In this document: in pieces, positions 1 to 64,000 of the stretch | Layout: each line of letters starts with the position of its first letter | How positions within the stretch are numbered: the stretch's first letter is position 1 | DNA from: Thermoanaerobaculia bacterium | GTDB taxonomy: Bacteria > Acidobacteriota > Thermoanaerobaculia > Multivoradales > Multivoraceae | Assembly: GCA_963666565.1 (NCBI GenBank) | Contig: OY762911.1 | Span: forward strand, 1,951,497-2,015,496 | Direction of reading: 5' to 3' | Length of the DNA: 64,000 nt | Translations under genes and position numbers: made by a program | The notes under the pieces: model-generated | What the model was told of the DNA's origin: nothing | Database searches by the model: none | The model's input: the letters and a program-made list of their open reading frames with translations, nothing else

Positions 1-1188
1 GAGCAGGTCGCCCCACAGCCAGACCGCCGCTACTCCCGCCACGCCGACGGCCAGCGTCGCCGCCAGCATCGGGGCCGGAAGCGGCGACGCACCGTCGCGT
101 CGGATCTTGGCCGCCGTCGCCGTTGTCGTGCCCTCGCGTCGGACGCCGGCCGGAGTCGCCGTCGTCGCGCCTTCGCGTCGGACGCCGGCCGGCGTCGCCG
201 TCGTCGTGCCCTCGCGACGGACGCCGGCCGGGGTCGCCGTCGTCGCGCCTTCACGGCGAACGCCGGCCGCCATCGCCGCCGGGTACATGATCTGCACCGC
301 GGCGCCGGCGAAGATGACGAAGGGCGCCGACACGAGACCGTACGCGGCCGCGTAGAGGCCGACCTGCGAATCTCCGTGGTAGTGGCCCAGGATGAAGCGA
401 TCGCTCTCGTGCAGCAGCCATCCCAGACAGCCGGCGACCATGAGCGGCCACGCGAACGGCCAGGCCCCCGACGTCGAGAGGACGCCGGCGGGAGCGTCCG
501 CCCGCGTCTTCGGCCGAACGCCGGCAGGCTCGTTCTCGCGTGCCGTCGACTGGCCGCCGGCCGGCGCTTCGCCGGGCGTCGCCGCCCGCGGTTCGCGCAG
601 CCGCCGGAACCCGGCGATCAGCGCCAGGGCGGCGGCGTGGGCGAGCAGGATCGTCCACAGCGACCGGTCGAGACGAGCCAACGCCGCGACGGCGAGCGGA
701 ATCGACCATTGCATCGCGACGCTGATCGCCTCCGCGCTGCGCTGCCGGCCGCGGGTAACGGCGAGCGAGCGGTCATGCTCGACCAGCGCCTGCAGCGCCA
801 GGATCGCGACCACGCCGGCCAGCTCCGGGAGAGACAGCCGTTGCCCGCGGATGGCCAGCAGGTAGCCGCCCGCGACAGCCGCCACGCTGAGCGCGCCGAC
901 GTAGCGCACGAGCCAGCGGCGCGAGCTCCCAAGGAACGCGCCCGCCGCCCCGGCCGCGGCGGCGGCGTGGTACGCGCGCATCGCGTACTGGAGGAACGGC
1001 CGCACCAGGACCGTCGACGCCAGGGAGAGCGCGGCGAGCGCCAGCTTGTAGCGGCCGAAGGCGGCGGGCGGGAGCGCCTCGGTCAGGATCCGCACGCCGA
1101 CGACGCCGCCCAGTGCCGTCAGGACGCGGCCGGCCGCCACGACCCCCAGATCCGCGCCGTAGCGGCGCAGGCCGGCGAGCCACGTCAC
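1..1188 (-). CDS. Wzx-like polysaccharide biosynthesis/flippase membrane protein; the window holds its N-terminal part and the C-terminus runs beyond position 1
   Basis: Minus-strand frame open from GTG at 1188 to the window edge. The translation is a multi-TM hydrophobic protein with the Wzx-type N-terminal motif (VRILTEALPPAAFGRYKLALAA). It was not listed in the ORF track because no stop or start pair lies inside the window. Its start GTG overlaps the stop of the upstream glycosyltransferase (GTGA). A loop carries a 39-bp in-frame tandem repeat (x4.5). Confidence 0.5.
   Translation of the reverse strand, partial: MTWLAGLRRYGADLGVVAAGRVLTALGGVVGVRILTEALPPAAFGRYKLALAALSLASTVLVRPFLQYAMRAYHAAAAAGAAGAFLGSSRRWLVRYVGALSVAAVAGGYLLAIRGQRLSLPELAGVVAILALQALVEHDRSLAVTRGRQRSAEAISVAMQWSIPLAVAALARLDRSLWTILLAHAAALALIAGFRRLREPRAATPGEAPAGGQSTARENEPAGVRPKTRADAPAGVLSTSGAWPFAWPLMVAGCLGWLLHESDRFILGHYHGDSQVGLYAAAYGLVSAPFVIFAGAAVQIMYPAAMAAGVRREGATTATPAGVRREGTTTATPAGVRREGATTATPAGVRREGTTTATAAKIRRDGASPLPAPMLAATLAVGVAGVAAVWLWGDLL
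107..280. repeat. 39-bp tandem repeat (about 4.5 copies) inside the Wzx-like CDS, encoding a 13-aa unit TTATPAGVRREGA
   Basis: Direct reading of the sequence: gtcgccgtcgtcg(c/t)gcc(c/t)tcgcg(t/a)cggacgccggccgg repeated head to tail. Confidence 0.8.
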
Positions 1189-2342
1189 GCGTTCAGCCCG
1201 GCGACGAGGTTGCGGACTCGCTCCTCGAAGGCGGCGAAGCCGAAGTGCCGCAGGCACTCCCGGCGCAGACGGACCGGATCGGTCAGTTCGGCGGGCGCCT
1301 CGCCGGTCAGGAACTCCAGGATGACTTCGACGAGCCCGTCGGGGTCGTCCGGGTCGACCATCCGCCCGAGGCGGCCGTCCATCAGCGCGTCCCGCGCCCC
1401 GTCCCGGTTGCCCGCGATGACCGGCTTGCCGCAGGCCAGCGCCTCGACGTACACGAGGCCGAATCCCTCGCCTTTGCTCGGCATGACGAAGAGGTCGCAG
1501 GCGTCGTACCAAGCCGGCAGTTCCTCGTCGGACACCGCTCCGGCGCAGACCACGGCCCGGTCCACGCCGAGGTCGCGGGCCAGCGCCCGGACGCGCGGCA
1601 GGTCGTCGCCCCGGCCGACGAGCAGGTAGCGCGCGTCCGGGCAGCGGGCAAGGACCTCGGGCAGCGCTCGCAGGACGAGGTCGTAGCCCTTGTAGCTCTC
1701 GCCGGCGTCGTAGCGGGCGACCGTCAGCAGGAGCGGCGCCCGGTCGAGGCCGAGCCGCTCGCGCACCGCGGCGCCGCCGCCGGGGCGGAAACGGTCGTGG
1801 ACGGCGTTCGGCAGGACGACCGACCGTGGACCCGCCGCCGGCGCGAAGGCGGCCAGTTCGCGCCGGGTGTGGCGGCTGACGGTCACCAAGCGGTCCGCGC
1901 GCCGCAGCGCGGCCGATCGGGAGCGGCCGCGGCGCCGGCGGAGTTCGATGCCGTGGAGCCAGACGACGAAGGGCACGCCGAGCAGCCGCTTCGACCAGGC
2001 CGCCAGCGGCGCCAAGCCGGCATGGCCCGCCACAACGAGGCCGGGACGCCGCCGCCCGATGGCCCCGGCGAAGGCCCGGGTGTAGCGGAACCGGCTGGGG
2101 CCGTGCGCCGTTCCGCACGGCAGCAGCAGAGCGTCGCCGAACGCCTCGCCGGCCTCCGCGGGAACCTCGCGGTCCTGGTAGAGCAGCACTCGGTGGCTTG
2201 CGGCCGGCCAGCCGCGCGTCATCGCGCGCAGGATGTCCCGGCAGACGGCCTGGATGCCGCCGGGCGGGCCGAAGAGCATGGGGAACAGGTAGAGGACGTC
2301 GTGCAGGTCGCCCGGCTCGCGCGGGGCCGGCGCGGCCGTCAT
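1185..2342 (-). CDS. Glycosyltransferase family 4 (GT1-fold)
   Basis: C-terminal EX7E-type motif region (GEGFGLVYVEALACGKPVIAG) typical of GT4. The ATG at 2342 overlaps the asnB stop (ATGA). The 518-aa track ORF is an upstream extension. Confidence 0.8.
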   Translation of the reverse strand: MTAAPAPREPGDLHDVLYLFPMLFGPPGGIQAVCRDILRAMTRGWPAASHRVLLYQDREVPAEAGEAFGDALLLPCGTAHGPSRFRYTRAFAGAIGRRRPGLVVAGHAGLAPLAAWSKRLLGVPFVVWLHGIELRRRRGRSRSAALRRADRLVTVSRHTRRELAAFAPAAGPRSVVLPNAVHDRFRPGGGAAVRERLGLDRAPLLLTVARYDAGESYKGYDLVLRALPEVLARCPDARYLLVGRGDDLPRVRALARDLGVDRAVVCAGAVSDEELPAWYDACDLFVMPSKGEGFGLVYVEALACGKPVIAGNRDGARDALMDGRLGRMVDPDDPDGLVEVILEFLTGEAPAELTDPVRLRRECLRHFGFAAFEERVRNLVAGLNA

Positions 2343-4153
2343 GCGTAGCACTCGTCGGCGACGCGGCGCGCCCACGCGCGCATCGCGCGGGGCGGCGCGG
2401 ACCCGTCCGGCGTCGACAACCAGCGCCGCATCGGCACGCCGAAGCCGGTCTTCGGCCGGCTCAGGACCGCCCGGGGCAACGGCGTGGCCGGAGTCGACGC
2501 CAGTTCGCGCTTGCCCGCCGGGTGCCGTCCGACGAGCAGGGGCGCGATTCGCCGGAAGAAGAACGTGTCCACCAGCGGCGTGCGGATCTCGACCCCGTGG
2601 GCCATTCCGGCCCAGTCGCTGTCGCGCAGGAGCTGGTTGCGCAGGTACCAGACCAGTTCCAGCGCGCTCACCCTGGCGCGAGCCGTGCGCAGACCGCCCA
2701 GCCGCGGCTGTTCGCGGCGCGCCGCGTCCACCGCGGCCCATCCCTCGCGGGCCATGTCCGGGTCCATCACGGAGGGCAGCTCCCAGGGCAGGAACAGTGC
2801 GCGGCGCAGCAGGTAGGCGTCGGGATAGCTCGTGCCGTACTCAAGCAGCGAAGCGTACTTGGGCGAGGCCGCCGCGGCGACGGCCGGAGCGCACAACCGG
2901 CGGACGGCGGCACCGGCCCGGCGCAGCGGGCGCAGCGGCGCCAGCAGGCGGACGGCGCGGGGGATGTCGGAGAAGCCGCTGTAGCCGCCGAACAGTTCGT
3001 CGCCGCCTACGCCGGACAGGGCCGCCTTGAGCCCGGTCTCGGCCACCGCGCGGCTGACGAACCAAGCGTTGACGCCGTCAATGGACGGCTGGTCCATCGC
3101 CCGCAGCAGGCTGTCGCAGGCGTCGCGAAAGTCCCGTTCGACGACGCGCTTGACCTCGTGCGGCAACCTGTACCGGGCCGCGACCTGGCTGGCGAGGGGC
3201 GCTTCGTCGTCGAGGCCGCCGGCGAACTCGTCGAAGGCGAGGGTGACGGCGCGCACCGGGTCGGGCGCGGCCACCGCGGCGTGCGCGGCGACCGTCGCCG
3301 AGTCCTGGCCGGCGGACAGGAAGACGCCGACCGGGACGTCGGCGATCAAGTGTTGCTGGACAGTGTCGTGGACCGCGGCGCGCAGTGCTTCGGGGTCCGC
3401 CCAGTGCTGGTCGGAAGACCCTCGCGCTCGGGCGGCCCGTGCTGTCTGGGCGCGTTCGAGTTCCGCGACGACATCGAAGTGCCGGGCCGGCGGACGGAGG
3501 CCGGCGCCGTCCACCCACAGCGAGCAGCCGGCGGGCAGGCAGCGGATGTGTTCGAAGAACGTCCACGGCTCGGGAACGGCGCCCCAGATGAAGAAGCCGG
3601 CCCGGCCGGCCGCGGAAGGCGCCGTGTCGATGCCGCCGCCGGCGAGCAGGGCCTTGACCTGCGACGCGAACCGCAGCACGCCGCCGGCGTTCGCGTAGTA
3701 CAGGGGCTTGATGCCGAATCCGTCGCGGGCCAGGAACAGCCCCCGGCGCTTCTCGTCCCGGATCGCCAGCGCGAACATGCCCCGCAGCCGGTCGACCATC
3801 GCGGGACCCTCCCGGTCGTAGAGGTGCAGCAGCACCTCGGTGTCGGAGGCGGTGCGGAAACGGCAGCCGGACGTCTCGAGCGAGCGGCGCAGGCTCCTGT
3901 AGTTGTAGATCTCGCCGTTGAAGACGATGACGAGCCGGCCCCCGTCGAGCTTCATCGGCTGAGCGCCGCCCTCGGAAGTGTCGATGATCGCCAGCCGCCG
4001 GTGCGCCAGGCCGATCCGCCGCGATGCGTCCAGCCAGAGGCCCTCGCCGTCGGGTCCTCGGGCCGCCATCGCGCCGCACGTACGGCCCAGGGCCTCGCGG
4101 TCGACCGGAGGCGCGCCGGAGCGCCACGCGAAGTGTCCGGCGATGCCGCACAT
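2339..4153 (-). CDS. asnB: Asparagine synthase (glutamine-hydrolysing), of the kind found in EPS/O-antigen loci
   Basis: N-terminal MCGIAG nucleophile motif, the class II glutamine amidotransferase domain and the synthetase domain (SGGLDS-like region) are all present. Start is ATG at 4153. Confidence 0.85.
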   Translation of the reverse strand: MCGIAGHFAWRSGAPPVDREALGRTCGAMAARGPDGEGLWLDASRRIGLAHRRLAIIDTSEGGAQPMKLDGGRLVIVFNGEIYNYRSLRRSLETSGCRFRTASDTEVLLHLYDREGPAMVDRLRGMFALAIRDEKRRGLFLARDGFGIKPLYYANAGGVLRFASQVKALLAGGGIDTAPSAAGRAGFFIWGAVPEPWTFFEHIRCLPAGCSLWVDGAGLRPPARHFDVVAELERAQTARAARARGSSDQHWADPEALRAAVHDTVQQHLIADVPVGVFLSAGQDSATVAAHAAVAAPDPVRAVTLAFDEFAGGLDDEAPLASQVAARYRLPHEVKRVVERDFRDACDSLLRAMDQPSIDGVNAWFVSRAVAETGLKAALSGVGGDELFGGYSGFSDIPRAVRLLAPLRPLRRAGAAVRRLCAPAVAAAASPKYASLLEYGTSYPDAYLLRRALFLPWELPSVMDPDMAREGWAAVDAARREQPRLGGLRTARARVSALELVWYLRNQLLRDSDWAGMAHGVEIRTPLVDTFFFRRIAPLLVGRHPAGKRELASTPATPLPRAVLSRPKTGFGVPMRRWLSTPDGSAPPRAMRAWARRVADECYA

Positions 4154-4154
4154 G

Positions 4155-4801
4155 TCAGCTCGCTGCGCGCGCCGCCGTGCCGCCCCGTCCGGCGTCGGTG
4201 CGAGGGTGTTCGGATCCGCTCCAGGCGGCGTCGCGGAGCGTCGGAACCGGCGACGCCAAGCTCGGTCGGGCGTCGTCGAGGAACAGGCGGCACCAGAGTT
4301 CCAGGCAGACGACCGCGAAGGTGAGGAAGGCGCCGTCGCTGCGGCCGGCGCGATCGGCCCGCACCAGAGCCTGGACCGCCTCCGGGTCGAAGATGCCGCG
4401 CCGTTCAAGCGCGGTGGGGCTCTGCGGCTCGTCGGTCATCTCACGCAGTTCGCAGCGCATCCACCGGCGCAGCGGCACCCCGAAGCCGGTCTTCGGTCGA
4501 TGGACGATGTCGCGCGGCAGCAGGGGCGTCATCGCCCGTCTCAGGAGGTACTTGCCGCGAAGCCCGCGCTGCTTCAGCCGGGGCGGAACGCGGGCGGCGA
4601 ACTCCACGAGGTCGGTGTCGAGCAACGGCGTCCGTATCTCGATGCCCTCGATGACGGCGAGCCGGCGATGGGCGAGGCCGATCTCCCGGCCGGGGTCCAG
4701 AAACTGTCCTTCGTCGTCAGGGCCGCGGTGAGCGAGGCGCGCGTTCATCGCGGCCAGCAGCGCCGGATCGAAGCGGCCGGCGAATCCGGCGATGCCGCAC
4801 A
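4155..4801 (-). pseudogene. Internally deleted asparagine synthase paralog (N-terminal 50 aa fused to C-terminal ~165 aa)
   Basis: The protein starts MCGIAGFAGRF...LAHRGPDDEG...GLAHRRLAVI and then jumps directly to IEIRTPLLDT...HRPKTGFGVPLRRW. These are homologous to the N- and C-termini of the adjacent full asnB, so about 400 codons are missing. Confidence 0.6.
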
Positions 4802-4954
4802 TTGTTGATTCTGCTAGCCTCTCCAGCGGCCGCGCCCTGCCGACCGCAAGAGTCCATTGTCGCACATGGCCCGGCGCGTGAGCGAACGAACCGACCGGGG
4901 CAGGAGAGTGGATTCCGTGGGCCAGACCGTGAACTTCCGATCCGCGGATCTCCC

Positions 4955-6337
4955 TTGAGCCGTACGGAAGCAGGATCGAATGCCGGTAGGGTTTCCGTAG
5001 CGGTCCATGCCGAGCCTGCGGTCGCGGCGCCGCCATCTGTCGAGGAACTGCAAGCGGCGGTCGCCACCCGCCGGGCGCGCACCGGCGTCATCGGCCTCGG
5101 TTACGTCGGCCTGCCGCTGCTCGTGTCGCTGGCCGAGGCGGGGTTCGAGGCGGTGGGCATCGACATCGACCGGGAGAAGGTCGAACGCCTTGGCCGCGGC
5201 GAGTCCTGCGTCGCCGACGTCGCCGACGAGTCGATCCGGACCCTGATCGCCGACGGCCGGCTCCGCGCCACCGCCGACTTCAGCCTGCTGCGCGACCTCG
5301 ACGCAATCTGCATCTGTGTTCCCACGCCGCTGAGCAAGACGCGGGACCCGGACCTCTCGCACGTCGGCGCCGCCGTGCAGGAAGTGGCGCGATGCCTTCG
5401 TCCCGGCCAACTGGTCGTCCTCGAATCGACGACCTGGCCCGGCACCGTCGAGCGGTTCGTGAGGCCCCGGTTCGAGGCGGGCGGGCTCCGTGCCGGCCGC
5501 GACTTCTTCCTCGCCTTCTCCCCCGAGCGGCTCGACCCCGGCAACCGGGACTGGGCGACCCGCTCCATCCCCCGCATCGTCGGCGGCGTGGATCCCGACT
5601 CTACGCGGCTGGCGACGACCCTCTACGAGCAGGTCGTCGAGACGGTCGTGCCGGTGTCGTCGACCCGCGTCGCCGAGACGGTCAAGCTGATCGAGAACAC
5701 GTTCCGCTCGGTCAACATCGCGCTCGCGAACGAGTTCGCCCTCATCTGCCGGAGCCTCGACGTGGATGTCTGGGAAGTCGTGGATGCGGCCGCGACGAAG
5801 CCGTTCGGCTTCATGTCGTTCCAGCCCGGACCCGGCCTCGGCGGCCACTGCATCCCGGTCGATCCGCACTACCTGGCCTGGGGAGCGCGCCAGAACGGCT
5901 TCGAGAGCCGCTTCATCGAGCTTGCGGCCGACATCAACTCGAACATGCCGGAGTACGTCGCGCGACGGGTCGCGGAAGTGCTCGACACCCGGTCCCGGGT
6001 CGTCGACGGCGCCCGGATCCACCTCGCCGGCGTCGCCTACAAGGCGGGCGTCAGCGATATCCGGGAGTCGCCGGCGCTGGAAGTCGCCCGGCTGCTCGCG
6101 GAGCGGGGCGCTGCGGTCAGCTACAGCGACCCGTTCGTCCCGGAGGCCGAGACGGACGGAGTCCGGCTGCCGCACGTGCCTCTGGAGGAGGCGCTGGACG
6201 CCGGCGTCGACTGCGTGGTCGTCACGACCGGCCACGCGGGAGTCGACTACGGCGCGATCGTCGAGCGCGCGCCGCTCGTCCTGGACACTCGCAACGCTCT
6301 CGCCGGCGTGACGGCCGGCAACGTCTTCCGCATCTGA
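4955..6337 (+). CDS. Nucleotide-sugar dehydrogenase (UDP-glucose / UDP-ManNAc dehydrogenase family); start codon uncertain
   Basis: Rossmann motif GVIGLGYVGLP, a catalytic-Cys region (GFMSFQPGPGLGGHCIP) and the UDP-binding C-terminal domain. No in-frame ATG or GTG lies near the expected N-terminus. The only in-frame canonical start is TTG at 4955 (40 aa before the Rossmann motif); CTG at 5048 is the alternative. Confidence 0.75.
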   Translation: MSRTEAGSNAGRVSVAVHAEPAVAAPPSVEELQAAVATRRARTGVIGLGYVGLPLLVSLAEAGFEAVGIDIDREKVERLGRGESCVADVADESIRTLIADGRLRATADFSLLRDLDAICICVPTPLSKTRDPDLSHVGAAVQEVARCLRPGQLVVLESTTWPGTVERFVRPRFEAGGLRAGRDFFLAFSPERLDPGNRDWATRSIPRIVGGVDPDSTRLATTLYEQVVETVVPVSSTRVAETVKLIENTFRSVNIALANEFALICRSLDVDVWEVVDAAATKPFGFMSFQPGPGLGGHCIPVDPHYLAWGARQNGFESRFIELAADINSNMPEYVARRVAEVLDTRSRVVDGARIHLAGVAYKAGVSDIRESPALEVARLLAERGAAVSYSDPFVPEAETDGVRLPHVPLEEALDAGVDCVVVTTGHAGVDYGAIVERAPLVLDTRNALAGVTAGNVFRI

Positions 6338-6340
6338 TAG

Positions 6341-7048
6341 TTATCGCCGCACCCGGCGAAGGAAGGCGCTCGTCCGTCCGCCCAGCGCCGCGTCGAGGAG
6401 TTCCACGCCGGCGGCGGGGCCGCCGCAGATCTCGATGCCGAGCCGCTTCGCGTTCGCTTCGGTCGCCTCGTCCGTGTCCGGCGCCACCAGAATCGTCCTG
6501 GCGGACGACTGGCTGATGACGTCGACGCAGTGGTCGATCGTGTCGTCGACGAGGGCATCGAGTTCCAGGGCGGCGGCCAGGGCGCCCCGGGAACCCTTGT
6601 GCACGATGACGCTCGGCAGCGTGAATCCCTGCTCCGCGAGCCATCGCTGCGTCTGGCGCTGCACCGTGTCGCCCGCCGTGGCGGGCCGCTGCGTGACGAA
6701 GAACACCTCCCAGCGCCCGCTGGCCGCGCGCTCCTCGAGCAGCGGGACGACGTCCGGATCGATCGGGTCGAGGGTCCGCCAGAAGTTCGGCGTCGAGCGG
6801 ATGGCCTTCCAGACGCGATTCCGGCGGCGCGCCGAAGACCGCAGGTCGCGTCTCGCCGCGCGTCTCGCCGCCGTATCGTCCGCGGAGACGTCCGGTTGCC
6901 GGTCTTCCCGGCTCTCCGGCGGGTCGGTCTCGGCCGTTTCCGTTCGCCGATCGCGTACCCTGGGGTAGAGGCGGTCCGCGATCCGGCCGTAGGCGGCGGA
7001 GAAGTCCGCCAGGACGCCGTCCAGATCGAAGGCGATGCGCGGCGCCAT
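6341..7048 (-). CDS. HAD-superfamily hydrolase
   Basis: N-terminal DxDGV motif (FDLDGVLADF) and conserved downstream HAD motifs. Confidence 0.6.
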   Translation of the reverse strand: MAPRIAFDLDGVLADFSAAYGRIADRLYPRVRDRRTETAETDPPESREDRQPDVSADDTAARRAARRDLRSSARRRNRVWKAIRSTPNFWRTLDPIDPDVVPLLEERAASGRWEVFFVTQRPATAGDTVQRQTQRWLAEQGFTLPSVIVHKGSRGALAAALELDALVDDTIDHCVDVISQSSARTILVAPDTDEATEANAKRLGIEICGGPAAGVELLDAALGGRTSAFLRRVRR

Positions 7049-7057
7049 GGCCGGATC

Positions 7058-8491
7058 CTAGCCCTGCCGCCGGCGGCGCAGGGCGGGCCGATGGACCGCG
7101 ACGGCCAGCAGCAGGACGAACAGCACGGCGTTGCCCGGCATCTGGAGACTGAAGTCGACCAGCGACTGCAGGGCCAGCGCGCAGATCCCGGTCACGGCGC
7201 CGGCTCGTAGCCACCAGGTTCGGGAATCGTCCAGGTTCTCCCGGAAGCGGCGGCGTACCGCCCGGAACTGAACGACGAGCGCGAACGCCGCCGGCAGGAC
7301 GAGCAGCAAGCCGCCTTCCGCCGCGATCTGCAGATAGTCGTTGTGCGCCTCGACGGTGTACATCTCCAACTCGTGGGTCTGGTAGGCGAGCATGGCCACG
7401 CCGTAGGAGTTCAGACCCGTGCCGACGAGCGGAAAGTCGCCGACGATCCGAAGGGTGTCCTGCCAGAAACCGACTCGGCCCTCGACGTCCAGCGCGGCCG
7501 CCAGGGTCTCGGCGGTCTCCTCGCCGACCATGTCCAGACCGGCCCAGACGGCGGCGGCGACGGGCGCCAGGACGAAAACGACCGGAATCCACGCGAACCG
7601 GCGCGCCGCCGGCCCGGCGCTCCGATGCCGCCGCAGCGCCAGGAAGGCCAGCGCCCACGACGACGCGACCAGGCAGGCCATGCCCGAGACGGAAGCGGTG
7701 AGGAAGACGGCCACCATCATCACCAGCAGCGCGAGGCCGGCCAGCACCAGCTCGTTCGCGCCGCGCGACCCGAGCCGGATCAGGCCGTCGCGCCAGTCGC
7801 GCGGCGCGTTGCGCAGGGCGCGCGCCAGACCGCCGCAGAGATAGCCGGCCGACAGCGAGAACGCCATGACCAGCCAGCCGGCCAAGTGGTTCTCGTTGAT
7901 GAACGGAGCGGCCGGTTCCCACGCCTTGCGCGGAAACCACAGGCCGTAGACCCGCAGGCTGCCGCTCGCTTCCTGCGCTAGGGCCACCACGGCGACGATC
8001 GCGCCCAGAACGATGACGCGCCGGGCCACAATCGACGCGCGGACGACCGACAGCGCCCGCGCGCTGGCCAGGAAGAAGACCGACAGCGCCGCGAGGAAGG
8101 CCAGCGCGAGTACCGTCCGGGACGGCGCGATGGAGATGGCGTGAAGCGCCGGTCCGTCCGCCGGCGCCGCGGGGGGTGCCGACATCGTCGCGGCCGCGCG
8201 GAGGGCGGCGAAGTCGTGCGCGAAGCGCCCCGGGCTGACGAAGGCCAGCACCCGTTCGGGCAGCGGCACGAGCTGCAGCGCTCCCGCGCAGAACGCGAGA
8301 CCGAGAGCCGCGACGAAAGCCCTCTCCTCGCGCCGGCCGCGGACGACGAGGAGCCCGAGGAGCCCCACCGTCGTGCAGAAGACGAGGAGCGGCGCGTACG
8401 CCCACGGGTACTCCGCGCCGAACGCCAGGGCCCCCCAGGCCAGCAGGAGCGTCGTTGCCGGGGCGAACCATCGCAGCCGGCGAGCGCTCAC
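7058..8491 (-). CDS. O-antigen ligase / O-antigen polymerase family membrane protein (WaaL-like)
   Basis: About 10 TM helices and a Wzy_C signature (HNDYLQIAAEGGLLL). The GTG start at 8491 overlaps the upstream gene's stop (GTGA). Confidence 0.75.
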   Translation of the reverse strand: MSARRLRWFAPATTLLLAWGALAFGAEYPWAYAPLLVFCTTVGLLGLLVVRGRREERAFVAALGLAFCAGALQLVPLPERVLAFVSPGRFAHDFAALRAAATMSAPPAAPADGPALHAISIAPSRTVLALAFLAALSVFFLASARALSVVRASIVARRVIVLGAIVAVVALAQEASGSLRVYGLWFPRKAWEPAAPFINENHLAGWLVMAFSLSAGYLCGGLARALRNAPRDWRDGLIRLGSRGANELVLAGLALLVMMVAVFLTASVSGMACLVASSWALAFLALRRHRSAGPAARRFAWIPVVFVLAPVAAAVWAGLDMVGEETAETLAAALDVEGRVGFWQDTLRIVGDFPLVGTGLNSYGVAMLAYQTHELEMYTVEAHNDYLQIAAEGGLLLVLPAAFALVVQFRAVRRRFRENLDDSRTWWLRAGAVTGICALALQSLVDFSLQMPGNAVLFVLLLAVAVHRPALRRRRQG

Positions 8492-9060
8492 GGTCGGCCG
8501 CGCTCCGTGGTCTCTCCGGACGGCTCGTCGCCGCGCGTGCCGCCGGCGGGCGGCTCGTCGTCGGCGGGCGGTTCGTCGCCTCCCGTGTCTTCGGCGCCCG
8601 AGGCGCCGGCCGCGACGAGCGCGCCGTTCACGAAGGTCGACCAGGTGTCGAAGCGGCCGTCACCGTCGTCGTCGGACTCGACTCGGACCAGCGCTTCGTC
8701 TTCGTAGTACTCCCGGCGGTCGGCCCGGCCGTCGCCGTCGAGATCGCGGTCCAGGCGTACGTTGCCGCCAGCCGGGTCGACATGGGCGGTCGTCTCGTGC
8801 AGGCCGTCGGCGTCGAGGTCGAGCCGCAGTTCGGACGCCCGGCCGTTGCGTTCGTCGATGACCGCGCGAACGGTCTGGCCGCCGTAGCGGACGTCCCGGA
8901 CGAGCGTCGAACCCTGGCCGTCCGGGTTGGCGACGCGGCGGTACCCGGCGCCGAACGGACCGTCGCCGTAGGGCCCCGCGGCGCGGTACGCCGCTACGCC
9001 CGACGCGATCGCGCAGACGAAACCGGCGGCGAGCAGAAGCCGCTGCGCCAGTTCCGGCAG
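8488..9060 (-). CDS. Hypothetical secreted protein with DxDGDG (Ca-binding-like) repeats; no canonical start codon
   Basis: The frame is open from 9066 to a TGA at 8488-8490 that overlaps the WaaL-like start. The N-terminus looks like a signal peptide (PELAQRLLLAAGFVCAIASG), followed by repeated DLDADG / DLDGDGRAD / DDDGDGRFD motifs. Only CTG codons (9060, 9051) are available as starts. It is in the same frame as the upstream CDS and separated from it by a single TGA. Confidence 0.4.
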   Translation of the reverse strand: MPELAQRLLLAAGFVCAIASGVAAYRAAGPYGDGPFGAGYRRVANPDGQGSTLVRDVRYGGQTVRAVIDERNGRASELRLDLDADGLHETTAHVDPAGGNVRLDRDLDGDGRADRREYYEDEALVRVESDDDGDGRFDTWSTFVNGALVAAGASGAEDTGGDEPPADDEPPAGGTRGDEPSGETTERGRP

Positions 9061-9066
9061 CGGGGG

Positions 9067-9561
9067 TCAGCTCTGGTCGTCGCGGGTCACGGCCAGGGCG
9101 GCGACGCCGGCGGCCCCGGCGATGCCCGCGATCGCCGCCGCCGACAGGCCTCCGGCGGCCGCGGCCCCGGCGGCGGCGCCGCCGGCTGCCGCTCCGGCAG
9201 CGGCGCCCGCGGCCGCTCCCGCCGCGGCGGCGGCGCCCGAAGCCGTGACCACGACGCCCGTCACCGCCGTGGCGCCGACGGTCACCGGGATGGAGGCCAG
9301 AGCCTCGCCGACAATGGCCTGGATCACGTACTCGCGCTGAGGCACTCCGCTGAACGCCCAGAATCCGCGCGCGCCGGTGGTGCCGCTCTGGATCGCGGCA
9401 CCCACGGCTTCCCCGCCTTCCGCGGCGAACAGCTCGACCGCGACGCCGTCAAGGCCCTCGCCGGCCGCGTTTACGAGCCGGCCGGAGACCGCGCTCTCCT
9501 GAGCGCCGGCGACCGACGCCGCCAGCAAGACCATCAGTACCAACGACATGAACCTGCGCAT
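9067..9561 (-). CDS. Secreted protein with a carboxypeptidase-regulatory-like domain and a Gly/Ala-rich hydrophobic C-terminal tail
   Basis: Signal peptide MRRFMSLVLMVLLAASVAGAQ, then SGRLVNAAGEGLDGVAVELF...GTTGARGFWAFSGVPQREYVIQA, which matches the CarbopepD_reg pattern, then a low-complexity A/G tail. The 226-aa track ORF is an upstream extension. Confidence 0.55.
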   Translation of the reverse strand: MRRFMSLVLMVLLAASVAGAQESAVSGRLVNAAGEGLDGVAVELFAAEGGEAVGAAIQSGTTGARGFWAFSGVPQREYVIQAIVGEALASIPVTVGATAVTGVVVTASGAAAAAGAAAGAAAGAAAGGAAAGAAAAGGLSAAAIAGIAGAAGVAALAVTRDDQS

Positions 9562-9708
9562 CGCCTCGGCATCTCCCTTCAAGCGTTGCAGAAACGTGTC
9601 CGCGAGTATTGCCCACCGGCCGGCGGCCGTCAAACGACCCTCACCCGCGTTGTCCGGGCCCGAGGGCCGGTGTAGGCTCGCCATGCCCCTCGACAGTGGA
9701 GAAGAACC

Positions 9709-9996
9709 ATGACTCTGACCATAGAGCAACTGCGCGAGGAGCTGCATCGGGAACTGACCCCGATGCGCAAGGAGATTCGGGATCTGCGGACTGACGTGGC
9801 CGATCTCCGAGGGGAGATGGCCGACCTCAGAGTGGAAGTGGCCAAGCTCCCGACCAGGGACGACATGCGCGAACTGGTCCTGGACAAGACGAACGCCATG
9901 AAGGGCAATCTGCTCGCGTGGATTGCCGCTTCGGCCGTGGCCGTCACGGCTGCCCTGACCGCCGTGGTGTTTGGAATCGCCAAGCTCCTCGAGTAA
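9709..9996 (+). CDS. Small coiled-coil protein with a C-terminal TM helix (hypothetical)
   Basis: ATG start; heptad-like LREELHRELTPMRKEIRDLRTDVADLRGEMADLRVEVAKL, then a hydrophobic AWIAASAVAVTAALTAVVFGI segment. It lies divergent to the CarbopepD_reg gene and is followed by a solo REP hairpin. Confidence 0.45.
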   Translation: MTLTIEQLREELHRELTPMRKEIRDLRTDVADLRGEMADLRVEVAKLPTRDDMRELVLDKTNAMKGNLLAWIAASAVAVTAALTAVVFGIAKLLE

Positions 9997-10041
9997 CGGA
10001 GGCCCGGCGGCCGAGCGGGTGCTCGGTCGCCGGCGCCGGAT

Positions 10042-10065
10042 GCGGGTCGGAAGACCCGCGCACCC
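10042..10065. repeat. Solo REP unit (GCGGGTCGGAAGACCCGCGCACCC) between convergent genes
   Basis: Exact match to the right-TIR consensus of the MITE family. The unit is itself a 7-bp-stem hairpin. Confidence 0.8.
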
Positions 10066-10080
10066 GGCGCGGAGCGGCGG

Positions 10081-12360
10081 CTACGGCTGGATCAGGTAGG
10101 TGAACTTCACCGCGATCTGGCGGCGGGTGCTCGTCCGGTAGCGGAGGTCCTCGGCCATCCAGTTCTCGTTGTACACGACGAACAGGTCGGAGCCCGGTTT
10201 GTAGATCCAGTGCAGGCGGACGTTGGTTCCGAGGTCGCCGGAGAGATCGTTGTACTGGACGATCGTGTTCAGCCGCAGGTTCGGGTTGAACGTCAGGTTG
10301 ACGATCTGGCTGTAGAGGCCGACGTCGAAGGCGCCGGTCGGCAGCTCGACGTCGTTGAACACCCAGCGGGTTTCCGTCTGCAGGTTCTTCGAGAGGCGGA
10401 GGTTGAGGGAGAGGCGGCCCGAGGTCTGGGTGCCGTCGTAGAAGTCGCCGATGCCGAGGCGGCCGCGCACGCCAAGGAGACGGCTCTGGTTGCTGAACGT
10501 GGCGAGTTCGACGGTGTCGAACTCGTAGCGCCCCGGCGGGATCACGACGCCGGGCGACACCTCGAACGGCTCGACCAGGTTCTCCGTTTCGTTGACGTAA
10601 CCGATCCGCCAGCGGTCCTCGGTAGTCATCCTCATGCCGATGGGCGAGAACTCGATCCGGCGCGTCTCGAGTTCGCCTTCGTCCAGCGTCTCGTAGTAGT
10701 CGACGTTCAGTTCGGTGAACCAGGAGCGGACCAGGCCCCGTTCGATCCGGGGCAGCCACTGGATCATCGGGTTCAGGTGCCGGACGTTCCGGCGCAGGAG
10801 GAAGCCGGCCCTCGGGTCGTAGTCCCGCTCGATCTCCTGGGCGTCCAGGAACATGGTCAGGGTGCGGCCCTGGTAGTCGAAGTTCAGCCCGTAGGCGGAC
10901 TCGCCGGCGTCGGAGGGGTCGGCCGGCGCCGCGTCCCCGGAGTCCGCGGACGGTTCCTCGCCGATGCCGCTGCTGGACCAGAAGCCGCCGAAGATCGTCT
11001 TCGACGTCGGCTTGTAGACGAAGTCGACGCCGGCGACCCGGTTCGCGAGTTCGCCGTCCGGGGCCGCTTCGGTGAGCATCGCGCCGATCGACGAGCGCTC
11101 GCCGACGTTGCGCTTCAGGCGGGCGACGGTGAACGCGTTCGCGGGCAGCGTGCCGTCGGCCCGCTCCAGCCCGGCCGTGGCGACGCGCAGGACGCCGATG
11201 TCCCAGCCGCCCATCCGGCCGGTGAGGCGGGCGCCCCAGTCGATCGGGACCTGCCGGCCCGCGTCCAGGCCGACCCGCCGGGAGAAGAACGCCTTGAGCA
11301 CCGGCGGCTGGTAGAAGCGGCGGTGGGGCGGACCGAAGTCGAAGATGCCCGCGTTCTCCAGGAAGAAGTCGCGCTTCTCGGGGAAGTAGAGCGAGAACCG
11401 GGTCAGGTTCGTTTGCAACTCGTCGACCTCGACCTCGGCGAAGTCCGTGTTGTACGTCAGGTCGAGCGCCAGGGAACGCGTCACGCCCCACTTCAGGTCC
11501 AGGCCGAAGTCGCCGTCGGTGGCCGGGTCGAGGTCGAGGCGCGGGTCCTCGCTGACGTCGCCGATGGCGTACGGCTTGATCTGAAGTTGCGCCGACTGGC
11601 TGAGTCCGGTGAGCCCGGTCAGTTCGCCGGCCATGGACACCCGATGCACGGGCTGCACGTCGGAACCGACCTGACCGAGCACGCCGACTTCGCGGGGCAG
11701 GCCGGACCAGTGGGTCATCTCGCGCTTGTGGGCGATGTAGCGCTGGACGTTGAAGCCCCAGGCCGGCGCGGCCGGATCGAACCGGAGCGTGGAGATGGGA
11801 ATCGCGATCTCGGCGGTCCAGCCCGCCGCCGTCCTGCGGGACGCGACCGCCCAGATGCCGTCCCACTCGAGGTTCAGGTCGCGGCCTTCGTCGGTGACCA
11901 GGGTGTCGGTTCTTGCGCCGTTCAGGTTCGTCTCGAAGGCGTAGGCGTTGCGTCGATCATGGAAGGTGTCCAGCAACAGGATGATCGAGTCGTCCTGGAA
12001 GATGCGGCTGTCCCGCTCCATCTCCTTGGCGATGATCGCGTCGGGGTTCGCGTCGAAGGCGGCGATGCCGAAGTAGATGGTGCTGTCGGTGAACACGACC
12101 CGCACTTCCGTCTGCTCGGTCGCCGGCACGCCGTCGAGGGGCTCGTGCTGCATGAAGTCCGTGCCGACCTCGGACGCCTGCCAGGCCCGGTCGCTCAGGT
12201 CGCCGTCGACGGTCGGGGCCTGGTCCACGCGGGTGGCCGCCATGCTGGGACGCTCGGCTGCTGTTGCCGGCCGCTCCTGCCCCGCGAGCGGCGCGGCCGC
12301 CAGGAGCGCCAGCGTCACAGCCGTCCAGGTCGGCGCAACTGGTCTCTTCGGTGGCGACAC
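10081..12360 (-). CDS. DUF5916 family protein with an N-terminal carbohydrate-binding-module-9-like domain
   Basis: Signal peptide RPVAPTWTAVTLALLAAAPLAGQ. The CBM9-like region (VDGDLSDRAWQ...TDFMQHEP...VRVVFTDSTIYFGI...RNAYAFETN) is followed by a large beta-rich domain. The likely start is GTG at 12360; the track ORF is extended upstream to 12525. Confidence 0.65.
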   Translation of the reverse strand: MSPPKRPVAPTWTAVTLALLAAAPLAGQERPATAAERPSMAATRVDQAPTVDGDLSDRAWQASEVGTDFMQHEPLDGVPATEQTEVRVVFTDSTIYFGIAAFDANPDAIIAKEMERDSRIFQDDSIILLLDTFHDRRNAYAFETNLNGARTDTLVTDEGRDLNLEWDGIWAVASRRTAAGWTAEIAIPISTLRFDPAAPAWGFNVQRYIAHKREMTHWSGLPREVGVLGQVGSDVQPVHRVSMAGELTGLTGLSQSAQLQIKPYAIGDVSEDPRLDLDPATDGDFGLDLKWGVTRSLALDLTYNTDFAEVEVDELQTNLTRFSLYFPEKRDFFLENAGIFDFGPPHRRFYQPPVLKAFFSRRVGLDAGRQVPIDWGARLTGRMGGWDIGVLRVATAGLERADGTLPANAFTVARLKRNVGERSSIGAMLTEAAPDGELANRVAGVDFVYKPTSKTIFGGFWSSSGIGEEPSADSGDAAPADPSDAGESAYGLNFDYQGRTLTMFLDAQEIERDYDPRAGFLLRRNVRHLNPMIQWLPRIERGLVRSWFTELNVDYYETLDEGELETRRIEFSPIGMRMTTEDRWRIGYVNETENLVEPFEVSPGVVIPPGRYEFDTVELATFSNQSRLLGVRGRLGIGDFYDGTQTSGRLSLNLRLSKNLQTETRWVFNDVELPTGAFDVGLYSQIVNLTFNPNLRLNTIVQYNDLSGDLGTNVRLHWIYKPGSDLFVVYNENWMAEDLRYRTSTRRQIAVKFTYLIQP

Positions 12361-12523
12361 GGGCTCGGTACGCGGAGACGGGGTCGGCGGCGGTCGGCCG
12401 GACGTATGGGTTCGGCGGCTGCAGGGGCGCGTAGTTCGCGCCAGCGGGAACCGGCGCAGACTAGCAGGAGCGGACGGCGCCGAGCCGCAGCCGCGCGCGG
12501 TCTCTGCGGTAACGTCCGCCCCC

Positions 12524-13828
12524 ATGCCCGACGAACGGCAGCCCGACCTGTTGACGCTGGCCGAGCAGGCCTGGCGCGGCGAGCTCGACCTCCAGTTCGA
12601 GCACCACCCGGTGCACCGCTACTACCCGGGTTCCTGCCGGCTCGCCGACGGTCTGCTCGGCTTCAAGGGCATCGCCGGCTTCTACGTCATCGACAGCGGC
12701 GACGGCCTGGTGATGCTCGACGCCGGCCATCTGCTCGACGTGAAGCGCTGCTTCGAGGACGTGCGGCGGGAATGGCCGGATACGCCGGTCGTGGCCGCGA
12801 TCTACTCGCATCACCACGCGGACCATGTGTTCTCGGTCACCGCCTTCGACGCGGAGGCGGAAGATCGGGGCTGGCCGCGGCCGACCGTGTACGCCCACGA
12901 GCGGGTGCCGGCCCACTTCGACCGCTACCGGGCGACCCTGGGCTGGAACACGGCGATCAACCGCCGGCAGTTCGCGATCGACGCGCCGCACTACCGTTGG
13001 CCCGACAGCTACCGATACCCGGACGTCCTGTACCGCAGCAACCTGACCTTCCGGCGCGGGGAGCTGACCTTCGAGCTGACCCACGGCTGCGGCGAGACGG
13101 ACGACGTCACCTGGACCTGGATTCCGGAGCGCCGCATCCTGCACACCGGCGACCTGTTCATCTGGGCGGTGCCGAACGCGGGCAACCCGCAGAAGGTGCA
13201 GCGCTACGTCGGCGACTGGGCGGACAGCCTGGAGCGGATGCTGCCGCTCGGCGCCGAGATCCTGCTGCCGGGTCACGGCCTGCCGATCCTGGGCGCGGAC
13301 CGGGTGCGCCGGGCGCTGGACGACACCGCGCGCTACATGAGGTCGATCGAGGAGCAGAGCTTGGCCGCGATGAACCGGGGGCTGAGCCTCGACCGGGTGG
13401 TCCGGGCTGTGACGCCGCCGGCCGACCTGGCGGACGAGCCGTACTTGCAGCCGGTCTACGACGATCCGAGCTTCCTCGTGCGGATGGTCTGGCGGCGCTA
13501 CGGCGGCTGGTGGGACGGCGAGTTCGACACCGTGATGCCGGCCACGAAGAGTGAGCAGGCCGAGGCTTGGGTCGAACTCGCGGGCGGAGTCGAGCGGGTG
13601 GTCGAACGGGCGCTGGCGGCATCGTCGGAGGGCAGGCACGCCGTCGCCTGCCACCTGATCGAGGCGGCCCGGCACGCGGCGCCGGAGAGCGCCGAGGTCC
13701 ACGAGGCGCGCGCGACCGTCTACCGCGCCAACGCCGGGACGCAGGCGTCGTCGATGGCGCGCAACATCCTGAACCACGCGGCGTTGGCGAGCGACCGGGG
13801 CCGGCGGGATCTAGCCTCGGATGAGTGA
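12524..13828 (+). CDS. MBL-fold alkyl/aryl-sulfatase-like hydrolase (lacks the SCP2 C-terminal domain)
   Basis: HxHxDH motif (YSHHHADHVFS) plus a downstream alkylsulfatase dimerisation-like region (YLQPVYDDPSFLVRMVWRRYGGWWDGEF). ATG at 12524. The track ORF is extended upstream to 12077. Confidence 0.75.
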   Translation: MPDERQPDLLTLAEQAWRGELDLQFEHHPVHRYYPGSCRLADGLLGFKGIAGFYVIDSGDGLVMLDAGHLLDVKRCFEDVRREWPDTPVVAAIYSHHHADHVFSVTAFDAEAEDRGWPRPTVYAHERVPAHFDRYRATLGWNTAINRRQFAIDAPHYRWPDSYRYPDVLYRSNLTFRRGELTFELTHGCGETDDVTWTWIPERRILHTGDLFIWAVPNAGNPQKVQRYVGDWADSLERMLPLGAEILLPGHGLPILGADRVRRALDDTARYMRSIEEQSLAAMNRGLSLDRVVRAVTPPADLADEPYLQPVYDDPSFLVRMVWRRYGGWWDGEFDTVMPATKSEQAEAWVELAGGVERVVERALAASSEGRHAVACHLIEAARHAAPESAEVHEARATVYRANAGTQASSMARNILNHAALASDRGRRDLASDE

Positions 13829-14348
13829 AACGCCTGCCGGCGCCGAGGCGGACCGGACCGTCAAGCCGGATGGCGGTCTGGCCGGCCGCGCCGGTGCGTT
13901 GTGGGCGGTGGGCGGCATCGTCGGCCTGCTCGTGTGGGCGGTCTACCGGCTGGCCACGATCTCGATCGATGCCTTCGACCATCCCTTCGCCTGGTATCAC
14001 TGGGCTTCGCTGCTCGCGATCGTTCCCTTCATGGCCTGGTCGGAGGGGTGGCGCGGCTTCCAGTTGCGGTTTTCTCCGCGCGTGGCGGAGCGGGCGATGA
14101 CGGTTCGCCGGGAGCCGACCCTTCGGCGAGTGGCGCTCGCGCCCCTTTACGCGGCCGGCTACTTCGAGGGAACGAGGCGCGAGCGGCTCGGCGTCTGGCT
14201 CGGAACCGCCGGCATCGTGGTGCTGATCGTCATCGTGCACCGGCTGGCCCAGCCGTGGCGGGGGATCCTGGATGCGGGTGTGGTCGTCGGACTCTCCTGG
14301 GGCACGATCGCGACGCTGGCCTGCAGCGCGCGCGCCTGGCGAAGCTGA
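13821..14348 (+). CDS. Hypothetical membrane protein (4 predicted TM segments)
   Basis: The ATG overlaps the sulfatase stop (ATGAGTGA); hydrophobic segments are present throughout. Confidence 0.5.
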   Translation: MSETPAGAEADRTVKPDGGLAGRAGALWAVGGIVGLLVWAVYRLATISIDAFDHPFAWYHWASLLAIVPFMAWSEGWRGFQLRFSPRVAERAMTVRREPTLRRVALAPLYAAGYFEGTRRERLGVWLGTAGIVVLIVIVHRLAQPWRGILDAGVVVGLSWGTIATLACSARAWRS

Positions 14349-14360
14349 TCCGCTTCCACT

Positions 14361-14547
14361 GGGTGCGCGGGTTTTCTGACCCGCTCTCGGGCGAAGCTGC
14401 GAAGCGGCGCAGTCCCGAGGACAGGGCCGCCGGCGGAAGGCCGGCGACCGCGCCAGACGGGGCGCCGGCCACGGCGGAGCCGGCTTGCGGCCGGCGCGTC
14501 CTTCTGGCCGCCTTCGGCGGCAGCGGGTCAGAAGACCCGCGCACCCG
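14361..14547. repeat. MITE/REP-like element, full copy (TIRs GGGTGCGCGGGTTTTCTGACCCGC and GCGGGTCAGAAGACCCGCGCACCC)
   Basis: Perfect 24-bp terminal inverted repeats flank about 140 bp of GC-rich internal sequence. It sits between convergent gene ends. Confidence 0.85.
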
Positions 14548-14558
14548 GTGCAGTGCCT

Positions 14559-16856
14559 CTACGGCTCGATCGTCTTCAGGATGAAGCGGGCCATCGTCTG
14601 GCGGAGGTGCAGCGAGAGGTCCGGATCGGTCACGCCGTGGCGGGACTTCGGGTAGAGCATCATCTCGAAGGGCTTGCCGGCCTTCTGTAGCTTCCAGGCC
14701 ATCTGCAGGGTGTTCTGCATGTGGACGTTGTCGTCCATCGTGCCGTGGACGATCAGCAGGTCGCCGTGGAGGTCTCCGGCCGTCTCAAGCACCGAGGTGC
14801 GCTCGTACCCTTCCGGGTTGTCGTCCGGCGTCGACATGTAGCGCTCGGTGTAGATCGAGTCGTAGGCGCGCCAGTCGACGACGCTGCCGCCGGCGATGCC
14901 GGCGCGGAAGCGATCGGAGCGGGTGAGCGCGTAGAGCGTCATGTAGCCGCCGAAGCTCCAGCCGTCGAGTCCGATCCGCTCCGCGTCGACCCACGGCTTC
15001 GCGCCGAGCCAGTCGACGGCTTCGACCAGGTCGATGAGCTCCTGCTCGCCGAAGTTCCGGTACACCGGCCAGGTCGACTCGACTCCCTTGCCCGAGGCGA
15101 TCCGGTTGTCGACGACGAGGACGACGATTCCCTGCTGGGCGAGGTACTGGAACCACATGCCGCGCGACCCCAGCCAGCCGTTGCGGACCTGCTGGGCGTG
15201 GGGGCCGCCGTAGACGTGGACCCAGGCCGGGTAGACGCGATCGGGATCGAAGCCGTGCGGCCGGATGAGCATCGCTTCGAGGTCGACGCCGTCGCTGGTC
15301 CGGATCTGCAGGAGTTCCGGCTTCGAGACGTCGAACCGCTTCAGGTCCGGCACGTCGCCGCCGCCGAGCCGGCGGACCGGCTCGCCGTCGTCGGCGCGTC
15401 GCAGCGTCATCGTCGTCGGCGTGTGGAGGTCGCTCGACGTGGCGATCCAGTGCGCGACCGGACCGTCTTCCGGGAAGTTGCCGCGGTGACTGCCGGTCGA
15501 GTCGGTGAGAAGCGTCGGCGCCGAGCCGTCGAGCGCCACGCGGAGCACGTCCGCGCCGATTGCCGAACGGAAGGTGCCCGAGACGTAGGCGAATCCTGCC
15601 TCCTCGTCCACCGCGTTCAGGGAACGCACTTCCCAGCGGCCATCGGTGAGCGGCCGGACCAGCTTGCCGTTCTTGTCGTAGCGGTAGAGGTGCTGGAAGC
15701 CGGTCCGTTCGCTGAGCCAGAGGAAGCCGCCGGGGGAGTTGCCGTTCTCCGCGTTCGAACCGCTCCCGTCCCGGCTGCTTCCCGGCCCGCCGTTTCCGCT
15801 CCGGCCGCCTTCCAGAAAGCGGGGAGGCCCGAGCGCGTTGACCCAGGCGTGGGACTCCTCTCGCAGCACCCGCTCCGATTCGCCGGTATCGGGATCGGCG
15901 CGGTGCAGGTCGAGGAAGGTCTGCCGGCGATCCTGGACCTGGTACCAGACATCGCCGTCGGGCGAGAACGCGACGTCTACGATCAGGATCTCGTCGTGCC
16001 CGTAGAGGCCCGGATCGATCCACGCAATGCCCCCGCCGGCGGCCTTCGCGACGCCGAGCCGGACGCGCGGGTTCGGATCGCCGGCCTTCGGGTAGGGGTA
16101 GACCTCGAGCGGCGGCCGGAACGGAACGTGGTCGACTACCGTGAAGCGGGGCACGTCCCGCTCGTCGGTCTGCAGGAAGGCGATGCGGCGGCCGTCGGGG
16201 CTCCACCAGTGGGCCTGGTAGTTGCCGCGTCCGTAGATCTCCTCCTGGTAGACCCAGTCGAGCTTGCCGTTCAGGGTGTGCTCGCCGCCGTCGGCGGTCA
16301 GCCGGAGTTCGTTGCCGGAGGCGTCGACGACGTGGAGATCCGCGTCGCGCACGAACGCGATGCGGCGGCCGTCCGGCGAGAAGCGGGGGAGTTCCTCGGT
16401 CTCGGGTCCCCGGGTGAGTCGGGTCAGCGTCTCGTCGTCGAAGCTCCAGACGAACAGGTCCGAGGCGAGGTCGAGCAGCAGCGCGTCGGCGCCGGGCGAC
16501 ATCAGCAGCGAACCGGGGCGCGCTCGTTGTGCCGCGTCCTCCGCGCTCAAGTCCAGTTGCTCCGCGAGCGCGGCCGCCAGCGGTTCCGGGTCGTAGAACG
16601 GCCGGGACTCCCCCGACGCCGCGTCGACGACCGTCCAGGACCGGCGATCGTGGCCGTCCTCCGCGAGCAGGTACTCCTCACCGCCGGGAAGCCAGCGGAT
16701 CCGCGGCAGATCGGGCGAGAAGTCGAGCGCCTCCGGCCCGTAGATGTGGTGAAGCTCCAGGGGCTCCGTCTGCGCCGCCGCCGGCTGGAGCGCGGCGCCG
16801 GTCAGGACGGCGGCGGGAACACAGGCGAGCGCGAGTCGTCGGCTGATCGTGAGCAT
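14559..16856 (-). CDS. S9 family serine peptidase (dipeptidyl aminopeptidase / acylaminoacyl-peptidase-like)
   Basis: N-terminal beta-propeller region and C-terminal alpha/beta hydrolase with the GWSFGG nucleophile elbow and His-Asp region. Signal peptide MLTISRRLALACVPAAVLTGAALQPAAAQ. ATG at 16856; the track ORF is extended to 17129. Confidence 0.85.
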   Translation of the reverse strand: MLTISRRLALACVPAAVLTGAALQPAAAQTEPLELHHIYGPEALDFSPDLPRIRWLPGGEEYLLAEDGHDRRSWTVVDAASGESRPFYDPEPLAAALAEQLDLSAEDAAQRARPGSLLMSPGADALLLDLASDLFVWSFDDETLTRLTRGPETEELPRFSPDGRRIAFVRDADLHVVDASGNELRLTADGGEHTLNGKLDWVYQEEIYGRGNYQAHWWSPDGRRIAFLQTDERDVPRFTVVDHVPFRPPLEVYPYPKAGDPNPRVRLGVAKAAGGGIAWIDPGLYGHDEILIVDVAFSPDGDVWYQVQDRRQTFLDLHRADPDTGESERVLREESHAWVNALGPPRFLEGGRSGNGGPGSSRDGSGSNAENGNSPGGFLWLSERTGFQHLYRYDKNGKLVRPLTDGRWEVRSLNAVDEEAGFAYVSGTFRSAIGADVLRVALDGSAPTLLTDSTGSHRGNFPEDGPVAHWIATSSDLHTPTTMTLRRADDGEPVRRLGGGDVPDLKRFDVSKPELLQIRTSDGVDLEAMLIRPHGFDPDRVYPAWVHVYGGPHAQQVRNGWLGSRGMWFQYLAQQGIVVLVVDNRIASGKGVESTWPVYRNFGEQELIDLVEAVDWLGAKPWVDAERIGLDGWSFGGYMTLYALTRSDRFRAGIAGGSVVDWRAYDSIYTERYMSTPDDNPEGYERTSVLETAGDLHGDLLIVHGTMDDNVHMQNTLQMAWKLQKAGKPFEMMLYPKSRHGVTDPDLSLHLRQTMARFILKTIEP

Positions 16857-16943
16857 GGCGGAACAGTAGCGGAGCCGAGACGCTGGCGCCTGCAGGCCAG
16901 GCGCTTGCAGGGAACTGGCCGCCAGAGGCGCCAGCCTTCCGCT

Positions 16944-17080
16944 GGGTGCGCGGGTCTTCCGACCCGCCCGCGGGCGAAGGCGCGGAGCGGCGCAGCCCGC
17001 GCAACAAGCCGCCGGCCAAAGGTCGGCGACGATTCCGCATGCCGCCTCCGGCGGCGGCGGGTCAAAGGGCCCGCGCAGCG
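16944..17080. repeat. MITE/REP-like element with a degenerate right TIR, in a divergent intergenic region
   Basis: The left TIR is exact (16944-16967). The right end, GCGGGTCAAAGGGCCCGCGCAGCG, is mutated. Confidence 0.7.
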
Positions 17081-17112
17081 GCAGGTTCCCTTGGTTCCGG
17101 TCCTGCGATACC

Positions 17113-18699
17113 GTGGCCGCTTCCCGCATGAGCTTGATCGCCTGGTCCTGGTTGTTCCTCGTCGTCTACCTGGGCGGCATGCTGGCGTTCGGCGTGATCG
17201 GCCGGAACCGGGTGCAGGGCGCGGACGACTTCGCGACGGCGCGGGCGGCTTACGGCCCCTTCTTCCTCGCCCTCGCCTTCGCGGCGACGACGGCGAGCGG
17301 GGCGACGTTCCTCGGCTTCCCGGGGCTTGCCTACGAGCACGGCACGGCGGCGCTGCTGTCGGCGGTCCTCTACCCGGCGGGCGTGTATCTGGGCGTGCTG
17401 ATCTGCATGCGGCTGGTGGCGAACGTGGGCGACCGGTTCGGCTCGCGTTCCATCCCGGAGTTCCTGGGCGACCGCTACCAGTCGGACGGCATCCGCGTGA
17501 TCGTCACGGTGGCGTCCCTGCTCCTGTTCTTCTATCTGGCGGGCCAGCTCCTGTCGGGCCTGGTCATGTTCGAGACGATGCTCGGCCTGTCGCCGGCCTG
17601 GGCGCTCGGGATCACGGCGGTCGTGCTGATGGTCTACGTCTCGCTGGGCGGCGCCCACGCCGACATCCTCACCGACGGCGTGCAGGGCTTCCTCATGCTG
17701 CTGATCGGCGTGCTGGTCATCGTCCTGTTCGTCGTCGGCGCCGGCCTCGACGGGGGCCTCGGCTCGGTCATCTCAAGTATCCGGGGGCAGGATCCGAATC
17801 AGGTCGGCTGGATCAACCGCTCGACGCCGCTCTACCACTCGTGGTGGTCGCAACTGGCGGTGCTTCTGGCCCATATCCCGCTGGGGCTGTTGCCGCACAT
17901 CGGCAACAAGATCTGGGCGCTCAAGACCGGCAGGTCGCGCTTCACCTTCCTGCGTTTCGCTTCCGTCTTCGGCGTCACGCTGGGCATGCTCGGCCTCGGC
18001 GGCGCCCTGGCCCGGGCGGTGCTCGGCGGACGCCTGTACGAGGAGGGATCGACGCCGAACGAGGCGCTCCCGGCGCTGTTCATCGAGCTGTTCCCGGCCT
18101 GGCTGGCGGCCCTGATCGGCGTCGGCATCCTGTCGGCGGTCATGTCGACGGCGGACGGGCTGGTGGTCTCCTCGTCGCAGATCGTGGCGAACGATCTCTA
18201 CCGGCGGACGATCGCGCCTCGGTTCCACTCGCACCTGAGCGACGAACAGCTCGATCGCCGGGTGCTGGTCATCAGCCGCTGGGCGACGGTGGGGGTCATG
18301 GTCGTTTGCGTGACGATGGCCTGGATGCTGATGGACATGAACATCGCGATCCTGGTCTGGACGGGGAACGGCGGCATGATGGCGGCCTTCGCCGGGCCGC
18401 TCGTGCTCGGCGCGCTCTGGAGCGGCGTGACGCGCGCCGGCGCCTACACCGGGCTGATCGCCGGCTTGAGCTCCTTCCTGATCCTGCATACCGGCGTCAT
18501 CGATCCGGCGTGGTTCGAGGGCAGCTTCCTGCACCCGGCGTTCTCCTGGCTGCACGGCGAGTCGCCGAACCCGACCTCCTGCGCGGCGCTCGCCGGACTG
18601 TTCGCGATGGGGTGCACCGCGGCCGTCTCGTTCGCAACCAGGCCGCTGCCCGAGACCCACGTCGCGTCGCTGTTCCGGCGCCTCCCGGCGACCGACTGA
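17113..18699 (+). CDS. Sodium:solute symporter family transporter
   Basis: About 13 TM helices and SSF-type N-terminal motifs (GRNRVQGADDFATARAAYGPFFLA...TASGATFLGFPG). Confidence 0.8.
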   Translation: MAASRMSLIAWSWLFLVVYLGGMLAFGVIGRNRVQGADDFATARAAYGPFFLALAFAATTASGATFLGFPGLAYEHGTAALLSAVLYPAGVYLGVLICMRLVANVGDRFGSRSIPEFLGDRYQSDGIRVIVTVASLLLFFYLAGQLLSGLVMFETMLGLSPAWALGITAVVLMVYVSLGGAHADILTDGVQGFLMLLIGVLVIVLFVVGAGLDGGLGSVISSIRGQDPNQVGWINRSTPLYHSWWSQLAVLLAHIPLGLLPHIGNKIWALKTGRSRFTFLRFASVFGVTLGMLGLGGALARAVLGGRLYEEGSTPNEALPALFIELFPAWLAALIGVGILSAVMSTADGLVVSSSQIVANDLYRRTIAPRFHSHLSDEQLDRRVLVISRWATVGVMVVCVTMAWMLMDMNIAILVWTGNGGMMAAFAGPLVLGALWSGVTRAGAYTGLIAGLSSFLILHTGVIDPAWFEGSFLHPAFSWLHGESPNPTSCAALAGLFAMGCTAAVSFATRPLPETHVASLFRRLPATD

Positions 18700-18704
18700 C
18701 CGCC

Positions 18705-18898
18705 GGGTGCGCGGGTCTTCCGACCCGCATGTCGGTGCGCGGGTCTTCCGACCCGCATGTCGGTGCGCGGGTCTTCTGACCCGCTGCCGCCGCAGGCGGC
18801 GTCCAGCATCGTCGCCGGCCTCCGGCCGGCGGCCTTCTTGTCCGGGCTGCGCCGCTCCGCGGCTTCGCCCCCGAGCGGGTCGGAAGACCCGCGCACCC
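18705..18898. repeat. MITE/REP-like element with the left TIR tandemly triplicated
   Basis: Three left-TIR units at 18705, about 18734 and about 18763, then internal sequence, then the right TIR at 18875-18898. The internal sequence is nearly identical to the copy at 19552-19717. Confidence 0.85.
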
Positions 18899-18943
18899 AG
18901 TGCGCACCCAGCGGCGGCTAGGATTCGCCGCCGGAGGAATGCC

Positions 18944-19534
18944 ATGCCGAGGATTGCGGAGGAAGCGATGGACGTCCTGTTTCGGGATGCCCGCAGCCAG
19001 AACGGTTGGTTGCCGCGGGAAGTCCCGGGCGAGACCCTGCGGGAGCTCCACGACCTGATGAAGTGGGGGCCGACGAGCGCGAACTGCTGGCCGCAACGGG
19101 TCGTCTTCACCGTGAGCGACGAAGCGAAGGAGAAGCTGGCCTCGATCGCCATGCCGGGCAACCGGGACAAGATCCGGCAGGCGCCGGCGACCGCGATCTT
19201 GGGCTACGACCTGGCGTTCTTCGAGAAGATGGACGTGCTCTTCGCCCACAACCCGGGCATGGCCGAGATGTTCCGGGGCGACCTGGAGCTGGCCGAGGTG
19301 ACGGCGTTCCGCAACGCCACCCTGCAGGGGGCCTGGTTCATGCTGGCCGCTCGCTCGCTCGGTCTCGACTGCGGCCCCATGTCGGGGTTCGACAACGCGA
19401 AGTGCGACGAGCTCTTCTTCCCCGGCACGACGGTGCGCTCGAACTTCCTCTGCTCGATCGGCTACGGCGATCCCGAAGCACTGTTCGGGCGCCTGCCGCG
19501 GCCGGAGTTCGACGAGGTCTGCCGCGTCGAGTAG
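18944..19534 (+). CDS. Nitroreductase-family protein (RutE / malonic semialdehyde reductase-like)
   Basis: 196 aa; matches the nitroreductase fold (RSQNGWLPREVP...LMKWGPTSANCWPQRVVFTV...LQGAWFMLAARSLGLD). The track ORF is extended upstream through the MITE. Confidence 0.75.
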   Translation: MPRIAEEAMDVLFRDARSQNGWLPREVPGETLRELHDLMKWGPTSANCWPQRVVFTVSDEAKEKLASIAMPGNRDKIRQAPATAILGYDLAFFEKMDVLFAHNPGMAEMFRGDLELAEVTAFRNATLQGAWFMLAARSLGLDCGPMSGFDNAKCDELFFPGTTVRSNFLCSIGYGDPEALFGRLPRPEFDEVCRVE

Positions 19535-19551
19535 CCGCCTCGCGCGCCACT

Positions 19552-19717
19552 GCGTGCGCGGGTCTTCCGACCCGCATGTCGGTGCGCGGGTCTTCTGACC
19601 CGCTGCCGCCGCAGGCGGCGTCCAGCATCGTCGGCGGCCTCCGGCCGGCGGCCTTCTTGTCCGGGCTGCGCCGCTCCGCGGCTTCGCCCCTGAGCGGGTC
19701 GGAAGACCCGCGCACCC
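19552..19717. repeat. MITE/REP-like element (two left TIR units plus right TIR), a near-identical twin of 18705-18898
   Basis: Same internal sequence (ctgccgccgcaggcggcgtccagcatcgtcg...ggcttcgcccc) and the same orientation as the copy upstream of the nitroreductase gene. Confidence 0.85.
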
Positions 19718-19746
19718 AGTGCGCACCCAGTAGCGCGCGAGACGGA

Positions 19747-21189
19747 TCAACGCCGCCAGAAGGCGGGCAGGAGGATCGCCGCGACGGCGACGATCTCGAG
19801 CCGGCCCAGCCACATCAGGAAGATCAGCAGCAGCTTCTCCCAGCCGGCGAAGAAGGCGTAGTTGAGCGACGGGCCGGCCGCGCCCATCGCGGGGCCGACG
19901 TTCGACAGGCAGGCCAGGGAAGACGACAGGGACGTCACCATGTCGTTGCCGGCGAGGGCGAGCACGGCGGCGACGCCGAGCCACAGGAAGGCGAAGAGGG
20001 TCATGAAGCCGCCGAGGCTGCGCGCCACCTGGTCGCTGATCGTCCGGCTGCCGACCCAGAGCGCCAGAACCCGGCGCGGGTTGAACATGAGATGGACCTC
20101 GCGCAGAGCCATCTTCAGCGTCATGACGAGCCGGCCGACCTTGACGCCTCCCGCCGTCGAGCCGGCGCACCCGCCGACGAACATGGCGAGCAGCAGCAGG
20201 GTGCGCGACGTGTCGCTCCACGAGTCGTAGTCCCTCGTCGTGTAGCCGGTCGTCGTCATCAGCGACACGGAGTTGAACGCGGCCTCCCGGAGCGCCTCCA
20301 GCAGCGGCAGGTCCGCGTTGCGCCAGCGGTCCAGAGTGACGAGCGCCACGAGCACGGCGGCGATCGAGGCGTAGGCGCGGAACTCGACGTCCTTGTAGAG
20401 CTGGCTGGGCCGCGACCGGACGGCGAAGATCAGGGAGAAGTTGATGCCCGCGATCAGCATGAAGACGACGATCGTCCACTCGATGAAGGCGGAGTCGAAG
20501 GCGGCGACGCTCGCGTTGTAGGGGGCGAAGCCGCCGATCGACACGGTCGTCAGGGCGTAGCAGAAGGCCTCGTACTGGGTGGCGCCGCCGGCGATCAGCA
20601 GCAGGATGAGGACGACGGTCAGGCCGACGTAGATGCGCCACAGCACGGTCGCCGTCTTCTGTACCTGGGGCTGGAACATGTCCTGGGTCGGTCCCGGCAC
20701 CTCCAGGCGGTAGAGCAGGCGGGCGCCCGGCCCCAGACTGGGGAACAGGGCGACGAACAGAAGCAGGATCCCCATGCCGCCGAGCCACTGGGTAAGGCTG
20801 CGCCAGAGCAGGATGCTGGGGCTCAGGAGCTCGATGTCGGTCAGGATGGAGGCGCCCGTGGTCGTGAATCCGGAGGCCGACTCGAACAGCGCCGAAACCG
20901 GGTTTGCGATCTCGCCGCTCAACACATAGGGGAGAGCGCCGAAGAACGAGGCGAGGATGTAGGCGCCGACCACGACCAGGGTCGCCTCGCGCCGGTAGAT
21001 CTTCTCGTGGGGCCGGCCCCACCAGTGGGCCGCCGCGCCGGCGAGAGCGGAAACGATCAGCGATCCTCCCAGCGCCGCGGCGGGCCGCTCCTCGCCGTGC
21101 CAGATCGCGAACAGGAAGGGAATCAACTGCGCGCCCGCCAGCAGCAGGAGGAGCCGCCCGACCAGACCGGAGACGGCGCGCAGGTTCAT
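19747..21189 (-). CDS. trkH: TrkH/KtrB family potassium uptake protein
   Basis: Repeated M1PM2 units carrying the selectivity-filter glycines (MTTTGYT, SIGGF). Confidence 0.8.
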   Translation of the reverse strand: MNLRAVSGLVGRLLLLLAGAQLIPFLFAIWHGEERPAAALGGSLIVSALAGAAAHWWGRPHEKIYRREATLVVVGAYILASFFGALPYVLSGEIANPVSALFESASGFTTTGASILTDIELLSPSILLWRSLTQWLGGMGILLLFVALFPSLGPGARLLYRLEVPGPTQDMFQPQVQKTATVLWRIYVGLTVVLILLLIAGGATQYEAFCYALTTVSIGGFAPYNASVAAFDSAFIEWTIVVFMLIAGINFSLIFAVRSRPSQLYKDVEFRAYASIAAVLVALVTLDRWRNADLPLLEALREAAFNSVSLMTTTGYTTRDYDSWSDTSRTLLLLAMFVGGCAGSTAGGVKVGRLVMTLKMALREVHLMFNPRRVLALWVGSRTISDQVARSLGGFMTLFAFLWLGVAAVLALAGNDMVTSLSSSLACLSNVGPAMGAAGPSLNYAFFAGWEKLLLIFLMWLGRLEIVAVAAILLPAFWRR

Positions 21190-21298
21190 CCGGCGCCGGG
21201 AGCTTGCGCCGCCGGAGCAGCGAAGCGAGTGCCGCGTCGCGCGGTCGTGGTGGGATGGGGGCTCGGGTCAGGCACGGGTGTGCGACCGTGCAGCGCTC

Positions 21299-23331
21299 CT
21301 AGCGCGCCGCTGCCGTCGGCGCTTCAGGCAGCGCCAGCGCCAGCAGCTCGCCCTCGAAGCCCCTGCCGCCGATCGCCATCACGATGTACTGGCGGCCCTC
21401 GTGGAGGTAGGTCATCGGCGCGCCGCTGACGCCCGCGGGCAGTTCGATCTCGCCGACGACTTCGCCGGTCGCCTTGTCGTAGGCCCGGAACATCTTGCTG
21501 CCGGCGCCCTCCGGCTGGACCACCATCGCGTCCGAGCCGTCGGCCAGGAACACGAGGGTCTTCGTGACCAGGGCGGAGACCCGGCCCTGCTGGCCGAGCG
21601 GCGGCAGGTCGAGGTGGGCGAGAGCGGGGTGATCGCGCGGACCGTCGCCGTTCGGGACCATCCAGAGGTGCTCGCCGGTGTCCAGGTCGATCGCGGTCAG
21701 GCGGCCGTACGGCGGCTTCGTGATCGGCAGTCCGTTCGGCAGGGTGGTCCACTCGTAGCCGTCGGCCTCGCTCAGGTCGACGCGGTAGCGCAGGTTGGAG
21801 CGGGCCGGATCGGGCGGCGGGCGCAGTCCCAGGATCGCCGGTACGGTCACCGACGGCAGGTAGATCACGTTCGTCTCCGGGTCGAGCGCGGCGCCGTTCC
21901 AGTTGCTGCCGCCGACCGCCCCGGGCACCTGGATCGTCGGTTTGGCCTCCGGGCCGTCCATCAGGGTGGGCGGCTGGAAGATCGGGCCGATCCGGTACTG
22001 CGAGACGTACTCGATCGCCATCGCCCGCAGCTCCGGCGTGAAGTCGATCAGGTCGTCGATGGCGAGCCCCTGGAGGTCGTAGGGGAGCGGCCAGGTCGGG
22101 TGCGGCTGGGTCGGCCAGGCCCGCTCGCCGGGCACCTCGGACGGCGGCACGGGCAGCTCGACGATCGGCCAGACCGGCTCGCCCGTCTCCCGGTCGAAGA
22201 CGTAGAGGAACGCCTGCTTGGAGGGCTGCGCCAGCGCCTTGATCGGCTTGCCGTCGACGACGATGTCCGCGAGCACGGGCGCGGCAGGGAAGTCGTAGTC
22301 CCAGAGACCGTGATGCACGGCCTGGAAGTGCCAGCGCCGCTCGCCGGTCTCGGCGTCGAGAGCGAGGATCGACTCCGCGAACAGGCCCATGCCGGGGCGG
22401 TGGCCGCCGTACCAGTCGTTGCTCGGCGTGCTGGTCGCCGCGTAGGCCATGCCGAGTTCCTGGTCGCAACTGATCCAGGTCCAGACGTTGGCGGCGCCGG
22501 CTTCGGCCGCCTCGGGGCTGTCCCAGGTGTCGAATCCGAACTCGCCCGGCTCGGGAACGATGTTGAACCGCCAGCGCAAGGCCCCGGAGCGCGCGTCGTA
22601 GCCCCGGATCATCCCCGGCGGGTTCTTCCGCCGCGACCAGGCGTCGGCCGTCGATTCGCCGACGACGATCGTGTCGCGGCACACGACGGGTGCCGAGGTC
22701 CAGAAGTACTGGCGGCGTGTCAGCCCGCTCCCGACGTCGAGCATGTCGGCCCTGCCGCCGTCGCCGAAGTCAGGGTCCAGGTCGCCGGTGTTCGCATCGA
22801 GGGCGGTCAGGCGGCCGTTGCCGGTGAAGAACAGCCGCCGCCGTTCGCCGTCGTTCCAGGTCACGCCGCCGCGGACAGAGCCGCGGCCCATGTTCCGCGG
22901 CTGTTCGTCCTCGAACGGATCGTAGGTCCACAGGATCTCGCCGCTTGCCGGGTCGAGGGCCGCCGCGCCCAGGCCGGTGGCGACAAGCACGCGCCCGTCG
23001 CGCATCATCGGCGTGTTCTGGAAGACGAAGGGCGGGACGACGCCATCGTGGCGGGCGGCGAGCCCGTAGTCGATCGACTTCCAGCGCCAGGCGACTTCCA
23101 GCCGGTGGACGTTCGTGCGGTCGATCCGGTCGAGGGGCGAGTACTTGCTGCTGCGGCTGTCCGCGGCGTAGTTGTGCCACTCGCCGGCGGGTTGGGCGCC
23201 GGTTACGCCGGCGGAAGCCGGCCGGGGCGAGGCGGCGGTCTGGGCGGCGGCAGCGGAAGCCGCGGCGCCGCCTCCCAGCGTGCCGATGGCGACGGCGACG
23301 AGGCGCCGACGGGTGGCCGCGGCGCGGATCA
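21299..23331 (-). CDS. PQQ-dependent dehydrogenase (soluble 8-bladed propeller quinoprotein, glucose/sorbosone dehydrogenase-like)
   Basis: Signal peptide; the N-terminal W..Y..D...KYSPL motif typical of PQQ quinoproteins; repeated W-containing propeller motifs. The start MIRAAAT is an ATG at about 23331. The track ORF is extended to 24199, and a 452-aa shadow ORF lies in another frame. Confidence 0.8.
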
Positions 23332-24586
23332 TCCGTGGCTCTCGTCGTCGGGATGGGCTTCCCTGTCGGGATCCGTTTGCTCGGCGTCGGGATCGGTTTG
23401 CCCGCCGGGATCGGCCTGCCCGTCCGGCGCCGCTCGCGTGGCGTCGGGCCGGGCCGGCTCTTCGCCGTTGTCCTCGGCGTCTTCGGCCGCCGCGGCGGCG
23501 CGGGCCTCGGCTTCGAGCTTCTCCTTGATCTCCTCGACGACGGCCGGGAGGCGCTGGTTGCCGAGCGCCTCGCTCAGAGACTCCTGCCAGGTCAGGCGCC
23601 TGCCCGGCGTGCCGTCGGGATTCGGCTTCGGACCGAGCCAGTCCAGCGTTCCCAGGAAGCTGTCCATGCGGGACACGGTGTCCTCGTACCACTTGTTCCT
23701 CTCGTCGCCTTCGCCGCGGCCGAAGTTGAAGAAGCCGTGGGCCTGGCCGTGGTAACTGACAAAGTCGCAGCGCGCGTCGTGCTTCCGCAGGCCGCGGCAG
23801 AACCGGTCCGCCGTGCTGTGGGGCACCGTCTCGTCGGCGTCGCCGTGGAAGATGATCGTGGGCGGCAGGCCCTCCCGCAGGTGGTGGTAGGGGGACATCG
23901 ATTCGGGCGGCGCCCCGAACCGCTCGCCGAGCGCCGCGAAGCGCTCGCGCTCCTCTTCCGTCGGCGCCGGGTCGCCCTCGACGGGCGCCAGGACCGTGGC
24001 CGGGTTGAACAGAACGAGAGCGTTCGGCACGGGGCTCGGACCGTCCGGATCGGGGTCGTGGCCGGGCAGGGTGGCCGTGGCAGCGGCCAGGTGGCCTCCC
24101 GCCGAGCCGCCGCCGGCGGCGATGCGGTCCGGGTCGATGCCGAGCCGGCCGGCGTTCGAGCGCAGCCAGCGGACGGCGCTCTTGGCGTCCTCGACGCACT
24201 CGTGCGCCGTCACGCCGTGGCGGCTGGCCACCCGGTAGTCGGCGACCGCGGCGACCATGCCGCGCTCCGCGAGGTAGCGGCAGTGCTGCAGGAACTGCTG
24301 CGGCGAACCCCCGCGCCAGCCGCCGCCGAAGAAGAAGACGATCGCGGGCCGCGAATCGTCGGCGGAGTGGCCCTCGGGGTTGCAGAGGTAGATGTTCAGC
24401 TCGACGTCGCCGGCGGTGCGGTACACCTCGGAAATCGTGCCCTCCATCTCGGGCGGATAGGGCCGCTGCGCCTCGAGCGGGACGGCGCCGGCGGCCGCGA
24501 GCACGAGGGCTGCGGCGAGCGCGGTAGCGACGGCGGGCGTACGTCGGTCGGGTCGGATGATGGTCGAACGTGTCATCGGCGCCTCT
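23329..24586 (-). CDS. Secreted alpha/beta-hydrolase (esterase/lipase, fold-3 type) with an acidic low-complexity C-terminal tail
   Basis: HGGG-like region (IVFFFGGGWRGG), GGSAGG nucleophile elbow and a downstream His. Signal peptide. ATG at 24586; the track ORF is extended to 25830. Confidence 0.75.
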
Positions 24587-24616
24587 TGGTAGAAACTCGG
24601 CGCACGGAGTCTAGCT

Positions 24617-24785
24617 GGGTGCGCGGGTCCTCTGACCCGCTGCCGCCGAAGGCGGCCAGAAAGCGTGCCGGCAGCCGGCCGGCGCCGCAAGAGCCCCGTC
24701 GGCGCCGCCGCGAGAGCCCCGTCGCCGCCGCCGCAAGAGCCCCGTCGGCGCTGCCGCGAGAGCCCCCGTCGACGCCGCGGCAACA
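24617..24785. repeat. Truncated MITE/REP-like element (left TIR only) with internal 20-bp tandem repeats
   Basis: Left TIR GGGTGCGCGGGTCCTCTGACCCGC, then four copies of gccgc(a/g)agagccccgtcg.c.. ; there is no right TIR. Confidence 0.7.
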
Positions 24786-24791
24786 GCCTCA

Positions 24792-26192
24792 TCAGCGGCC
24801 CGTCTCGCTGGCGGCCTCGGCGCCGTCCTCGCCGCCAGGGTTCTCCTCCGCTTCGCCGCGGATCCAGACCAGCCGATACACGTCGAGCGGCTGCAACCCG
24901 GCTTCCAGGTCTTGCCGGATCCGGTTCGAGGTACCCGGGCGGGCGTCGAACGCGCCGCGCTCCAGGAACGCAAGGACCCGCTCGCGGTCCCTGCAGGCGT
25001 CGTCCCGCTCGTCGCAGCCGAAGTCGTCGCCTTCCGTGTCGAGCAGGAAGAGGAGCGGGTCGGGCGACACGAACCGGCCGTCCAGGCCGCGGAACGCCTG
25101 CCAGAGATCGAGGGGCGGAATCGTCCAGCCGTCGCCGGACTCCGCGAATCCGACCGCCTCGATCACGCGGCCGTCCGGCACGACGGTGACGACGCCGGGG
25201 AACGGGTCGAACACCCGCCGCGACAGCTCCCGCAGGGTGAAGGCTTCGTCCTCGGGGACCTCGAAGATCTCCATCAGCGGCTCGCCGGCTTCCACGAGCC
25301 GGTCGATCAGTTCGAGCTCCAGGTCGCGCAGGACCGGCTGGCCTTGTTGCTGCCCCTGCCGCTGGCTCGGCGGCTGGCCGGACGGCGCTGGCGGCGCCGG
25401 TTGCGCCGTGGACAGCGCCAGTTCCCTGGGCGGCACAACGAGCCGCGATTCCGGCAGATCCTCCCCGCGGGCGGCCCCGAAGAGCCCGCGCAGGCACTCG
25501 AATCGGCGGCCGGGATTCTCGTCCATGTAGCGCCACAGCGCGGCGGCCCGCCGCTGGTAGCGGGCGGCGTCGGCGGCGAAGCCGCGCAGGCCGCGCTCGA
25601 CGGTGTCGGACTCGCCGGCCGTGGCCCGGGTTCCGCCGTCGAACGCGAACTCCAGGGAGACGGTTTGAGGCGGCGGCCGCTGCTCGTCGGGCAGGCGCCG
25701 CTCGTTGTCCCAGACGGCGAGGGACGGGCGGACCGCCGTGTTGGCGAAGAACGCCTGGAGTTCGGCGTTCGGGTTGCCGGCGAGCGCCCAGCGACGGTAG
25801 CCGGTCAGTTCCCGGTTCGCCCGTTCCCACTCCGCGCCGTCGGCGAGCGGCTCGTACAGGCGGTCGAACCGGACGTGCCAGACGTCGTAGCCGTTCGTCA
25901 GCGCCTCCGCACGGTCGTTCAGCCGGCGCTCGATCGGCGCGTTGCCTTCCGGAACCTTGTGGCGCCGGATCGCGACCGCCGCCTCGATCCTCACGTAGCC
26001 GTTCGTGTCGGCCTGCTCGAAGGCGTCGTCGTCCGCGGCCTGACGGTCTTCCGCCGACGGCGGGAAGAACTCGAGGCGCAGCGTCTCGGCGACCGGATCG
26101 TCCGTGCAGCCGGCGAAAGCTGCCGCAAGCAGCGCGGAAGAGACCGCCGCCGCGCAGCGGCCCCGGAAGCTGCCGTGGTCGAGCACCGTCAT
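24792..26192 (-). CDS. Hypothetical lipoprotein
   Basis: Signal peptide with lipobox (LLAAAFAGCTDD). No recognisable catalytic motifs. Confidence 0.5.
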   Translation of the reverse strand: MTVLDHGSFRGRCAAAVSSALLAAAFAGCTDDPVAETLRLEFFPPSAEDRQAADDDAFEQADTNGYVRIEAAVAIRRHKVPEGNAPIERRLNDRAEALTNGYDVWHVRFDRLYEPLADGAEWERANRELTGYRRWALAGNPNAELQAFFANTAVRPSLAVWDNERRLPDEQRPPPQTVSLEFAFDGGTRATAGESDTVERGLRGFAADAARYQRRAAALWRYMDENPGRRFECLRGLFGAARGEDLPESRLVVPPRELALSTAQPAPPAPSGQPPSQRQGQQQGQPVLRDLELELIDRLVEAGEPLMEIFEVPEDEAFTLRELSRRVFDPFPGVVTVVPDGRVIEAVGFAESGDGWTIPPLDLWQAFRGLDGRFVSPDPLLFLLDTEGDDFGCDERDDACRDRERVLAFLERGAFDARPGTSNRIRQDLEAGLQPLDVYRLVWIRGEAEENPGGEDGAEAASETGR

Positions 26193-26517
26193 CCTGTTCG
26201 GGTGGTCTCCTCGCTGCCTCTGAGGTGTTTTCACGCGGCCGCCCGGGCTATCGCGGCCGCGTGGCCCGCGGCCGGCTGGCCCCGGCGGTCGCGGATCCAC
26301 CTTAGCCGGTACTCGCCGAGGAACGTGAGCGCCTGCTCGAGGTGTTGCGCAACGTCCGCTGCTTCAGCCGGCCGGCATTGCCGCGACGGCGGCCGCGAGG
26401 ATGCGACGAGTCGCGCTGGGTCGGGTGAGGCGGCGGCGGGGCGTGTGGATCGTGTGCATCCAGTTTGTGCAACGCGCGTAGGATCGGCGATCTTCCGAGC
26501 GTCAACCGTCCCGCCGA

Positions 26518-28070
26518 TGAACCTCTTCGCCCTGCTCCAAGAGAGCTTCGAGCCGGCCCTGCAACGGCCCGCCCTGGCGCTGCCTGGCGGCGACGGCGCG
26601 GTCGGCGGCACGTGGACCCATGGCGATCTCGACCGGGCCTCGGGCCGGTTCGCGGCGGCGCTGCGCAAGCGCGGCGTCGAGCCCGGCGACCGGGTGGTCG
26701 TGCAGGCGCCGAAGTCGGCCGAGGCGGTGGCTCTGTACCTGGGCGTGCTCCGTTGCGGCGGGGTCTACGTGCCATTGAACACGGCGTACACGGAACGGGA
26801 GGTCGCGTTCTTCGTGGCGGACGCCGGGCCGCGGGTCGTCGTGCGCGGCGCCGGGGCGGCCGCGGCTGGCGGTGGTACGCCTTCGGCGGCCGCGGCTGGC
26901 GGCGGTACGCCTTCGGCGGCCGGGCCGGGCTGGCGGCCTGGACCCGTTGCCGTCGCCATCGACGCGTTGTGGCGGGAGGCCTTGTCCATCGACCCCGACC
27001 CCGCCGTCGAGCCCCGCGACGCCGACGACCTGGCGGCCATCTGCTACACGTCGGGCACCACCGGGCGTTCCAAGGGCGCGATGATCACGCACCGAAACCT
27101 GACGTCGAACGCGCTGGCCCTGCACGAGATCTGGGGTTTCGAGCCGGGCGACGTGCTGCTGCACGCGCTGCCGATCTTCCACGTCCACGGGCTGTTCGTG
27201 GCGCTGCACACCGCGTTCCTGAACGCCTCGAAGGTGATTTTCCTGCCGCGGTTCGACGCCGGGGAGGTGCGCCGTCTGCTGCCGGAGGCCACGGTGCTGA
27301 TGGGCGTGCCGACGTTCTACTCGCGGCTGCTGGCGGAGCCGGGTTTCGGCAGCGCGGACTGCGAGACGATCCGGCTGTTCGTTTCCGGTTCGGCACCGCT
27401 GACCGAGGCCGGTTTCGGCGACTTCGAGGCCCGCACCGGCCACCGCATCCTGGAGCGCTACGGCATGACGGAGGCCGGGATGATCACCTCGAACCCGCTC
27501 GACGGGGAGCGCGTGGCGGGGACGGTCGGGTTCCCGCTGCCGGACGTCGAGGTCCGGGCCGTCGGCGAGGACGGCGCCGAGCTTCCCGCGGGCGAGGTCG
27601 GCACCCTGGAGATCCGCGGCCCGAACCTGTTCGCCGGCTACTGGGGCCTGCCCGAGAAGACGGCGGAGGAGATGCGGGGCGACGGCTTCTTCGTCACCGG
27701 CGACCTCGCGAGCCTCGACGGCGAGGGCCGCGTGACCCTGGTAGGCCGGGGCAAGGACCTGATCATCGCGGGCGGCTTCAACGTCTACCCGAAGGAGATC
27801 GAGGATCGCCTGGACGAGGTCGCGGGCGTGGCGGAGTCGGCCGTCGTCGGCGCGCCGCACGCCGACCTGGGCGAGGGCGTGGTCGCCGTGCTCGTGGCCG
27901 ACGGGGCGGCCGTGGAAGACGATACGCTCCGCGCGGCGCTCGATGCGGGCTTGGCGCGCTACAAGCACCCGCGCCGCTTCTACTGGGTCGACGAACTGCC
28001 GCGCAACGCGATGGGGAAGGTACAGAAGAACGTCCTGCGCGAGCGCTACCGTGGCGCCTACGACCGTTGA
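26518..28070 (+). CDS. AMP-dependent acyl-CoA ligase, malonyl-CoA synthetase (MatB)-like
   Basis: AMP-binding signature (YTSGTTGRSKGAMITHRN), a hinge/A8 region (GDLASLDGEGRVTLVGRGKDLIIAGGFNVYPKEIE) and the terminal K of A10 (GKVQK). Carries an in-frame 30-bp tandem duplication (AAAAGGGTPS x2). Confidence 0.8.
26857..26916. repeat. 30-bp perfect tandem duplication inside the MatB-like CDS
   Basis: gcggccgcggctggcgg(t/c)ggtacgccttcg occurs twice head to tail. Confidence 0.8.
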
Positions 28071-28082
28071 AGGAGGAAGCAC

Positions 28083-28941
28083 AGTGACCCAGACGGAGAA
28101 GAAACTCGACGGCAAGGTCGCCCTCGTCACCGGCGCGAGCCGCGGCATCGGCAAGGCGATCGCCGAGCTGTTCGCCGGGCACGGGGCGCGGGTCGCCTGC
28201 ACGGCGCGCACGCTGTCCGAAGGCGGGCACTACCTGGGCGGTTCGCTCGAGACGACGATCGACGAGATCCGGGGCGCTGGCGGCGACGCGACCGCCTTCG
28301 CCTGCGACGTCTCGGAGTACCCCAACTGCGAGCGCCTGGTGAACGAAGTGCGCGACGCGCTCGGCCCGGTCGACGTGCTGATCAACAACGCCGCCCTGAC
28401 CTACTTCATCCCGGTGGTCGATTTCCCCGTGAACAAGTGGCACCGCTCGACCGCGGTCAACTTCCACGCGCCCTTCTACCTCTCGAAGCTCGTGCTGCCC
28501 GAGATGATCGAGCGCGGCGCCGGCAGCATCGTCAATGTCTCGTCCGGCGCGGCGATCGGCCCCGGCCGCGGCCCGTACAAGGGTCCGCAGTTCGCGGGCG
28601 GCTCGCTGTACGGTGCCGAAAAGGCGGCCCTGGAGCGCTTCACCCAGGGCTTGGCCTCGGAGGTCTACGAGCACGGCGTCTCGGTGACGTGCTACAGCCC
28701 GTCCCAGATCGTGCCGACTCCGGGCGTCGTCCACCACAGGCTGATGGAAGGCCGCGACCCGAACGAGGCCGAGACGGTCGAGACGATGGCCCAGGCGGCG
28801 CTGCTGCTCGCCACGGAGCCGCTCGACCGGGTCGCCGGCCGGGTCACGTACAGCCAGGCGATCCTGGAGGAGTTCGGCTGGATCGAGAAGGGCCGCGGAC
28901 TCGGCACGGAGCGGCAGGGCTCCGGCTACAGCATGATCTGA
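28083..28941 (+). CDS. Short-chain dehydrogenase/reductase (SDR) family oxidoreductase
   Basis: TGASRGIGKA cofactor motif, NNAA, and the catalytic YxxxK (YGAEK). GTG start 13 bp after the ligase stop. Confidence 0.8.
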
Positions 28942-28947
28942 GTCGCT

Positions 28948-29126
28948 GGGTGCGCGGGTCCTCCGACCCGCTCAGGGGCGAAGCCGCGGAGCGGCGATCC
29001 CGGACAACGAGGGCTCCTGCCCAGGTTCGGCGACGAAGGGGTGCGCGGGTCTTCCGACCCGCAACCGTCCCCGGAGCGGGTCGGAAGACCCGCGTACCCG
29101 GAGCGGGTCGGGAGACCCGCGCACCC
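28948..29126. repeat. Compound MITE/REP-like element (left TIR, 66-bp spacer, then a minimal left TIR-13 bp-right TIR hairpin, then an extra right TIR)
   Basis: TIR units at 28948-28971, 29039-29062, 29076-29099 and 29103-29126. Confidence 0.8.
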
Positions 29127-29127
29127 A

Positions 29128-30204
29128 CTACTCTCCGGCGTCGCCCTTCACCGGCTTGCCGGCGGCGACCCACTCCTTCTCGAGCCGCCGCGCTCCCTTG
29201 AGCTGCCCCAGCATCGAGTAGTTGCCCTCGTGGCAGGCGTACTCGTAGTTGTACTGGTCGGTCTTCGGCCAGGGCATCTCGCCGCCGTAGGACGCCGTGT
29301 ACTCCTCGTCCTCGACCTCGAACCGGTAGAGCAGCGACTTGCCGTCGATCGGGCTGAACCGCTCCGTCACCTTCATCGCGCCGCGCGGCACGCCGGCCGA
29401 CTCCCGGCCGTGCAGCGGCTGCGGCGCCGCCTCGCGGCGGAAGTTCGTCGTCTCGACGACCAGGGTGTCGCCCTCCCACCGGCCGATCGAGTCGCCCGAG
29501 TAGGAGCTGTACGGCGCCGGCGAGTGCTCCGCGTCGATCCGCACGACCCGCGTCCAGTGCATCCACTCGATGTGGATCATCAGGTAGTCGTCGGTCTGCA
29601 CCAGGGTCTTCAGGTTGTTGTAGGAGATGGTCCTGATCGGGATCGAGGCGCCGGGCTGGTAGATGCAGCGCACGCCGAGGACCATCGTCTCCGGGCTGTC
29701 GAACGGCGTGTCGCCCGACTCCAGCCACCAGGCCGTGCCGTCGTCGTTCATCCAGATGAAGCGGGGCAACGCTCCTCGGTTCTTCTGCGCTTCTTCCGTC
29801 AGCGGCGGCATCCGGCCGTTCGCGGGGTTGGTCAGGATCGAAGTGCGGTACTTGCCGTCGATCTTGAACATCGTGTGGCCGGGATCGAACCAAGCGTAGT
29901 TGTAGCTCTGCCGGTCGATGAAGGCGCCCTTCTCCGGCGGCGGCCGGTCCGGGCTGCTGGCCGCGTCGCCGTCCAGGACGCGCTGACGCTGGTTGGCTTC
30001 GACCTCCGCCGCCTCCTCGGGGCTGAGGACGAGTTCCTCGCCGCGCTCGGGCCGGCGCTCGAAGGGAGTCAGCGAGCGGATGTCGTAGCGGCCGGTGAAG
30101 TCGGGCTTGCCGCTCGGCGTGCGAGGAATGTCGTCGGCGGCCGCGAGGGCGGCGCCGGCGCCCGACACGAGCAGCAGGCAGCACAGCGCGAGGGTCTTTC
30201 GCAT
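29128..30204 (-). CDS. Hypothetical secreted protein
   Basis: Signal peptide MRKTLALCCLLLVSGAGAALA. Well-conserved-looking, non-repetitive sequence with no motif I can assign. Confidence 0.5.
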   Translation of the reverse strand: MRKTLALCCLLLVSGAGAALAAADDIPRTPSGKPDFTGRYDIRSLTPFERRPERGEELVLSPEEAAEVEANQRQRVLDGDAASSPDRPPPEKGAFIDRQSYNYAWFDPGHTMFKIDGKYRTSILTNPANGRMPPLTEEAQKNRGALPRFIWMNDDGTAWWLESGDTPFDSPETMVLGVRCIYQPGASIPIRTISYNNLKTLVQTDDYLMIHIEWMHWTRVVRIDAEHSPAPYSSYSGDSIGRWEGDTLVVETTNFRREAAPQPLHGRESAGVPRGAMKVTERFSPIDGKSLLYRFEVEDEEYTASYGGEMPWPKTDQYNYEYACHEGNYSMLGQLKGARRLEKEWVAAGKPVKGDAGE

Positions 30205-30331
30205 CTCGGTCTCTCCTTGTTCGACGGTTCCCTGAGCGTACCCCGCCCGCGCTCCCCCTCGCGTTCGCCTGTGCGCGCCGAAGACCGGAGCACCTTAGAA
30301 TCGACGCTCCGAGAGAAGGAGGTTCGCCTCG

Positions 30332-31120
30332 ATGAAGAGATACCCGACGCCGCTCGTCGCACTGATCGTCCTCGCGACCCTGTCCGCCATTCCGGTCGCC
30401 GGGCAATCCGATGCACCCTCGTACGATCCGCCGCTCGACATCGGCGTCGTCCTGTACGACGGCGCGGAGCCGCTCGACGTCTTCGGACCGGTCGAGATGT
30501 GGCTCAACGCGGGGCCGGGTCTGATCCGCGTTCACCTGATCGCGGACTCGGCCCGTCCGGTCGCTCTGACCACGACGACCTATCCGGCCGAGATGGCGCC
30601 GAAGGTCCAGGCCCAATACGGCTACGACGACGCTCCGCCGCTCGACGTGATCATGGTGCCGGGCGGTATCGGCACGCTCCGGGAAGTCGAGAACCAGCAA
30701 CTGCTGGACTTCATCGCTGAGCGCGCCGCCGAGGTCCAGCTCACCACGTCCGTTTGCACCGGCTCCGCCATCCTCGCGAAGGCCGGCGTCCTCGACGGCC
30801 TGCCCGCGACCGGCAACAAGGCGTTCTTCAGCTACATCGCCGGCTTCGGTCCCGAGACCGAGTGGGTGAAGGAAGCCCGCTGGGTGGACGCCGGACACGT
30901 GATGACCTCCTCCGGCGTCTCCGCCGGCATCGACATGAGTCTGGCCGTCGTCGCCCGCTTCTTCGGTCAGGACGCCGCGCGGATGCTGGCTCAGGCCACC
31001 GAGTACGAGTGGAAGGAGGACGCGGGCCGGGATCCGTTCGTCGGGAATCTGGACTCGGCCATGCCGTACCTGGAACGCCTGGAGGCGGCGGTCTCGGAGT
31101 CGTCCGGTTCGGGATCCTGA
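30332..31120 (+). CDS. DJ-1/PfpI (class I glutamine amidotransferase-like) family protein with a signal peptide
   Basis: Nucleophile-elbow Cys (TSVCTGSAILAKAGVLDG) and the flavodoxin-like DJ-1 fold pattern; N-terminal signal peptide. Confidence 0.7.
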   Translation: MKRYPTPLVALIVLATLSAIPVAGQSDAPSYDPPLDIGVVLYDGAEPLDVFGPVEMWLNAGPGLIRVHLIADSARPVALTTTTYPAEMAPKVQAQYGYDDAPPLDVIMVPGGIGTLREVENQQLLDFIAERAAEVQLTTSVCTGSAILAKAGVLDGLPATGNKAFFSYIAGFGPETEWVKEARWVDAGHVMTSSGVSAGIDMSLAVVARFFGQDAARMLAQATEYEWKEDAGRDPFVGNLDSAMPYLERLEAAVSESSGSGS

Positions 31121-31161
31121 GCCCGGGCCCTGCCCCCGGGAACGGATTGAAGGCGCGGGCG

Positions 31162-31790
31162 CTAGGGGTAGGGCGTGATCACGCCGCAGGCCGCTCGGGA
31201 ACCCCCTGCGCAGCCGGCCGCCTCGCCTTCGGGGCAGTAGGAGTCGGGGTTCGTGTGAATGATGAAGGCGCTGCCGTCTTCGTCGAACACGGAGAGCGGG
31301 CCGTCGGAGAGCGTCACACGCGTCGTCGTCGTCATGTGGTAGCCGCGGCCCTGGCGGTCCAGGGTCATGTTCGTCAGGTCGCCGGCGTGGAAGGGGTGGT
31401 TGCCGTCCGGGCTGGTGTTCGAGTTGGGGCCGGGGTCGAAGTGTCCGCCGGCGGTGCCGCACGGATTGCAGGACGCGGTTTCGTGAATGTGGACTGCGTG
31501 CTTGCCTCGCGTGATGCCGGTGTTGGCGTACAGGCGGAGATAGATGTCGACCGCCTTGACGCCTTCTTCGGAAGGCCGCTCCTGCAGATAGCCGAAGCCC
31601 ACGCGGTTCGTCGGAATGTCGCAACTGTAGAGGACCGCCCGTCCCGCGGCCGGCGCGTCTGCCATGGCGGCGGCGAAGTCCTCTTCAGGATCCTGGGCGG
31701 ACGCCGTGCCGGCGAAACCGAGCGCGGCCAGGAGCAGGAGCGGGACGTTCAGAAGAGCGGTGGTGGTTCGGCGGGGCTTCACGGTCATGG
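31162..31790 (-). CDS. sodC: Cu/Zn superoxide dismutase family protein
   Basis: Signal peptide. Metal-ligand motifs HAVHIHE..., GGHFDP, HAGDL and the disulfide Cys. ATG at 31790; the track ORF is extended to 31974. Confidence 0.7.
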
Positions 31791-31919
31791 GGTGAGTCCT
31801 CCTGTCGGTTGTGGGTCGATGGTCGGCTGTCGGGCAAGGCCGCGGCTTCGGAGAGCGACGGTTCGCCGCGGGCGCGTCGCCGGTCGTGGCGTTCGGCCGC
31901 CCCGGCGCCGGTTGCGCTC

Positions 31920-34900
31920 TCACGGCGCCCTCGCCTGATCGTACGCCCGCCTGAACACGACCTCGGACATCCACCGCTTGAAGCCGTCGTTGTCCATGAA
32001 CTGCTTGAACAGCTCAGTGTCGTCCTTCATCACGTTCTGCATCGCGCGGAGCAGGGCCCGGTCGTGCTCGATGCGGGTGTTCTCGCGGTCGGAGTTCCGG
32101 CGAGCGTTGCGAAAGGCCGCGTCGGAGGCGACCCTGGCGGGAATGTCGAACGCGATCATCCGCTGGACGCGGTCTTCGTCCGCCCAATCATCCGCTGGAC
32201 GCGGTCTTCGTCCGCCCATTCGATGCCGCCGAAGTGGTCGTTGAACGCCTTGACGATGTTCGAGAGGTGGTCCAGTTCGGGTTCCGGCCGGTGGCCGTCG
32301 CCGGCGGGGGGCGTCGGCTCGACCTCGGCGTCCTCGTCGGGCAGGAGGATCTTCCGGATCGCCTGTTTCTCGGCCCGGTAGCTGTCCATGTCGACCGCGT
32401 CGAGGATGCCTCGCGCGAGATCCTCCTCCCGCGGCGCCGGCAGCTTCGGGATCAGGAAGTTCAGGAAGATCGACCGCTTCTCCCAGCCGGCGTTCGAGAA
32501 CGGGAGGATGGAGGAGAGGAAGCCGTAGGCGCGCGCGAACGCCTTGGCCTTTCCCTTGAAGTCGACCTGCCCGTCCTCGTCGAGTTCGCTCAGGTAGACC
32601 GCGACGCACTCGTCGAGGATCGGGTCGAGCCGGTCGCGCTCGGCGCCGTCCAGATAGCGCTCGACGAACAGGTCGACCTGCTCCGCCGAACAGACCTGCG
32701 CCGCGTCGAGGCCAGCCTGCAGGTCGTGCAGCCGGTCGGGGTCCGGCTCGTCGGCCAGGATCGTGCCGCGGTAGTAGTTCGCGAACGAGTCGCGGATGAT
32801 CTCCGTGTCGTTCAGGAAGTCGAGCACGAACACGTCGTGCTTGCCGGGGTGCGCCCGGTTGAGCCGCGAGAGGGTCTGCACCGCCTTGATGCCGGCAAGC
32901 GTCTTGTCGACGTACATCGTGTGCAGCAGCGGTTCGTCGTAGCCGGTCTGGAACTTGTCGGCGCAGACCAGGAACCGGTAGGGGTGTTCCCGGATCTTCG
33001 TCGCGATCCGGCTGGACGGGAAGCCGTTGAGCGAGGCTTCCGTGACCCTCGCGCCGCCGTATTCGTGCTCGCCCGAGAAGGCGACGATCGCCCGGTACGG
33101 GCTCTTCCTCGCGTCCAGGCAGTCGCGGATGGCGTGGAAGTACTGGATCGCGCGCTGGACGCCGTTCGTGACCACCATGGCCCGCGCCTCGCCGCCGATC
33201 TTGCGCGGCGCGGCGACCCGGTCGTGGAAGTGGTCCGCCACGATCTCGGCCTTCAGCCGGATGGCGTGGTCGTGCCCCTCGACGAAGCGCCGCAGCTTCC
33301 GCTGCGCCTTCTTGACGTCGAACTCCGGGTCGTCCTCGACGCTCTTTGCGAGCCGGTAGTAGCTCCTGACCGGCGTGTAGTGCTTCAGCACGTCGAGAAT
33401 GAAGCCCTCCTCGATCGCCTGCTTCATCGAGTAGGTGTGGAAGGCGCGGCGCCTGACCGTGCCGTCGGGTTGCGGTTCGGGAACTCCGAAGAGCTCCAGC
33501 GTCTTGTTCTTGGGTGTTGCCGTGAACGCGAAGTAGCTGGCGTTCGACAGCATCTTGCGCGACTCCATCAGGCGGTTGATCCGGTCCTCGTAGGTCTCCT
33601 CCTCGCCGCGGGCGCCGGCTTCGGAGAGGGCGCCCGAGACCGCGGCGCTGGTCCGGCCGCCCTGGCTTGAGTGGGCCTCGTCGATGACGATCGCGAACCG
33701 GCGTCCGCGCTGCTCGTTGCCGATGGCGTCCAGGACGTGGGGGAACTTCTGGATCGTCGTGATGACGATCTTCTTGCCGCCTTCGAGGAACTGGCGGAGG
33801 TCCGCCGAGCGGTCGGCGTGGCCGACGGTGGCGCCGACCTGCGCGTACTGCCTGATCGTGGCGTGGATCTGGCGGTCGAGAATGACCCGGTCCGTGACGA
33901 CGACGATGGAGTCGAAGACCGTGCCGCCGCCGCTTCGTCCCTGGGAGTTCGGGTCGCCGCCGCGCCCGTCCGGCCCGCTCGGTCGATGGTCCTCGGCCTC
34001 TTCGGCGCGCGGCTCGACGTCGCGGTTGCCGCCGCGCCGCTCGAGCCCGATCAGCCGGTGGGCCAGCCAGGCGATCGAGTAGCTCTTGCCGCTGCCCGCC
34101 GAGTGCTGGATCAGGTAGCGCCGGCCCGCGCCGTGCTCGGCCGCGTCGGCCAGGAGCCGGCGGACCACGTCGAGCTGGTGGTAGCGCGGCCAGATCTGCG
34201 TCTTCTTCTTCCGGCCCGTCTTCTCGTCCTTCGATTCGACGATCTGGGCGTAGTTCTCGACGATCTCCGTCAGGCTCTCACGAGTCAGGACCTCGCGCCA
34301 CAGGTAGTCCGCGGCCAGACCGTCAGGGTTGGGCGGGTTGCCGGCGCCATCGTTCCAGCCCCGGTTGAAGGGCAGGAACCAGGACGCCTTGCCTCGCAGG
34401 TGGGTGCAGAAGCGCACCTCCCGCTCGTCCGCCGCGAAGTGGACGATGCAGCGGCCGAACTCGAACAGCTTCTCCCGCGGGTTGCGGTCCTTCCGGTACT
34501 GCTCGACGGCGTCGCTGACCGTCTGCTTGGTCAAGCTGTTCTTCAGTTCGAACGTGACGACCGGCAGGCCGTTGACGAACAGCGCCAGGTCGAGCGCCAG
34601 TTGAGCCCGGTCGCCGCTGTAGCGAAGCTGCCGCGTGACGGTGAAGCGGTTCAGCTCGAAGCGTTGCCGCGCGGCCTCGTTGCCCTCCGACGGCGTGCCG
34701 TAGAACAGCTCCAGATCGTGCGCGCCGTGCCCGATGCCGTTCCGCAGCACGTCGATGGTCCCGCGCTTCGCGATCTCGCCCTGCAACCGGGCGAGGAACT
34801 TCCGCCGCGCCGGCCCGTCCTCGTCCAGGGCCAGGCCGTCCGCGGCGTCGGGCTGCGTGGCTTGGAGGAAGGCCGAGAGCTGGGTGAAATCGACGCAGTA

Positions 34901-35095
34901 GTTCCGGTCGTAGTCGCGGGGGTCGCCGGGGGTCCAGCCGGCGGTGGTGGGGGCCGTGGTGCGGGCGCTGCCGGAGGCGGGGCTCGGTTCGGCCGGTTGG
35001 GGGAGTTCGCCGGGCTTCGGCGGGTCGCAGGGGTGGCCGGTGAGGGCCGTGCAGATGAGGCGCTCGAGGCCGCGTTCGGACGTGTCGGTGGTCAC
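31920..35095 (-). pseudogene. hsdR: Type I restriction enzyme R subunit (HsdR), frameshifted about 75 codons before the native C-terminus by a 32-bp tandem duplication
   Basis: HsdR_N motifs (VVTFELKN), helicase motifs (SAGSGKSYS Walker A, DEAHSSQ motif II) and the C-terminal domain. ORF 32156..35095 ends ...EWADEDRVQRMIGRTKTASSG*. The native continuation ...WADEDRVQRMIAFDIPARVAS... to the stop at 31920 is in another frame (track ORF 31920..32609). Confidence 0.8.
32155..32218. repeat. 32-bp perfect tandem duplication (atcatccgctggacgcggtcttcgtccgccca x2) that frameshifts hsdR
   Basis: Direct reading: copies at 32155-32186 and 32187-32218. 32 is not a multiple of 3, and the duplicated peptide WADEDRVQRMI appears in both reading frames. 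Confidence 0.9.
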
Positions 35096-35134
35096 GTCGC
35101 GTCCGAAGACTCGGCAGGCGACCGGCCCGCTCGC

Positions 35135-36280
35135 TCAGCCGTCACGACCGGCCGCCTCGCGGCGCTTCCCCAGCATGTTCCGATACACCGTGTCGGAAGT
35201 CGCCTTGACGTCCTCGGTGATGTCCAGCAGCGATTCGTCCTGGCCGTCGTAGGCCCGGAGAGAGCCGACAGCGTCGCGCATGGCGCTGCGCGCTTGCAGA
35301 AGGGACACGAGGAAGCGCCGGTCCATCGGTTCGGTGGCCGCGTGCGCCTGGTGCAGGGCGTATCCGGCTGCCAGGAGTTCCCGTGCCTCTGCGTGCGGAA
35401 GGACTTCTCCGAGCCGTTTGATGTCGGGGTTCATCGCGTGGACCGCAGGCGGGATGTCGCCTTGCCTCGAGCCGTAGATCCAGAGGAGCACCTCTCGAAG
35501 ACAGTCCAGCTTCTCCGCGGGGACGGGGTCGGGCCGCGGTTCGTCCGGCGGCCAGGTACGTGCCAGCCCGAGGTACTCCCGGTACTGCGAACGCGAGAGG
35601 GCGACGTACAGATGAGCGAAGCTGAACTTCGGCGTGTAGCGGTCCTCGATGTCGAACAGGCCCTCCCTGACTGCCTGCTCCAGTACGTAGACGGCGGACA
35701 CCATCCGCTTGACCGCGCCGTGGCGGTCGCCGAGCGCGCTGGCGATTCGCTCGATGCCGACGTCCCCTTCCCGGTACCAGTCCGTCGCGAACCGCGCCTT
35801 GGCGTAGGCGCTCCACTTGGCGGCGCCGTTGATGTGCTTGAAACCGATGAACGCCCGCGCATCCTCGCGCTTCGCGACCCGATAGACCGTCACCTCGTCG
35901 AGGGTGTGGCGGAGCGAATCCCGGACCTCGGGCACCGTGATCTGGAGCTTCTTCTCGGGGAAGATCCTGCCCGCCAGCCTGCTCGCCAACTCCGGCTCCC
36001 GCAAGAGCCTGAGCGCTGCGAGGCGGCGATTCCCCTCAAGGACGATCAACTCGTCGCTGCCGGCGGCGCCCATCGCGACCAGCGGTTCGATGTCGAGGTA
36101 GCCGTTCGTCGAGATCGACTGAAGCAGTTCGTCGAGTCCCGCGGAGTAGAGCCGGGCGATGATCGACTCCTCCGTGGCTCGCCTCCCTCGATCCGGGAAT
36201 CTCGGAGCCTCGCGGTCCAGGCGGAGTCGCTCGACGGGGACCTTCGCCGCCGTCCCAACTCGTGACTGCGCCTCGTGCAT
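35135..36280 (-). CDS. ParB/Sulfiredoxin-fold (ParB-like nuclease domain) protein, encoded 40 bp upstream of hsdR on the same strand
   Basis: ParB N-terminal domain signature (DELIVLEGNRRLAALRLL; compare the ParB GERRxRA box), then about 250 aa of helical sequence. ATG at 36280. The track ORF 35135..36352 is slightly longer. Confidence 0.6.
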   Translation of the reverse strand: MHEAQSRVGTAAKVPVERLRLDREAPRFPDRGRRATEESIIARLYSAGLDELLQSISTNGYLDIEPLVAMGAAGSDELIVLEGNRRLAALRLLREPELASRLAGRIFPEKKLQITVPEVRDSLRHTLDEVTVYRVAKREDARAFIGFKHINGAAKWSAYAKARFATDWYREGDVGIERIASALGDRHGAVKRMVSAVYVLEQAVREGLFDIEDRYTPKFSFAHLYVALSRSQYREYLGLARTWPPDEPRPDPVPAEKLDCLREVLLWIYGSRQGDIPPAVHAMNPDIKRLGEVLPHAEARELLAAGYALHQAHAATEPMDRRFLVSLLQARSAMRDAVGSLRAYDGQDESLLDITEDVKATSDTVYRNMLGKRREAAGRDG

Positions 36281-36399
36281 GACGCCGGCTATCTTAGACG
36301 CAGGGGCCCGTGGGTGTCGCGGTGGCCAGTGAACCCGGCTCCAGGTCGGCAAGTGCCCAGGGCGTCACCTTTGGCCCGGCAGCTTCCGCAGACGAGAAG

Positions 36400-39300
36400 A
36401 TGTGCATGGACTTGGAGACTGCACCCCGCGGTTCAACGGTGGTGTACTGTCTCGCCTTCCGTGACCTTGGAGGAACGAGGTGGGGGTGCTTGCCGGCGCG
36501 CCGGCGAACTTTCCGGCCCGAGTACGTCGAGATGCCGTTACCAGGAGGGCCCGCTGCCAAGCTCGGTATCCGCTACGAGAAGTGGTGGACGCTCTCGGAG
36601 TTCGTTCGAATGCTCCACGGAGAGACAGACTCGATTCGGCTGGAGGAGCCCGGTCTTGATGCAGCAGAGTTCGTTGTGAGGAACGGCTCGCAGCGCGAGT
36701 TTCATCAGGTAAAGCGCCGCAACCCGAGCGGGAAGTGGAGCTTGCCAGCGCTTAAGTCCGAAGGTGTTCTTCAAGCGATGGGGCGGAGGCTGGCCAACAG
36801 CGCCGACTGCTTTGTCTTCGCATCAAGCTCTGACGCGCCGGAGCTCTCCGATCTGTGTGACACCGCTGGCGGATCAGCTTCAATCGAAGAGTACCGACGG
36901 GTCTTCCTCAAAGCCGACTCGCGCCGAGAGCCCTTTGACGAGCTGCGCCGAGCGTGGGGCTGCAGCCTTGAGGAGACGTTCAATCGGCTGCGGCGAATCG
37001 AGGTCAGTACGATCAACGAGCGCGAACTGCGAAAGACCGTCGAACGAGGGTTGCGGGCACTCTTCATCTCGAACCCGGCCGACGTGGAGAAGACGCTACT
37101 GGCGATGGTCGATGACTCCTTGCATCAGACCCTTACACGCCAGGGACTTAGGGAGACCCTCACCCGTAGCGGCTACCAGATGCGGCACCTCAACAACCCA
37201 GAGGACGCGGCCGGGGCCGTACGACGAGCGACCGATGATCACTACCTCGTGAGGGCCCAGAAGCGGCTCATTCAAGAGCGACTCGTTCCAACGGACGCCG
37301 CAAGGGTGGTGCTTTCTCGCCTGGGCGAAACGTCGACGGACCTTGTCCTGGTTGGGAAGGCCGGCGTCGGCAAGACGGCCTGTATCGTTGAGGTAGTGCG
37401 CGCCTTGCGAGAGCAGCGCGGTATGCCAGTCTTGGTCTTTCGCCTCGATCACCATACGTCGGCACGGTCCACTAGAGAGATTGGCCAGCAGTTGGAACTG
37501 GAGGAGTCGCCCGCGTTCGTTCTGGCCGCCGCAGCGGAGTCCGCGAACCGGTCTGGCGTTCTGATCGTGGATCAGTTGGACGCGGTCAGCACGATGCCTG
37601 ACAGGGGGTCCGGCGCTCTTGATGTGGTTGAGGCGCTGCTTGACGAGACCCGAGGCCTTCGGGCGCGGGTTCCCGTTCACACGATAGTCGTGAGTCGGGA
37701 GTTCGATTGGGAGCACGACCCGCAGCTTAGGGGGCTTGCCGCCAAGTCCGCGGGGCCGGTCAAGGTCACGGAGTTCCATGTGGCCCAGGTCAAGGAGATC
37801 CTGGCGGACGCTGGTTTCGATCCGACACTCTTCGGGGAGAATCAACTCCAGGTCCTACGGCTCGCGCAGAATTTGTCGCTGTTCTTGGACACCGGTTTCT
37901 CTGCCTCCTGCGCTCCGGCGTTCCGCACGGCCAAGCACCTGTTCGACCGATACTGGTCCTACAAGCAGCGAGTGGTTGACAGGAGAGCGGGGAATCTAGC
38001 GGGCCGCTGGACCGAGATCGTGCGGAGGGTCTGCGACGAGATGACGTCGTCTCAGCGTCTCGCGGTTCCGAAGGAGAGGCTCGACGAAGTGCCAGAGGAC
38101 TATCTGCAACAGATGGCGTCGGAGGGCGTGCTGACGTTCGACGGCCACTGCTACGGCTTCGGGCACGAGAGCTTCTTCGACTATTGCTCCGCGCGTCTGT
38201 TTTGCGGCCGGTCGGAGCGACTTGTGTCGTTGTTGACGGGTGCAGAGCAGCATCTTTTCCGACGTTCCCAGGTGCGCCAGGTTCTGGTCTACCTTCGCGA
38301 CGAGGACTTCCCCAGGTACGTGGAAGAGGTTGGTGAGCTCCTCTCGGATGAGGGGATTCGCGTCCACATCAAGCATCTTGTGTTCGCGCTCTTGGCTGGT
38401 GTCGAGGAGCCGAGGGCTGAGGAGTGGGCGATCTGGGAGACGTGGATCGGACCAGAACTGAAGGCGATCGAGGCCGATGCACAAGGTCAGAACGCGTTGT
38501 CGGCCCTCGCGTGGCGGTCGTTCTTCGTTGCAGGCTCGTGGTTCCGCATCGCCGATGACCGCGGGAAGGTCGAGGAGTGGCTTGGCGGCCGTGGAGACCA
38601 GCTCGGCGACTTGGCGGTGAGATACCTCTTGGCGCATCATCGCCACTCGCCTGATCGAGTCTCGGCTCACCTCAATCCGTATGTCGACTCCGGCGGTCGG
38701 TGGCCCCAACGCTTTCTGTACTTCATGGGGCGCGTCCAGCACGGCGCCAGCAGATCACTCTTCGAGCTGTTTCTCCGTTTGGTGGACAACGGTGTACTGG
38801 ACGATGGCCGGGCGATGTTCGCCTCCAACGAGACGTTCTGGGACATGCTCCGGGATCTGAAGGAGGATCGGCCGGAGTGGATTGCTGAGGCGCTCGCCCA
38901 CCGGCTCCGACGCCGGCTACGACTCCGCCTTGAGGACGATTCGGACGCCTATCCAGGACGGCTCCTGGGCAACCACGGCTCGGGCTCCCGCGTGTTTGTG
39001 AAGTCGGCTGCGAACGCTCCCGCTGCGTATGTGAAGCACGTCCTGCCGGCGGTGCTTGAGGTCGTCGATTCGACGGTTACGGGGGAGAAACCGCCGAGGC
39101 GGGATACGGTTTGGTTTCTCCTTCACGAGTTCAGCCATCTCAGTGCCGACGAGACATGTCTGAAGTGCCTCGGCCAAGCGCTGGCGACGGTGGCTCAGGT
39201 CGATAGAAGATCGGCAAGAGAGCTGATTGCCGACTTGCGAGGGCGAGATAGCCACACGGCGAACTACCTGCTATTGGCGCTCTATCGGGGGGAGCCAACC

Positions 39301-41046
39301 CGGTATGCCGACGAGGCAATGTCACTGCTGTGTGAGGAACCCTGGCGACTTGAATGCGGCGCAGGCGGTAACGGATGGTGGTACGCGATGGAGACGATCC
39401 GGGCGACCTTTCCTCACTGTTCTGCGCCCACACGTGCGAGGCTCGAGGCACTGATTGTCGGACATGCCGACTGGTTTGAGCGGACCAAGGAAGGCCGACA
39501 ATCGGAGGGTCGTGCTCGGTTCGCCCTCCTTTCGGCAATCCCTGCGGATCTCCGCGGCAGGCAAGCGCATAAGCACTTTCAGGAGTTGGAGCGGAAGTTC
39601 GGGGAACCTCCGGGGAAACCACGCGGGCCGGAGGGCGGTCTCGTTGGGCCTCCGATACCTGCCGAGTCCACCGTCAAGATGACGGATCAGCAGTGGCTTC
39701 GGGCCATCGCGAAGCACTCCGCCGAGTGGTCGCCTCGCCGTTATTCACGGAACATACAGAAGGGCGGTGCGCGGGAATTGGCGGGAACTCTGGTCGAACG
39801 CACCCAGGAGGAACCAGAGCGGTTCGCTCGTCTGTGCCTGCGTTTCCCGGCCGATGCGAACCCCGCCTATCTCGACGGCGTCTTGTCTGGCCTGAAGGAG
39901 GCTTCGATAGCGAATGAGTTGAAGCTCCAGGTCTGCCGCAAGGCGTTCGGTGAGGCTTTCGATTACTGCGGTCAGTCGGTAGCGGACGTCCTCGGTGGCC
40001 TTGAGTCTCCAGTCCCGGCGGAGGCCATGGGGATGCTTGACCGGCTTGCGACTGAGCACAGTGATCCCAGTTCGGAGGCGTGGCAGAAGAAGACGGCGGA
40101 CGGTCGTCGAGTCTTCAACGGCGACATCTACTGGAGCGGTATCAACTCGACACGTGGACAGACAGCCCTTGCGGTCGCCAAGCTCATCTCTGCGGACGAC
40201 TCGTGCCTGACGCCGTTCCGGCCGACCCTTGATCGGATGGTCGAGGACGAAAGCCCGGCCGTCGTTTCTTGCGTCATTGGCACGCTCTTGGCCGTTGCCT
40301 ATCACGAGCCCAAACTCGCGCTGCGGCTCCTCGGAAGAACGAACCTGTCCGAGGTCCGGCTGCTCGCTACTCGGCACGCTCGACATCTTCTTCACGGCAC
40401 CCTGCATCGGAACTTCGACCAGGTCCGCCCGTTTCTCAAGCGCATGATTCAGTCGTCGGAACCGGAGGTCTGCCAAGCAGGCGCTCGCTTGCTCAGCGTC
40501 GCGGCGCTGAGCCACGAAGGAGCGGCGGAGCTTGTAGCGCGGTGTCTCGGGGGCAGCGCCGCCCACCGGCTCGGTGTGTGCGAGGTGGCCGCTGCCAACG
40601 TGGCCGACTCGGAGTGTGGGGCGTGGTGCGAGCGAACCCTCTCGGAACTGTTCGATGACGCCGATGCCAATGTCCGAAAAGAGGCTGCGACCTGCTTCCG
40701 GCATGTCGAGAACGAACCGCTCGAAGAGTACGCGGACCTGGTCCAGGCGTTCTGTAGCAGCAGGGCCTATCGCGACGACCCGTTCTGGCTGCTCGACGTC
40801 TTGGAGACGGTGCGAGGTCGACTGCCGGGCGTAACGATCATGGCCTGCGAACGGTTCTTCGACCGATTCGACGGGCTTGAGCAAGGCCGGACTCGTGGGC
40901 TCCGTACGATTGTCAAGCTGATCTTCCGGGCGTACCAGCAGTACGAGCAAGAGAGTTGGGGTCAGCGGTCACTGGATCTCATCGACAGACTCTGTCTTGA
41001 AGGCATCTACGAGGTCGGAAAGGAACTCGATCACTTTGATCGGTAG
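36400..41046 (+). CDS. Giant P-loop NTPase (NACHT/STAND-like) with an N-terminal putative PD-(D/E)xK-like domain and about 1000 aa of C-terminal alpha-helical repeats; candidate antiphage Avs-like protein
   Basis: Walker A LVLVGKAGVGKTACIV, then Walker B VLIVDQLDAV (hhhhDxxD, NACHT-like), about 70 aa downstream. The N-terminal region carries a D...(E/Q)xK pattern (LEEPGLDAAEFVV...REFHQVK). The long C-terminal region is ARM/HEAT-like helical with no enzymatic motif. Start is ATG at 36400 or 36406, or GTG at 36310. Confidence 0.6.
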   Translation: MCMDLETAPRGSTVVYCLAFRDLGGTRWGCLPARRRTFRPEYVEMPLPGGPAAKLGIRYEKWWTLSEFVRMLHGETDSIRLEEPGLDAAEFVVRNGSQREFHQVKRRNPSGKWSLPALKSEGVLQAMGRRLANSADCFVFASSSDAPELSDLCDTAGGSASIEEYRRVFLKADSRREPFDELRRAWGCSLEETFNRLRRIEVSTINERELRKTVERGLRALFISNPADVEKTLLAMVDDSLHQTLTRQGLRETLTRSGYQMRHLNNPEDAAGAVRRATDDHYLVRAQKRLIQERLVPTDAARVVLSRLGETSTDLVLVGKAGVGKTACIVEVVRALREQRGMPVLVFRLDHHTSARSTREIGQQLELEESPAFVLAAAAESANRSGVLIVDQLDAVSTMPDRGSGALDVVEALLDETRGLRARVPVHTIVVSREFDWEHDPQLRGLAAKSAGPVKVTEFHVAQVKEILADAGFDPTLFGENQLQVLRLAQNLSLFLDTGFSASCAPAFRTAKHLFDRYWSYKQRVVDRRAGNLAGRWTEIVRRVCDEMTSSQRLAVPKERLDEVPEDYLQQMASEGVLTFDGHCYGFGHESFFDYCSARLFCGRSERLVSLLTGAEQHLFRRSQVRQVLVYLRDEDFPRYVEEVGELLSDEGIRVHIKHLVFALLAGVEEPRAEEWAIWETWIGPELKAIEADAQGQNALSALAWRSFFVAGSWFRIADDRGKVEEWLGGRGDQLGDLAVRYLLAHHRHSPDRVSAHLNPYVDSGGRWPQRFLYFMGRVQHGASRSLFELFLRLVDNGVLDDGRAMFASNETFWDMLRDLKEDRPEWIAEALAHRLRRRLRLRLEDDSDAYPGRLLGNHGSGSRVFVKSAANAPAAYVKHVLPAVLEVVDSTVTGEKPPRRDTVWFLLHEFSHLSADETCLKCLGQALATVAQVDRRSARELIADLRGRDSHTANYLLLALYRGEPTRYADEAMSLLCEEPWRLECGAGGNGWWYAMETIRATFPHCSAPTRARLEALIVGHADWFERTKEGRQSEGRARFALLSAIPADLRGRQAHKHFQELERKFGEPPGKPRGPEGGLVGPPIPAESTVKMTDQQWLRAIAKHSAEWSPRRYSRNIQKGGARELAGTLVERTQEEPERFARLCLRFPADANPAYLDGVLSGLKEASIANELKLQVCRKAFGEAFDYCGQSVADVLGGLESPVPAEAMGMLDRLATEHSDPSSEAWQKKTADGRRVFNGDIYWSGINSTRGQTALAVAKLISADDSCLTPFRPTLDRMVEDESPAVVSCVIGTLLAVAYHEPKLALRLLGRTNLSEVRLLATRHARHLLHGTLHRNFDQVRPFLKRMIQSSEPEVCQAGARLLSVAALSHEGAAELVARCLGGSAAHRLGVCEVAAANVADSECGAWCERTLSELFDDADANVRKEAATCFRHVENEPLEEYADLVQAFCSSRAYRDDPFWLLDVLETVRGRLPGVTIMACERFFDRFDGLEQGRTRGLRTIVKLIFRAYQQYEQESWGQRSLDLIDRLCLEGIYEVGKELDHFDR

Positions 41047-41176
41047 GTAGGGAGGATGCGGCATCTTGGCCGTTCTGTCGGCCGATGGCCGTTGTAAGGC
41101 GGAACGGATGGCGACGTGAGGCAGTGTGCGCCGGGGCAGGTCTTGACTGCTTGCCGGCCCGGGCAGAGGAAGCGCC

Positions 41177-42550
41177 TCAGGGGAGCGCAACGGCCGTGTG
41201 GCGCACGTCAAGCTTCCCGGTGACCGCGTCGGCAGTCACTCGTGCGCGGAACTCGCTGAGAAGGGCGATGTGGCGGTGCGTGCGGTCGATTGCGGCTGCG
41301 TGTCGGTCCGTGACTTTCCGGCAGAACTGCGCGATGGCGACCTGCTCGGGCGGCGGTGGCAGGCAGACGCGCAACCGCGAGACGATTTCGGCATTCAGGT
41401 TGGACATCGTAGAGCCGACCGATGCGAGTTCGAGTGCATCGCGGGTGCGTGACGAGTTCAGAACGAGAAGGAGGTAGTCGGGCGAACAGACCGTCTTTCT
41501 TGCCCGGAGTCGCAGGCTGCCAGTACCGCAGATCCAGCCTGCTTGGGCGGAACGCACCAGGGCGGAGCGACCGACTTCGCCGCGCCGGGCGATGACGACG
41601 TCGCCAGTAGCGAGTCGGTGCCTTGAGAGTTCCGCCGCCTTCCGTCCGGTGACGGCTATGGAGCGATCTGGCGCTATCCTGCCTTCGCTCAGGTGCGACG
41701 GATTGATGACGGGAACGCCGCCGTCGATGTACTCGTCGGCATGGAGTTGACTACCGAACGGCCCGGTCTGAATCGAGTTCGACGCTGTGCCAAGTGCAAG
41801 TTCAGGCCAGTGCGCCGGCACTTCCGTCAGCCATTCGACCTCCGATTCCTTGTATTCGAGATAGGGCTGGCCGGTCCGGACGTCGATCTGGCCGGTGACG
41901 GCCTGATGCACGATGGCCTGTTGCTGCTCCTCCAGCAGCCCGATCAGCTTCTCCTTCTTCCGAATGGCCCGACGGATGTGCCGGTCGATGTAGTCGAGAA
42001 AGCGGGCGATGGCGGTCTGTTCGGCTAGCGGAGGCAGCGTTAGCGGCAGGTCTCGCCAGCGTTCGGTTGGAAGCCTGCGCGTGCCATGCCCTGCTTCGTC
42101 GATCAGAGGAAACAGGCCGTCGCGAGCGCAAGCGAGGAACGACGCCAGATAGGCCGCGTTGAGCGCGGGACAGGGGCGTAGGGCTTTCATGTCCTGGTTG
42201 ATCGTTACCGGCGAGGTCGTTCTGGCGATGGGCACTCTGCGGGCAAGGATCATTCCGCGGACGACCATGAGCACGGCGGGAGGCTGAACCAACCGAAGTG
42301 CGGTTTCGGCGAGTGCGGCGTCTGTGACCCGCACACGCGAATCGCCGATCACCATGGTCTTCATGTCCTTCGGCGTGACCCATGGAATGTCGCCGTTCCA
42401 GAAGCGACCGTCTTCCATGCTGGGCGTCATTCCTCCCGAGATCGAGGCGCATTGCCGGAGCTTCCTCATCTTCCAATGCGCCGGTACCTCGCCCAGCCAC
42501 TCCACGCCGGAGTCCTCGTACTCGCTGTAGGCCTCCAGCGCGTGCGTCAT
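41177..42550 (-). CDS. hsdS: Type I restriction-modification specificity subunit (HsdS), two target-recognition domains
   Basis: Two TRDs are separated and followed by conserved coiled-coil regions (LAEQTAIARFLD..., PPPEQVAIAQFC...). The ATG at 42550 overlaps the upstream stop (ATGA). Confidence 0.85.
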   Translation of the reverse strand: MTHALEAYSEYEDSGVEWLGEVPAHWKMRKLRQCASISGGMTPSMEDGRFWNGDIPWVTPKDMKTMVIGDSRVRVTDAALAETALRLVQPPAVLMVVRGMILARRVPIARTTSPVTINQDMKALRPCPALNAAYLASFLACARDGLFPLIDEAGHGTRRLPTERWRDLPLTLPPLAEQTAIARFLDYIDRHIRRAIRKKEKLIGLLEEQQQAIVHQAVTGQIDVRTGQPYLEYKESEVEWLTEVPAHWPELALGTASNSIQTGPFGSQLHADEYIDGGVPVINPSHLSEGRIAPDRSIAVTGRKAAELSRHRLATGDVVIARRGEVGRSALVRSAQAGWICGTGSLRLRARKTVCSPDYLLLVLNSSRTRDALELASVGSTMSNLNAEIVSRLRVCLPPPPEQVAIAQFCRKVTDRHAAAIDRTHRHIALLSEFRARVTADAVTGKLDVRHTAVALP

Positions 42551-42903
42551 TCCTCGGACTGCTCGGCAGGTACCTTGGGTTCAATGGCTGGCTCGCTCTC
42601 GCCATGCCACCTTGTGCGTTCCATGAATCGGCGGAGGATGGGGTCCGTTGGGCGATAGTCCCGTATCCAGGCGTTGATCTCGCCGTTGGTCATGTCTTCG
42701 AACTTCCTGCTGAGGCGTTTCCGTTGCTCCCGCTCGTAGGCGACGCAGTCGAAGTCGTTCTCCTCTCTCTTGGCCGTCACTCCACCGGGGCCTTTCTGAC
42801 GCCCGAGTCCGCTACGAGGCGAAGCGGAAGGAGCTTGGCTCTCGGCGACCGCTCCCAGATACGACGGAGGATGGGGTCCGTGATCTCCCGGTTGTTCCTC
42901 CAC
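42547..42903 (-). pseudogene. Remnant of the PIN-gene 3' region (tail domain only), translationally coupled to hsdS
   Basis: ...FDCVAYEREQRKRLSRKFEDMTNGEINAWIRDYRPTDPILRRFMERT is homologous to the C-terminal tails of the PIN copies. Its stop overlaps the hsdS ATG. Confidence 0.35.
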
Positions 42904-43511
42904 TCCACCTGCTCCTCGGGAGTCATGGCTTCTAACTTCCGACTGATGCGGTCCCTCTGCTCGCGCACGAAGCCGACGCAGTCGAAGCTCTTGTCGTTCG
43001 GGTCGCGGAAGTTCTCGCCCAGGATGGCCGGAGGCTCGTACATCTTGATCCGGGGATGACCGAGTTCCCGGTTGACGGCGTCGAACTTGGGCCCGCGGCG
43101 GAAGTTCAGCAGGTGCTTGTAGTTCCAGCTCGCAAGCATGTCGACGTTTGCGAGCGTGGCGAAGGCGACGTGCAGGGCGGCGGGTCGCGCGGCCGGGTCC
43201 AACGCGCCCGCCTCGATGTAGCGGTCGGCGAGTTCCTCGGCTGCTCCCGACGGCTCCAGGAGCTCCGAGTGCTCCCGCGGCACCGTACCTAGCAGCGCTC
43301 TCGCGGCCTCGGTCGCCGCGTCCAACTCGCCCACGACCGCGGCCGACAGGACGAGGGTCATGTCGGCGGCACGGAACCCCTCGAACAGAGCCCGGGACGA
43401 CTCCCTGATCCAGTACTTCTCGTCCTCGCAGGCGGAGAACACGGAGGAGTCGACGTACACGCGGGGCGTTTCCGGCCAGGACGGAACCGGGTACGTCGTC
43501 TCAGCGGTCAT
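42777..43511 (-). CDS. PIN-domain nuclease-like protein with a C-terminal extension (distal copy C)
   Basis: PIN signature: N-terminal Asp (RVYVDSSVF), the acidic residues, and the C-terminal T/SxNxKH-type motif (NVDMLASWNYKHL). The ATG overlaps the stop of an hsdM C-terminal fragment. Confidence 0.6.
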   Translation of the reverse strand: MTAETTYPVPSWPETPRVYVDSSVFSACEDEKYWIRESSRALFEGFRAADMTLVLSAAVVGELDAATEAARALLGTVPREHSELLEPSGAAEELADRYIEAGALDPAARPAALHVAFATLANVDMLASWNYKHLLNFRRGPKFDAVNRELGHPRIKMYEPPAILGENFRDPNDKSFDCVGFVREQRDRISRKLEAMTPEEQVEWRNNREITDPILRRIWERSPRAKLLPLRLVADSGVRKAPVE

Positions 43512-43690
43512 CGTCCACCTCTTTCGACGGACCGGGCGCCATGCCGCCCATGATCTGGGCCAGCAGGCCGTCGGTCATCGTCTCCAGCGTCAGGCTGTCA
43601 GCCTGGAACTCCGCCAGCGGCCGCATGGGCTCGGGCCTGTAACAGTAGCGGTCGAAGCCGATCTCGTAGCGGGTCTTCATGGTGACTGGA
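43501..43690 (-). pseudogene. Duplicated hsdM 3' terminal fragment (encodes the last ~59 aa of HsdM)
   Basis: MKTRYEIGFDRYCYRPEPMRPLAEFQADSLTLETMTDGLLAQIMGGMAPGPSKEVDDDR aligns to the HsdM C-terminus (VKTSYEISFNRYFYKPEPMRPLAEIQADILALETQTEGLLAEIMGGMVPGPSKEVDDDR). Confidence 0.6.
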
Positions 43691-44130
43691 GTTGTACCAC
43701 GCATCGGCGGCTCAGGGCACCGCCTCGCGGCGCGGCAACGCCTTGATGCCGCCGTTCTTCGATCCCTGTCGCGGAGGTTCGCCGCGGTCTTGTTCGGCCG
43801 CGCCAGCAGGCGGCCCAGCGGTTCAGGCCGGGAGATCGTGATCCTCGGAGGGCGTGTCCTGCACGCTGGCATTGCGATCCCGCAGGCGCTCGACAAGACG
43901 CCGCAGCTTCGGGTCTGTCGGTAGGTAGTTGCGCATCCAGGCGCCTATCTCGTCGCTGCTCATGCCTTCGAGCTCCTTGCCGGCCGCGGCGATCACGGCC
44001 GCCGCAGCCAGCCTCAAAGCCTCGAACCGGCTCAAACCGTCTAGACACGCGCAACGGTCGCGGGCCTCGCCTTGCCGGCGACCGCCCGGCCAAGCACTGC
44101 GGCGAGGGACCGTGATCGCTCAGACAGTGG

Positions 44131-44475
44131 TTAGCGGAGATGCTCGCGCAGAGAAGCGCCGGGCTTCGGCCAGTCGTACCACGATTCCCAGAACACGCCC
44201 TTTGTCCCGCTTTCGCGTCGCGTACACCCAAAGTGCAGGCGGGTCCCCTCAAGGTATCCGCTGACGCGGTGCGGCTTGTCAGTAACGACGTCCAAGCCGA
44301 ACCCCGTCGCGCTCTCTATCCCCGCGAGACAGCTTGCGAGCGTCGCCCGCTCGGCACCCATTGTGATCGTTGACGACTCGCCGCCGCACGCGACGACCAC
44401 AGCGAAGCCGACGCTCACGACCGCTACTAGCGCCAAGCGGCGCACGTTCCCTAGCGCTTTCTCCATGAAAGCCAA
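44131..44475 (-). CDS. Small putative lipoprotein (114 aa) inserted within the degraded middle PIN copy
   Basis: Signal peptide with lipobox (LALVAVVSVGFAVVVACGG). The sequence is unrelated to the PIN module. Confidence 0.4.
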   Translation of the reverse strand: MAFMEKALGNVRRLALVAVVSVGFAVVVACGGESSTITMGAERATLASCLAGIESATGFGLDVVTDKPHRVSGYLEGTRLHFGCTRRESGTKGVFWESWYDWPKPGASLREHLR

Positions 44476-44987
44476 AGCGTATCACGCGGACCGCGACCGC
44501 GGCCGGGAGCTTCTTCCGCTGCTCGCGCTGGAAGGCGGCCTGCAAGGCGATGGGTCCCGTCGCCGCATCCACCGCGCTCCCTTCGACGTAGCGGTCGGCG
44601 AGTTCCTCGGCTGCTCGCGACGGTTCCAGCAACTCCGAGTGCTCCCGCGGCACTTTGTTTGGCAGGGCTCTCGCGGCCTCGGTCGCCGAGTCCAACTCGC
44701 CCGCGACCGCGGCCGACAGGACGAGGGTCACGTCGCCGGCACGGAAACCCCTCGAACAGAGCCCGGGACGACTCGCTGGTCCAGTACTTCTCGTCCTCGC
44801 AGGCGGAGAACACGGAGGAGTCGACGTACACGCGGGGCGTCTCCGGCCAAGACGGAACCGGGTACGTCGTCTCAGCGGTCATCGTCCGCCTCCTTCGACG
44901 GACCGGGCGCCATGCCGCCCATGATCTCCGCAGGCCCTCGGGCTGCGGCTCCAGGCTGTCAGCCTGGATCGCCGCCAGTGGCCGCAT
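44279..44987 (-). pseudogene. Degraded PIN-domain gene (middle copy B), frameshifted and with its central part replaced
   Basis: The N-terminus MTAETTYPVPSWPETPRVYVDSSVFSACEDEKYW (track ORF 44451..44987) goes out of frame. The middle (track ORF 44279..44731) matches the PIN central region (MTLVLSAAVAGELDSATEAARALP...), then diverges. Confidence 0.5.
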
Positions 44988-45176
44988 GGGCTCGGTTCTC
45001 TAGTAGCGGTTGAAGCTGATTTCGTAGCCGGTCGTCACGATCCTGGAGTTGTACCACGCGTCGGCGGCTCAGGGCACCACCTCGCGGCGCGGCAGGCCTT
45101 GCTGCCGCCGTTCTTGGATCCGTGTCACGAAGACTCGCCTCGACTCTGTTCGGCCGCCAGCAGGCGGCCCAGCGGT

Positions 45177-45902
45177 TCAGGCCGGGAGATCGTGATCCTG
45201 GGAGGGCGTGTCCTGCACGCTGGCATCGCGATCCCGCAGGCGCTCGACCAGGCGCCGCAGCTTCGGGTCTGTCGGTAGGTAGTTCCGCGTCCAGGCACCG
45301 ATCTCTTCGCTGGTCATGCCTTCGAACTCCTTGCCGAGCTTCTTCCGTTGCTCGCGCATGAAGCCGACGCAGTCGAAGCTCTTGTCATTCGGGTCGCGGA
45401 AGTTCTCGCCCAGGATGGCCGGAGGCTCGTACATCTTGATCCGGGGATGACCGAGTTCCCGGTTGACGGCGTTGAACCTGGGCCTGCGGTAGACGTTCAG
45501 GAGGTGCTTGTGGTTCCAACTCGCGAGTGTGTCGACGTTTGCGAGCGTGGCGAAGGCGACGTGCAGGGCGGCGGGTCGCGCGGCCGGGGCCACCGCGCCC
45601 GCTTCGATGTAGCGGTCGGCGAGTGCCTCGGCTGCTCGCGACGGTTCCAGAAACTCCGAGTGCTCCCGCGGCACCGTACCTGGCAGGGCTCTTGCGGCCT
45701 CGGTCGCCGAGTCCAACTCGCCCGCCACCGCGGCCGAGAGGACGAGGGTCATGTCGCCGGCACGGAACCGCTCGAACAGAGCGCGAGACGACTCCCTGAT
45801 CCAGTACTTCTCGTCCTCGCAGGCGGAGAACACGGAGGTGTCGACGTAGATGCGGGGTGTTTCCGGCCAGGGCGGTACCGGGTACGTCGTCTCAGCGGTC
45901 AT
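45177..45902 (-). CDS. PIN-domain nuclease-like protein with a C-terminal extension (proximal copy A, coupled to hsdM)
   Basis: The same PIN motifs as copy C (IYVDTSVF...NVDTLASWNHKHL), with a distinct C-terminal tail (...GAWTRNYLPTDPKLRRLVERLRDR). The ATG overlaps the hsdM stop. Confidence 0.65.
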   Translation of the reverse strand: MTAETTYPVPPWPETPRIYVDTSVFSACEDEKYWIRESSRALFERFRAGDMTLVLSAAVAGELDSATEAARALPGTVPREHSEFLEPSRAAEALADRYIEAGAVAPAARPAALHVAFATLANVDTLASWNHKHLLNVYRRPRFNAVNRELGHPRIKMYEPPAILGENFRDPNDKSFDCVGFMREQRKKLGKEFEGMTSEEIGAWTRNYLPTDPKLRRLVERLRDRDASVQDTPSQDHDLPA

Positions 45903-47910
45903 CGTCCACCTCCTTCGACGGACCGGGCACCATGCCGCCCATGATCTCGGCCAGCAGACCCTCGGTCTGCGTCTCCAGGGCCAGGATGTCGGCCTGGATC
46001 TCCGCCAGCGGCCGCATTGGCTCGGGCTTGTAGAAGTAGCGGTTGAAGCTGATCTCGTAGCTGGTCTTCACGGTTCTGGAGTTGTACCACGCATCCGGGG
46101 CCCAGGGCAGGACCTCGCGGCGCAGAAAGGCCTCGATGCCGCCGTCCTCCTGGAGCGGGATCTGCTCGGTGTCGCGGAGGCTCGTGTCCGGCTCGTACTC
46201 GACGACGGCGGTCCGGCCATCGACCTTCGCCTCGAACAGGCCGCGCAGCGGGTCGGCGGCGACGCCCCGCTTGTGGACCTTCCGGATCACCGGCGGCGCC
46301 TCTTCGCCCTCGCCGCGGACGCCAGTGGCCTTGAGTCCGCGGATCTCGGCGGCCTTGTAGGCGCGGCACCCGTCGATTCCCTCGATGCGGAGCGGCCGCT
46401 CGACGGTGACCTTCCAGTAGCCGAAGGCCTCGTTGTCGAAGACCTTGCTTTCCTCGGTCTCCTCGAAGGCGAGGAAGGCGTCGCAGATGCGGGCGATGTC
46501 CTCGTCGCCGAGTTCGCAGTTCTTCTTGCCGAGGTTCTTGCGCAGCGGCTGGAACCGCTTCGTGGCGTCGATGAGCTGCACCTTGCCCCGGCGGTGCTCC
46601 GGCTTGCGGTTCGTCAGCACCCAGACGTAGGTGGCGATGCCGGTGTTGTAGAACATGTTGAGCGGCAGGGCGACGATCGCCTCCAGCCAGTCGTTCTCGA
46701 CGATCCAGCGGCGGATGTTGCTCTCGCCCTGGCCGGCGTCGCCGGTGAAGAGGGAACTGCCGTTGTGGACCTCGGCGATCCGGCTGCCGAGCGGCGTGTT
46801 CCGCTTCATCTTGGCGAGCTTGTTGGCCAGGAAGAGCATCTGCCCGTCGCTGCTGCGGGTGACGAGGGAGAACTCCGGGTCGCCGCCGTGCTCGATCAGG
46901 AACCGCGGGTCGCGCATGTCCTTCTTGCCGCCCATGCGCGCGAGGTCCGTCTTCCAGCTCTTGCCGTAGGGCGGGTTGGAGAGCATGAAGTCGAACTCGC
47001 GGGCCGGGAAGGCGTCGTTCGAGAGCGTGGAGTGCTCCGGCCCGCCGACGATGTTGTCGGCGGCCGCTCCCTCGCCCTTGAGGAGAAGGTCGGCCTTGCA
47101 GATGGCGTAGGTCTCGGCGTTGATCTCCTGGCCGAAGAGGTGCGTGGAGACCTCCTTGCCGCGCTCGGCGGCGAGCGACTGGAGCACGTCCTCGGCCACG
47201 GTGAGGATGCCGCCGGTGCCGCAGGCGCCGTCGTAGAGGGTGTAGGTGGCGGACCGGAGTCGGTCGGCCACGGGCAGGAAGACGAGGTTCGCCATCAGCT
47301 TGACCGCGTCGCGCGGCGTGAAGTGCTCGCCGGCCTCCTCGTTGTTCTCCTCGTTGAAGCGGCGGATCAGTTCCTCGAAGATCGAGCCCATGCCGTGGTT
47401 GTCGAGGCCGGGGTGCTTCACGCCGCCGTCGCCGTCCGTCACCGGCTCGGGGCCCAGGTTGATGTCGGGCGAAGTCAGCTTCTCGATCAGCGTGCCGAGC
47501 GCGTCGGCCCGCGAGAGCCGCGGGATCTGGTTGCGGAACTCGAAGTTCTCGAGGATGTCCTGGACGTTCGGAGAGAAGCCGTCGAGCCACGCCTCGAAGT
47601 CGGCCCGGAGCCGCTGCCGGCCGGCGCGGGCGCGCAGGTCGCGCAGCGTGTAGCTGGACGTGTTGTAGAAGTCCTGCTTCGCCGCGTCCCGCAGGGTGGC
47701 GTCCTGGTCGACGATCTCGAGTTCGTCGAGAGTTGCCTTCACCTGCAGGACGTGCTGCTTGCGCGGCTCCAGCACCGCGTCGAGCCGCCGCAACAGGGTC
47801 ATCGGCAGGATGACGTCGCGGTACTTGCCGCGGACGTAGAGGTCGCGGAGGACGTCGTCGGCGATGCCCCAGATGTAGCCGGTGATCCAGCTCAGGGAGG
47901 CGTTGTCCAC
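45892..47910 (-). CDS. hsdM: Type I restriction-modification N6-adenine DNA methyltransferase subunit (HsdM)
   Basis: HsdM_N (IWGIADDVLRDLYV...DVILPMTLLRRLD), an AdoMet motif (YDGACGTGG) and the catalytic NPPY (LSNPPYG). Confidence 0.9.
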   Translation of the reverse strand: MDNASLSWITGYIWGIADDVLRDLYVRGKYRDVILPMTLLRRLDAVLEPRKQHVLQVKATLDELEIVDQDATLRDAAKQDFYNTSSYTLRDLRARAGRQRLRADFEAWLDGFSPNVQDILENFEFRNQIPRLSRADALGTLIEKLTSPDINLGPEPVTDGDGGVKHPGLDNHGMGSIFEELIRRFNEENNEEAGEHFTPRDAVKLMANLVFLPVADRLRSATYTLYDGACGTGGILTVAEDVLQSLAAERGKEVSTHLFGQEINAETYAICKADLLLKGEGAAADNIVGGPEHSTLSNDAFPAREFDFMLSNPPYGKSWKTDLARMGGKKDMRDPRFLIEHGGDPEFSLVTRSSDGQMLFLANKLAKMKRNTPLGSRIAEVHNGSSLFTGDAGQGESNIRRWIVENDWLEAIVALPLNMFYNTGIATYVWVLTNRKPEHRRGKVQLIDATKRFQPLRKNLGKKNCELGDEDIARICDAFLAFEETEESKVFDNEAFGYWKVTVERPLRIEGIDGCRAYKAAEIRGLKATGVRGEGEEAPPVIRKVHKRGVAADPLRGLFEAKVDGRTAVVEYEPDTSLRDTEQIPLQEDGGIEAFLRREVLPWAPDAWYNSRTVKTSYEISFNRYFYKPEPMRPLAEIQADILALETQTEGLLAEIMGGMVPGPSKEVDDDR

Positions 47911-48260
47911 TTCAGTCGGCTCGCTCGGCGGGCGGAGGCGTCATCTGTCGCCGCGGACCCAGTCCAGCAGCGCCATGACTTCGCGTGCGGCAACCGGTGC
48001 TCCTTTGGCGGTCGCGTGTAGACGACGGCGGCGTTTGGCTTGCCGAGACGGACCTCGCCTGCCTGCGCCTGCCGGATCAACTCGGCGTCGGGGTCGGGCG
48101 GCTCGGCTGGCCAGTGCTCGGCTTCGTATGCCTCGACGAGGGCGACGAGGACTTCGAGTTCGTCTCCCTCGGGCGTGCCCGGCGCGGCGCCCATCAGACG
48201 GTCGACGGCCTTCAGTGCCTCCTCGTAGTCCCTCTCGTTCCTGATCGCCTTGATCTTCAA
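47892..48260 (-). pseudogene. HigA-like antitoxin N-terminal fragment (HTH region not recognisable); overlaps the hsdM start by 19 nt
   Basis: The first ~55 aa (MKIKAIRNERDYEEALKAVDRLMGAAPGTPEGDELEVLVALVEAYEAEHWP) match the conserved N-terminal region of HigA-type antitoxins. The remainder lacks the expected HTH. Confidence 0.35.
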
Positions 48261-48317
48261 GTTGGCCTCCCGACTCGTCTGGCTGGACGGGATGCGTGGG
48301 GCGTGAGTCTACGGCGT

Positions 48318-49526
48318 CTACTCGTCGTCGCCGCGGGTCACCGCGTCGACCGTCGTTGCGGCGGACATGTGGCCGATGACGTTCGCGGCGGTGCGGAACA
48401 CGTCCGGTATGCGATCGACGCCCAGCAGGATGCCGAGGCCCGCCAGCGGCACGCCCACGACGTCGAGCGCGGGCGCCATCGAGACGATGCTGGCGCTGGG
48501 CACCGGAGCGACGGTCATCGAGGCGAGGAAGAGCGCCAGCACGGCCGCGGCGATCAGCCCGGCGTCGAGCGGCACGCCGTACATGGCGGCGAGGAAGACC
48601 AGCGAGGCGCTCTGGAACAGGGCACTGCCGGGCCGGTTGATCGACGCCGCCAGCGGCAGGATCAGCGTGTAGTTCCGCTCGGAGAGGCCGAGCTTCTTCG
48701 CTTCCTGGAGCATCATCGGCAGGGTTCCGACGGATGTCGTCGTGGTGAAGCCGACGGTGTACGTGCCGACGGTTGCCCGGATGAAGCGGGCTGGCGGTAC
48801 GCCGCCGACGAACCAGACCAGGGGCAGCAGGACGAGGCCCTTCAGGAGGAAGAGCCCGACGACGACGGCGACGATGAAGACGGCAAGGTTCTGCAGCATC
48901 GCCATGCCCGTCTGCGCGATGACCGGCGCCGCGAGACCGAAGACGCCCACGGGCGCAGTCCAGAGGATCCAGGTCATCAGCTTGATGAGCGCATCCCCGA
49001 CCGTCTCCGCGAACGAGGTGAGCGTCTCCCTATTCTCGCGCGGCAGGGTTGTCGTCGCGGCGGCCAGGAGGACGACGAAGATGAGCAGGGAGAGCAGGTT
49101 GCCGTCGGCGGCGGCCTCAACCGGATTCCGCGGCACGAGGTTGACCAGGAAGTCGACGACGCTGGGCGCCGTCGTATCCAGGGTCTCCGACGACGTGGGC
49201 GGTGCCGTCGGAGCCGTAAAGGTAAGGGCGAAGCCCATCACGCCCATCCCGATCAGGATCGCCGGCAGCGTTGTTGCCCAGAAGAAGCCCACCGCCAGAC
49301 CGCCGAGCCGGCCGAGCTTGCGCAGTTCGCCGATCCGGCTCACGCCAACGAAGACGACCGCCGCCACGAGCGGGATGACGACCATCCGGATCGCCCGCAG
49401 GAAGACCTGACCGAGGGGCTCGACCGCCTCGGCGGCCCGCAGCAGCGCCGGAGATCCCGTCGCGGACGCCACGATGCCGAGACCGAGCCCGAGCGCCAGC
49501 CCGATGAGAATGGCGCGTGTGTTCAC
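48318..49526 (-). CDS. Dicarboxylate/amino acid:cation symporter (DAACS) family transporter
   Basis: Multi-TM protein with hairpin-loop motifs (SSSxT-like TTTSVGTLP) characteristic of GltP/DctA-type transporters. Confidence 0.8.
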   Translation of the reverse strand: MNTRAILIGLALGLGLGIVASATGSPALLRAAEAVEPLGQVFLRAIRMVVIPLVAAVVFVGVSRIGELRKLGRLGGLAVGFFWATTLPAILIGMGVMGFALTFTAPTAPPTSSETLDTTAPSVVDFLVNLVPRNPVEAAADGNLLSLLIFVVLLAAATTTLPRENRETLTSFAETVGDALIKLMTWILWTAPVGVFGLAAPVIAQTGMAMLQNLAVFIVAVVVGLFLLKGLVLLPLVWFVGGVPPARFIRATVGTYTVGFTTTTSVGTLPMMLQEAKKLGLSERNYTLILPLAASINRPGSALFQSASLVFLAAMYGVPLDAGLIAAAVLALFLASMTVAPVPSASIVSMAPALDVVGVPLAGLGILLGVDRIPDVFRTAANVIGHMSAATTVDAVTRGDDE

Positions 49527-49586
49527 GGAGATCCCCGGCGTCCTCTGGCTATCGCCAGGCCACGTCGACCGGCCAGGACGACGGGC

Positions 49587-51041
49587 CTACGCCCACAGGC
49601 CCCGGATCACCTCGCCCTTGACCAGCTCCCTCGGCTGGTCGAGGTGATTCAGGATCTCCATCGCCGGGTCGATGCCCAGCGTGTGGTACACCGTCGCCAG
49701 CAGGTCGTTCGGGTGGACGGGCTTCTCGCGCGGGGCCGAGCCGGTCTCGTCGGACTCGCCGTAGAGCTGGCCGCGGGAGACGCCGGCGCCGGCGACCATC
49801 GCGGTGTAGCAGTAGGGCCAGTGATCGCGGCCGTCGGGGGAGTTGCTGTTGCCGGAGGTGCTGACGCCGAGCCTCGGCGAACGCCCGAACTCGCCGACGG
49901 CGACGACGAGGGTCTCGTCGAGCAGGCCGCGGTCGTCCATGTCGGAGAGAAGGGCCGACAGCGCCCGGTCGAGGACGGGGCAGTGCAGGTTCTTGAGCGG
50001 CCCGAAGTTCGCGGCGTGCGTGTCCCAGGAGTCGACTTCGGGGTTGCCGTTGGCGACCGCCGGCCAGTTGAGCTGGACGAAGCGGGTGCCGGCCTCGATC
50101 AGCCGCCGGGCCATCAGCGCGCCCTGGCCGAAGGTGTTCTTGCCGTAGCGCTCGCGCATGTCGTCGCTCTCGTTCGAGAGGTCGAAGGCCTGCCGCGCCT
50201 TGCCGGAGAGGACGAGGTCGTAGGCCTTCTCGTAGTACTCGTCGAGCGCGGAGTCGGCGACGGCCTTCTCGAGCTCGGGCATCGAGGCGTTCAGCCCCTT
50301 GCGGAGCTCGAAGCGGCCGGCGAGGCGCTCCGGCGAGGTCTCTTCGCGCAGTTCCAGGTCGCTGAGCTCGATCGGCTGGTTCGGGTCCTGGTAGAGCCGG
50401 TACGGGTCGTAGGCCCTGCCCAGGAAGCCGGCGGCGCCGCCCTTGCCGATCACGTTCGACTCCTGGAGCGGCCGCGGCATCTCGACGAAGGGGAGCATCG
50501 CGTCGTCGAGGGGCTTGAGCTTCGAGACGTGCGAGCCGGCGGTGGGGAAGTCGGCCGGCGTCGGCGGTTCGAGCTGGCCCGAGGGCGAGACGCGGTCCGG
50601 CGGATAGCCGGTCAGCATCTGGTAGATCGCGGCGGTGTGGTTGAAGAGGCCCTTCGGCGTGTAGCTCATCGAGCGGATGAGGGTGCACCGGTGGACCTGT
50701 TCGGCCAGCAGCGGCATGGTCTCGGAGAGCCGGATGCCGTCGACGTTCGTGTCGATGGCGCCGAACTCGCCGCGGATGTTGGACGGCGCGTCGGGCTTCG
50801 GGTCCCAGATGTCGATGTGGCTCGGGCCGCCCTGGAGGAAGAGGAGGATGACGGACTTCGCGCTGCCGAAGCCCTTGCCGCCGGCGAGAGCGTCGGCTGC
50901 CGCGGTGGCGGCGTGGGCGTCGCGGAGCGCGAGCGCCTGGCTCAGCGAGATGCCGAAGATGCCGAGCGAGCCGACGCGGAGGAACTCGCGTCGGGTCGGG
51001 CCGTCGCAGGTGTGGCCGGATTGTCCTGGAATGACGAGCAT
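49587..51041 (-). CDS. DUF1501 (sulfatase-like) protein with a Tat signal peptide
   Basis: Twin-arginine motif TRREFLRVGSLG, the DUF1501 hallmark LFLQGGPSHIDIWDPKP, and a C-terminal GEFGRSP region. ATG at 51041; the track ORF reads on through the REP array. Confidence 0.8.
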   Translation of the reverse strand: MLVIPGQSGHTCDGPTRREFLRVGSLGIFGISLSQALALRDAHAATAAADALAGGKGFGSAKSVILLFLQGGPSHIDIWDPKPDAPSNIRGEFGAIDTNVDGIRLSETMPLLAEQVHRCTLIRSMSYTPKGLFNHTAAIYQMLTGYPPDRVSPSGQLEPPTPADFPTAGSHVSKLKPLDDAMLPFVEMPRPLQESNVIGKGGAAGFLGRAYDPYRLYQDPNQPIELSDLELREETSPERLAGRFELRKGLNASMPELEKAVADSALDEYYEKAYDLVLSGKARQAFDLSNESDDMRERYGKNTFGQGALMARRLIEAGTRFVQLNWPAVANGNPEVDSWDTHAANFGPLKNLHCPVLDRALSALLSDMDDRGLLDETLVVAVGEFGRSPRLGVSTSGNSNSPDGRDHWPYCYTAMVAGAGVSRGQLYGESDETGSAPREKPVHPNDLLATVYHTLGIDPAMEILNHLDQPRELVKGEVIRGLWA

Positions 51042-51083
51042 GGTTGGGCTCCTTAGGCTGGCTGACTGGCTCGCCGCTTCGCG

Positions 51084-51262
51084 GCTTCGCGCTCGATGCG
51101 GGTCGGAAGACCCGCGCACCCGGTATTCGGCTTCGCGCTCGATGCGGGTCGGAAGACCCGCGCACCCGGTATTCGGCTTCGCGCTTGGTGCGGGTCGGAA
51201 GACCCGCGCACCCGGTATTCGGCTTCGCGCTTGGTGCGGGTCGGAAGACCCGCGCACCCAGC
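51084..51262. repeat. Tandem array of four 47-bp REP units (cggtattcggcttcgcgctYgRtgcgggtcggaagacccgcgcacc)
   Basis: Direct reading: four head-to-tail units, each containing the GCGGGTCGGAAGACCCGC hairpin, with essentially identical 23-bp linkers. Confidence 0.9.
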
Positions 51263-51331
51263 GGCCGGTGCACCGACAGTCGGGCGGGTTCTGGCTTGCC
51301 GTCTTGCCTCTGGTTTCTCCGGTGGAGTCTC

Positions 51332-53533
51332 CTACGAGTTGAACAGGAAGGCGTTCGAGTTGAGCAGCGCCCACATCAGGTCCTGGGCGCCGGCGGTGCG
51401 GCTATCCGCGGCCTCGAAGTGGCCTTCGGCGAGGGCGGCCTCGTCGTCGGTGGGGTAGCGGCCGAGGGCGGCGAGGTAGAGCTCGGCGATCAGTTCCTCG
51501 TTGTCGTGGCCCGACAGGACGAGGTTCGCCACCCGGCCCTCGGGGTCGGCGATCGCGTCGGCAATGACGGAACCGTTCAGCAGGCTCAGCGCTTGGGGCA
51601 GGCTCATTTCCGTCTTCCGCTCGCACTCGCAGGCGGTCTCGCGGTCGGGCTTGCCGAACAGGTCGAGGAAGCCCTCGATCCCCATGCTCGCGGTCATCAC
51701 GTGCGGGTCGGGCAGGGCGGTGGCGTCGAAGTCGTCGGGCAGGGTGTCGATCTCGAACGGCGAACCCGTCGCGCGGGCGACGGCGTCGGCCAGTTGCTCG
51801 GCGCTCAGCCGGCGCGGTTCGTGGCGGGAGAAGTTGATCCGGTCGTCGCGGTTCCAGTCGTTCGCGAGGAAGGACGACTGGTAGGCCCGGGAGGTGGCGA
51901 TCGTGCGCATCAGGTGGCGGAGGTCGAAGCCGTTCTCGATCAGGTCGGCGGTCAGCGCGTTCAGGAGCGCCGCGTTGACCGGCTGGTTCGAGGCGCGGAT
52001 GTCGTCGACCGGGTCGATGATCCCGCGGCCCATGAAGTAGCTCCAGACGCGGTTCGCGATCGCCGGGGCGAAGTAGGGGTTGTTTGGCGAGGTCAGCCAG
52101 TCGGCCAGCGCGGCCCGGCGCCCGGAGCCGTTGCCCGGTTCCGGTGCGCCCTCGACCGGCACCAGATACCTGGGCGGCACGACGGCGTTCGTCTTCGGGT
52201 GCAACTGCTCCGCATCGCGGCGCTTGTCGAAGACGATCTCCTCGCCGGTGCGGAAGCCGGGCCGGACGCCGAGGCCGGCGAAGAAGGCGGTCATCTCGTA
52301 GTACTGGTTCTGGGTCCAGCGTTCGAACGGGTGGTCGTGGCACTGGGCGCAGACCATCCGCACGCCCATGAAGAGCTGCGTGGTGGTCTCCATCGCCTCC
52401 TTCGGATCGCGGGCGGCGCGGTAGTAGCTGGCGGCCGGCTCATCGAGCGTGCTGCCGGAGGCCGTGACCAGTTCGCGGACGAGCCGGTCGTACGGCCGGT
52501 TCTCCTCGATCGCCTGCCGAAGCCAGTCGCGGAAGGTGAGCATCCCCTTGTAGCTCATGAACTTCCGGTTGCTGCGCAGCAGGTCGCCCCACTTGAGCGT
52601 CCAGTGGTCGACGTAGGCGTCGCTGGCGATCAACTCGTCGACGAGGCGGCTCCGCTTTTGCTGCGTCGGCGCGTCGTCGGCGAGGAAGCTGCGCGCCCGC
52701 TCCGGGGTCGGAATCCGGCCCGTGAGGTCGAGCGAGGCGCGGCGCAGGAAGGCGGCGTCGTCCACCGGCGGCGAGGGCAGCACCTCGATCCGCCGGAGCT
52801 TCGCGTCGATCAGTTCGTCGATGTAGTTGACCTGGGGCAGGGCGGTCCACTCGAAGCCCTCGCGGCCGCTGAGCACGGTGGCGGGCGCCGCGGCGAACCG
52901 GCCCTCGTAGCGGACGAGCAGCGTGCTCTCGCCGCGCCGCAGTCCCTCGGCGACCGGGCCGGCCGGCGTGTCCTCGATCGCCATCGTCTCCGTGTTGCTG
53001 CTGGTGACGTGGGCCTCGCGGGTGGCGTCGCGGCTCTCGCCGTCGCCGTAGTGCGCGATGACGGTCGTCTGCTGGCGCATCCCCGGCCGGCGCATGAAGA
53101 CCTCGGCCGGCCGGACCTCGAGGCGTTCGACCCGGTCGAGCTTCGGGTCGCCGTAGGGCACGCCCGCCTTGATCCAGTCGAGGATGAGGTTGTAGTAGCG
53201 GCCGCCGTGCTCCAGGCGCAGGCCGCCCTCGTGCGGGACCTGCATCGTCGGCTTGGCGAGCATCAGGGAGCGCTCGGGGTCGGCGCGGTTGAAGCGGCGG
53301 CCGGACATGTCGTAGAGGAGCGACTGGTAGTCGAACTCCGGGTCGTAACCGCGCAGCGAGAGCTTGAAGCCGTTCTTGCCCTTGGCTGCGCCGTGGCAGG
53401 TGCCGTTGGAGCAGCCGATCTTGTTCATGGCGGGAAGGACGTCGCGGATGAAGGTGACGCGTTCGGCGGCGTCGGTCGCGGCGTTCGTGGGGGCACCGGG
53501 GACGATGGCCGCGAGCGTGAGTGCGAGGATCAC
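51332..53533 (-). CDS. PSCyt/PSD1 family protein (DUF1549 + DUF1553), partner of DUF1501
   Basis: Cytochrome-c-like CxxCH (GCSNGTCHG), the DUF1549 motif (CAQCHDHPFERW) and DUF1553 C-terminal region. The start is ambiguous: GTG at 53533 (signal-peptide-like ILALTLAAIVPGA), or ATG at 53720 if translation reads through the MITE. Confidence 0.7.
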   Translation of the reverse strand: MILALTLAAIVPGAPTNAATDAAERVTFIRDVLPAMNKIGCSNGTCHGAAKGKNGFKLSLRGYDPEFDYQSLLYDMSGRRFNRADPERSLMLAKPTMQVPHEGGLRLEHGGRYYNLILDWIKAGVPYGDPKLDRVERLEVRPAEVFMRRPGMRQQTTVIAHYGDGESRDATREAHVTSSNTETMAIEDTPAGPVAEGLRRGESTLLVRYEGRFAAAPATVLSGREGFEWTALPQVNYIDELIDAKLRRIEVLPSPPVDDAAFLRRASLDLTGRIPTPERARSFLADDAPTQQKRSRLVDELIASDAYVDHWTLKWGDLLRSNRKFMSYKGMLTFRDWLRQAIEENRPYDRLVRELVTASGSTLDEPAASYYRAARDPKEAMETTTQLFMGVRMVCAQCHDHPFERWTQNQYYEMTAFFAGLGVRPGFRTGEEIVFDKRRDAEQLHPKTNAVVPPRYLVPVEGAPEPGNGSGRRAALADWLTSPNNPYFAPAIANRVWSYFMGRGIIDPVDDIRASNQPVNAALLNALTADLIENGFDLRHLMRTIATSRAYQSSFLANDWNRDDRINFSRHEPRRLSAEQLADAVARATGSPFEIDTLPDDFDATALPDPHVMTASMGIEGFLDLFGKPDRETACECERKTEMSLPQALSLLNGSVIADAIADPEGRVANLVLSGHDNEELIAELYLAALGRYPTDDEAALAEGHFEAADSRTAGAQDLMWALLNSNAFLFNS

Positions 53534-53567
53534 GACTGGGACCGCGCCCCAACGTCGGCGATCTGCT

Positions 53568-53704
53568 GGGTGCGCGGGTCCTCTGACCCGCTGCCGCCGA
53601 AGGCGGCTTTCAAAGTGGTCGCCGGCCTTTGGCCGGCGGCTGTTCCGTTCGGTCGCCGTCGCTTCGCGCCGCCGCCCCGAGCGGGTCGGAAGACCCGCGC
53701 ACCC
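53568..53704. repeat. MITE/REP-like element, full copy (137 bp)
   Basis: Left TIR at 53568-53591 and right TIR at 53681-53704. Confidence 0.85.
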
Positions 53705-53715
53705 AGTGGGGAACT

Positions 53716-56414
53716 TCATCTGCCTTTGACCTCCATTCGCGCTGGCACCGGAACCGTAGTGTAGGCGGCGCGGACTTCCCGTTCGCCGGCCAGCCAGGAC
53801 GACGACGCGATCAGGATGTCGTAGTCGCCCGGTTCCACGGCGTCCGTCGCTTCGCAGGCGAGACGGAACGTGCCGTCGTCGTCGGGCTCGATTTCGGTGC
53901 TGTCGCAGACGACGCCGGTGGGCAGGGCGTCGGCGCGAAGTTCCACCGGTTGCCGGAAGCTCTCTTCCCGATGCAGGACGCCCTCGACGGCGCCCTTCCG
54001 GCCGGACCGAACGCTCGCCTTGCCGACTTCGATGCGGTAGCCCGCGACGATCTCGAGCGTCACGCCGGGCGTGTAGAGCCGCTCGGGGCGGCCGCCCACG
54101 GTGACCTCGCCGGTGAGCGTCACGGTGTAGCGGTCGAGTTGGGTGCCGTCGCTGCTGCGGATCAGCTTGCTGCCCTCGGGCTTGTTGTAGTCGGTCTTCT
54201 CGGTCGTCTCGACGCGGAACTCGCCCACGCCCACGCCGATCAGGGCAGTGACGACCGTGGGCGGCTTCACCGGGACGTCCTCGCCCGGCGGCGCCTCGAA
54301 CTTCCACCCGAAGTCGAACGGCATGCCCTTGACCAGCCGGACGGTCTCCGGCGGCGTGCCGATCAGGCGCGGCCCGGCACGCCCGGTGAGCAGCACCGGC
54401 AGGCGGGTCTCCAGCCAGGGGGCGTTGAACGACCGCTCGGCCTCCGTCGTGTAGCTGCGGCCGTCGCCGGCGCGCACGCTGGTCACGCTTCCCGGCACGG
54501 TCGCCCGGCGGCGGATCACGGTGCCGTCCTCAAGCACGCCTTCGCCCCAGATCTCCAGGTCGAAGCGCTGGCGCTGAGCGTCGCGGTCGGCAGTGACCAG
54601 AATCCGGCCCGAGCGCGCCAGCGTGCGCGTGTCGAGGTCGCGCACCTCGCTGGTGATCCAGCCGGCCCGAGCCTCGATGCCGGGGGGCGGTCCCTCGACG
54701 TAGAGGCGGATCGGACCGAGATAGCCGCGGCGCACCGCGCCGACCTCGATCGGCTTCGAGGCGCCGTTGTTCAGAGTGAGTTGCGCCGTGCTCAGGCGCA
54801 ACGCGAAGTCGGGGCCGTTCGGGCTGGCCGTCAGCCGGTAGCCGAAGCGCGGCCCGCCGCGCCCGACGAGATCCTCGACCGTCACGTGCAGTTCGCCCAC
54901 CCCTTCCGGCGCCTCGACGAGGACCCAGGGGTCGAAGGACGTGGCCGTCGGCGACAGCAGCCGGAACGTGTCGGGGTCCGGGATGTCGTCGCCGGAAGAG
55001 GCCAGATACTCGCCGTCCGGGGTCGTGACGGTCAGCACGCCGAACAGGTCGGACGCGCCGAGCGCCGTTCCCTCGACCTCGATCAGCAGCCGCCGGCCCG
55101 GCTCGGCGGCGAGCCGGTAGCGGTCCACTTCGCCGGCCTGGTCGATCCGCCCGTTGACGACGACCGGCGCGGTCAGGGCCCTGGCCGGGTCGGCGTCGCG
55201 TTCGCGGACTTCCGGGAGATCGCCGACCACGATGGGGAAGGGCAGGGCGGAACTCCTGGCGGCCGCGCCGGCCGCCGGCCCGACGACGTCGAAACGGGTC
55301 GCCGTGGACGCCGTGTGATGCACTTTCCGTGTCGCCGTGGATGCGGTGTGGCTCACCGTCCGGCCAGCCGTCGCGGTGGCGCCCGCGCTCGTCCCGCGGT
55401 CGCCCGTCACCCCTGCGGTGCCAGTAGAGAACTCCGCCGCCTGCGCCGCCCCTTCTCTGGGTGCGCGGACCTTCTGGTCCGCATCAGGCGCGATGCCGCG
55501 AAGCGGCGAGCCCGAATCTCCGGCCGCGACGGTGCCGCCCGACAGCTCGAACCGCGTCTCCTCGCCGCGGCGCACGCCGAGCGGGAAGATCGCGTCGGCG
55601 TAGTCGTAGTCCGCGGCCGCGATCAGCTTGAGACGGTAGAAGTTCCGCCGCTGGTCGCTGAACCGGGCGTCGTGGGCCTCGACGACGTACTCGCCGGCCT
55701 TGGCCGGTTTCCAGTCGAGGCGGGCATCGACGTCGATGCCGCGCCCCTCCTGGTTGAAGGCGAGCTCCCGGCCGTCGCCGTCGAGCAGCCGGAGCGCCGG
55801 ATCGATCGCCGAGCCGACGCGCCGGGCCTCGACCTCCAGGACGATCCGCTCGCCCGCACGCGCCTGGAACCGGTATCGGTCGCGCTCGGCGCCGTCCAGC
55901 GTGCCATTGACCACGACCGGCAGCGCATCGATTCGCGGCGCGCCAAGGGCGCCGCCCGCGGCCCGCTCGAACGCTGCGCGGGCGTTAGCGCCCGTGGCTG
56001 GCTCGAACGCGGCGCGAGCGTTATCGCCGGCGGCTGGCTCGAACGCGGCGCGAGCGCTATCGCCCGCGGCTGGCCGGGACGTGCCGGCGCCGCCGGCACG
56101 CAGGTCGCGCTCGGCGACCTCGGGCACCGTGTCCACCCGGAACAGCAGCGCGTTCGACAGGCCGTCGCCGCTCGTGGCGCGCAGCGGGTAGAGGCCCGGC
56201 GCCGCGTCCGCGTCGATCTCCACCAGGAAGACGGCCGCCTGGAGGTTGCGGTCGTTCGGCCGCCGCTGCTTCTGCAGCCGGTCCTCGTCGGCGGCCTCGC
56301 CGAGCCGGGCGAAGGAGCCCGGCAGCGTGCTCTCGATCTCCAGATCGCCCGCGACGCCGTAGCCCTCGACGACGAGCCGCAAGGCCCGCCCCTGCTGGCC
56401 GCCGTGCGGATGCA
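53716..56414 (-). CDS. Large secreted repeat protein with pre-peptidase C-terminal (PPC)-like domains (Planctomycete-type)
   Basis: Repeated VVNG(T/R)ID...(D/E)RDRYRF motifs typical of PPC / bacterial pre-peptidase domains. Carries an internal 36-bp x3 tandem repeat (AAGDSARAAFEP). The start is ambiguous: ATG at 56414 (MHPHGG), or an upstream ATG at 56709 that reads through the MITE. Confidence 0.55.
55964..56072. repeat. 36-bp x3 in-frame tandem repeat inside the PPC-domain CDS
   Basis: gctcgaacgcggcgcgagcg.tatcgcc.gcggctg occurs three times and encodes a 12-aa unit. Confidence 0.75.
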
Positions 56415-56484
56415 TGTCGACGAGATTCGGCGGCGGCGCCGCGGCAGCGGCCGTGGCGGCGGCCAGGATGCCGACGAGCGCGCT

Positions 56485-56669
56485 GGGTGCGCGGGTCTTC
56501 CGACCCGCTGCCGCCGAAGGCGGCCAGGCAAACGTGCCGGCTGGAGGCCGCCGCCGCCGTGGCCGGCGCTCCGTTTGGCGCGATCGCCGGCCTGTGGCCG
56601 GCGGCCCTGTCGTTCGGGCTGCGTCGCTCCGCTGCTCCGCCCGCGGGCGGGTCGGAAGACCCGCGCACC
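56485..56669. repeat. MITE/REP-like element, full copy (185 bp)
   Basis: Left TIR at 56485-56508 and right TIR at 56646-56669. Confidence 0.85.
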
Positions 56670-56705
56670 CAGCGGACGGCCGGATCCATGCGAGCCCATT
56701 GCCGT

Positions 56706-58139
56706 TCACGGCGCGCCTCCGGCGGTCGTCGCTCCCTCGGCTGATCCCTCAAGTGGCACCGGCACGAACTCGTGCAGCAGTTCGCCGTCGGCGGCGCGGT
56801 AGAGCCTCAAACGACCGTCGAAGCCGGCGGTCGCCAGTTCGGCGCCGGTCGGGTCGAAGGCCATCGTGTAGATGCCGGCGTTGTGGCCGGAGGCGGTCGC
56901 GGTCCGCTCGCCGGTTTCCAGGTCGTAGATCGGCACCGCCTGCGCGGCGCCGCCGACCGCGAGCCGCTCGCCGCGCGGGTCCACCGCGAGCGCGAAGATC
57001 TCCCCGTCCTGGCGTTCGAACTCCCGGACCAGGGTCGAGTCGTCGGCGATCAGCATCTTCCGGGCGCGGTCCATCCGGTAGTAGTACGGCACGCGGTCCT
57101 CGCCGCCGATGACGACCGCCTCGATCCGCGGGTTCCGAACGACCGCCGCCAGTTCGCCGCGCAGCAGGTTGATGTTCTCGATGAAGGCGCCGCTCGACGC
57201 GTCGATCAGCTTGGCCGCCCGGTCCCGGCCGACGGACACGATCCGCCGTCCGTCGCCGCCGAAGACGACCCCGAGCACCCAGTTCTCGTGGTGGTTCATC
57301 CGCAGCAACTCGCGGCCGCTGGTCGCCTGGTGGATGCGCACCGTGTGGTCGGCGCAGCCGATCGCGAGCCGGCGCTCGTCCGGCGACACGGCGAGCCCGA
57401 ACAGCGTGTCGTGGCAGAGCATGTTCGAGACGCGGAGCTTCCGGTCCTCGACATCCCAGATCTGGATCTCGCCGAACCGGGCGGGCGTCCCGCCGGTGGC
57501 GATCAGCCGCCCGCTCCTGAGGAAAGCCAGTCCCTGGATCCGTTCCGAGACGCTGCCGAAGCGGGCCTCCAGGCTGTCGCCGCCGCCGATCTTCGAGCGG
57601 CGATGGAGCAGCACCTCCCGGTTTCCCGACGCGGCCAGCCACTCGCCGTCGGCCGAGTAGGCCACCGCCGTGATCACCGGCGGCTGGCGGTAGACGATCG
57701 GCCCCGTCGCCGCGCCGAGCCGCGTTTCCTCGGGCGTGTCGTCCGCTGCTCCGGCCGCGATCCAGTCGCCGATGGCCGCGATCTCGGCCTCGGCGAGCGG
57801 TTCCGCCCGCATCGGCATCGCGGGCTCGATCTCTCCCCGGAGCATCCGGAGCATCCTGCTCTCGTCCGGCTTGCCGGCCACGAAGGCGGGGCCGCTCATG
57901 CCGCCGGCGGCGAGTCCTTCGAAGCTGGTCAGGTTGAGCTCGCCGCCGAGCTGCGCCGGCTGGTGGCAGCCCTGGCACCGTTGCTGGATGACGGGCCAGA
58001 CGTCTCGGTAGTAGCTGGGAGCTTCGTCGTCGGTCTGAGCGGCGGCTGGAATCGCCGCGGCCAACAGTGCGGCCGCCAAGCCGAGACGGACGCGTGCCGC
58101 TCGAGCGGTCGTCGGCACCGGCTCGCCGCTTCTCGGCAT
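56706..58139 (-). CDS. Planctomycete cytochrome-c (PSCyt1) domain plus WD40-repeat protein
   Basis: Signal peptide, then YYRDVWPVIQQRCQGCH (PSCyt1 CxxCH), followed by WD40-like repeats. ATG at 58139. Confidence 0.65.
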   Translation of the reverse strand: MPRSGEPVPTTARAARVRLGLAAALLAAAIPAAAQTDDEAPSYYRDVWPVIQQRCQGCHQPAQLGGELNLTSFEGLAAGGMSGPAFVAGKPDESRMLRMLRGEIEPAMPMRAEPLAEAEIAAIGDWIAAGAADDTPEETRLGAATGPIVYRQPPVITAVAYSADGEWLAASGNREVLLHRRSKIGGGDSLEARFGSVSERIQGLAFLRSGRLIATGGTPARFGEIQIWDVEDRKLRVSNMLCHDTLFGLAVSPDERRLAIGCADHTVRIHQATSGRELLRMNHHENWVLGVVFGGDGRRIVSVGRDRAAKLIDASSGAFIENINLLRGELAAVVRNPRIEAVVIGGEDRVPYYYRMDRARKMLIADDSTLVREFERQDGEIFALAVDPRGERLAVGGAAQAVPIYDLETGERTATASGHNAGIYTMAFDPTGAELATAGFDGRLRLYRAADGELLHEFVPVPLEGSAEGATTAGGAP

Positions 58140-58149
58140 CGCGCTCGAT

Positions 58150-58173
58150 GCGGGTCGGAAGACCCGCGCACCC
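58150..58173. repeat. Solo REP unit (same unit as in the 51084 array, with the gcgctcgatg leader)
   Basis: Exact GCGGGTCGGAAGACCCGCGCACCC sequence. Confidence 0.8.
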
Positions 58174-58212
58174 AGTATGCGGCCCCGACTCAGGCGGGTA
58201 CCCACCACCGCC

Positions 58213-59666
<1,454 letters not shown>

Positions 59667-59670
<4 letters not shown>

Positions 59671-62600
59671 CGCAGGTACATGAACTCCTTCAGGTTGAAC
59701 ATGGCGTGCGCCAGTTGGCGCCAGGCGTCGCCGCCCGCGGCGCTTTGTTCCAGCCGGTCCGCCTCGGCTTCGAGTCGCGCGATGCGTGACCACGTGCTCC
59801 GGTAGATGCGTGCCTGCTCCGATTCCGGCGGCGCCTCGACGTTGCCGAGTGCCGAGGCCGCGACGTCGTCGGGGCCCAGGGCGCGGTCGTAGAGGCGGGC
59901 CTGGAGGACGCGCACGGGCACACTCGCGACGCTCTCGAACACGAGTCGCCCCTCCGCGAGCTTCAAGGGAAGCTCCCGCCGGACGCTCTCCGGGTCGGCC
60001 TCGGCGCCGTCGCGCCAGGCGATCCAGGTGCCCTTGAGGTCCCGCGCCAGCACCAGGTGGGCCGGCGCGCCCTCCGCTTCGCCGGCGACCCAAGCCTCAA
60101 GCGTGTACTCGTCGAACGTCCGCCGGATCGGCTTCGTGGCCACGGCGTCCGACGGTCCGAGCCGCAGCGCGCCGTCGTCCACGCGGACTTGCCGGCCCAG
60201 CTTGAGCGGGCGCTGGCCGACGGCGTCGTAGACGCGGCCGTCCTTGGGCGGGTCGTCGAATTCCCAGGCCGCGATCGCCCGGGGCGCCGACGCCCGGTGG
60301 TAGAACCGCAGGACGCCGCGCGTCTTGTCCTCGGTGAAGGCGCGCAGTTCTGCGCTCTCCTCGAGGCGGTCGGCGGCGGCCGCGCTCCAGACCTCCGCGT
60401 CTTCCGCCGGGGGCTCGCGGTCGCTGGCGCTCTGGAGGAACCGCTCGGACGCGTCGAGCTCCGCCTCGCTGGGCGGCCGGCCGAGGGCCAGACGGAACAT
60501 CGCGACGATCCGCTCGCGGTCGTTGCCCAGACCGGGATCCCGCGCGATCCGGTCGCCGAAGCGGGCGGCCAGGTCCATGACCTGGGTGTCGTTCATCATC
60601 AACAGCGACTGGGCGGGCACGTTCGTCCGGTCGCGCTGGCCCTTCGTCGTCACCGGGGTGGGCAGGTCGAGCGTGTGGAGCAGCGGGTCTGGCTGGTTGC
60701 GGATGACGCTCACGTAGACGCTGCGCCGATTCGACCAGCCGGGTTCCGGCGGGGTTTCGCTGGCGGTGACCGGTTCGAGTTGACCGGCGGCAATCAGCAT
60801 CGAGTCGCGCACCGCCTCGGCCTCCAGGCGCCGCAGATGGGCATGGGAGAGGAGGTCGTTTCGCGGATCCCGTTCCCGCGCGGCCGGCGGCGTCGTCGAC
60901 TCGAGCTGGAAGGCCCGAGTCGAGGCCAGGCGCCGCACGAACCTCTTGAGCGACCAGCCGTCGTCCCGCAGCGTCGTCGCCAGGTGGTCGAGCAGGGCGG
61001 GGTTCGACGGGAGTTCGCCCAGCTTCCCGAAGTTGTCCGGGGTGGCGACGATGCCGCGGCCGAACGCGTGCCCCCAGAGGCGGTTCGCGATGACGCGGGC
61101 CGTCAGCGGGTTGCCGGGGTCGAGGACGCTCTCGGCCAGGGCCAGCCGCGGGTGGACCGAGTCGGCGTAAGGCTCGGGATCGATCGCCTCGAGGAACCGC
61201 TGCGGCACGGGTTCGGCGAGCCGCCGGTGGTTGCCCCGCTCCATCAGCGGCTGGTCGAAGCGCGGGCCGGCGAGCACCGCGGGCGAGCGGGTCGGCACGG
61301 GAATCGCGTCCTCCAGCCGACGGATCGACTCGACGATCGGACCGGCTTCCGGCACCTCGTCCGTGTCGTTCGGCAGCAGGCCGCGGCGGACGAAGCTCGC
61401 CAGGAAGCGGGCCTGGGCGTCCGTCATCGAACCGTCGCGCCAGGCCTCGGCGGCGCCCCGAACCGCTTCGCCGTAGCGGGCCGCCAGTTCGGCGCGGTCT
61501 CCGGGCTCGCCTTCCCGCTCGAACAGGGGCGCCGTGAACTCGGCCGGTTCGTTCCGCGGCGGTTCGCGGTCTCCGTCGAGCACGATCGCCTCGGCGATGC
61601 CGAACCAGGAGCGGTCCGACCGCGCGCCGGAACTCTCCCCGGTCATCGGGTGGTCGGCGGCCGTCACCAGCTCGATGTAGGCGTGGTCGCCGTCCCAGTA
61701 GTCGAGGTCCCAGTGCTGCCAGCGCCATTCGCCGTCCGAGAGCGTCTCGATGGGATAGACCTCGCCGCGCTGCGGGTAGTTCTGGACCACGTAGCGCGCG
61801 ACGGCGCCGCCGCTGCCGGCGATGCGGACCGCCAGTTTCTGCCCGGCTTCGATGAAGAAGCGCGGCGACGAGAAGGTCCCGTTGTGACGGTTCGTCAGCG
61901 CATGGGTGTAGACGCCGGCGGGCAGGATGTCGGCGACGATCCTCCTGCCGCCGCGGGCGACCTCGTAGCTGCCGGCGGGTTGCGGCGCCGCATCGGCCAG
62001 GCCGTTGCCGTGCCGGAACCACTCGGCGGCGTCCTCGGCTCGGGCCAGGTCCCAGCGGCGGGCCGCGGGCGCGTGCCGCCGGTCCTCGAGCGCCTGCCGG
62101 CTCTTCTCGTAGCCTTCCCGGAGCCCCCGCCACCGCTTCGCGAAGGCGCCGTCGCCGCGGACATGGCGGGTGAGCGCCCAGGCGTAAAGCGGGTCGTAAG
62201 GCGACTGACCTCCCGCGAGCGCCGCGTTCCAGGGGCCGTCGCCGTCGGGCCGCGCCGGCGAACGAGCGGCGCCGGTGCGGGGCCCCGGCCGAAGGCGTTG
62301 CAGCCTGTCCGGGATCCCGGCGGCGGCTTCGATCCAGGCGTCGGCCAGCACCTGCCTCAACTCGTTCTTGAGCTCGGCCAGTTCGTCCCGGTGGGCGTTG
62401 CGGCGGCTCTCGTCGTCGATCGTGCGGACCCCCGGCCGGCCGTTCACCATCGTGCCGTAGAAGGCGTAGAAGTCGGTCTGGCTGATCGCGTCGAACTTGT
62501 GGTCGTGGCAGCGGGCGCAGGCGACGGTCATTCCCAGGAACGCCTTGGAGACGACGTCGATCTGGTTCTCGGTGAAGCGGACCTGCTCGTCGAGCGCGTC

Positions 62601-63626
62601 GGTGGGGCCGAAGCCGTGCAGCACGAAGCGGTACTGCGCGATGCCGATGGCCGATTCGTCGATCCCGAGTTCCGGGTTCATCCGCGGCTCGTCCAGCAGG
62701 TCGCCGGCCAGGTGCTCCAGGATCAACCGGTCGACCGGAACGTCGGCGTTGATTGCCCGGATCAGGTAGTCGCGGTAGCGCCAGGCGTAGGGAACCGGCG
62801 GGTCGCCCTCGCTGCCGTGGGTCTCGGCGTAGCGGACCCAGTCCATCCAGTGGCGCGCCCAGCGTTCGCCGAAGGCGGGCTCGGCGAGCAGCCGGTCGAT
62901 CTCCTCCGCGACCGCGGCGTCGCGGTCGCTTGCGGCGCGGCGCTCGAAGTCGTCGACCTGGGCCGGCGTCGGCGGCAGGCCGGTCAGCACGTAGGAGAGC
63001 CGGCGCATCAGCACGCGCGGCTCGGCCAGCGGCGCCGGATCGAGCCCGGCGTCGGCCATGCCGCGGGCGAGGAAGCGGTCGATCGCATTGCGCGACCAGG
63101 CCGCGTCGGCGACCTCTGGCGGCGCCGGATCGGCGATCGGCTGCAGGCTCCACCAGCTCTTCCGCTGCTCCAGCGTCGCCTCCCAGGACGTTGCCTGCCT
63201 GAGCGCGTCGGCGCCGGGCGGCTCGTCCCGCGGGTCGGGCGCCCCGATCTCGATCCACCGTTCGAAGTCGGCGACGACCTCGTCGGGCAGCTTCGCGCCG
63301 CCCAGCGGCATGCGGAAGTCGAGGCTCGGGTGGCGCATCGCCCGCAGGAGCAGGCTGGAGCGCGGCTTGCCCGGTTCGATCGCCGGGCCGCGCATGCCGC
63401 CCTCGAGCAGGCCGTCGCGATGGTCGAGGCGCAGTCCGCTCTCCGCGGTCTCGGCGCTGTTGTGGCAGCCGTAGCAGTGCTCGATCAGAACCGGCCGGAT
63501 CCTGCTCTCGAAGAACTCCAGGTCCTCCGGCGCGAACTCGGCCCCGGCCGCTGGCGCGCCGCCGAGCGATGCAGCAGCCAGGATCGCCGCGGTGACGGCG
63601 GGCGAAGTCCTCGCGTTCCGGTCCAT
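59667..63626 (-). CDS. Large PSCyt2 + PSD1 (DUF1549/DUF1553) protein, partner of the second DUF1501
   Basis: Signal peptide. PSCyt2 CxxCH ([11 protein letters not shown]), the DUF1549 motif ([10 protein letters not shown]) and a DUF1553 region ([16 protein letters not shown]). Its stop overlaps the DUF1501 start (ATGA). ATG at 63626; the track ORF is extended to 63986. Confidence 0.8.
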
Positions 63627-63710
63627 TGGAGCGGCGGTCAGTCTACAACGGCGCCGGCCGCGCCGGTCGTGTAGCATGAGTGCCACCTTGACGACTGACT
63701 CGACACGCAG

Positions 63711-64000
63711 ATGACACGCGAAACACCGGAGCGCGAGGCGGAGGCCCTGCGCGAACGAATCTCCAGCCTCAGTTCGGCCATCCTCCGCGTCGGGCGGACC
63801 CTCGACGTCGACGTCGTGCTTCGCGAGGCCGTGGACGGCGCCTGCGCGCTCACCGGCGCCGCCTACGGCGTGCTGGCGACTACCGCGCCGTCGGGGTCGC
63901 CTCAGGACTTCGTCAGCTCCGGCCTTACGCCGGAACAAGCGCGCGCGGTGATGCACTGGCCTGGCAGAAGCCGGATCTTCAAGCACTTCCGCGACCTGCC
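63711..64000 (+). CDS. Partial CDS (N-terminus only): coiled-coil plus probable GAF-domain signalling protein
   Basis: ATG at 63711. LRERISSLSSAILRVGRTLDVDVVLREAVDGACALTGAAYGVL resembles the start of a GAF domain. The frame runs off the window end. Confidence 0.4.
   Translation, partial: MTRETPEREAEALRERISSLSSAILRVGRTLDVDVVLREAVDGACALTGAAYGVLATTAPSGSPQDFVSSGLTPEQARAVMHWPGRSRIFKHFRDL

Follow-up and report, generated by a model that had tools for sequence, protein, structure and literature searches.

The question raised by this locus is what is encoded by a long gene enclosed in a type I restriction–modification (R-M) operon. The window, i.e., the whole analysed stretch of 64,000 nucleotides, had been read earlier as containing here a candidate antiphage sensor of the STAND type with a helical-repeat C-terminus of a possibly undescribed class. 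Profile, fold and motif comparisons indicate that the gene is intact and probably encodes an Avs7-family antiphage receptor made of a single protein, with a Cap4-type nuclease, a STAND NTPase and a helical sensor (Table 1).

The open reading frame is uninterrupted on the forward strand from 36310 to the stop codon at 41044–41046. The start codon is most likely ATG 36532 ('MPLPGGPAAKLG'), in place of 36400 or 36310, which gives a product of 1504 aa; the N-termini of all homologues at up to 55% identity are located exactly at this codon, conservation begins at the same point, and the start was set here because the distant homologues all open with 'M(P/T)LPGG'. The length of 1549 aa from 36400, given in the sequence-only reading, was therefore corrected according to the homologue N-termini. 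Both ATPase motifs of that reading are present, but with the revised start they lie about 275–350 aa from the N-terminus and not at about 330 aa. The GC content of codon positions is coding-like (GC1 0.68, GC2 0.47, GC3 0.73) and, together with the uninterrupted frame and 733 homologue matches, confirms that the frame is a genuine gene. Promoter, terminator and tRNA scans gave nothing informative.

Table 1. Features of the predicted Avs7-family gene and of neighbouring genes (positions in the window; residues are numbered from ATG 36532).
Feature	Position	Strand	Basis or remark
Avs7-family gene (predicted), 1504 aa plus stop	36532..41046	+	ORF, homologue N-termini, family profile vs SeAvs7 9n00_A
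Cap4-type PD-(D/E)xK dsDNA nuclease domain (putative effector), residues ~1–230	36532..37221	+	Profile, fold and motif matches
Predicted catalytic residues E16, E38, E46, Q59-x-K61	36577..36714	+	25-sequence N-terminal alignment
STAND NTPase module (nucleotide-binding, helical and winged-helix domains), residues ~245–560	37264..38211	+	HMM and Foldseek
Walker A/P-loop G275-K-A-G-V-G-K281-T282 (GKAGVGKT)	37354..37377	+	Motif
Walker B L344-I-V-D347-Q-L-D350 (LIVDQLDAV)	37561..37581	+	R358 and R389 follow beyond this range
Winged-helix motif G-H545-E-S-F-F-D-Y with STAND 'MHD-like' histidine	38161..38184	+	Conservation
Alpha-solenoid sensor, Avs7/Dsr1 type (predicted), residues ~561–1504	38212..41043	+	AF2 model, HMM, hhalign
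C-terminal helix '...ELDHFDR', residues ~1496–1504	41017..41043	+	Conservation and alignment
hsdR, type I restriction subunit	32156..35095	-	Pfam HSDR_N, SWI2_SNF2, ResIII, T1R_D3-like
hsdS, specificity subunit, in convergent orientation to the Avs7-like gene	41177..42550	-	Pfam Methylase_S, two stretches, E 1.8e-20
hsdM, methylase subunit	45892..47910	-	Pfam N6_Mtase E 1.8e-50, HsdM_N

Comparison of a diverse family profile with PDB sequences showed a sole strong match, SeAvs7 of Salmonella enterica (E = 1.9e-69), represented by the entries 9N00, 9N01 and 9YIX in the apo and MCP/EF-Tu-bound forms; a less diverse profile matched SeAvs7 with E = 5.6e-22. SeAvs7, for which the structure and trigger were published in 2026, binds the HK97-fold major capsid protein of phages, tetramerises with ATP and degrades dsDNA via Cap4 (Lee et al., Nature 2026; PMC13581612). 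The match is composed of two collinear stretches, namely, residues 61–660 against SeAvs7 60–656, including the NTPase and winged helix (i-E 4e-43), and sensor residues 946–1500 against SeAvs7 943–1522 (i-E 9e-22). Identity to a SeAvs7-clade fragment is about 23% over 373 aa, its best-aligned part. The SeAvs7-clade sequences compared were fragments of up to 680 aa, which cover the N-terminal part and the last 650 aa of the protein, and the SeAvs7 fragments used as search queries were rebuilt from HMMER alignments. By these comparisons, the gene is a divergent member of Avs7. At the family level, the 1504-aa protein is not recognised as a named system by PADLOC v2, NCBIfam or Pfam.

The effector is represented by a predicted nuclease domain at the N-terminus. 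Cap4-type nucleases were the best nuclease fold matches of this domain, which has the Cap4 fold together with the acidic residues and the (D/E/Q)xK motif of that type; the hhalign probability against the Cap4 domain of the SeAvs7 clade is 95.9%, and Pfam Cap4_nuclease (PF14130) is matched by three of the 25 family N-termini. The N-terminal profile gave nothing significant against PDB sequences (AbpA, E 0.52). In an alignment of these 25 N-termini, whose sequences are 25–53% identical to the query, Q59 and K61 ('HQVKR') are invariant, and E16 of helix 1 ('RYEKWW'), E38 ('IRLE') and E46 ('AEFVV') are conserved in at least 90%. In the SeAvs7 clade, the counterparts of these nuclease residues lie in 'YQT', 'VDDVV' and 'CQCKK', and the PD-(D/E)xK/Cap4 pattern suggests that all five are catalytic. 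The nuclease fold and motifs proposed in the sequence-only reading were thus found, although the Mrr/NERD type named there gives way to the Cap4 type. No Mrr or NERD family of Pfam was detected in the protein or in the 25 family N-termini at E values up to 1.

The central module carries the hallmarks of STAND proteins: a P-loop NTPase, helical and winged-helix domains, a conserved histidine, and effector and sensor modules. The Walker A and Walker B motifs, noted previously, are invariant or nearly so across the family; in a 77-sequence alignment, G278, G280 and K281 of the former and D347, Q348 and D350 of the latter do not vary, and the same is true of R389, H545 and D550. Walker A stands opposite 'GLPGSGKT' and the winged-helix motif opposite 'FGHQTLLD' of SeAvs7. 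The MHD-like histidine of STAND proteins is an ADP contact. The conserved residues K281/T282, D347, R389, R358 and H545 are aligned with SeAvs7 K292/T291, D358, R395, R367 and H545. In SeAvs7, T291/K292, D358 and R395 are ligands of ATP/Mg, and R367 was described as stabilising the autoinhibited state (PMC13581612).

In the Foldseek search, the NTPase matched Avs4 (E 6.5e-10), Avs3 (1e-9) and the NACHT domains of NLRP3 and NLRP9 (~1e-6), with further fold matches to NOD2 and Avs5; Pfam AAA_22, AAA, AAA_16 and NACHT matched the region weakly. The ATPase, for which a KAP, BrxC or AAA+ placement had been considered beforehand, accordingly groups with these STAND proteins, and no profile or fold evidence for a KAP/BrxC-type ATPase was found. 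It is also most improbable that the gene encodes a STAND or AAA+ protein outside defence, such as a regulator or housekeeping ATPase, or is an inactive relic: the reading frame is intact and every motif residue of the nuclease and NTPase is conserved, the output is a Cap4 nuclease with no DNA-binding output domain, and the protein is homologous from end to end to an experimentally validated defence protein and has defence genes as neighbours.

The sensor is represented by a helical-repeat region of about 940 aa, in line with the sequence-only reading. In the AF2 model of residues 591–1504 it is all-helical and resembles a HEAT/ARM solenoid (pLDDT 82.7; pTM 0.50). The sensor of Avs7 itself has two lobes and is sharply bent. 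An hhalign comparison of residues 871–1504 with C-terminal fragments of the SeAvs7 clade gave a probability of 99.9% (E 1.9e-35) over 612 columns, extending to the last residue; this comparison covers 871–1504, and residues ~660–870, most of the N-lobe, lie outside it. When this model was compared with PDB structures by Foldseek, generic HEAT/ARM solenoids were the only matches (CAND1, SF3B1, importins and mTOR; TM 0.2–0.35), and since the SeAvs7 entries were evidently outside the fold library, this search speaks neither for nor against Avs7. The C-terminal helix was modelled by AF2 at residues 1496–1503 with low pLDDT. F1502 and R1504 are invariant in a 58-sequence alignment, R1504 is conserved in at least 90% of a 77-sequence alignment, and the alignment with the SeAvs7 clade reaches the final residues ('...AAER'). 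In Avs7, the conserved C-terminal helix takes part in autoinhibition (PMC13581612). Since its homology to the Avs7 sensor spans at least 630 residues and reaches the C-terminal one, the region does not represent an undescribed sensor class.

By analogy with SeAvs7, the gene product would be active in defence and triggered by a phage capsid protein. In the resting state it would be an autoinhibited monomer with ADP, in which the C-lobe of the sensor and the C-terminal helix pack on the NTPase and the nuclease is sequestered. Release of the NTPase would be followed by ATP binding and tetramerisation, and the tetramer would bring the Cap4 domains together into an active nuclease, so that indiscriminate degradation of dsDNA would abort the infection. 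The step in which EF-Tu serves as cofactor may not apply to this protein, because the five contact positions of SeAvs7, namely, Q999, D1003, K1044, H1048 and D1059, hold other residues here according to the HMM alignments (H1013, Q1017, R1057, K1061 and N1074, respectively). The change of K to R is the sole conservative one, and the EF-Tu interface of SeAvs7 is thus not conserved; within Avs7 it is confined to one clade (PMC13581612).

The altered EF-Tu positions also bear on the trigger itself. On an Avs7-like chassis, the sensor of this environmental clade could read a different phage protein, or a perturbation of the host, in line with the identity of only 23% to the clade fragment, the position of the N-lobe (~660–870) outside the alignment, and the diversity of STAND sensors, which recognise many different phage proteins (PMC13581612). 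This is nevertheless unlikely: sensors as distant as those of Avs7 and Dsr1 both answer to capsid protein, recognition is by overall shape and not by specific contacts (PMC13581612), and the sensor homology extends through the 612 columns noted above. Capsid recognition is preferred as the predicted trigger.

The position inside a type I R-M island, proposed from the sequence, was borne out: the gene sits between hsdR and hsdS/hsdM, in a low-GC patch of the operon (GC3 0.73 vs 0.94 in hsdR). The divergent upstream gene of 405 aa, described earlier as a ParB-like nuclease-domain gene, is present, but its ParB-like nature is plausible and not established, since a very weak ParB/SerK-like similarity in NCBIfam (E 0.004–0.011) is far under the cut-offs and Pfam gave no match. 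Among the immediate neighbours in 76 homologous loci, R-M genes, OLD/AAA_15–21 ATPases, toxins, AbiJ and BrxL are enriched. No partner gene is universal across these loci, and because no neighbour is conserved, the gene is regarded as a single-gene system.

PrrC is a type of protein functionally coupled to a type I R-M system. Similar coupling here would mean that the protein is kept latent by the Hsd complex, or guards it, and fires upon an anti-restriction attack by the phage. The same placement between hsdR and hsdS/hsdM is found for a 75%-identical homologue (locus L001), hsdS is the immediate upstream gene in 6 of 74 homologous loci, and upstream gaps are 3–122 nt among loci with type I R-M genes, for example in the order hsdR-hsdM-hsdS-avs7 of L002. 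Such coupling is very unlikely, as no genes of a type I R-M system could be detected within 10 kb in at least 80% of the homologous loci, and the gene of the window lies on the strand opposite to all hsd genes. Moreover, several hsdS-linked loci (L002, L006, L010, L012 and L051) carry the same mobile module, with 83–96% identity in HsdR and HsdM, so the independent associations are few, and SeAvs7 is functional alone in E. coli (PMC13581612). For the subfamily as a whole there is a small chance of divergence from Avs7 either in sensing, with a non-HK97 capsid or other phage protein recognised without EF-Tu, or in control, as a PrrC-like restriction guard with the type I R-M operon.

The subfamily is large and horizontally spread. 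The homologue search returned hundreds of full-length sequences among its matches, many with 53–55% identity across 97% of the length, and at least 857 sensor clusters (50% identity) belong to the subfamily at E <= 1e-30. Nearly all hosts are uncultured bacteria, chiefly of soil and sediment lineages, including Latescibacterota, Acidobacteriota, Binatia, Verrucomicrobiota, Spirochaetia and others. Pelagicoccus sp. SDUM812002 carries one of the closest NCBI relatives (L060). Genes of the subfamily are repeatedly embedded in type I R-M operons.

The kind of sensor is already known from Avs7 and no new class of system is opened. An unannotated 'hypothetical ATPase' of 1500 aa becomes a predicted capsid-sensing immune receptor, the Avs7 family extends in divergent form to many uncultured lineages, and profiles built from this subfamily would name thousands of metagenomic proteins. 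It also offers a distant point of comparison for recognition of the HK97 fold, for the possible clade-specificity of the EF-Tu cofactor, and for the reasons why such genes lodge in type I R-M operons.

Among known systems, the parallel with Avs antiviral STAND proteins drawn in the sequence-only reading is upheld by the nuclease effector, NTPase, helical sensor and defence context. With regard to the Avs1–4 and NACHT clades, suggested there for comparison, profile scores place the protein in neither. For Avs2, the NCBIfam match has E 0.27 (9 bits vs a cut-off of 1000), the PADLOC match E 0.0023 in the P-loop region only, and the PDB entry 9o4e E 0.34; Pfam NACHT (PF05729) gave a partial match (E 0.0028) whose 17.9 bits fall short of the gathering score of 26.7, which argues against the bNACHT/NACHT clade. 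Avs3 and Avs4 (SeAvs3 8DGC and EcAvs4 8DGF) differ in that their sensors have no sequence-profile match to this protein and their triggers are terminase and portal, not capsid protein.

The best PADLOC match was the candidate PDC-M54A (E 4.5e-16; residues 312–452 vs profile 317–446 of 1621), for which no literature was found. Its profile length (1621–1657) and ATPase position (~317–446) are similar, and it is also matched by SeAvs7-clade fragments, but the match is limited to the NTPase and winged-helix region (about 130–330 residues), without sensor or nuclease. PDC-M54 is accordingly considered a related NTPase clade with no full-length match, to which the present protein does not belong. 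Cap4 of CBASS, LmuA of Lamassu and AbpA have no fused STAND sensor and are activated otherwise, through partner proteins or through cyclic oligonucleotides that are bound by a SAVED domain.

Dsr1 (defence-associated sirtuin 1) is assigned to the same sensor family as Avs7, with capsid protein also as a trigger (PMC13581612), and the likeness of the present protein to Dsr1 is drawn from that work. Dsr1 differs in that its effector is SIR2 and a STAND NTPase is absent. Eight shorter sensor matches were scanned for other architectures; all were STAND proteins, either truncated or lacking an effector, and SIR2 was found in none of them.

The closest counterpart is SeAvs7, which alone suffices in E. 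coli (PMC13581612). In SeAvs7 the acidic residue of nuclease strand 2 is Asp ('VDDVV' of its clade), whereas it is Glu in the present protein ('AEFVV'), and the subfamily described here is mainly of uncultured soil and sediment lineages, with the low identity to the clade fragment given above. The two proteins are alike in length (1504 vs 1523 aa) and in the collinear order of three modules, Cap4, STAND NTPase and helical sensor with the C-terminal helix; the Walker A/B residues, both arginines and the winged-helix histidine are identical, and both are single-gene systems spreading horizontally.

The Avs7-like gene adds a new, divergent member to the Avs7 family, the structure and function of which have been characterised since 2026 (PMC13581612). 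For the whole protein, Pfam gave only sub-threshold matches to AAA, AAA_16, AAA_22, NACHT and HEAT, and NCBIfam nothing useful (Avs2, 9 bits against a cut-off of 1000); the best PADLOC match, the candidate PDC-M54A, was confined to the NTPase. Family profiles were also compared with the sequences of proteins of known structure. The 58-sequence profile matched one chain, 9n00_A ('AAA family ATPase', 1523 aa; E 5.6e-22), and the more diverse 77-sequence profile matched it with E 1.9e-69 in two collinear stretches (table), followed in the ranking by designed armadillo repeats and generic P-loops. Entries 9N00, 9N01 and 9YIX represent Avs7 of Salmonella enterica (SeAvs7), apo and complexed, from Lee et al. 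(bioRxiv, January 2026, then Nature, 29 July 2026; PMC13581612). The sequence-only reading, a NACHT/STAND-like ATPase of 1549 aa with a nuclease-like N-terminus, was essentially right, but the start and the type of effector are corrected here.

Features of the Avs7-like gene, its product and its neighbours (nucleotide positions in the window; residues of the Avs7-like protein)
Feature	Position	Strand	Remarks
hsdR	32156..35095	-	one side of the Avs7-like gene
405-aa gene	35135-36352	-	divergent upstream neighbour
Avs7-like gene	36532..41046	+	probable start
hsdS	41177..42550	-	other side of the Avs7-like gene
Repeat-unit copy	42777..43511	-	intact ORF, 244 aa
Repeat-unit third copy	about 44451..44987	-	frameshifted
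Repeat-unit copy	45177..45902	-	intact ORF, 241 aa; paralogue of the 244-aa ORF, 79% identical
hsdM	45892..47910	-	same side as hsdS
Nuclease conserved residues	E16, E38, E46, Q59, K61		invariant or >=90%
NTPase Walker A 'GKAGVGKT'	G278, G280, K281		invariant or >=90%
NTPase Walker B 'IVDQLD'	D347, Q348, D350		invariant or >=90%
NTPase arginines	R358, R389		invariant or >=90%
Winged helix 'GHESFFDY'	H545, D550		invariant or >=90%
C-terminus	R1504		>=90% (77-sequence alignment)
Profile 61-660	9n00_A 60-656		i-E 4e-43 (77-sequence profile)
Profile 946-1500	9n00_A 943-1522		i-E 9e-22 (77-sequence profile)

On the + strand, the frame is open without interruption from 36310 to the stop codon at 41044-41046. 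GC content by codon position (0.68, 0.47, 0.73) is coding-like, and a protein search yielded 733 homologues, which are mostly about 1500 aa long and 53-55% identical over 97% of the length, a few reaching 72-78%; the ORF at 36400-41046 is therefore a real gene and not a spurious one. The GC content of the window is 63-75%, at which long spurious ORFs are common. The ATG at 36400, initially taken as the start, probably lies upstream of the true one: homologues at no more than 55% identity all open with 'M(T/P)L(P/L/R)GGPA.K.G', exactly where residues become conserved, so that translation probably starts at ATG 36532 and yields 1504 aa. Residues are numbered from this codon throughout.

In the AlphaFold2 model of residues 1-640 (58-sequence alignment; pLDDT 82.9, pTM 0.73), the N-terminal domain is alpha/beta, with a helix at 13-29 and strands at 34-37, 47-51, 54-61 and 93-98, followed by helices to about residue 230 and by a P-loop NTPase with helical and winged-helix subdomains. 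The model of residues 591-1504 is wholly helical (pLDDT 82.7, pTM 0.50). Conservation was scored in a 77-sequence alignment, at 28-55% identity to the query, and the invariance or at least 90% conservation of the listed residues (table) shows that the motifs first noticed in the sequence are real and under selection; in the 58-sequence alignment, the last residues F1502 and R1504 are invariant. A non-defence or defunct protein is very unlikely.

The effector is predicted to be a Cap4-type PD-(D/E)xK nuclease, based on three lines of evidence: the profile of the N-terminal 232 residues aligned with N-termini of SeAvs7-clade fragments (95.9% probability, E 5e-9, 211 columns), Pfam Cap4_nuclease was matched directly by three of 25 family N-termini (best E 1.6e-5), and the motifs 'RYEKWW', 'AEFVV' and 'HQVKR' correspond to 'YQTLVAFDW', 'VDDVV' and 'CQCKK' of the SeAvs7 clade. 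The Mrr/NERD effector suggested earlier is accordingly not borne out. For the NTPase, the best Foldseek matches were Avs4 (E 6.5e-10) and Avs3 (1e-9), then the NACHT domains of NLRP3 and NLRP9.

The subfamily is widely distributed: 79 loci with homologues at 35-59% identity turned up in species-representative genomes of Latescibacterota, Acidobacteriota, Gamma- and Alphaproteobacteria, Binatia, Verrucomicrobiota, Spirochaetia, Gemmatimonadota, Chlorobiaceae and others. Only one belongs to a cultured isolate, Pelagicoccus sp. SDUM812002, the rest being MAGs, which may be the reason why curated profile libraries do not name the subfamily. Relatives of the sensor among representatives of 50%-identity clusters number 2171 at E <= 0.001, of which 857 reach E <= 1e-30; among the best 150 of the 2171, most are of about 1500 aa and carry the sensor at the same place, the others being shorter proteins or fragments.

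Immediate neighbours, analysed in 76 loci, are varied and rich in defence genes: upstream, Methylase_S (6 loci), ResIII, N6_N4_Mtase, Eco57I, type ISP and Mrr_cat_2; downstream, AAA_15/AAA_21/AAA_23 ATPases (9 loci), ResIII (4), Zeta toxin (4), BrnT, AbiJ and BrxL. Within these defence islands the gene behaves as a single-gene system, since no neighbour is common to all 76 loci. PrrC is an analogue for a protein coupled to a type I R-M system; such coupling is suggested by the recurrent adjacency to hsdS, but it is highly improbable here, since the Avs7-like gene lies on the strand opposite to the hsd genes in the window and R-M genes are missing from the majority of homologous loci. No more than about 12-15 of the loci have detectable type I R-M genes nearby, and several of these are copies of a single mobile module. 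Locus L002 (4390-17424), as well as L006, L010, L012, L051 and partly L018, carries a composite block of hsdR-hsdM-hsdS-avs7-like and, after it, an AAA_15/AAA_21 ATPase of about 575-590 aa; HsdR and HsdM of this block are 83-96% identical between MAGs placed in Latescibacterota, Syntrophobacterales and Binatia, and a partner of the ATPase, of about 314 aa, was detected in most of these loci. The AAA_15/21 ATPase is the commonest downstream neighbour (9/76), and the block appears to be a defence island of several systems that moves between phyla.

In the window, GC content is 63% at 36-44 kb against 69-75% in the flanks, and GC3 is 0.73 for the Avs7-like gene and 0.76 for hsdS against 0.94 for hsdR and 0.96 for hsdM, which suggests that the central part of the R-M operon was acquired or exchanged after its two ends, and that the Avs7-like gene was inserted later into it. 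The closest syntenic relative, a metagenomic contig (L001), carries a 75%-identical homologue in the same arrangement, with adjoining HsdR and HsdM 87% and 94% identical. There, an ISL3-family transposase gene (14735-15727) lies directly downstream of the Avs7-like gene, and hsdM is flanked by PIN and PhdYeFM toxin-antitoxin pairs. The 405-aa gene, labelled ParB-like at first, has very weak NCBIfam similarity to ParB, as well as to SerK, but far below the cut-offs (E 0.004-0.011), and no match in Pfam; among the fetched loci its homologue (78% identical) was found in L001 only, and the gene is therefore no conserved partner. Between hsdS and hsdM (42600-45950, - strand), a unit of 0.4-0.8 kb occurs in three direct copies, 86-97% identical. 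Its ORFs have no match in Pfam or NCBIfam, although the motifs 'RVYVDSSVF' and 'HVAFATLANVD.LASWN.KH' look PIN-like; in L001, the homologous segment overlaps the C-terminus of an 820-aa HsdM.

Comparison with SeAvs7 extends to individual residues. K281/T282, D347 and R389 align with K292/T291, D358 and R395, the ATP/Mg ligands of SeAvs7, and R358 with R367, which reportedly stabilises the closed state (PMC13581612); H545 aligns with the histidine of 'FGHQTLLD'. A SeAvs7 sensor fragment was rebuilt from HMMER alignments and used as a query for C-terminal fragments of its clade, with which residues 871-1504 aligned by hhalign (99.9% probability, E 1.9e-35, 612 columns) up to the terminal '...ER'; the sensor is thus homologous to that of the SeAvs7 clade, and not of a new class as had been suggested. 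A C-terminal helix of conserved length, involved in autoinhibition, is a feature of Avs7 homologues (PMC13581612).

The conserved nuclease motif, NTPase ligands, R358 and C-terminal helix fit a scheme of the SeAvs7 type. By homology with SeAvs7, the protein at rest would be an ADP-bound, autoinhibited monomer; the sensor lobes would clamp a newly made monomer of HK97-fold capsid protein, and the freed NTPase would then take up ATP and drive assembly of a tetramer, in which the Cap4 domains would form an active nuclease, degrading dsDNA and aborting infection. That this divergent clade responds to a different trigger is unlikely. Capsid recognition may proceed without the EF-Tu step, judging from the residues at the interface, which is confined to one Avs7 clade (PMC13581612): in our own mapping, the SeAvs7 contacts Q999, D1003, K1044, H1048 and D1059 correspond to H1013, Q1017, R1057, K1061 and N1074. 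The gene is of value for annotation, for showing how widely the family extends in uncultured bacteria, and as a distant point of comparison for capsid recognition and EF-Tu dependence.

Follow-up and report, generated by a model that had tools for sequence, protein, structure and literature searches.

The window analysed here, the whole 64,000-nucleotide stretch of DNA, carries an intact type I restriction-modification (R-M) operon whose minus-strand order is hsdM, three tandem units, a 77-aa gene and hsdS. Each unit joins a copy of roughly the last 257 bp of hsdM to a PIN gene and a spacer, with units A and C intact and unit B dead and bearing a 524-bp insertion. The features are as follows:

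45892..47910, minus strand: hsdM, type I R-M methyltransferase subunit, 672 aa (Pfam N6_Mtase 1.8e-50, HsdM_N 5.9e-20)
45177..45902, minus strand: PIN-A=T1, gene of unit A, 241 aa, intact (AF2 model, Foldseek, tail homology)
45115..45176, minus strand: spacer behind tail type 1, then junction to an hsdM 3′ remnant (hsdM′) (sequence reading and alignment)
44872..45114, minus strand: hsdM′ remnant of unit B, non-coding relic with stop codons and indels (alignment to the functional hsdM 3′ end)
44531..44882, minus strand: PIN pseudogene of unit B, N-terminal ~117 codons (alignment, repeat search)
43983..44506, minus strand: 524-bp insertion interrupting the unit B tail (alignment)
43823..43982, minus strand: remnant of unit B tail type 1, 3′ part (94% identity with the end of the unit A tail)
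43501..43758, minus strand: hsdM′ remnant of unit C (alignment to the functional hsdM 3′ end)
42777..43511, minus strand: PIN-C=T2, gene of unit C, 244 aa, intact (88% protein identity to PIN-A over the PIN domain)
42547..42780, minus strand: T3, stand-alone partner gene, 77 aa, GTG start (exact protein in a public collection, orthologues)
41177..42550, minus strand: hsdS, specificity subunit, 457 aa (Pfam Methylase_S 1.8e-20, two stretches)
36310-41046, opposite strand: 1578-aa AAA/HEAT gene between hsdS and hsdR (PADLOC PDC-M54A)
32156..35095, minus strand: hsdR, restriction/translocase subunit, 979 aa (Pfam HSDR_N, SWI2_SNF2, ResIII, T1R_D3-like)

The unit boundaries were established by self-BLAST of 42400-46400 together with a repeat search, coordinates being read on the minus strand, and the three-unit repeat was confirmed. 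Over 801 bp, units A (46148-45349) and C (43758-42958) are 91% identical, and a 598-bp match at 86% links 46148-45552 of unit A to unit B (45114-44531). The segment 45336-44531, made up of the tail end, spacer, hsdM′ and 5′ part of the PIN gene, matches 43982-43161 at 88% over 823 bp, such that the spacer-to-hsdM′ junction is identical in units B and C. Tail-only homology links 45378-45265 to 42754-42641 (76%), with all the repeat matches beyond chance (E = 0 to 1e-19). The assembly is of metagenome type, in which tandem repeats are prone to mis-assembly, but an artefactual expansion of the repeat can practically be dismissed because the copies differ by 8-14% with large indels and an independent assembly from another sample (locus L089) has the same hsdM′-PIN-C-T3-hsdS structure. 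In addition, the proteins sit on a 4.79-Mb contig.

The repeated piece of hsdM, put at about 180 bp in the first-pass annotation, measures about 257 bp (46148-45892). The final codons of hsdM contain the Shine-Dalgarno sequence AAGGAGGT serving PIN-A, and the two genes share an 11-nt overlap (PIN-A ATG 45902-45900, hsdM stop TGA 45894-45892) instead of the ATGA overlap originally read at 45902. The second ATGA, at 42550, is present, but it joins T3 and not a PIN gene to hsdS, with T3 in turn starting at GTG 42780 in a GTGA overlap with the PIN-C stop. The supposed tail-only fragment at 42547-42903 does provide the coupling to hsdS, but as a real gene. PIN-A=T1 comprises a PIN domain (45902-45408) and a fused partner domain, tail type 1 (45407-45177), and PIN-C=T2 a PIN domain (43511-43017) and tail type 2 (43016-42777), both reading frames being intact as proposed. 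The hsdM′ remnants share 87% (unit B, 14 gap columns) and 87.5% (unit C) identity with the functional 3′ end, and their substitutions fall 8/9/14 and 12/7/13 by codon position, respectively, an even spread. An open HsdM C-terminal frame had been assigned to every copy; a long in-frame ORF occurs only in unit C, where the hsdM frame is still open over the last 59 codons and PIN-C keeps its Shine-Dalgarno sequence, with unit B retaining the last 18 codons only. The spacer behind tail type 1 carries a hairpin (GGCCGCC-TGCT-GGCGGCC) and is 91-93% conserved behind the type-1 partner genes of loci L013-L015 and L018, with the stability of its fold at 45115..45176 not significant.

Unit B is indeed frameshifted and invaded, at coordinates different from those first given: its PIN pseudogene starts at 44882, with a +1 frameshift near codon 46 and ~190 bp of the C-terminal half deleted at a 7-nt microhomology, and the insertion lies in the tail, between a matching 5′ stub at 44537-44507 and the tail remainder at 43982-43823. 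A 10-bp inverted repeat (CCGGCCGCGG/CCGCGGCCGG) bounds the insertion, inside which lies a gene for a small lipoprotein (44466-44131, 111 aa counted from ATG). The earlier reading of a lipoprotein ORF within a degraded copy is borne out, the gene being part of a genuine family (116 representatives at E<=1e-3, 22 at E<=1e-10) with a lipobox and two conserved Cys and having a codon-position GC resembling that of coding sequence. It had no Pfam match.

The assignment of a PIN-domain protein between hsdM and hsdS holds, and the PIN fold is confirmed. The AF2 model of PIN-A has a pLDDT of 82.7, above 90 in the PIN core, with VapC toxins as the top Foldseek matches (probability 1.0, TM 0.6-0.7 on target). 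In the profile searches, PIN-A, PIN-C and the tails had no direct match in Pfam, NCBIfam or PADLOC and a PDB sequence-profile search found nothing, but relatives sharing 35-46% identity exceed the PF01850 gathering score. A homologue on a Leptospira plasmid, next to a rep gene, bears the annotation VapC-family toxin and is followed by the same small ORF.

That small ORF accounts for the C-terminal extension of the window proteins, which had been estimated at roughly 100 aa and treated as an appendage of undefined nature. It measures 76-79 aa and is the fused homologue of a near-universal small partner encoded just downstream of the PIN family. A partner-profile match lies within 360 nt downstream in 60 of 61 free-standing PIN genes and in all 34 R-M-linked ones (94/95 of the PIN genes examined), with the partner ORFs overlapping the PIN stop. 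The partner family has at least 484 members, every one named 'hypothetical', and is without a Pfam or NCBIfam match. T3 is such a partner, its exact 77-aa sequence being present in a public protein collection and its orthologues lying directly upstream of hsdS in loci L004, L088 and L089. The AF2 model of T3 comprises three helices (pLDDT about 90 over residues 11-50), with no structural match of the partner model to known antitoxins. The two-gene module, in which a divergent VapC-like PIN precedes the small three-helix protein, is widespread, and this partner is probably an antitoxin or inhibitor of the PIN.

The fused proteins depart from the rest of the family at one position. Residue 111 is Asp (once Glu) in 80/80 members lacking a partner fusion, but Ala or Val in 16/16 partner-fused members, with Ala in both PIN-A and PIN-C. 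The AF2 model places this position in the N-terminal part (first half) of the helix preceding strand 4 and, from motif logic and the modelled secondary structure, it appears to be the helix-H4 carboxylate, which is almost invariant, spans both metal sites and is central to metal binding (Matelska et al., 2017; PMC5499597). With this Asp lost, the partner-fused copies are probably not active nucleases, and PIN-A and PIN-C are probably catalytically dead or strongly attenuated. The PIN family has Asn after strand 4, where most PINs carry an acid, and such an atypical active site might tolerate the loss of the Asp.

The first-pass annotation had taken the intact copies for active nuclease toxins, and this is rendered doubtful by the Ala at position 111. 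An amplification of active toxins or abortive-infection effectors, with tails under positive selection, would be in keeping with the PIN fold, with the retention of D21, E62, H114, D124 and the SWN motif in PIN-A and PIN-C, with ORFs intact in at least seven species and with precedents embedded in R-M loci, namely PrrC and the R-M-linked PIN genes described in section 17 of Matelska et al. (2017; PMC5499597). It is nevertheless unlikely, as each tail is the partner that belongs to the module, attached in cis and expected to restrain any activity, and the divergence of the tails lends no support to diversifying selection in situ. Tail type 1 is found in units A and B and in locus L001, and type 2 in unit C and in loci L003, L008 and L010. 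The two types differ by a dS of 0.6-1.5 against 0.13 for the attached PIN domains, and therefore represent ancient lineages joined by recombination, with purifying selection within each type (dN/dS 0.13-0.49). The tail of unit C is orthologous to those of L003, L008 and L010 (dS 0.16-0.31, dN/dS 0.31-0.38).

The copies themselves are also old. The dS between the PIN domains of units A and C (0.128) is that of orthologues in different species (0.08-0.156; hsdM 0.15), such that the tandem amplification claimed at the outset stands with its three units but not as a recent event, and the age of the copies matches species splits. Gene conversion patches show as stretches of 85 nt and 59 nt without a mismatch between units A and C.

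The suggested survey of related hsdM-hsdS loci recovered syntenic fused genes, HsdM=PIN fusions and orphan cassettes. The nearest relatives are Acidobacteriota MAGs (Thermoanaerobaculia/'Ca. Multivorans'), apparently of marine sponge origin, and the order hsdM-PIN=T-hsdS is syntenic in loci L001, L003 and L008-L010. Of the 27 R-M-linked loci, 17 have the PIN domain joined in frame to the HsdM C-terminus (HsdM=PIN), their MAGs carrying the labels Acidobacteriota, Gammaproteobacteria, Acidimicrobiales, 'Ca. Poriferihabitans' and 'Ca. Aldehydirespirator'. The presence of these fusions in sister operons spanning several phyla argues that the module is a methyltransferase accessory and not random cargo, and a coupling of the PIN-partner module to R-M function is inferred.

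Orphan hsdM-3′ cassettes recur in two other genomes. Locus L089, with flanks 96-97.4% identical to the window, has an orphan cassette in which hsdM′ is joined to an Asp-bearing PIN at a different junction, alongside its orthologue of unit C, and locus L027 has a decayed second copy of the hsdM 3′ end and PIN. The different junctions of these orphans, the variation of array content between 96-97% identical backgrounds, a layout parallel to that of Rhs orphans and the resemblance of the partner arrays to orphan immunity arrays would fit a programmed cassette store, in which the hsdM′ remnants act as recombination handles swapping PIN/partner variants behind or onto HsdM, and identical runs of 36-85 nt between units would permit recombination. 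Such a store is very unlikely. The remnants are 13% diverged with indels and a substitution pattern of neutral decay, the single junction common to units B and C points to duplication and not to repeated capture, the locus is without a recombinase gene, switching would be deletion-only, and the stored PIN domains, at 88% protein identity, offer little to switch.

The fused PIN domains have a dN/dS of 0.4-0.95 (pooled pN/pS 0.63, pairs with unit C approaching 0.9), which fits relaxed constraint and could reflect slow decay instead of retained function. Together with the plainly dead unit B, the missing catalytic Asp, the IS3 element that cuts the unit C orthologue in L089 and the overlaps linking PIN-C to T3 and T3 to hsdS, this would suit decaying relics of a selfish toxin-antitoxin system whose ORFs persist only for the stop/start overlap chain that translates hsdS. 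We consider this improbable, since fused ORFs of 241-254 aa are intact in 7/7 sequences (PIN-A and PIN-C of the window, L001, L003 and L008-L010) despite a dS of about 0.1-0.15, the other invariant PIN residues are all kept, the tails are under purifying selection as above, and the PIN=T architecture is conserved across a clade with a PIN-domain nucleotide divergence reaching about 33%.

The reading favoured here, with moderate confidence, is of an old stack of PIN-partner cassettes serving as an accessory to HsdM, descended from a partner-inhibited nuclease, in which the fused copies are probably dead as nucleases. The ancestral module may have backed up R-M in a PrrC-like manner or stabilised it as an addiction module. 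The PIN genes of the window are single-chain versions of the PIN-partner pair, with the partner fused to the PIN C-terminus. T3 adds a further partner as a gene of its own, in translational coupling with hsdS, and the ribosome-binding site of each cassette lies in its hsdM 3′ piece. The array may have begun with an illegitimate join of the post-tail spacer to the hsdM 3′ end, followed by an unequal crossover generating the third unit, with the decay of unit B, insertion of the lipoprotein gene, recombinational exchange of tail types and gene conversion patches coming later. Retention of the fused copies would reflect translational coupling as far as hsdS together with an immunity-like, regulatory or binding role.

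Among known systems, VapC-type PIN toxins (PF01850; VapBC, FitAB) share the fold, the organisation as a small gene pair with overlapping reading frames and the conserved S1 Asp, S2 Glu and Asp before strand 4. In contrast, the partner here is fused to the PIN or encoded downstream of it, not upstream, and is without a recognisable DNA-binding domain or Pfam family, the PIN family has its Asn after strand 4, and the window proteins lack the H4 Asp and a direct PF01850 match. PrrC, the anticodon nuclease embedded in the type Ic R-M locus EcoprrI and termed an 'R-M guardian', is likewise an accessory nuclease-fold gene inside a type I R-M operon, and the HsdM=PIN fusions of the relatives speak for a physical link to the R-M enzyme like that of PrrC to EcoprrI. 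PrrC differs in its ABC-ATPase plus nuclease architecture, to which the window PIN has no sequence or domain relationship, with the extra small partner and the hsdM-hsdS position particular to the window, where activation by anti-restriction proteins would be hypothetical. The same general association of PIN with type I R-M is made in section 17 of Matelska et al. (2017; PMC5499597), where PIN-like genes are transcriptionally coupled to hsdM, hsdS and hsdR, in some cases with no antitoxin that can be recognised; that section makes no mention of this PIN/partner family, HsdM=PIN fusions, Asp-less PIN=partner fusions, partner arrays or hsdM-3′-anchored cassettes. The orphan toxin/immunity cassettes of rhs and cdiA similarly follow a full gene with fragments in which a conserved 3′ piece is joined to an effector and its cognate small protein, with content varying between close strains, but here the main gene encodes a DNA methyltransferase in place of a secreted toxin, the PIN domains differ little, the remnants have the look of neutral decay and switching is hypothetical. 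Type I R-M shufflons also have repeated partial hsd gene copies, as inverted hsdS halves with a site-specific recombinase, unlike the direct repeats of the hsdM 3′ end, single hsdS and missing recombinase of the window. Taken with these systems, the window would represent a further form of the known toxin-antitoxin and abortive-infection cargo within type I R-M operons.

The window carries a complete type I restriction-modification (R-M) operon on its minus strand, with HsdM, HsdS and HsdR each bearing their signature Pfam domains and with three tandem cassettes (units A, B and C) lying between hsdM and hsdS. Each cassette consists of the hsdM 3′ end, a PIN-domain gene (PIN-A to PIN-C) and a spacer, and the features of the region are:

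47910-45892, minus strand: hsdM (Pfam N6_Mtase and HsdM_N)
46148-45892 and 45902-45177, minus strand: unit A, comprising the last ~257 bp of hsdM, the intact 241-aa gene PIN-A and a 62-bp spacer
45114-43759, minus strand: unit B, dead
44466-44131, minus strand: lipoprotein gene of 111 aa, inside a 524-bp insertion in the unit B tail
43758-42777, minus strand: unit C, with the intact 244-aa gene PIN-C at 43511-42777
42780-42547, minus strand: T3, a 77-aa gene with a GTG start, after unit C
42550-41177, minus strand: hsdS (Pfam Methylase_S, two stretches)
35095-32156, minus strand: hsdR (Pfam HSDR_N, SWI2_SNF2, ResIII and T1R_D3)

Self-BLAST and repeat finding bore out the three-unit picture of the first-pass annotation, with several details corrected. 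Unit A matches unit C at 91% over 801 bp and unit B at 86% over 598 bp. The stretch running from the tail end through the spacer and the copied hsdM remnant (hsdM′) into the 5′ part of the PIN gene is 88% identical over 823 bp between the A/B and B/C junctions, indicating that the spacer-to-hsdM′ junction was created once and later copied. The hsdM piece, at first put at about 180 bp, is ~257 bp long in unit A, with hsdM′ remnants of 243-258 bp preceding PIN-B and PIN-C, and the overlap of hsdM with PIN-A, described as ATGA, is 11 nt. What had been taken for a tail-only fragment after unit C is instead a real gene, T3, which overlaps the PIN-C stop at GTGA and the hsdS start at ATGA and whose identical 77-aa protein is present in a public collection. 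The cassette genes thus overlap both neighbours, a layout that is syntenic in at least 25 related loci. A scan of 41-48.5 kb for internal promoters and terminators found nothing promoter-like, and its lone terminator-like site falls outside the array. A conserved hairpin following the type 1 tail was considered as a terminator or structured RNA and rejected, the fold being not significantly stable, disrupted in unit B and without a T-run.

Unit B is frameshifted (+1) near codon 46, a deletion at a 7-nt microhomology has removed ~190 bp from the C-terminal half of its PIN, and its tail is split by the 524-bp insertion (44506-43983) with the 3′ part of the tail remaining at 43982-43823. The lipobox ORF reported in this degraded copy is a real gene, with coding-like codon-position GC and a 100% identical collection protein of 111 aa that begins at the fourth codon of the ORF (ATG at 44466). 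Its family has, at E≤1e-3, 116 representatives, which are uncharacterised proteins of ~90 aa that conserve the lipobox and two Cys and lack a Pfam match. The insertion is flanked by a 10-bp inverted repeat (CCGGCCGCGG/CCGCGGCCGG) and may be a small mobile cassette. Elsewhere in the 64 kb a REP-like hairpin, GCGGGTCGGAAGACCCGC(GCACC), occurs at 21 sites against 0 expected (e.g., 10039, 18706-18787, 29040-29125 and 58147), including a 46-bp × 3.9 tandem array at 51082-51259 just upstream of a DUF1501 gene, with none of the 21 sites falling within the cassette array.

Direct Pfam, NCBIfam and PADLOC scans were empty for PIN-A, PIN-C, their tails and the lipoprotein ORF, with neither PIN gene matching Pfam at E≤0.1 or reaching the gathering score of a curated PIN profile (PF01850 or PF13470). 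A homologue search led by graded steps to proteins of ~150 aa, 40-46% identical, that carry PF01850 or PF13470. Relatives at 35-46% identity exceed the PF01850 cut-off of 23.6 bits (29.7 bits in locus L030 and 26.0 bits in L037), and 6 of 29 alignment members match this profile. A sequence-profile search of the PDB with the PIN alignment gave nothing significant. The AlphaFold2 (AF2) model built from the family alignment has pLDDT >90 over the PIN core (residues 20-160), is predicted to adopt the three-layer α/β/α arrangement with a parallel β-sheet that defines the PIN fold, and has VapC26, VapC20, VapC15, VapC2 and others as its top Foldseek matches in the PDB (probability 1.0, TM 0.60-0.70 on the target). 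The PIN-domain identity first proposed is therefore upheld by the model, the VapC matches and the PF01850 relatives. No homology to PrrC or RloC (an ABC-ATPase N-domain with an anticodon-nuclease domain) was found in Pfam, NCBIfam or PADLOC, and no homologues were found in phage genomes.

The nature of the C-terminal extension, originally given as roughly 100 aa long and measured here at 76-79 aa, emerged from the wider family. A GTDB genome scan for the PIN family returned 80 loci, and in Bacteroidota, Planctomycetota, Omnitrophota, Elusimicrobia and other phyla downstream of a free-standing PIN gene of ~154 aa lies a 50-77-aa ORF, which overlaps the PIN stop by 4-20 nt. These ORFs share the motif K-x-F-D-[CA]-V-x-x-x-R-x-x-R-D-x-[IL]-S-x-x-[IL]-x-x-M-[TS]-x-E-E with T3 and with the tails of PIN-A and PIN-C. 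A partner-profile match lies within 360 nt downstream of the PIN gene in 94 of 95 cases (60/61 free-standing and 34/34 R-M-linked), and the two small genes are adjacent and co-directional, as is typical of type II toxin-antitoxin systems. By motif and profile the extension is a fused partner, and given the near-constant downstream partner, PIN-A and PIN-C are single-chain fusions of a two-gene, toxin-antitoxin-like module, with T3 as an extra stand-alone partner. The partner family has at least 484 members, every one named 'hypothetical', and is without a model in Pfam or NCBIfam. The pair adjoins a rep gene on Leptospira plasmids, where the PIN is annotated as a VapC-family toxin. The strand-helix-helix pattern and G-x-T/S turn of the partner raised the idea of a ribbon-helix-helix antitoxin; a PDB profile search gave only chance-level matches, and the AF2 monomer model of T3 is predicted to be three helices, with no structural match in the PDB by Foldseek. 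Upstream of the PIN genes there was neither a conserved ORF nor a VapBC-type antitoxin with an RHH, AbrB, HTH or Phd domain. The locus defines a widespread module of a PIN domain and a dedicated small partner that has no curated family.

The coincidence of partner fusion with the loss of one acidic residue is the most informative feature of the locus. Among 96 family members, position 111 (PIN-A numbering), the first residue of a D-A-L-H-I-A motif, is Asp (once Glu) in 80 of 80 free-standing, HsdM-fused or HsdM-adjacent PINs, whereas the 16 partner-fused PINs all have Ala or Val there, with Ala in both PIN-A and PIN-C. The partner-fused forms keep D21, S23, E62, H114, D124 and S128-W129-N130. 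According to Matelska et al. (2017; PMC5499597), PIN activity needs at least four acidic active-site residues, placed after S1, after S2, at the H4 N-terminus and after S4. The model places position 111 in the N-terminal half of the helix before strand 4, where it would correspond to the metal-binding carboxylate of H4, with D124 preceding S4 and Asn130 occupying the position after it; when the family profile was compared by hhalign with two canonical VapC proteins encoded at neighbouring loci, the DTSV motif alone aligned. PIN-A and PIN-C accordingly fall short of the full acidic set, with D21 and E62 present, Ala at position 111 and Asn130 after S4, and if the mapping of position 111 is right they would be inactive or strongly attenuated. 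Such a natural, partner-fused form with a putatively dead site provides comparison pairs of Asp against Ala and fused against split.

The PIN domains of units A and C differ by a dS of 0.128, as compared with 0.08-0.156 for orthologues across species-level genomes and 0.15 for hsdM between the window and the related locus L003. Compared with the functional 3′ end, the hsdM′ remnants retain 87% identity, and their substitutions over the three codon positions (8/9/14 in unit B and 12/7/13 in unit C) are spread evenly, as expected for neutral decay; the sole well-kept part is the last ~50 nt, which with the Shine-Dalgarno AAGGAGGT and the PIN start is 92-96% identical. With dS at between-species level and neutrally decayed remnants the duplication is old, and a recent amplification is rejected. 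The first-pass annotation also took the diverged tails to suggest diversifying selection on a toxin. Tail type 1 (PIN-A, PIN-B and the related locus L001) and type 2 (PIN-C and loci L003, L008 and L010) differ by a dS of 0.6-1.5, as against 0.12-0.31 within one type, where dN/dS is 0.13-0.49, so that diversification in situ is rejected; with this and Ala at position 111 in both intact genes, the active-toxin reading is the less likely one. Tail type 1 with its spacer also occurs as a stand-alone partner gene in other arrays. Against a background of 92% identity, PIN-A and PIN-C share perfectly identical runs of 85 nt (45472-45388) and 59 nt (45588-45530), which are probable gene-conversion patches, the longer abutting the point of tail-type divergence. 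A-C homology ends at 45349, right after the block holding the 85-nt run, and such a break is the mark of gene conversion or recombination at the partner's conserved start. The repeat is thus old and mosaic and should be taken neither for a recent amplification nor for a product of positive selection. A serious rival to the maintenance of the fused PINs is that they are undergoing slow decay, in keeping with their dN/dS of 0.4-0.95, which denotes weak constraint.

The closest relatives of the locus are in Acidobacteriota MAGs ('Ca. Multivorans', Thermoanaerobaculia), with further R-M-linked loci in Pseudohongiella, Pseudomonadales, Acidimicrobiales, 'Ca. Poriferihabitans' and 'Ca. Aldehydirespirator' MAGs, and several MAG names and isolate labels suggest association with marine-sponge hosts. 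HsdM of the window (45892-47910) is 78-82% identical in protein sequence to that of the gammaproteobacterial MAG loci L020, L026 and L033 (Pseudohongiella, Pseudomonadales), which implies that the whole R-M and PIN operon was recently transferred between phyla. The hsdM-hsdS interval of the relatives is a variable array of PIN and partner modules. In 17 of 27 R-M-linked loci, from MAGs of several phyla (L004, L007, L011, L014-L021, L023, L026, L027, L031, L033 and L038), the HsdM C-terminus runs in frame into the first PIN of the array, and the fusion protein measures 775-868 aa wherever the complete ORF is listed. This HsdM-PIN fusion is always followed by one to five partner genes, and in the 'Multivorans' group often by a second PIN fused to a partner. 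In the window, L001, L003 and L008-L010, the only PIN to come right after hsdM is the partner-fused one. Judged by gene structure, the in-frame fusions argue that the PIN works with the methyltransferase, and their occurrence in 17 relatives suggests that the type I enzyme is physically linked to a second nuclease. Matelska et al. (2017; PMC5499597) had earlier described PIN-like genes that are coupled to subunits of type I R-M systems and in some cases lack a recognisable antitoxin.

A sister contig from another sample (L089; ENA ERZ21830300 ctg682048l, 4228-8234) has flanks 96-97.4% identical to the window and a different array, in the order hsdM, partner gene, an orphan 215-aa ORF in which an HsdM C-terminal remnant is in frame with an Asp-bearing PIN, partner gene, a unit C orthologue (93.8% identical) truncated by an IS3 insertion, T3 and hsdS. 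In the unrelated 'Ca. Poriferihabitans' locus (L027) there is a decayed second copy of the hsdM 3′ end and PIN at 71-74% identity. The two arrays together indicate that stacking of hsdM-3′-anchored cassettes is recurrent; that the array is an assembly artefact is rejected on the unit C orthologue in the sister contig and on the divergence of the copies in the window. These arrays could also be read as a programmed cassette store, which is less likely; a Pfam scan of flanking ORFs turned up no recombinase.

Other cargo lies in and around the operon. Between hsdS and hsdR the window has, on the plus strand (36310-41046), a gene whose 1578-aa product combines an AAA/NACHT-like P-loop with C-terminal HEAT repeats. 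The protein matches the PADLOC candidate defence model PDC-M54A (4.9e-16), and its counterpart in the sister contig is split into two ORFs. The same site in other relatives holds DarT/Macro (DarTG), Mrr or cytosine methylase genes, such varied cargo marking it as a second cargo slot of the operon. Immediately upstream of hsdM and overlapping its start, a 122-aa ORF (47892-48260, minus strand) has no Pfam match, and its N-terminus presumably resembles the region before the HTH in HigA-type antitoxins; a ~106-aa ORF takes the same place in L003 and the sister contig. In L003 (12364-14119) and L004 (11688-13413) DarT-Macro (DarTG) and PhdYeFM-PIN (canonical VapBC-like) pairs lie in or beside the same R-M operon. 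The R-M operon serves as a scaffold on which several toxin-antitoxin or defence modules are carried.

Fusion in the relatives, and in the window an overlap together with a shared ribosome-binding site, tie the module to HsdM, and overlapping stop and start codons chain it to hsdS. The Asp-bearing PIN of the module would be a nuclease held in check by the partner, and by analogy with PrrC might serve as a back-up that fires once the R-M enzyme is disabled. Alternatively it could act as an addiction module, a reading that the plasmid position beside rep supports. The Asp-less fused forms in the window would be self-neutralised derivatives, kept for translational coupling and for a role in binding, regulation or immunity. 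A more far-reaching proposal, which is doubtful when taken as a whole, is that type I R-M has a second effector/immunity arm, made up of the HsdM-linked PIN and its partners, which circulates among apparent marine-sponge symbionts of different phyla. The PIN would then be a guardian nuclease released on attack of the R-M complex, the variable partners inhibitor or sensor (immunity) proteins, and the hsdM 3′ end a recombination handle by which cassettes are captured, displaced and stacked, with the Asp-less fusions as 'immunity-only' derivatives.

Type I operons are already known to carry toxin-antitoxin-like or abortive-infection cargo, and the locus is not a new category; to our knowledge, PrrC is the only such gene in type I R-M operons to be understood. 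The PIN/partner family, the HsdM-PIN fusions, the partner-fused Asp-less clade and the partner arrays with orphan hsdM-3′ cassettes were without match in the curated libraries and literature examined. The locus shares with PrrC-like R-M guardians a gene embedded in a type I R-M operon, here between hsdM and hsdS, but has a PIN fold in place of an ABC-ATPase and anticodon nuclease, and the module is a concrete candidate for a new R-M accessory ('guardian') system that lends itself to testing. VapBC-type systems have an upstream antitoxin with a DNA-binding domain, whereas here the partner is downstream or fused and has no domain match. Phase-variable type I R-M shufflons have inverted hsdS repeats and a site-specific recombinase, in contrast to the direct repeats of the hsdM 3′ end and the single hsdS found here. 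Stacking via the hsdM 3′ end recalls orphan toxin cassettes, since as in rhs and cdiA orphan arrays the downstream fragments (in the window, L089 and L027) keep part of the conserved 3′ region of the main gene, joined to an effector and a cognate small protein, and the effector/immunity proposal, if true, would imply the same array logic. In rhs and cdiA the main gene encodes a toxin that is secreted or delivered, and the orphans bear different tips, whereas here it encodes a DNA methyltransferase, the PIN domains in store share 88% identity and the partner tails alone differ.
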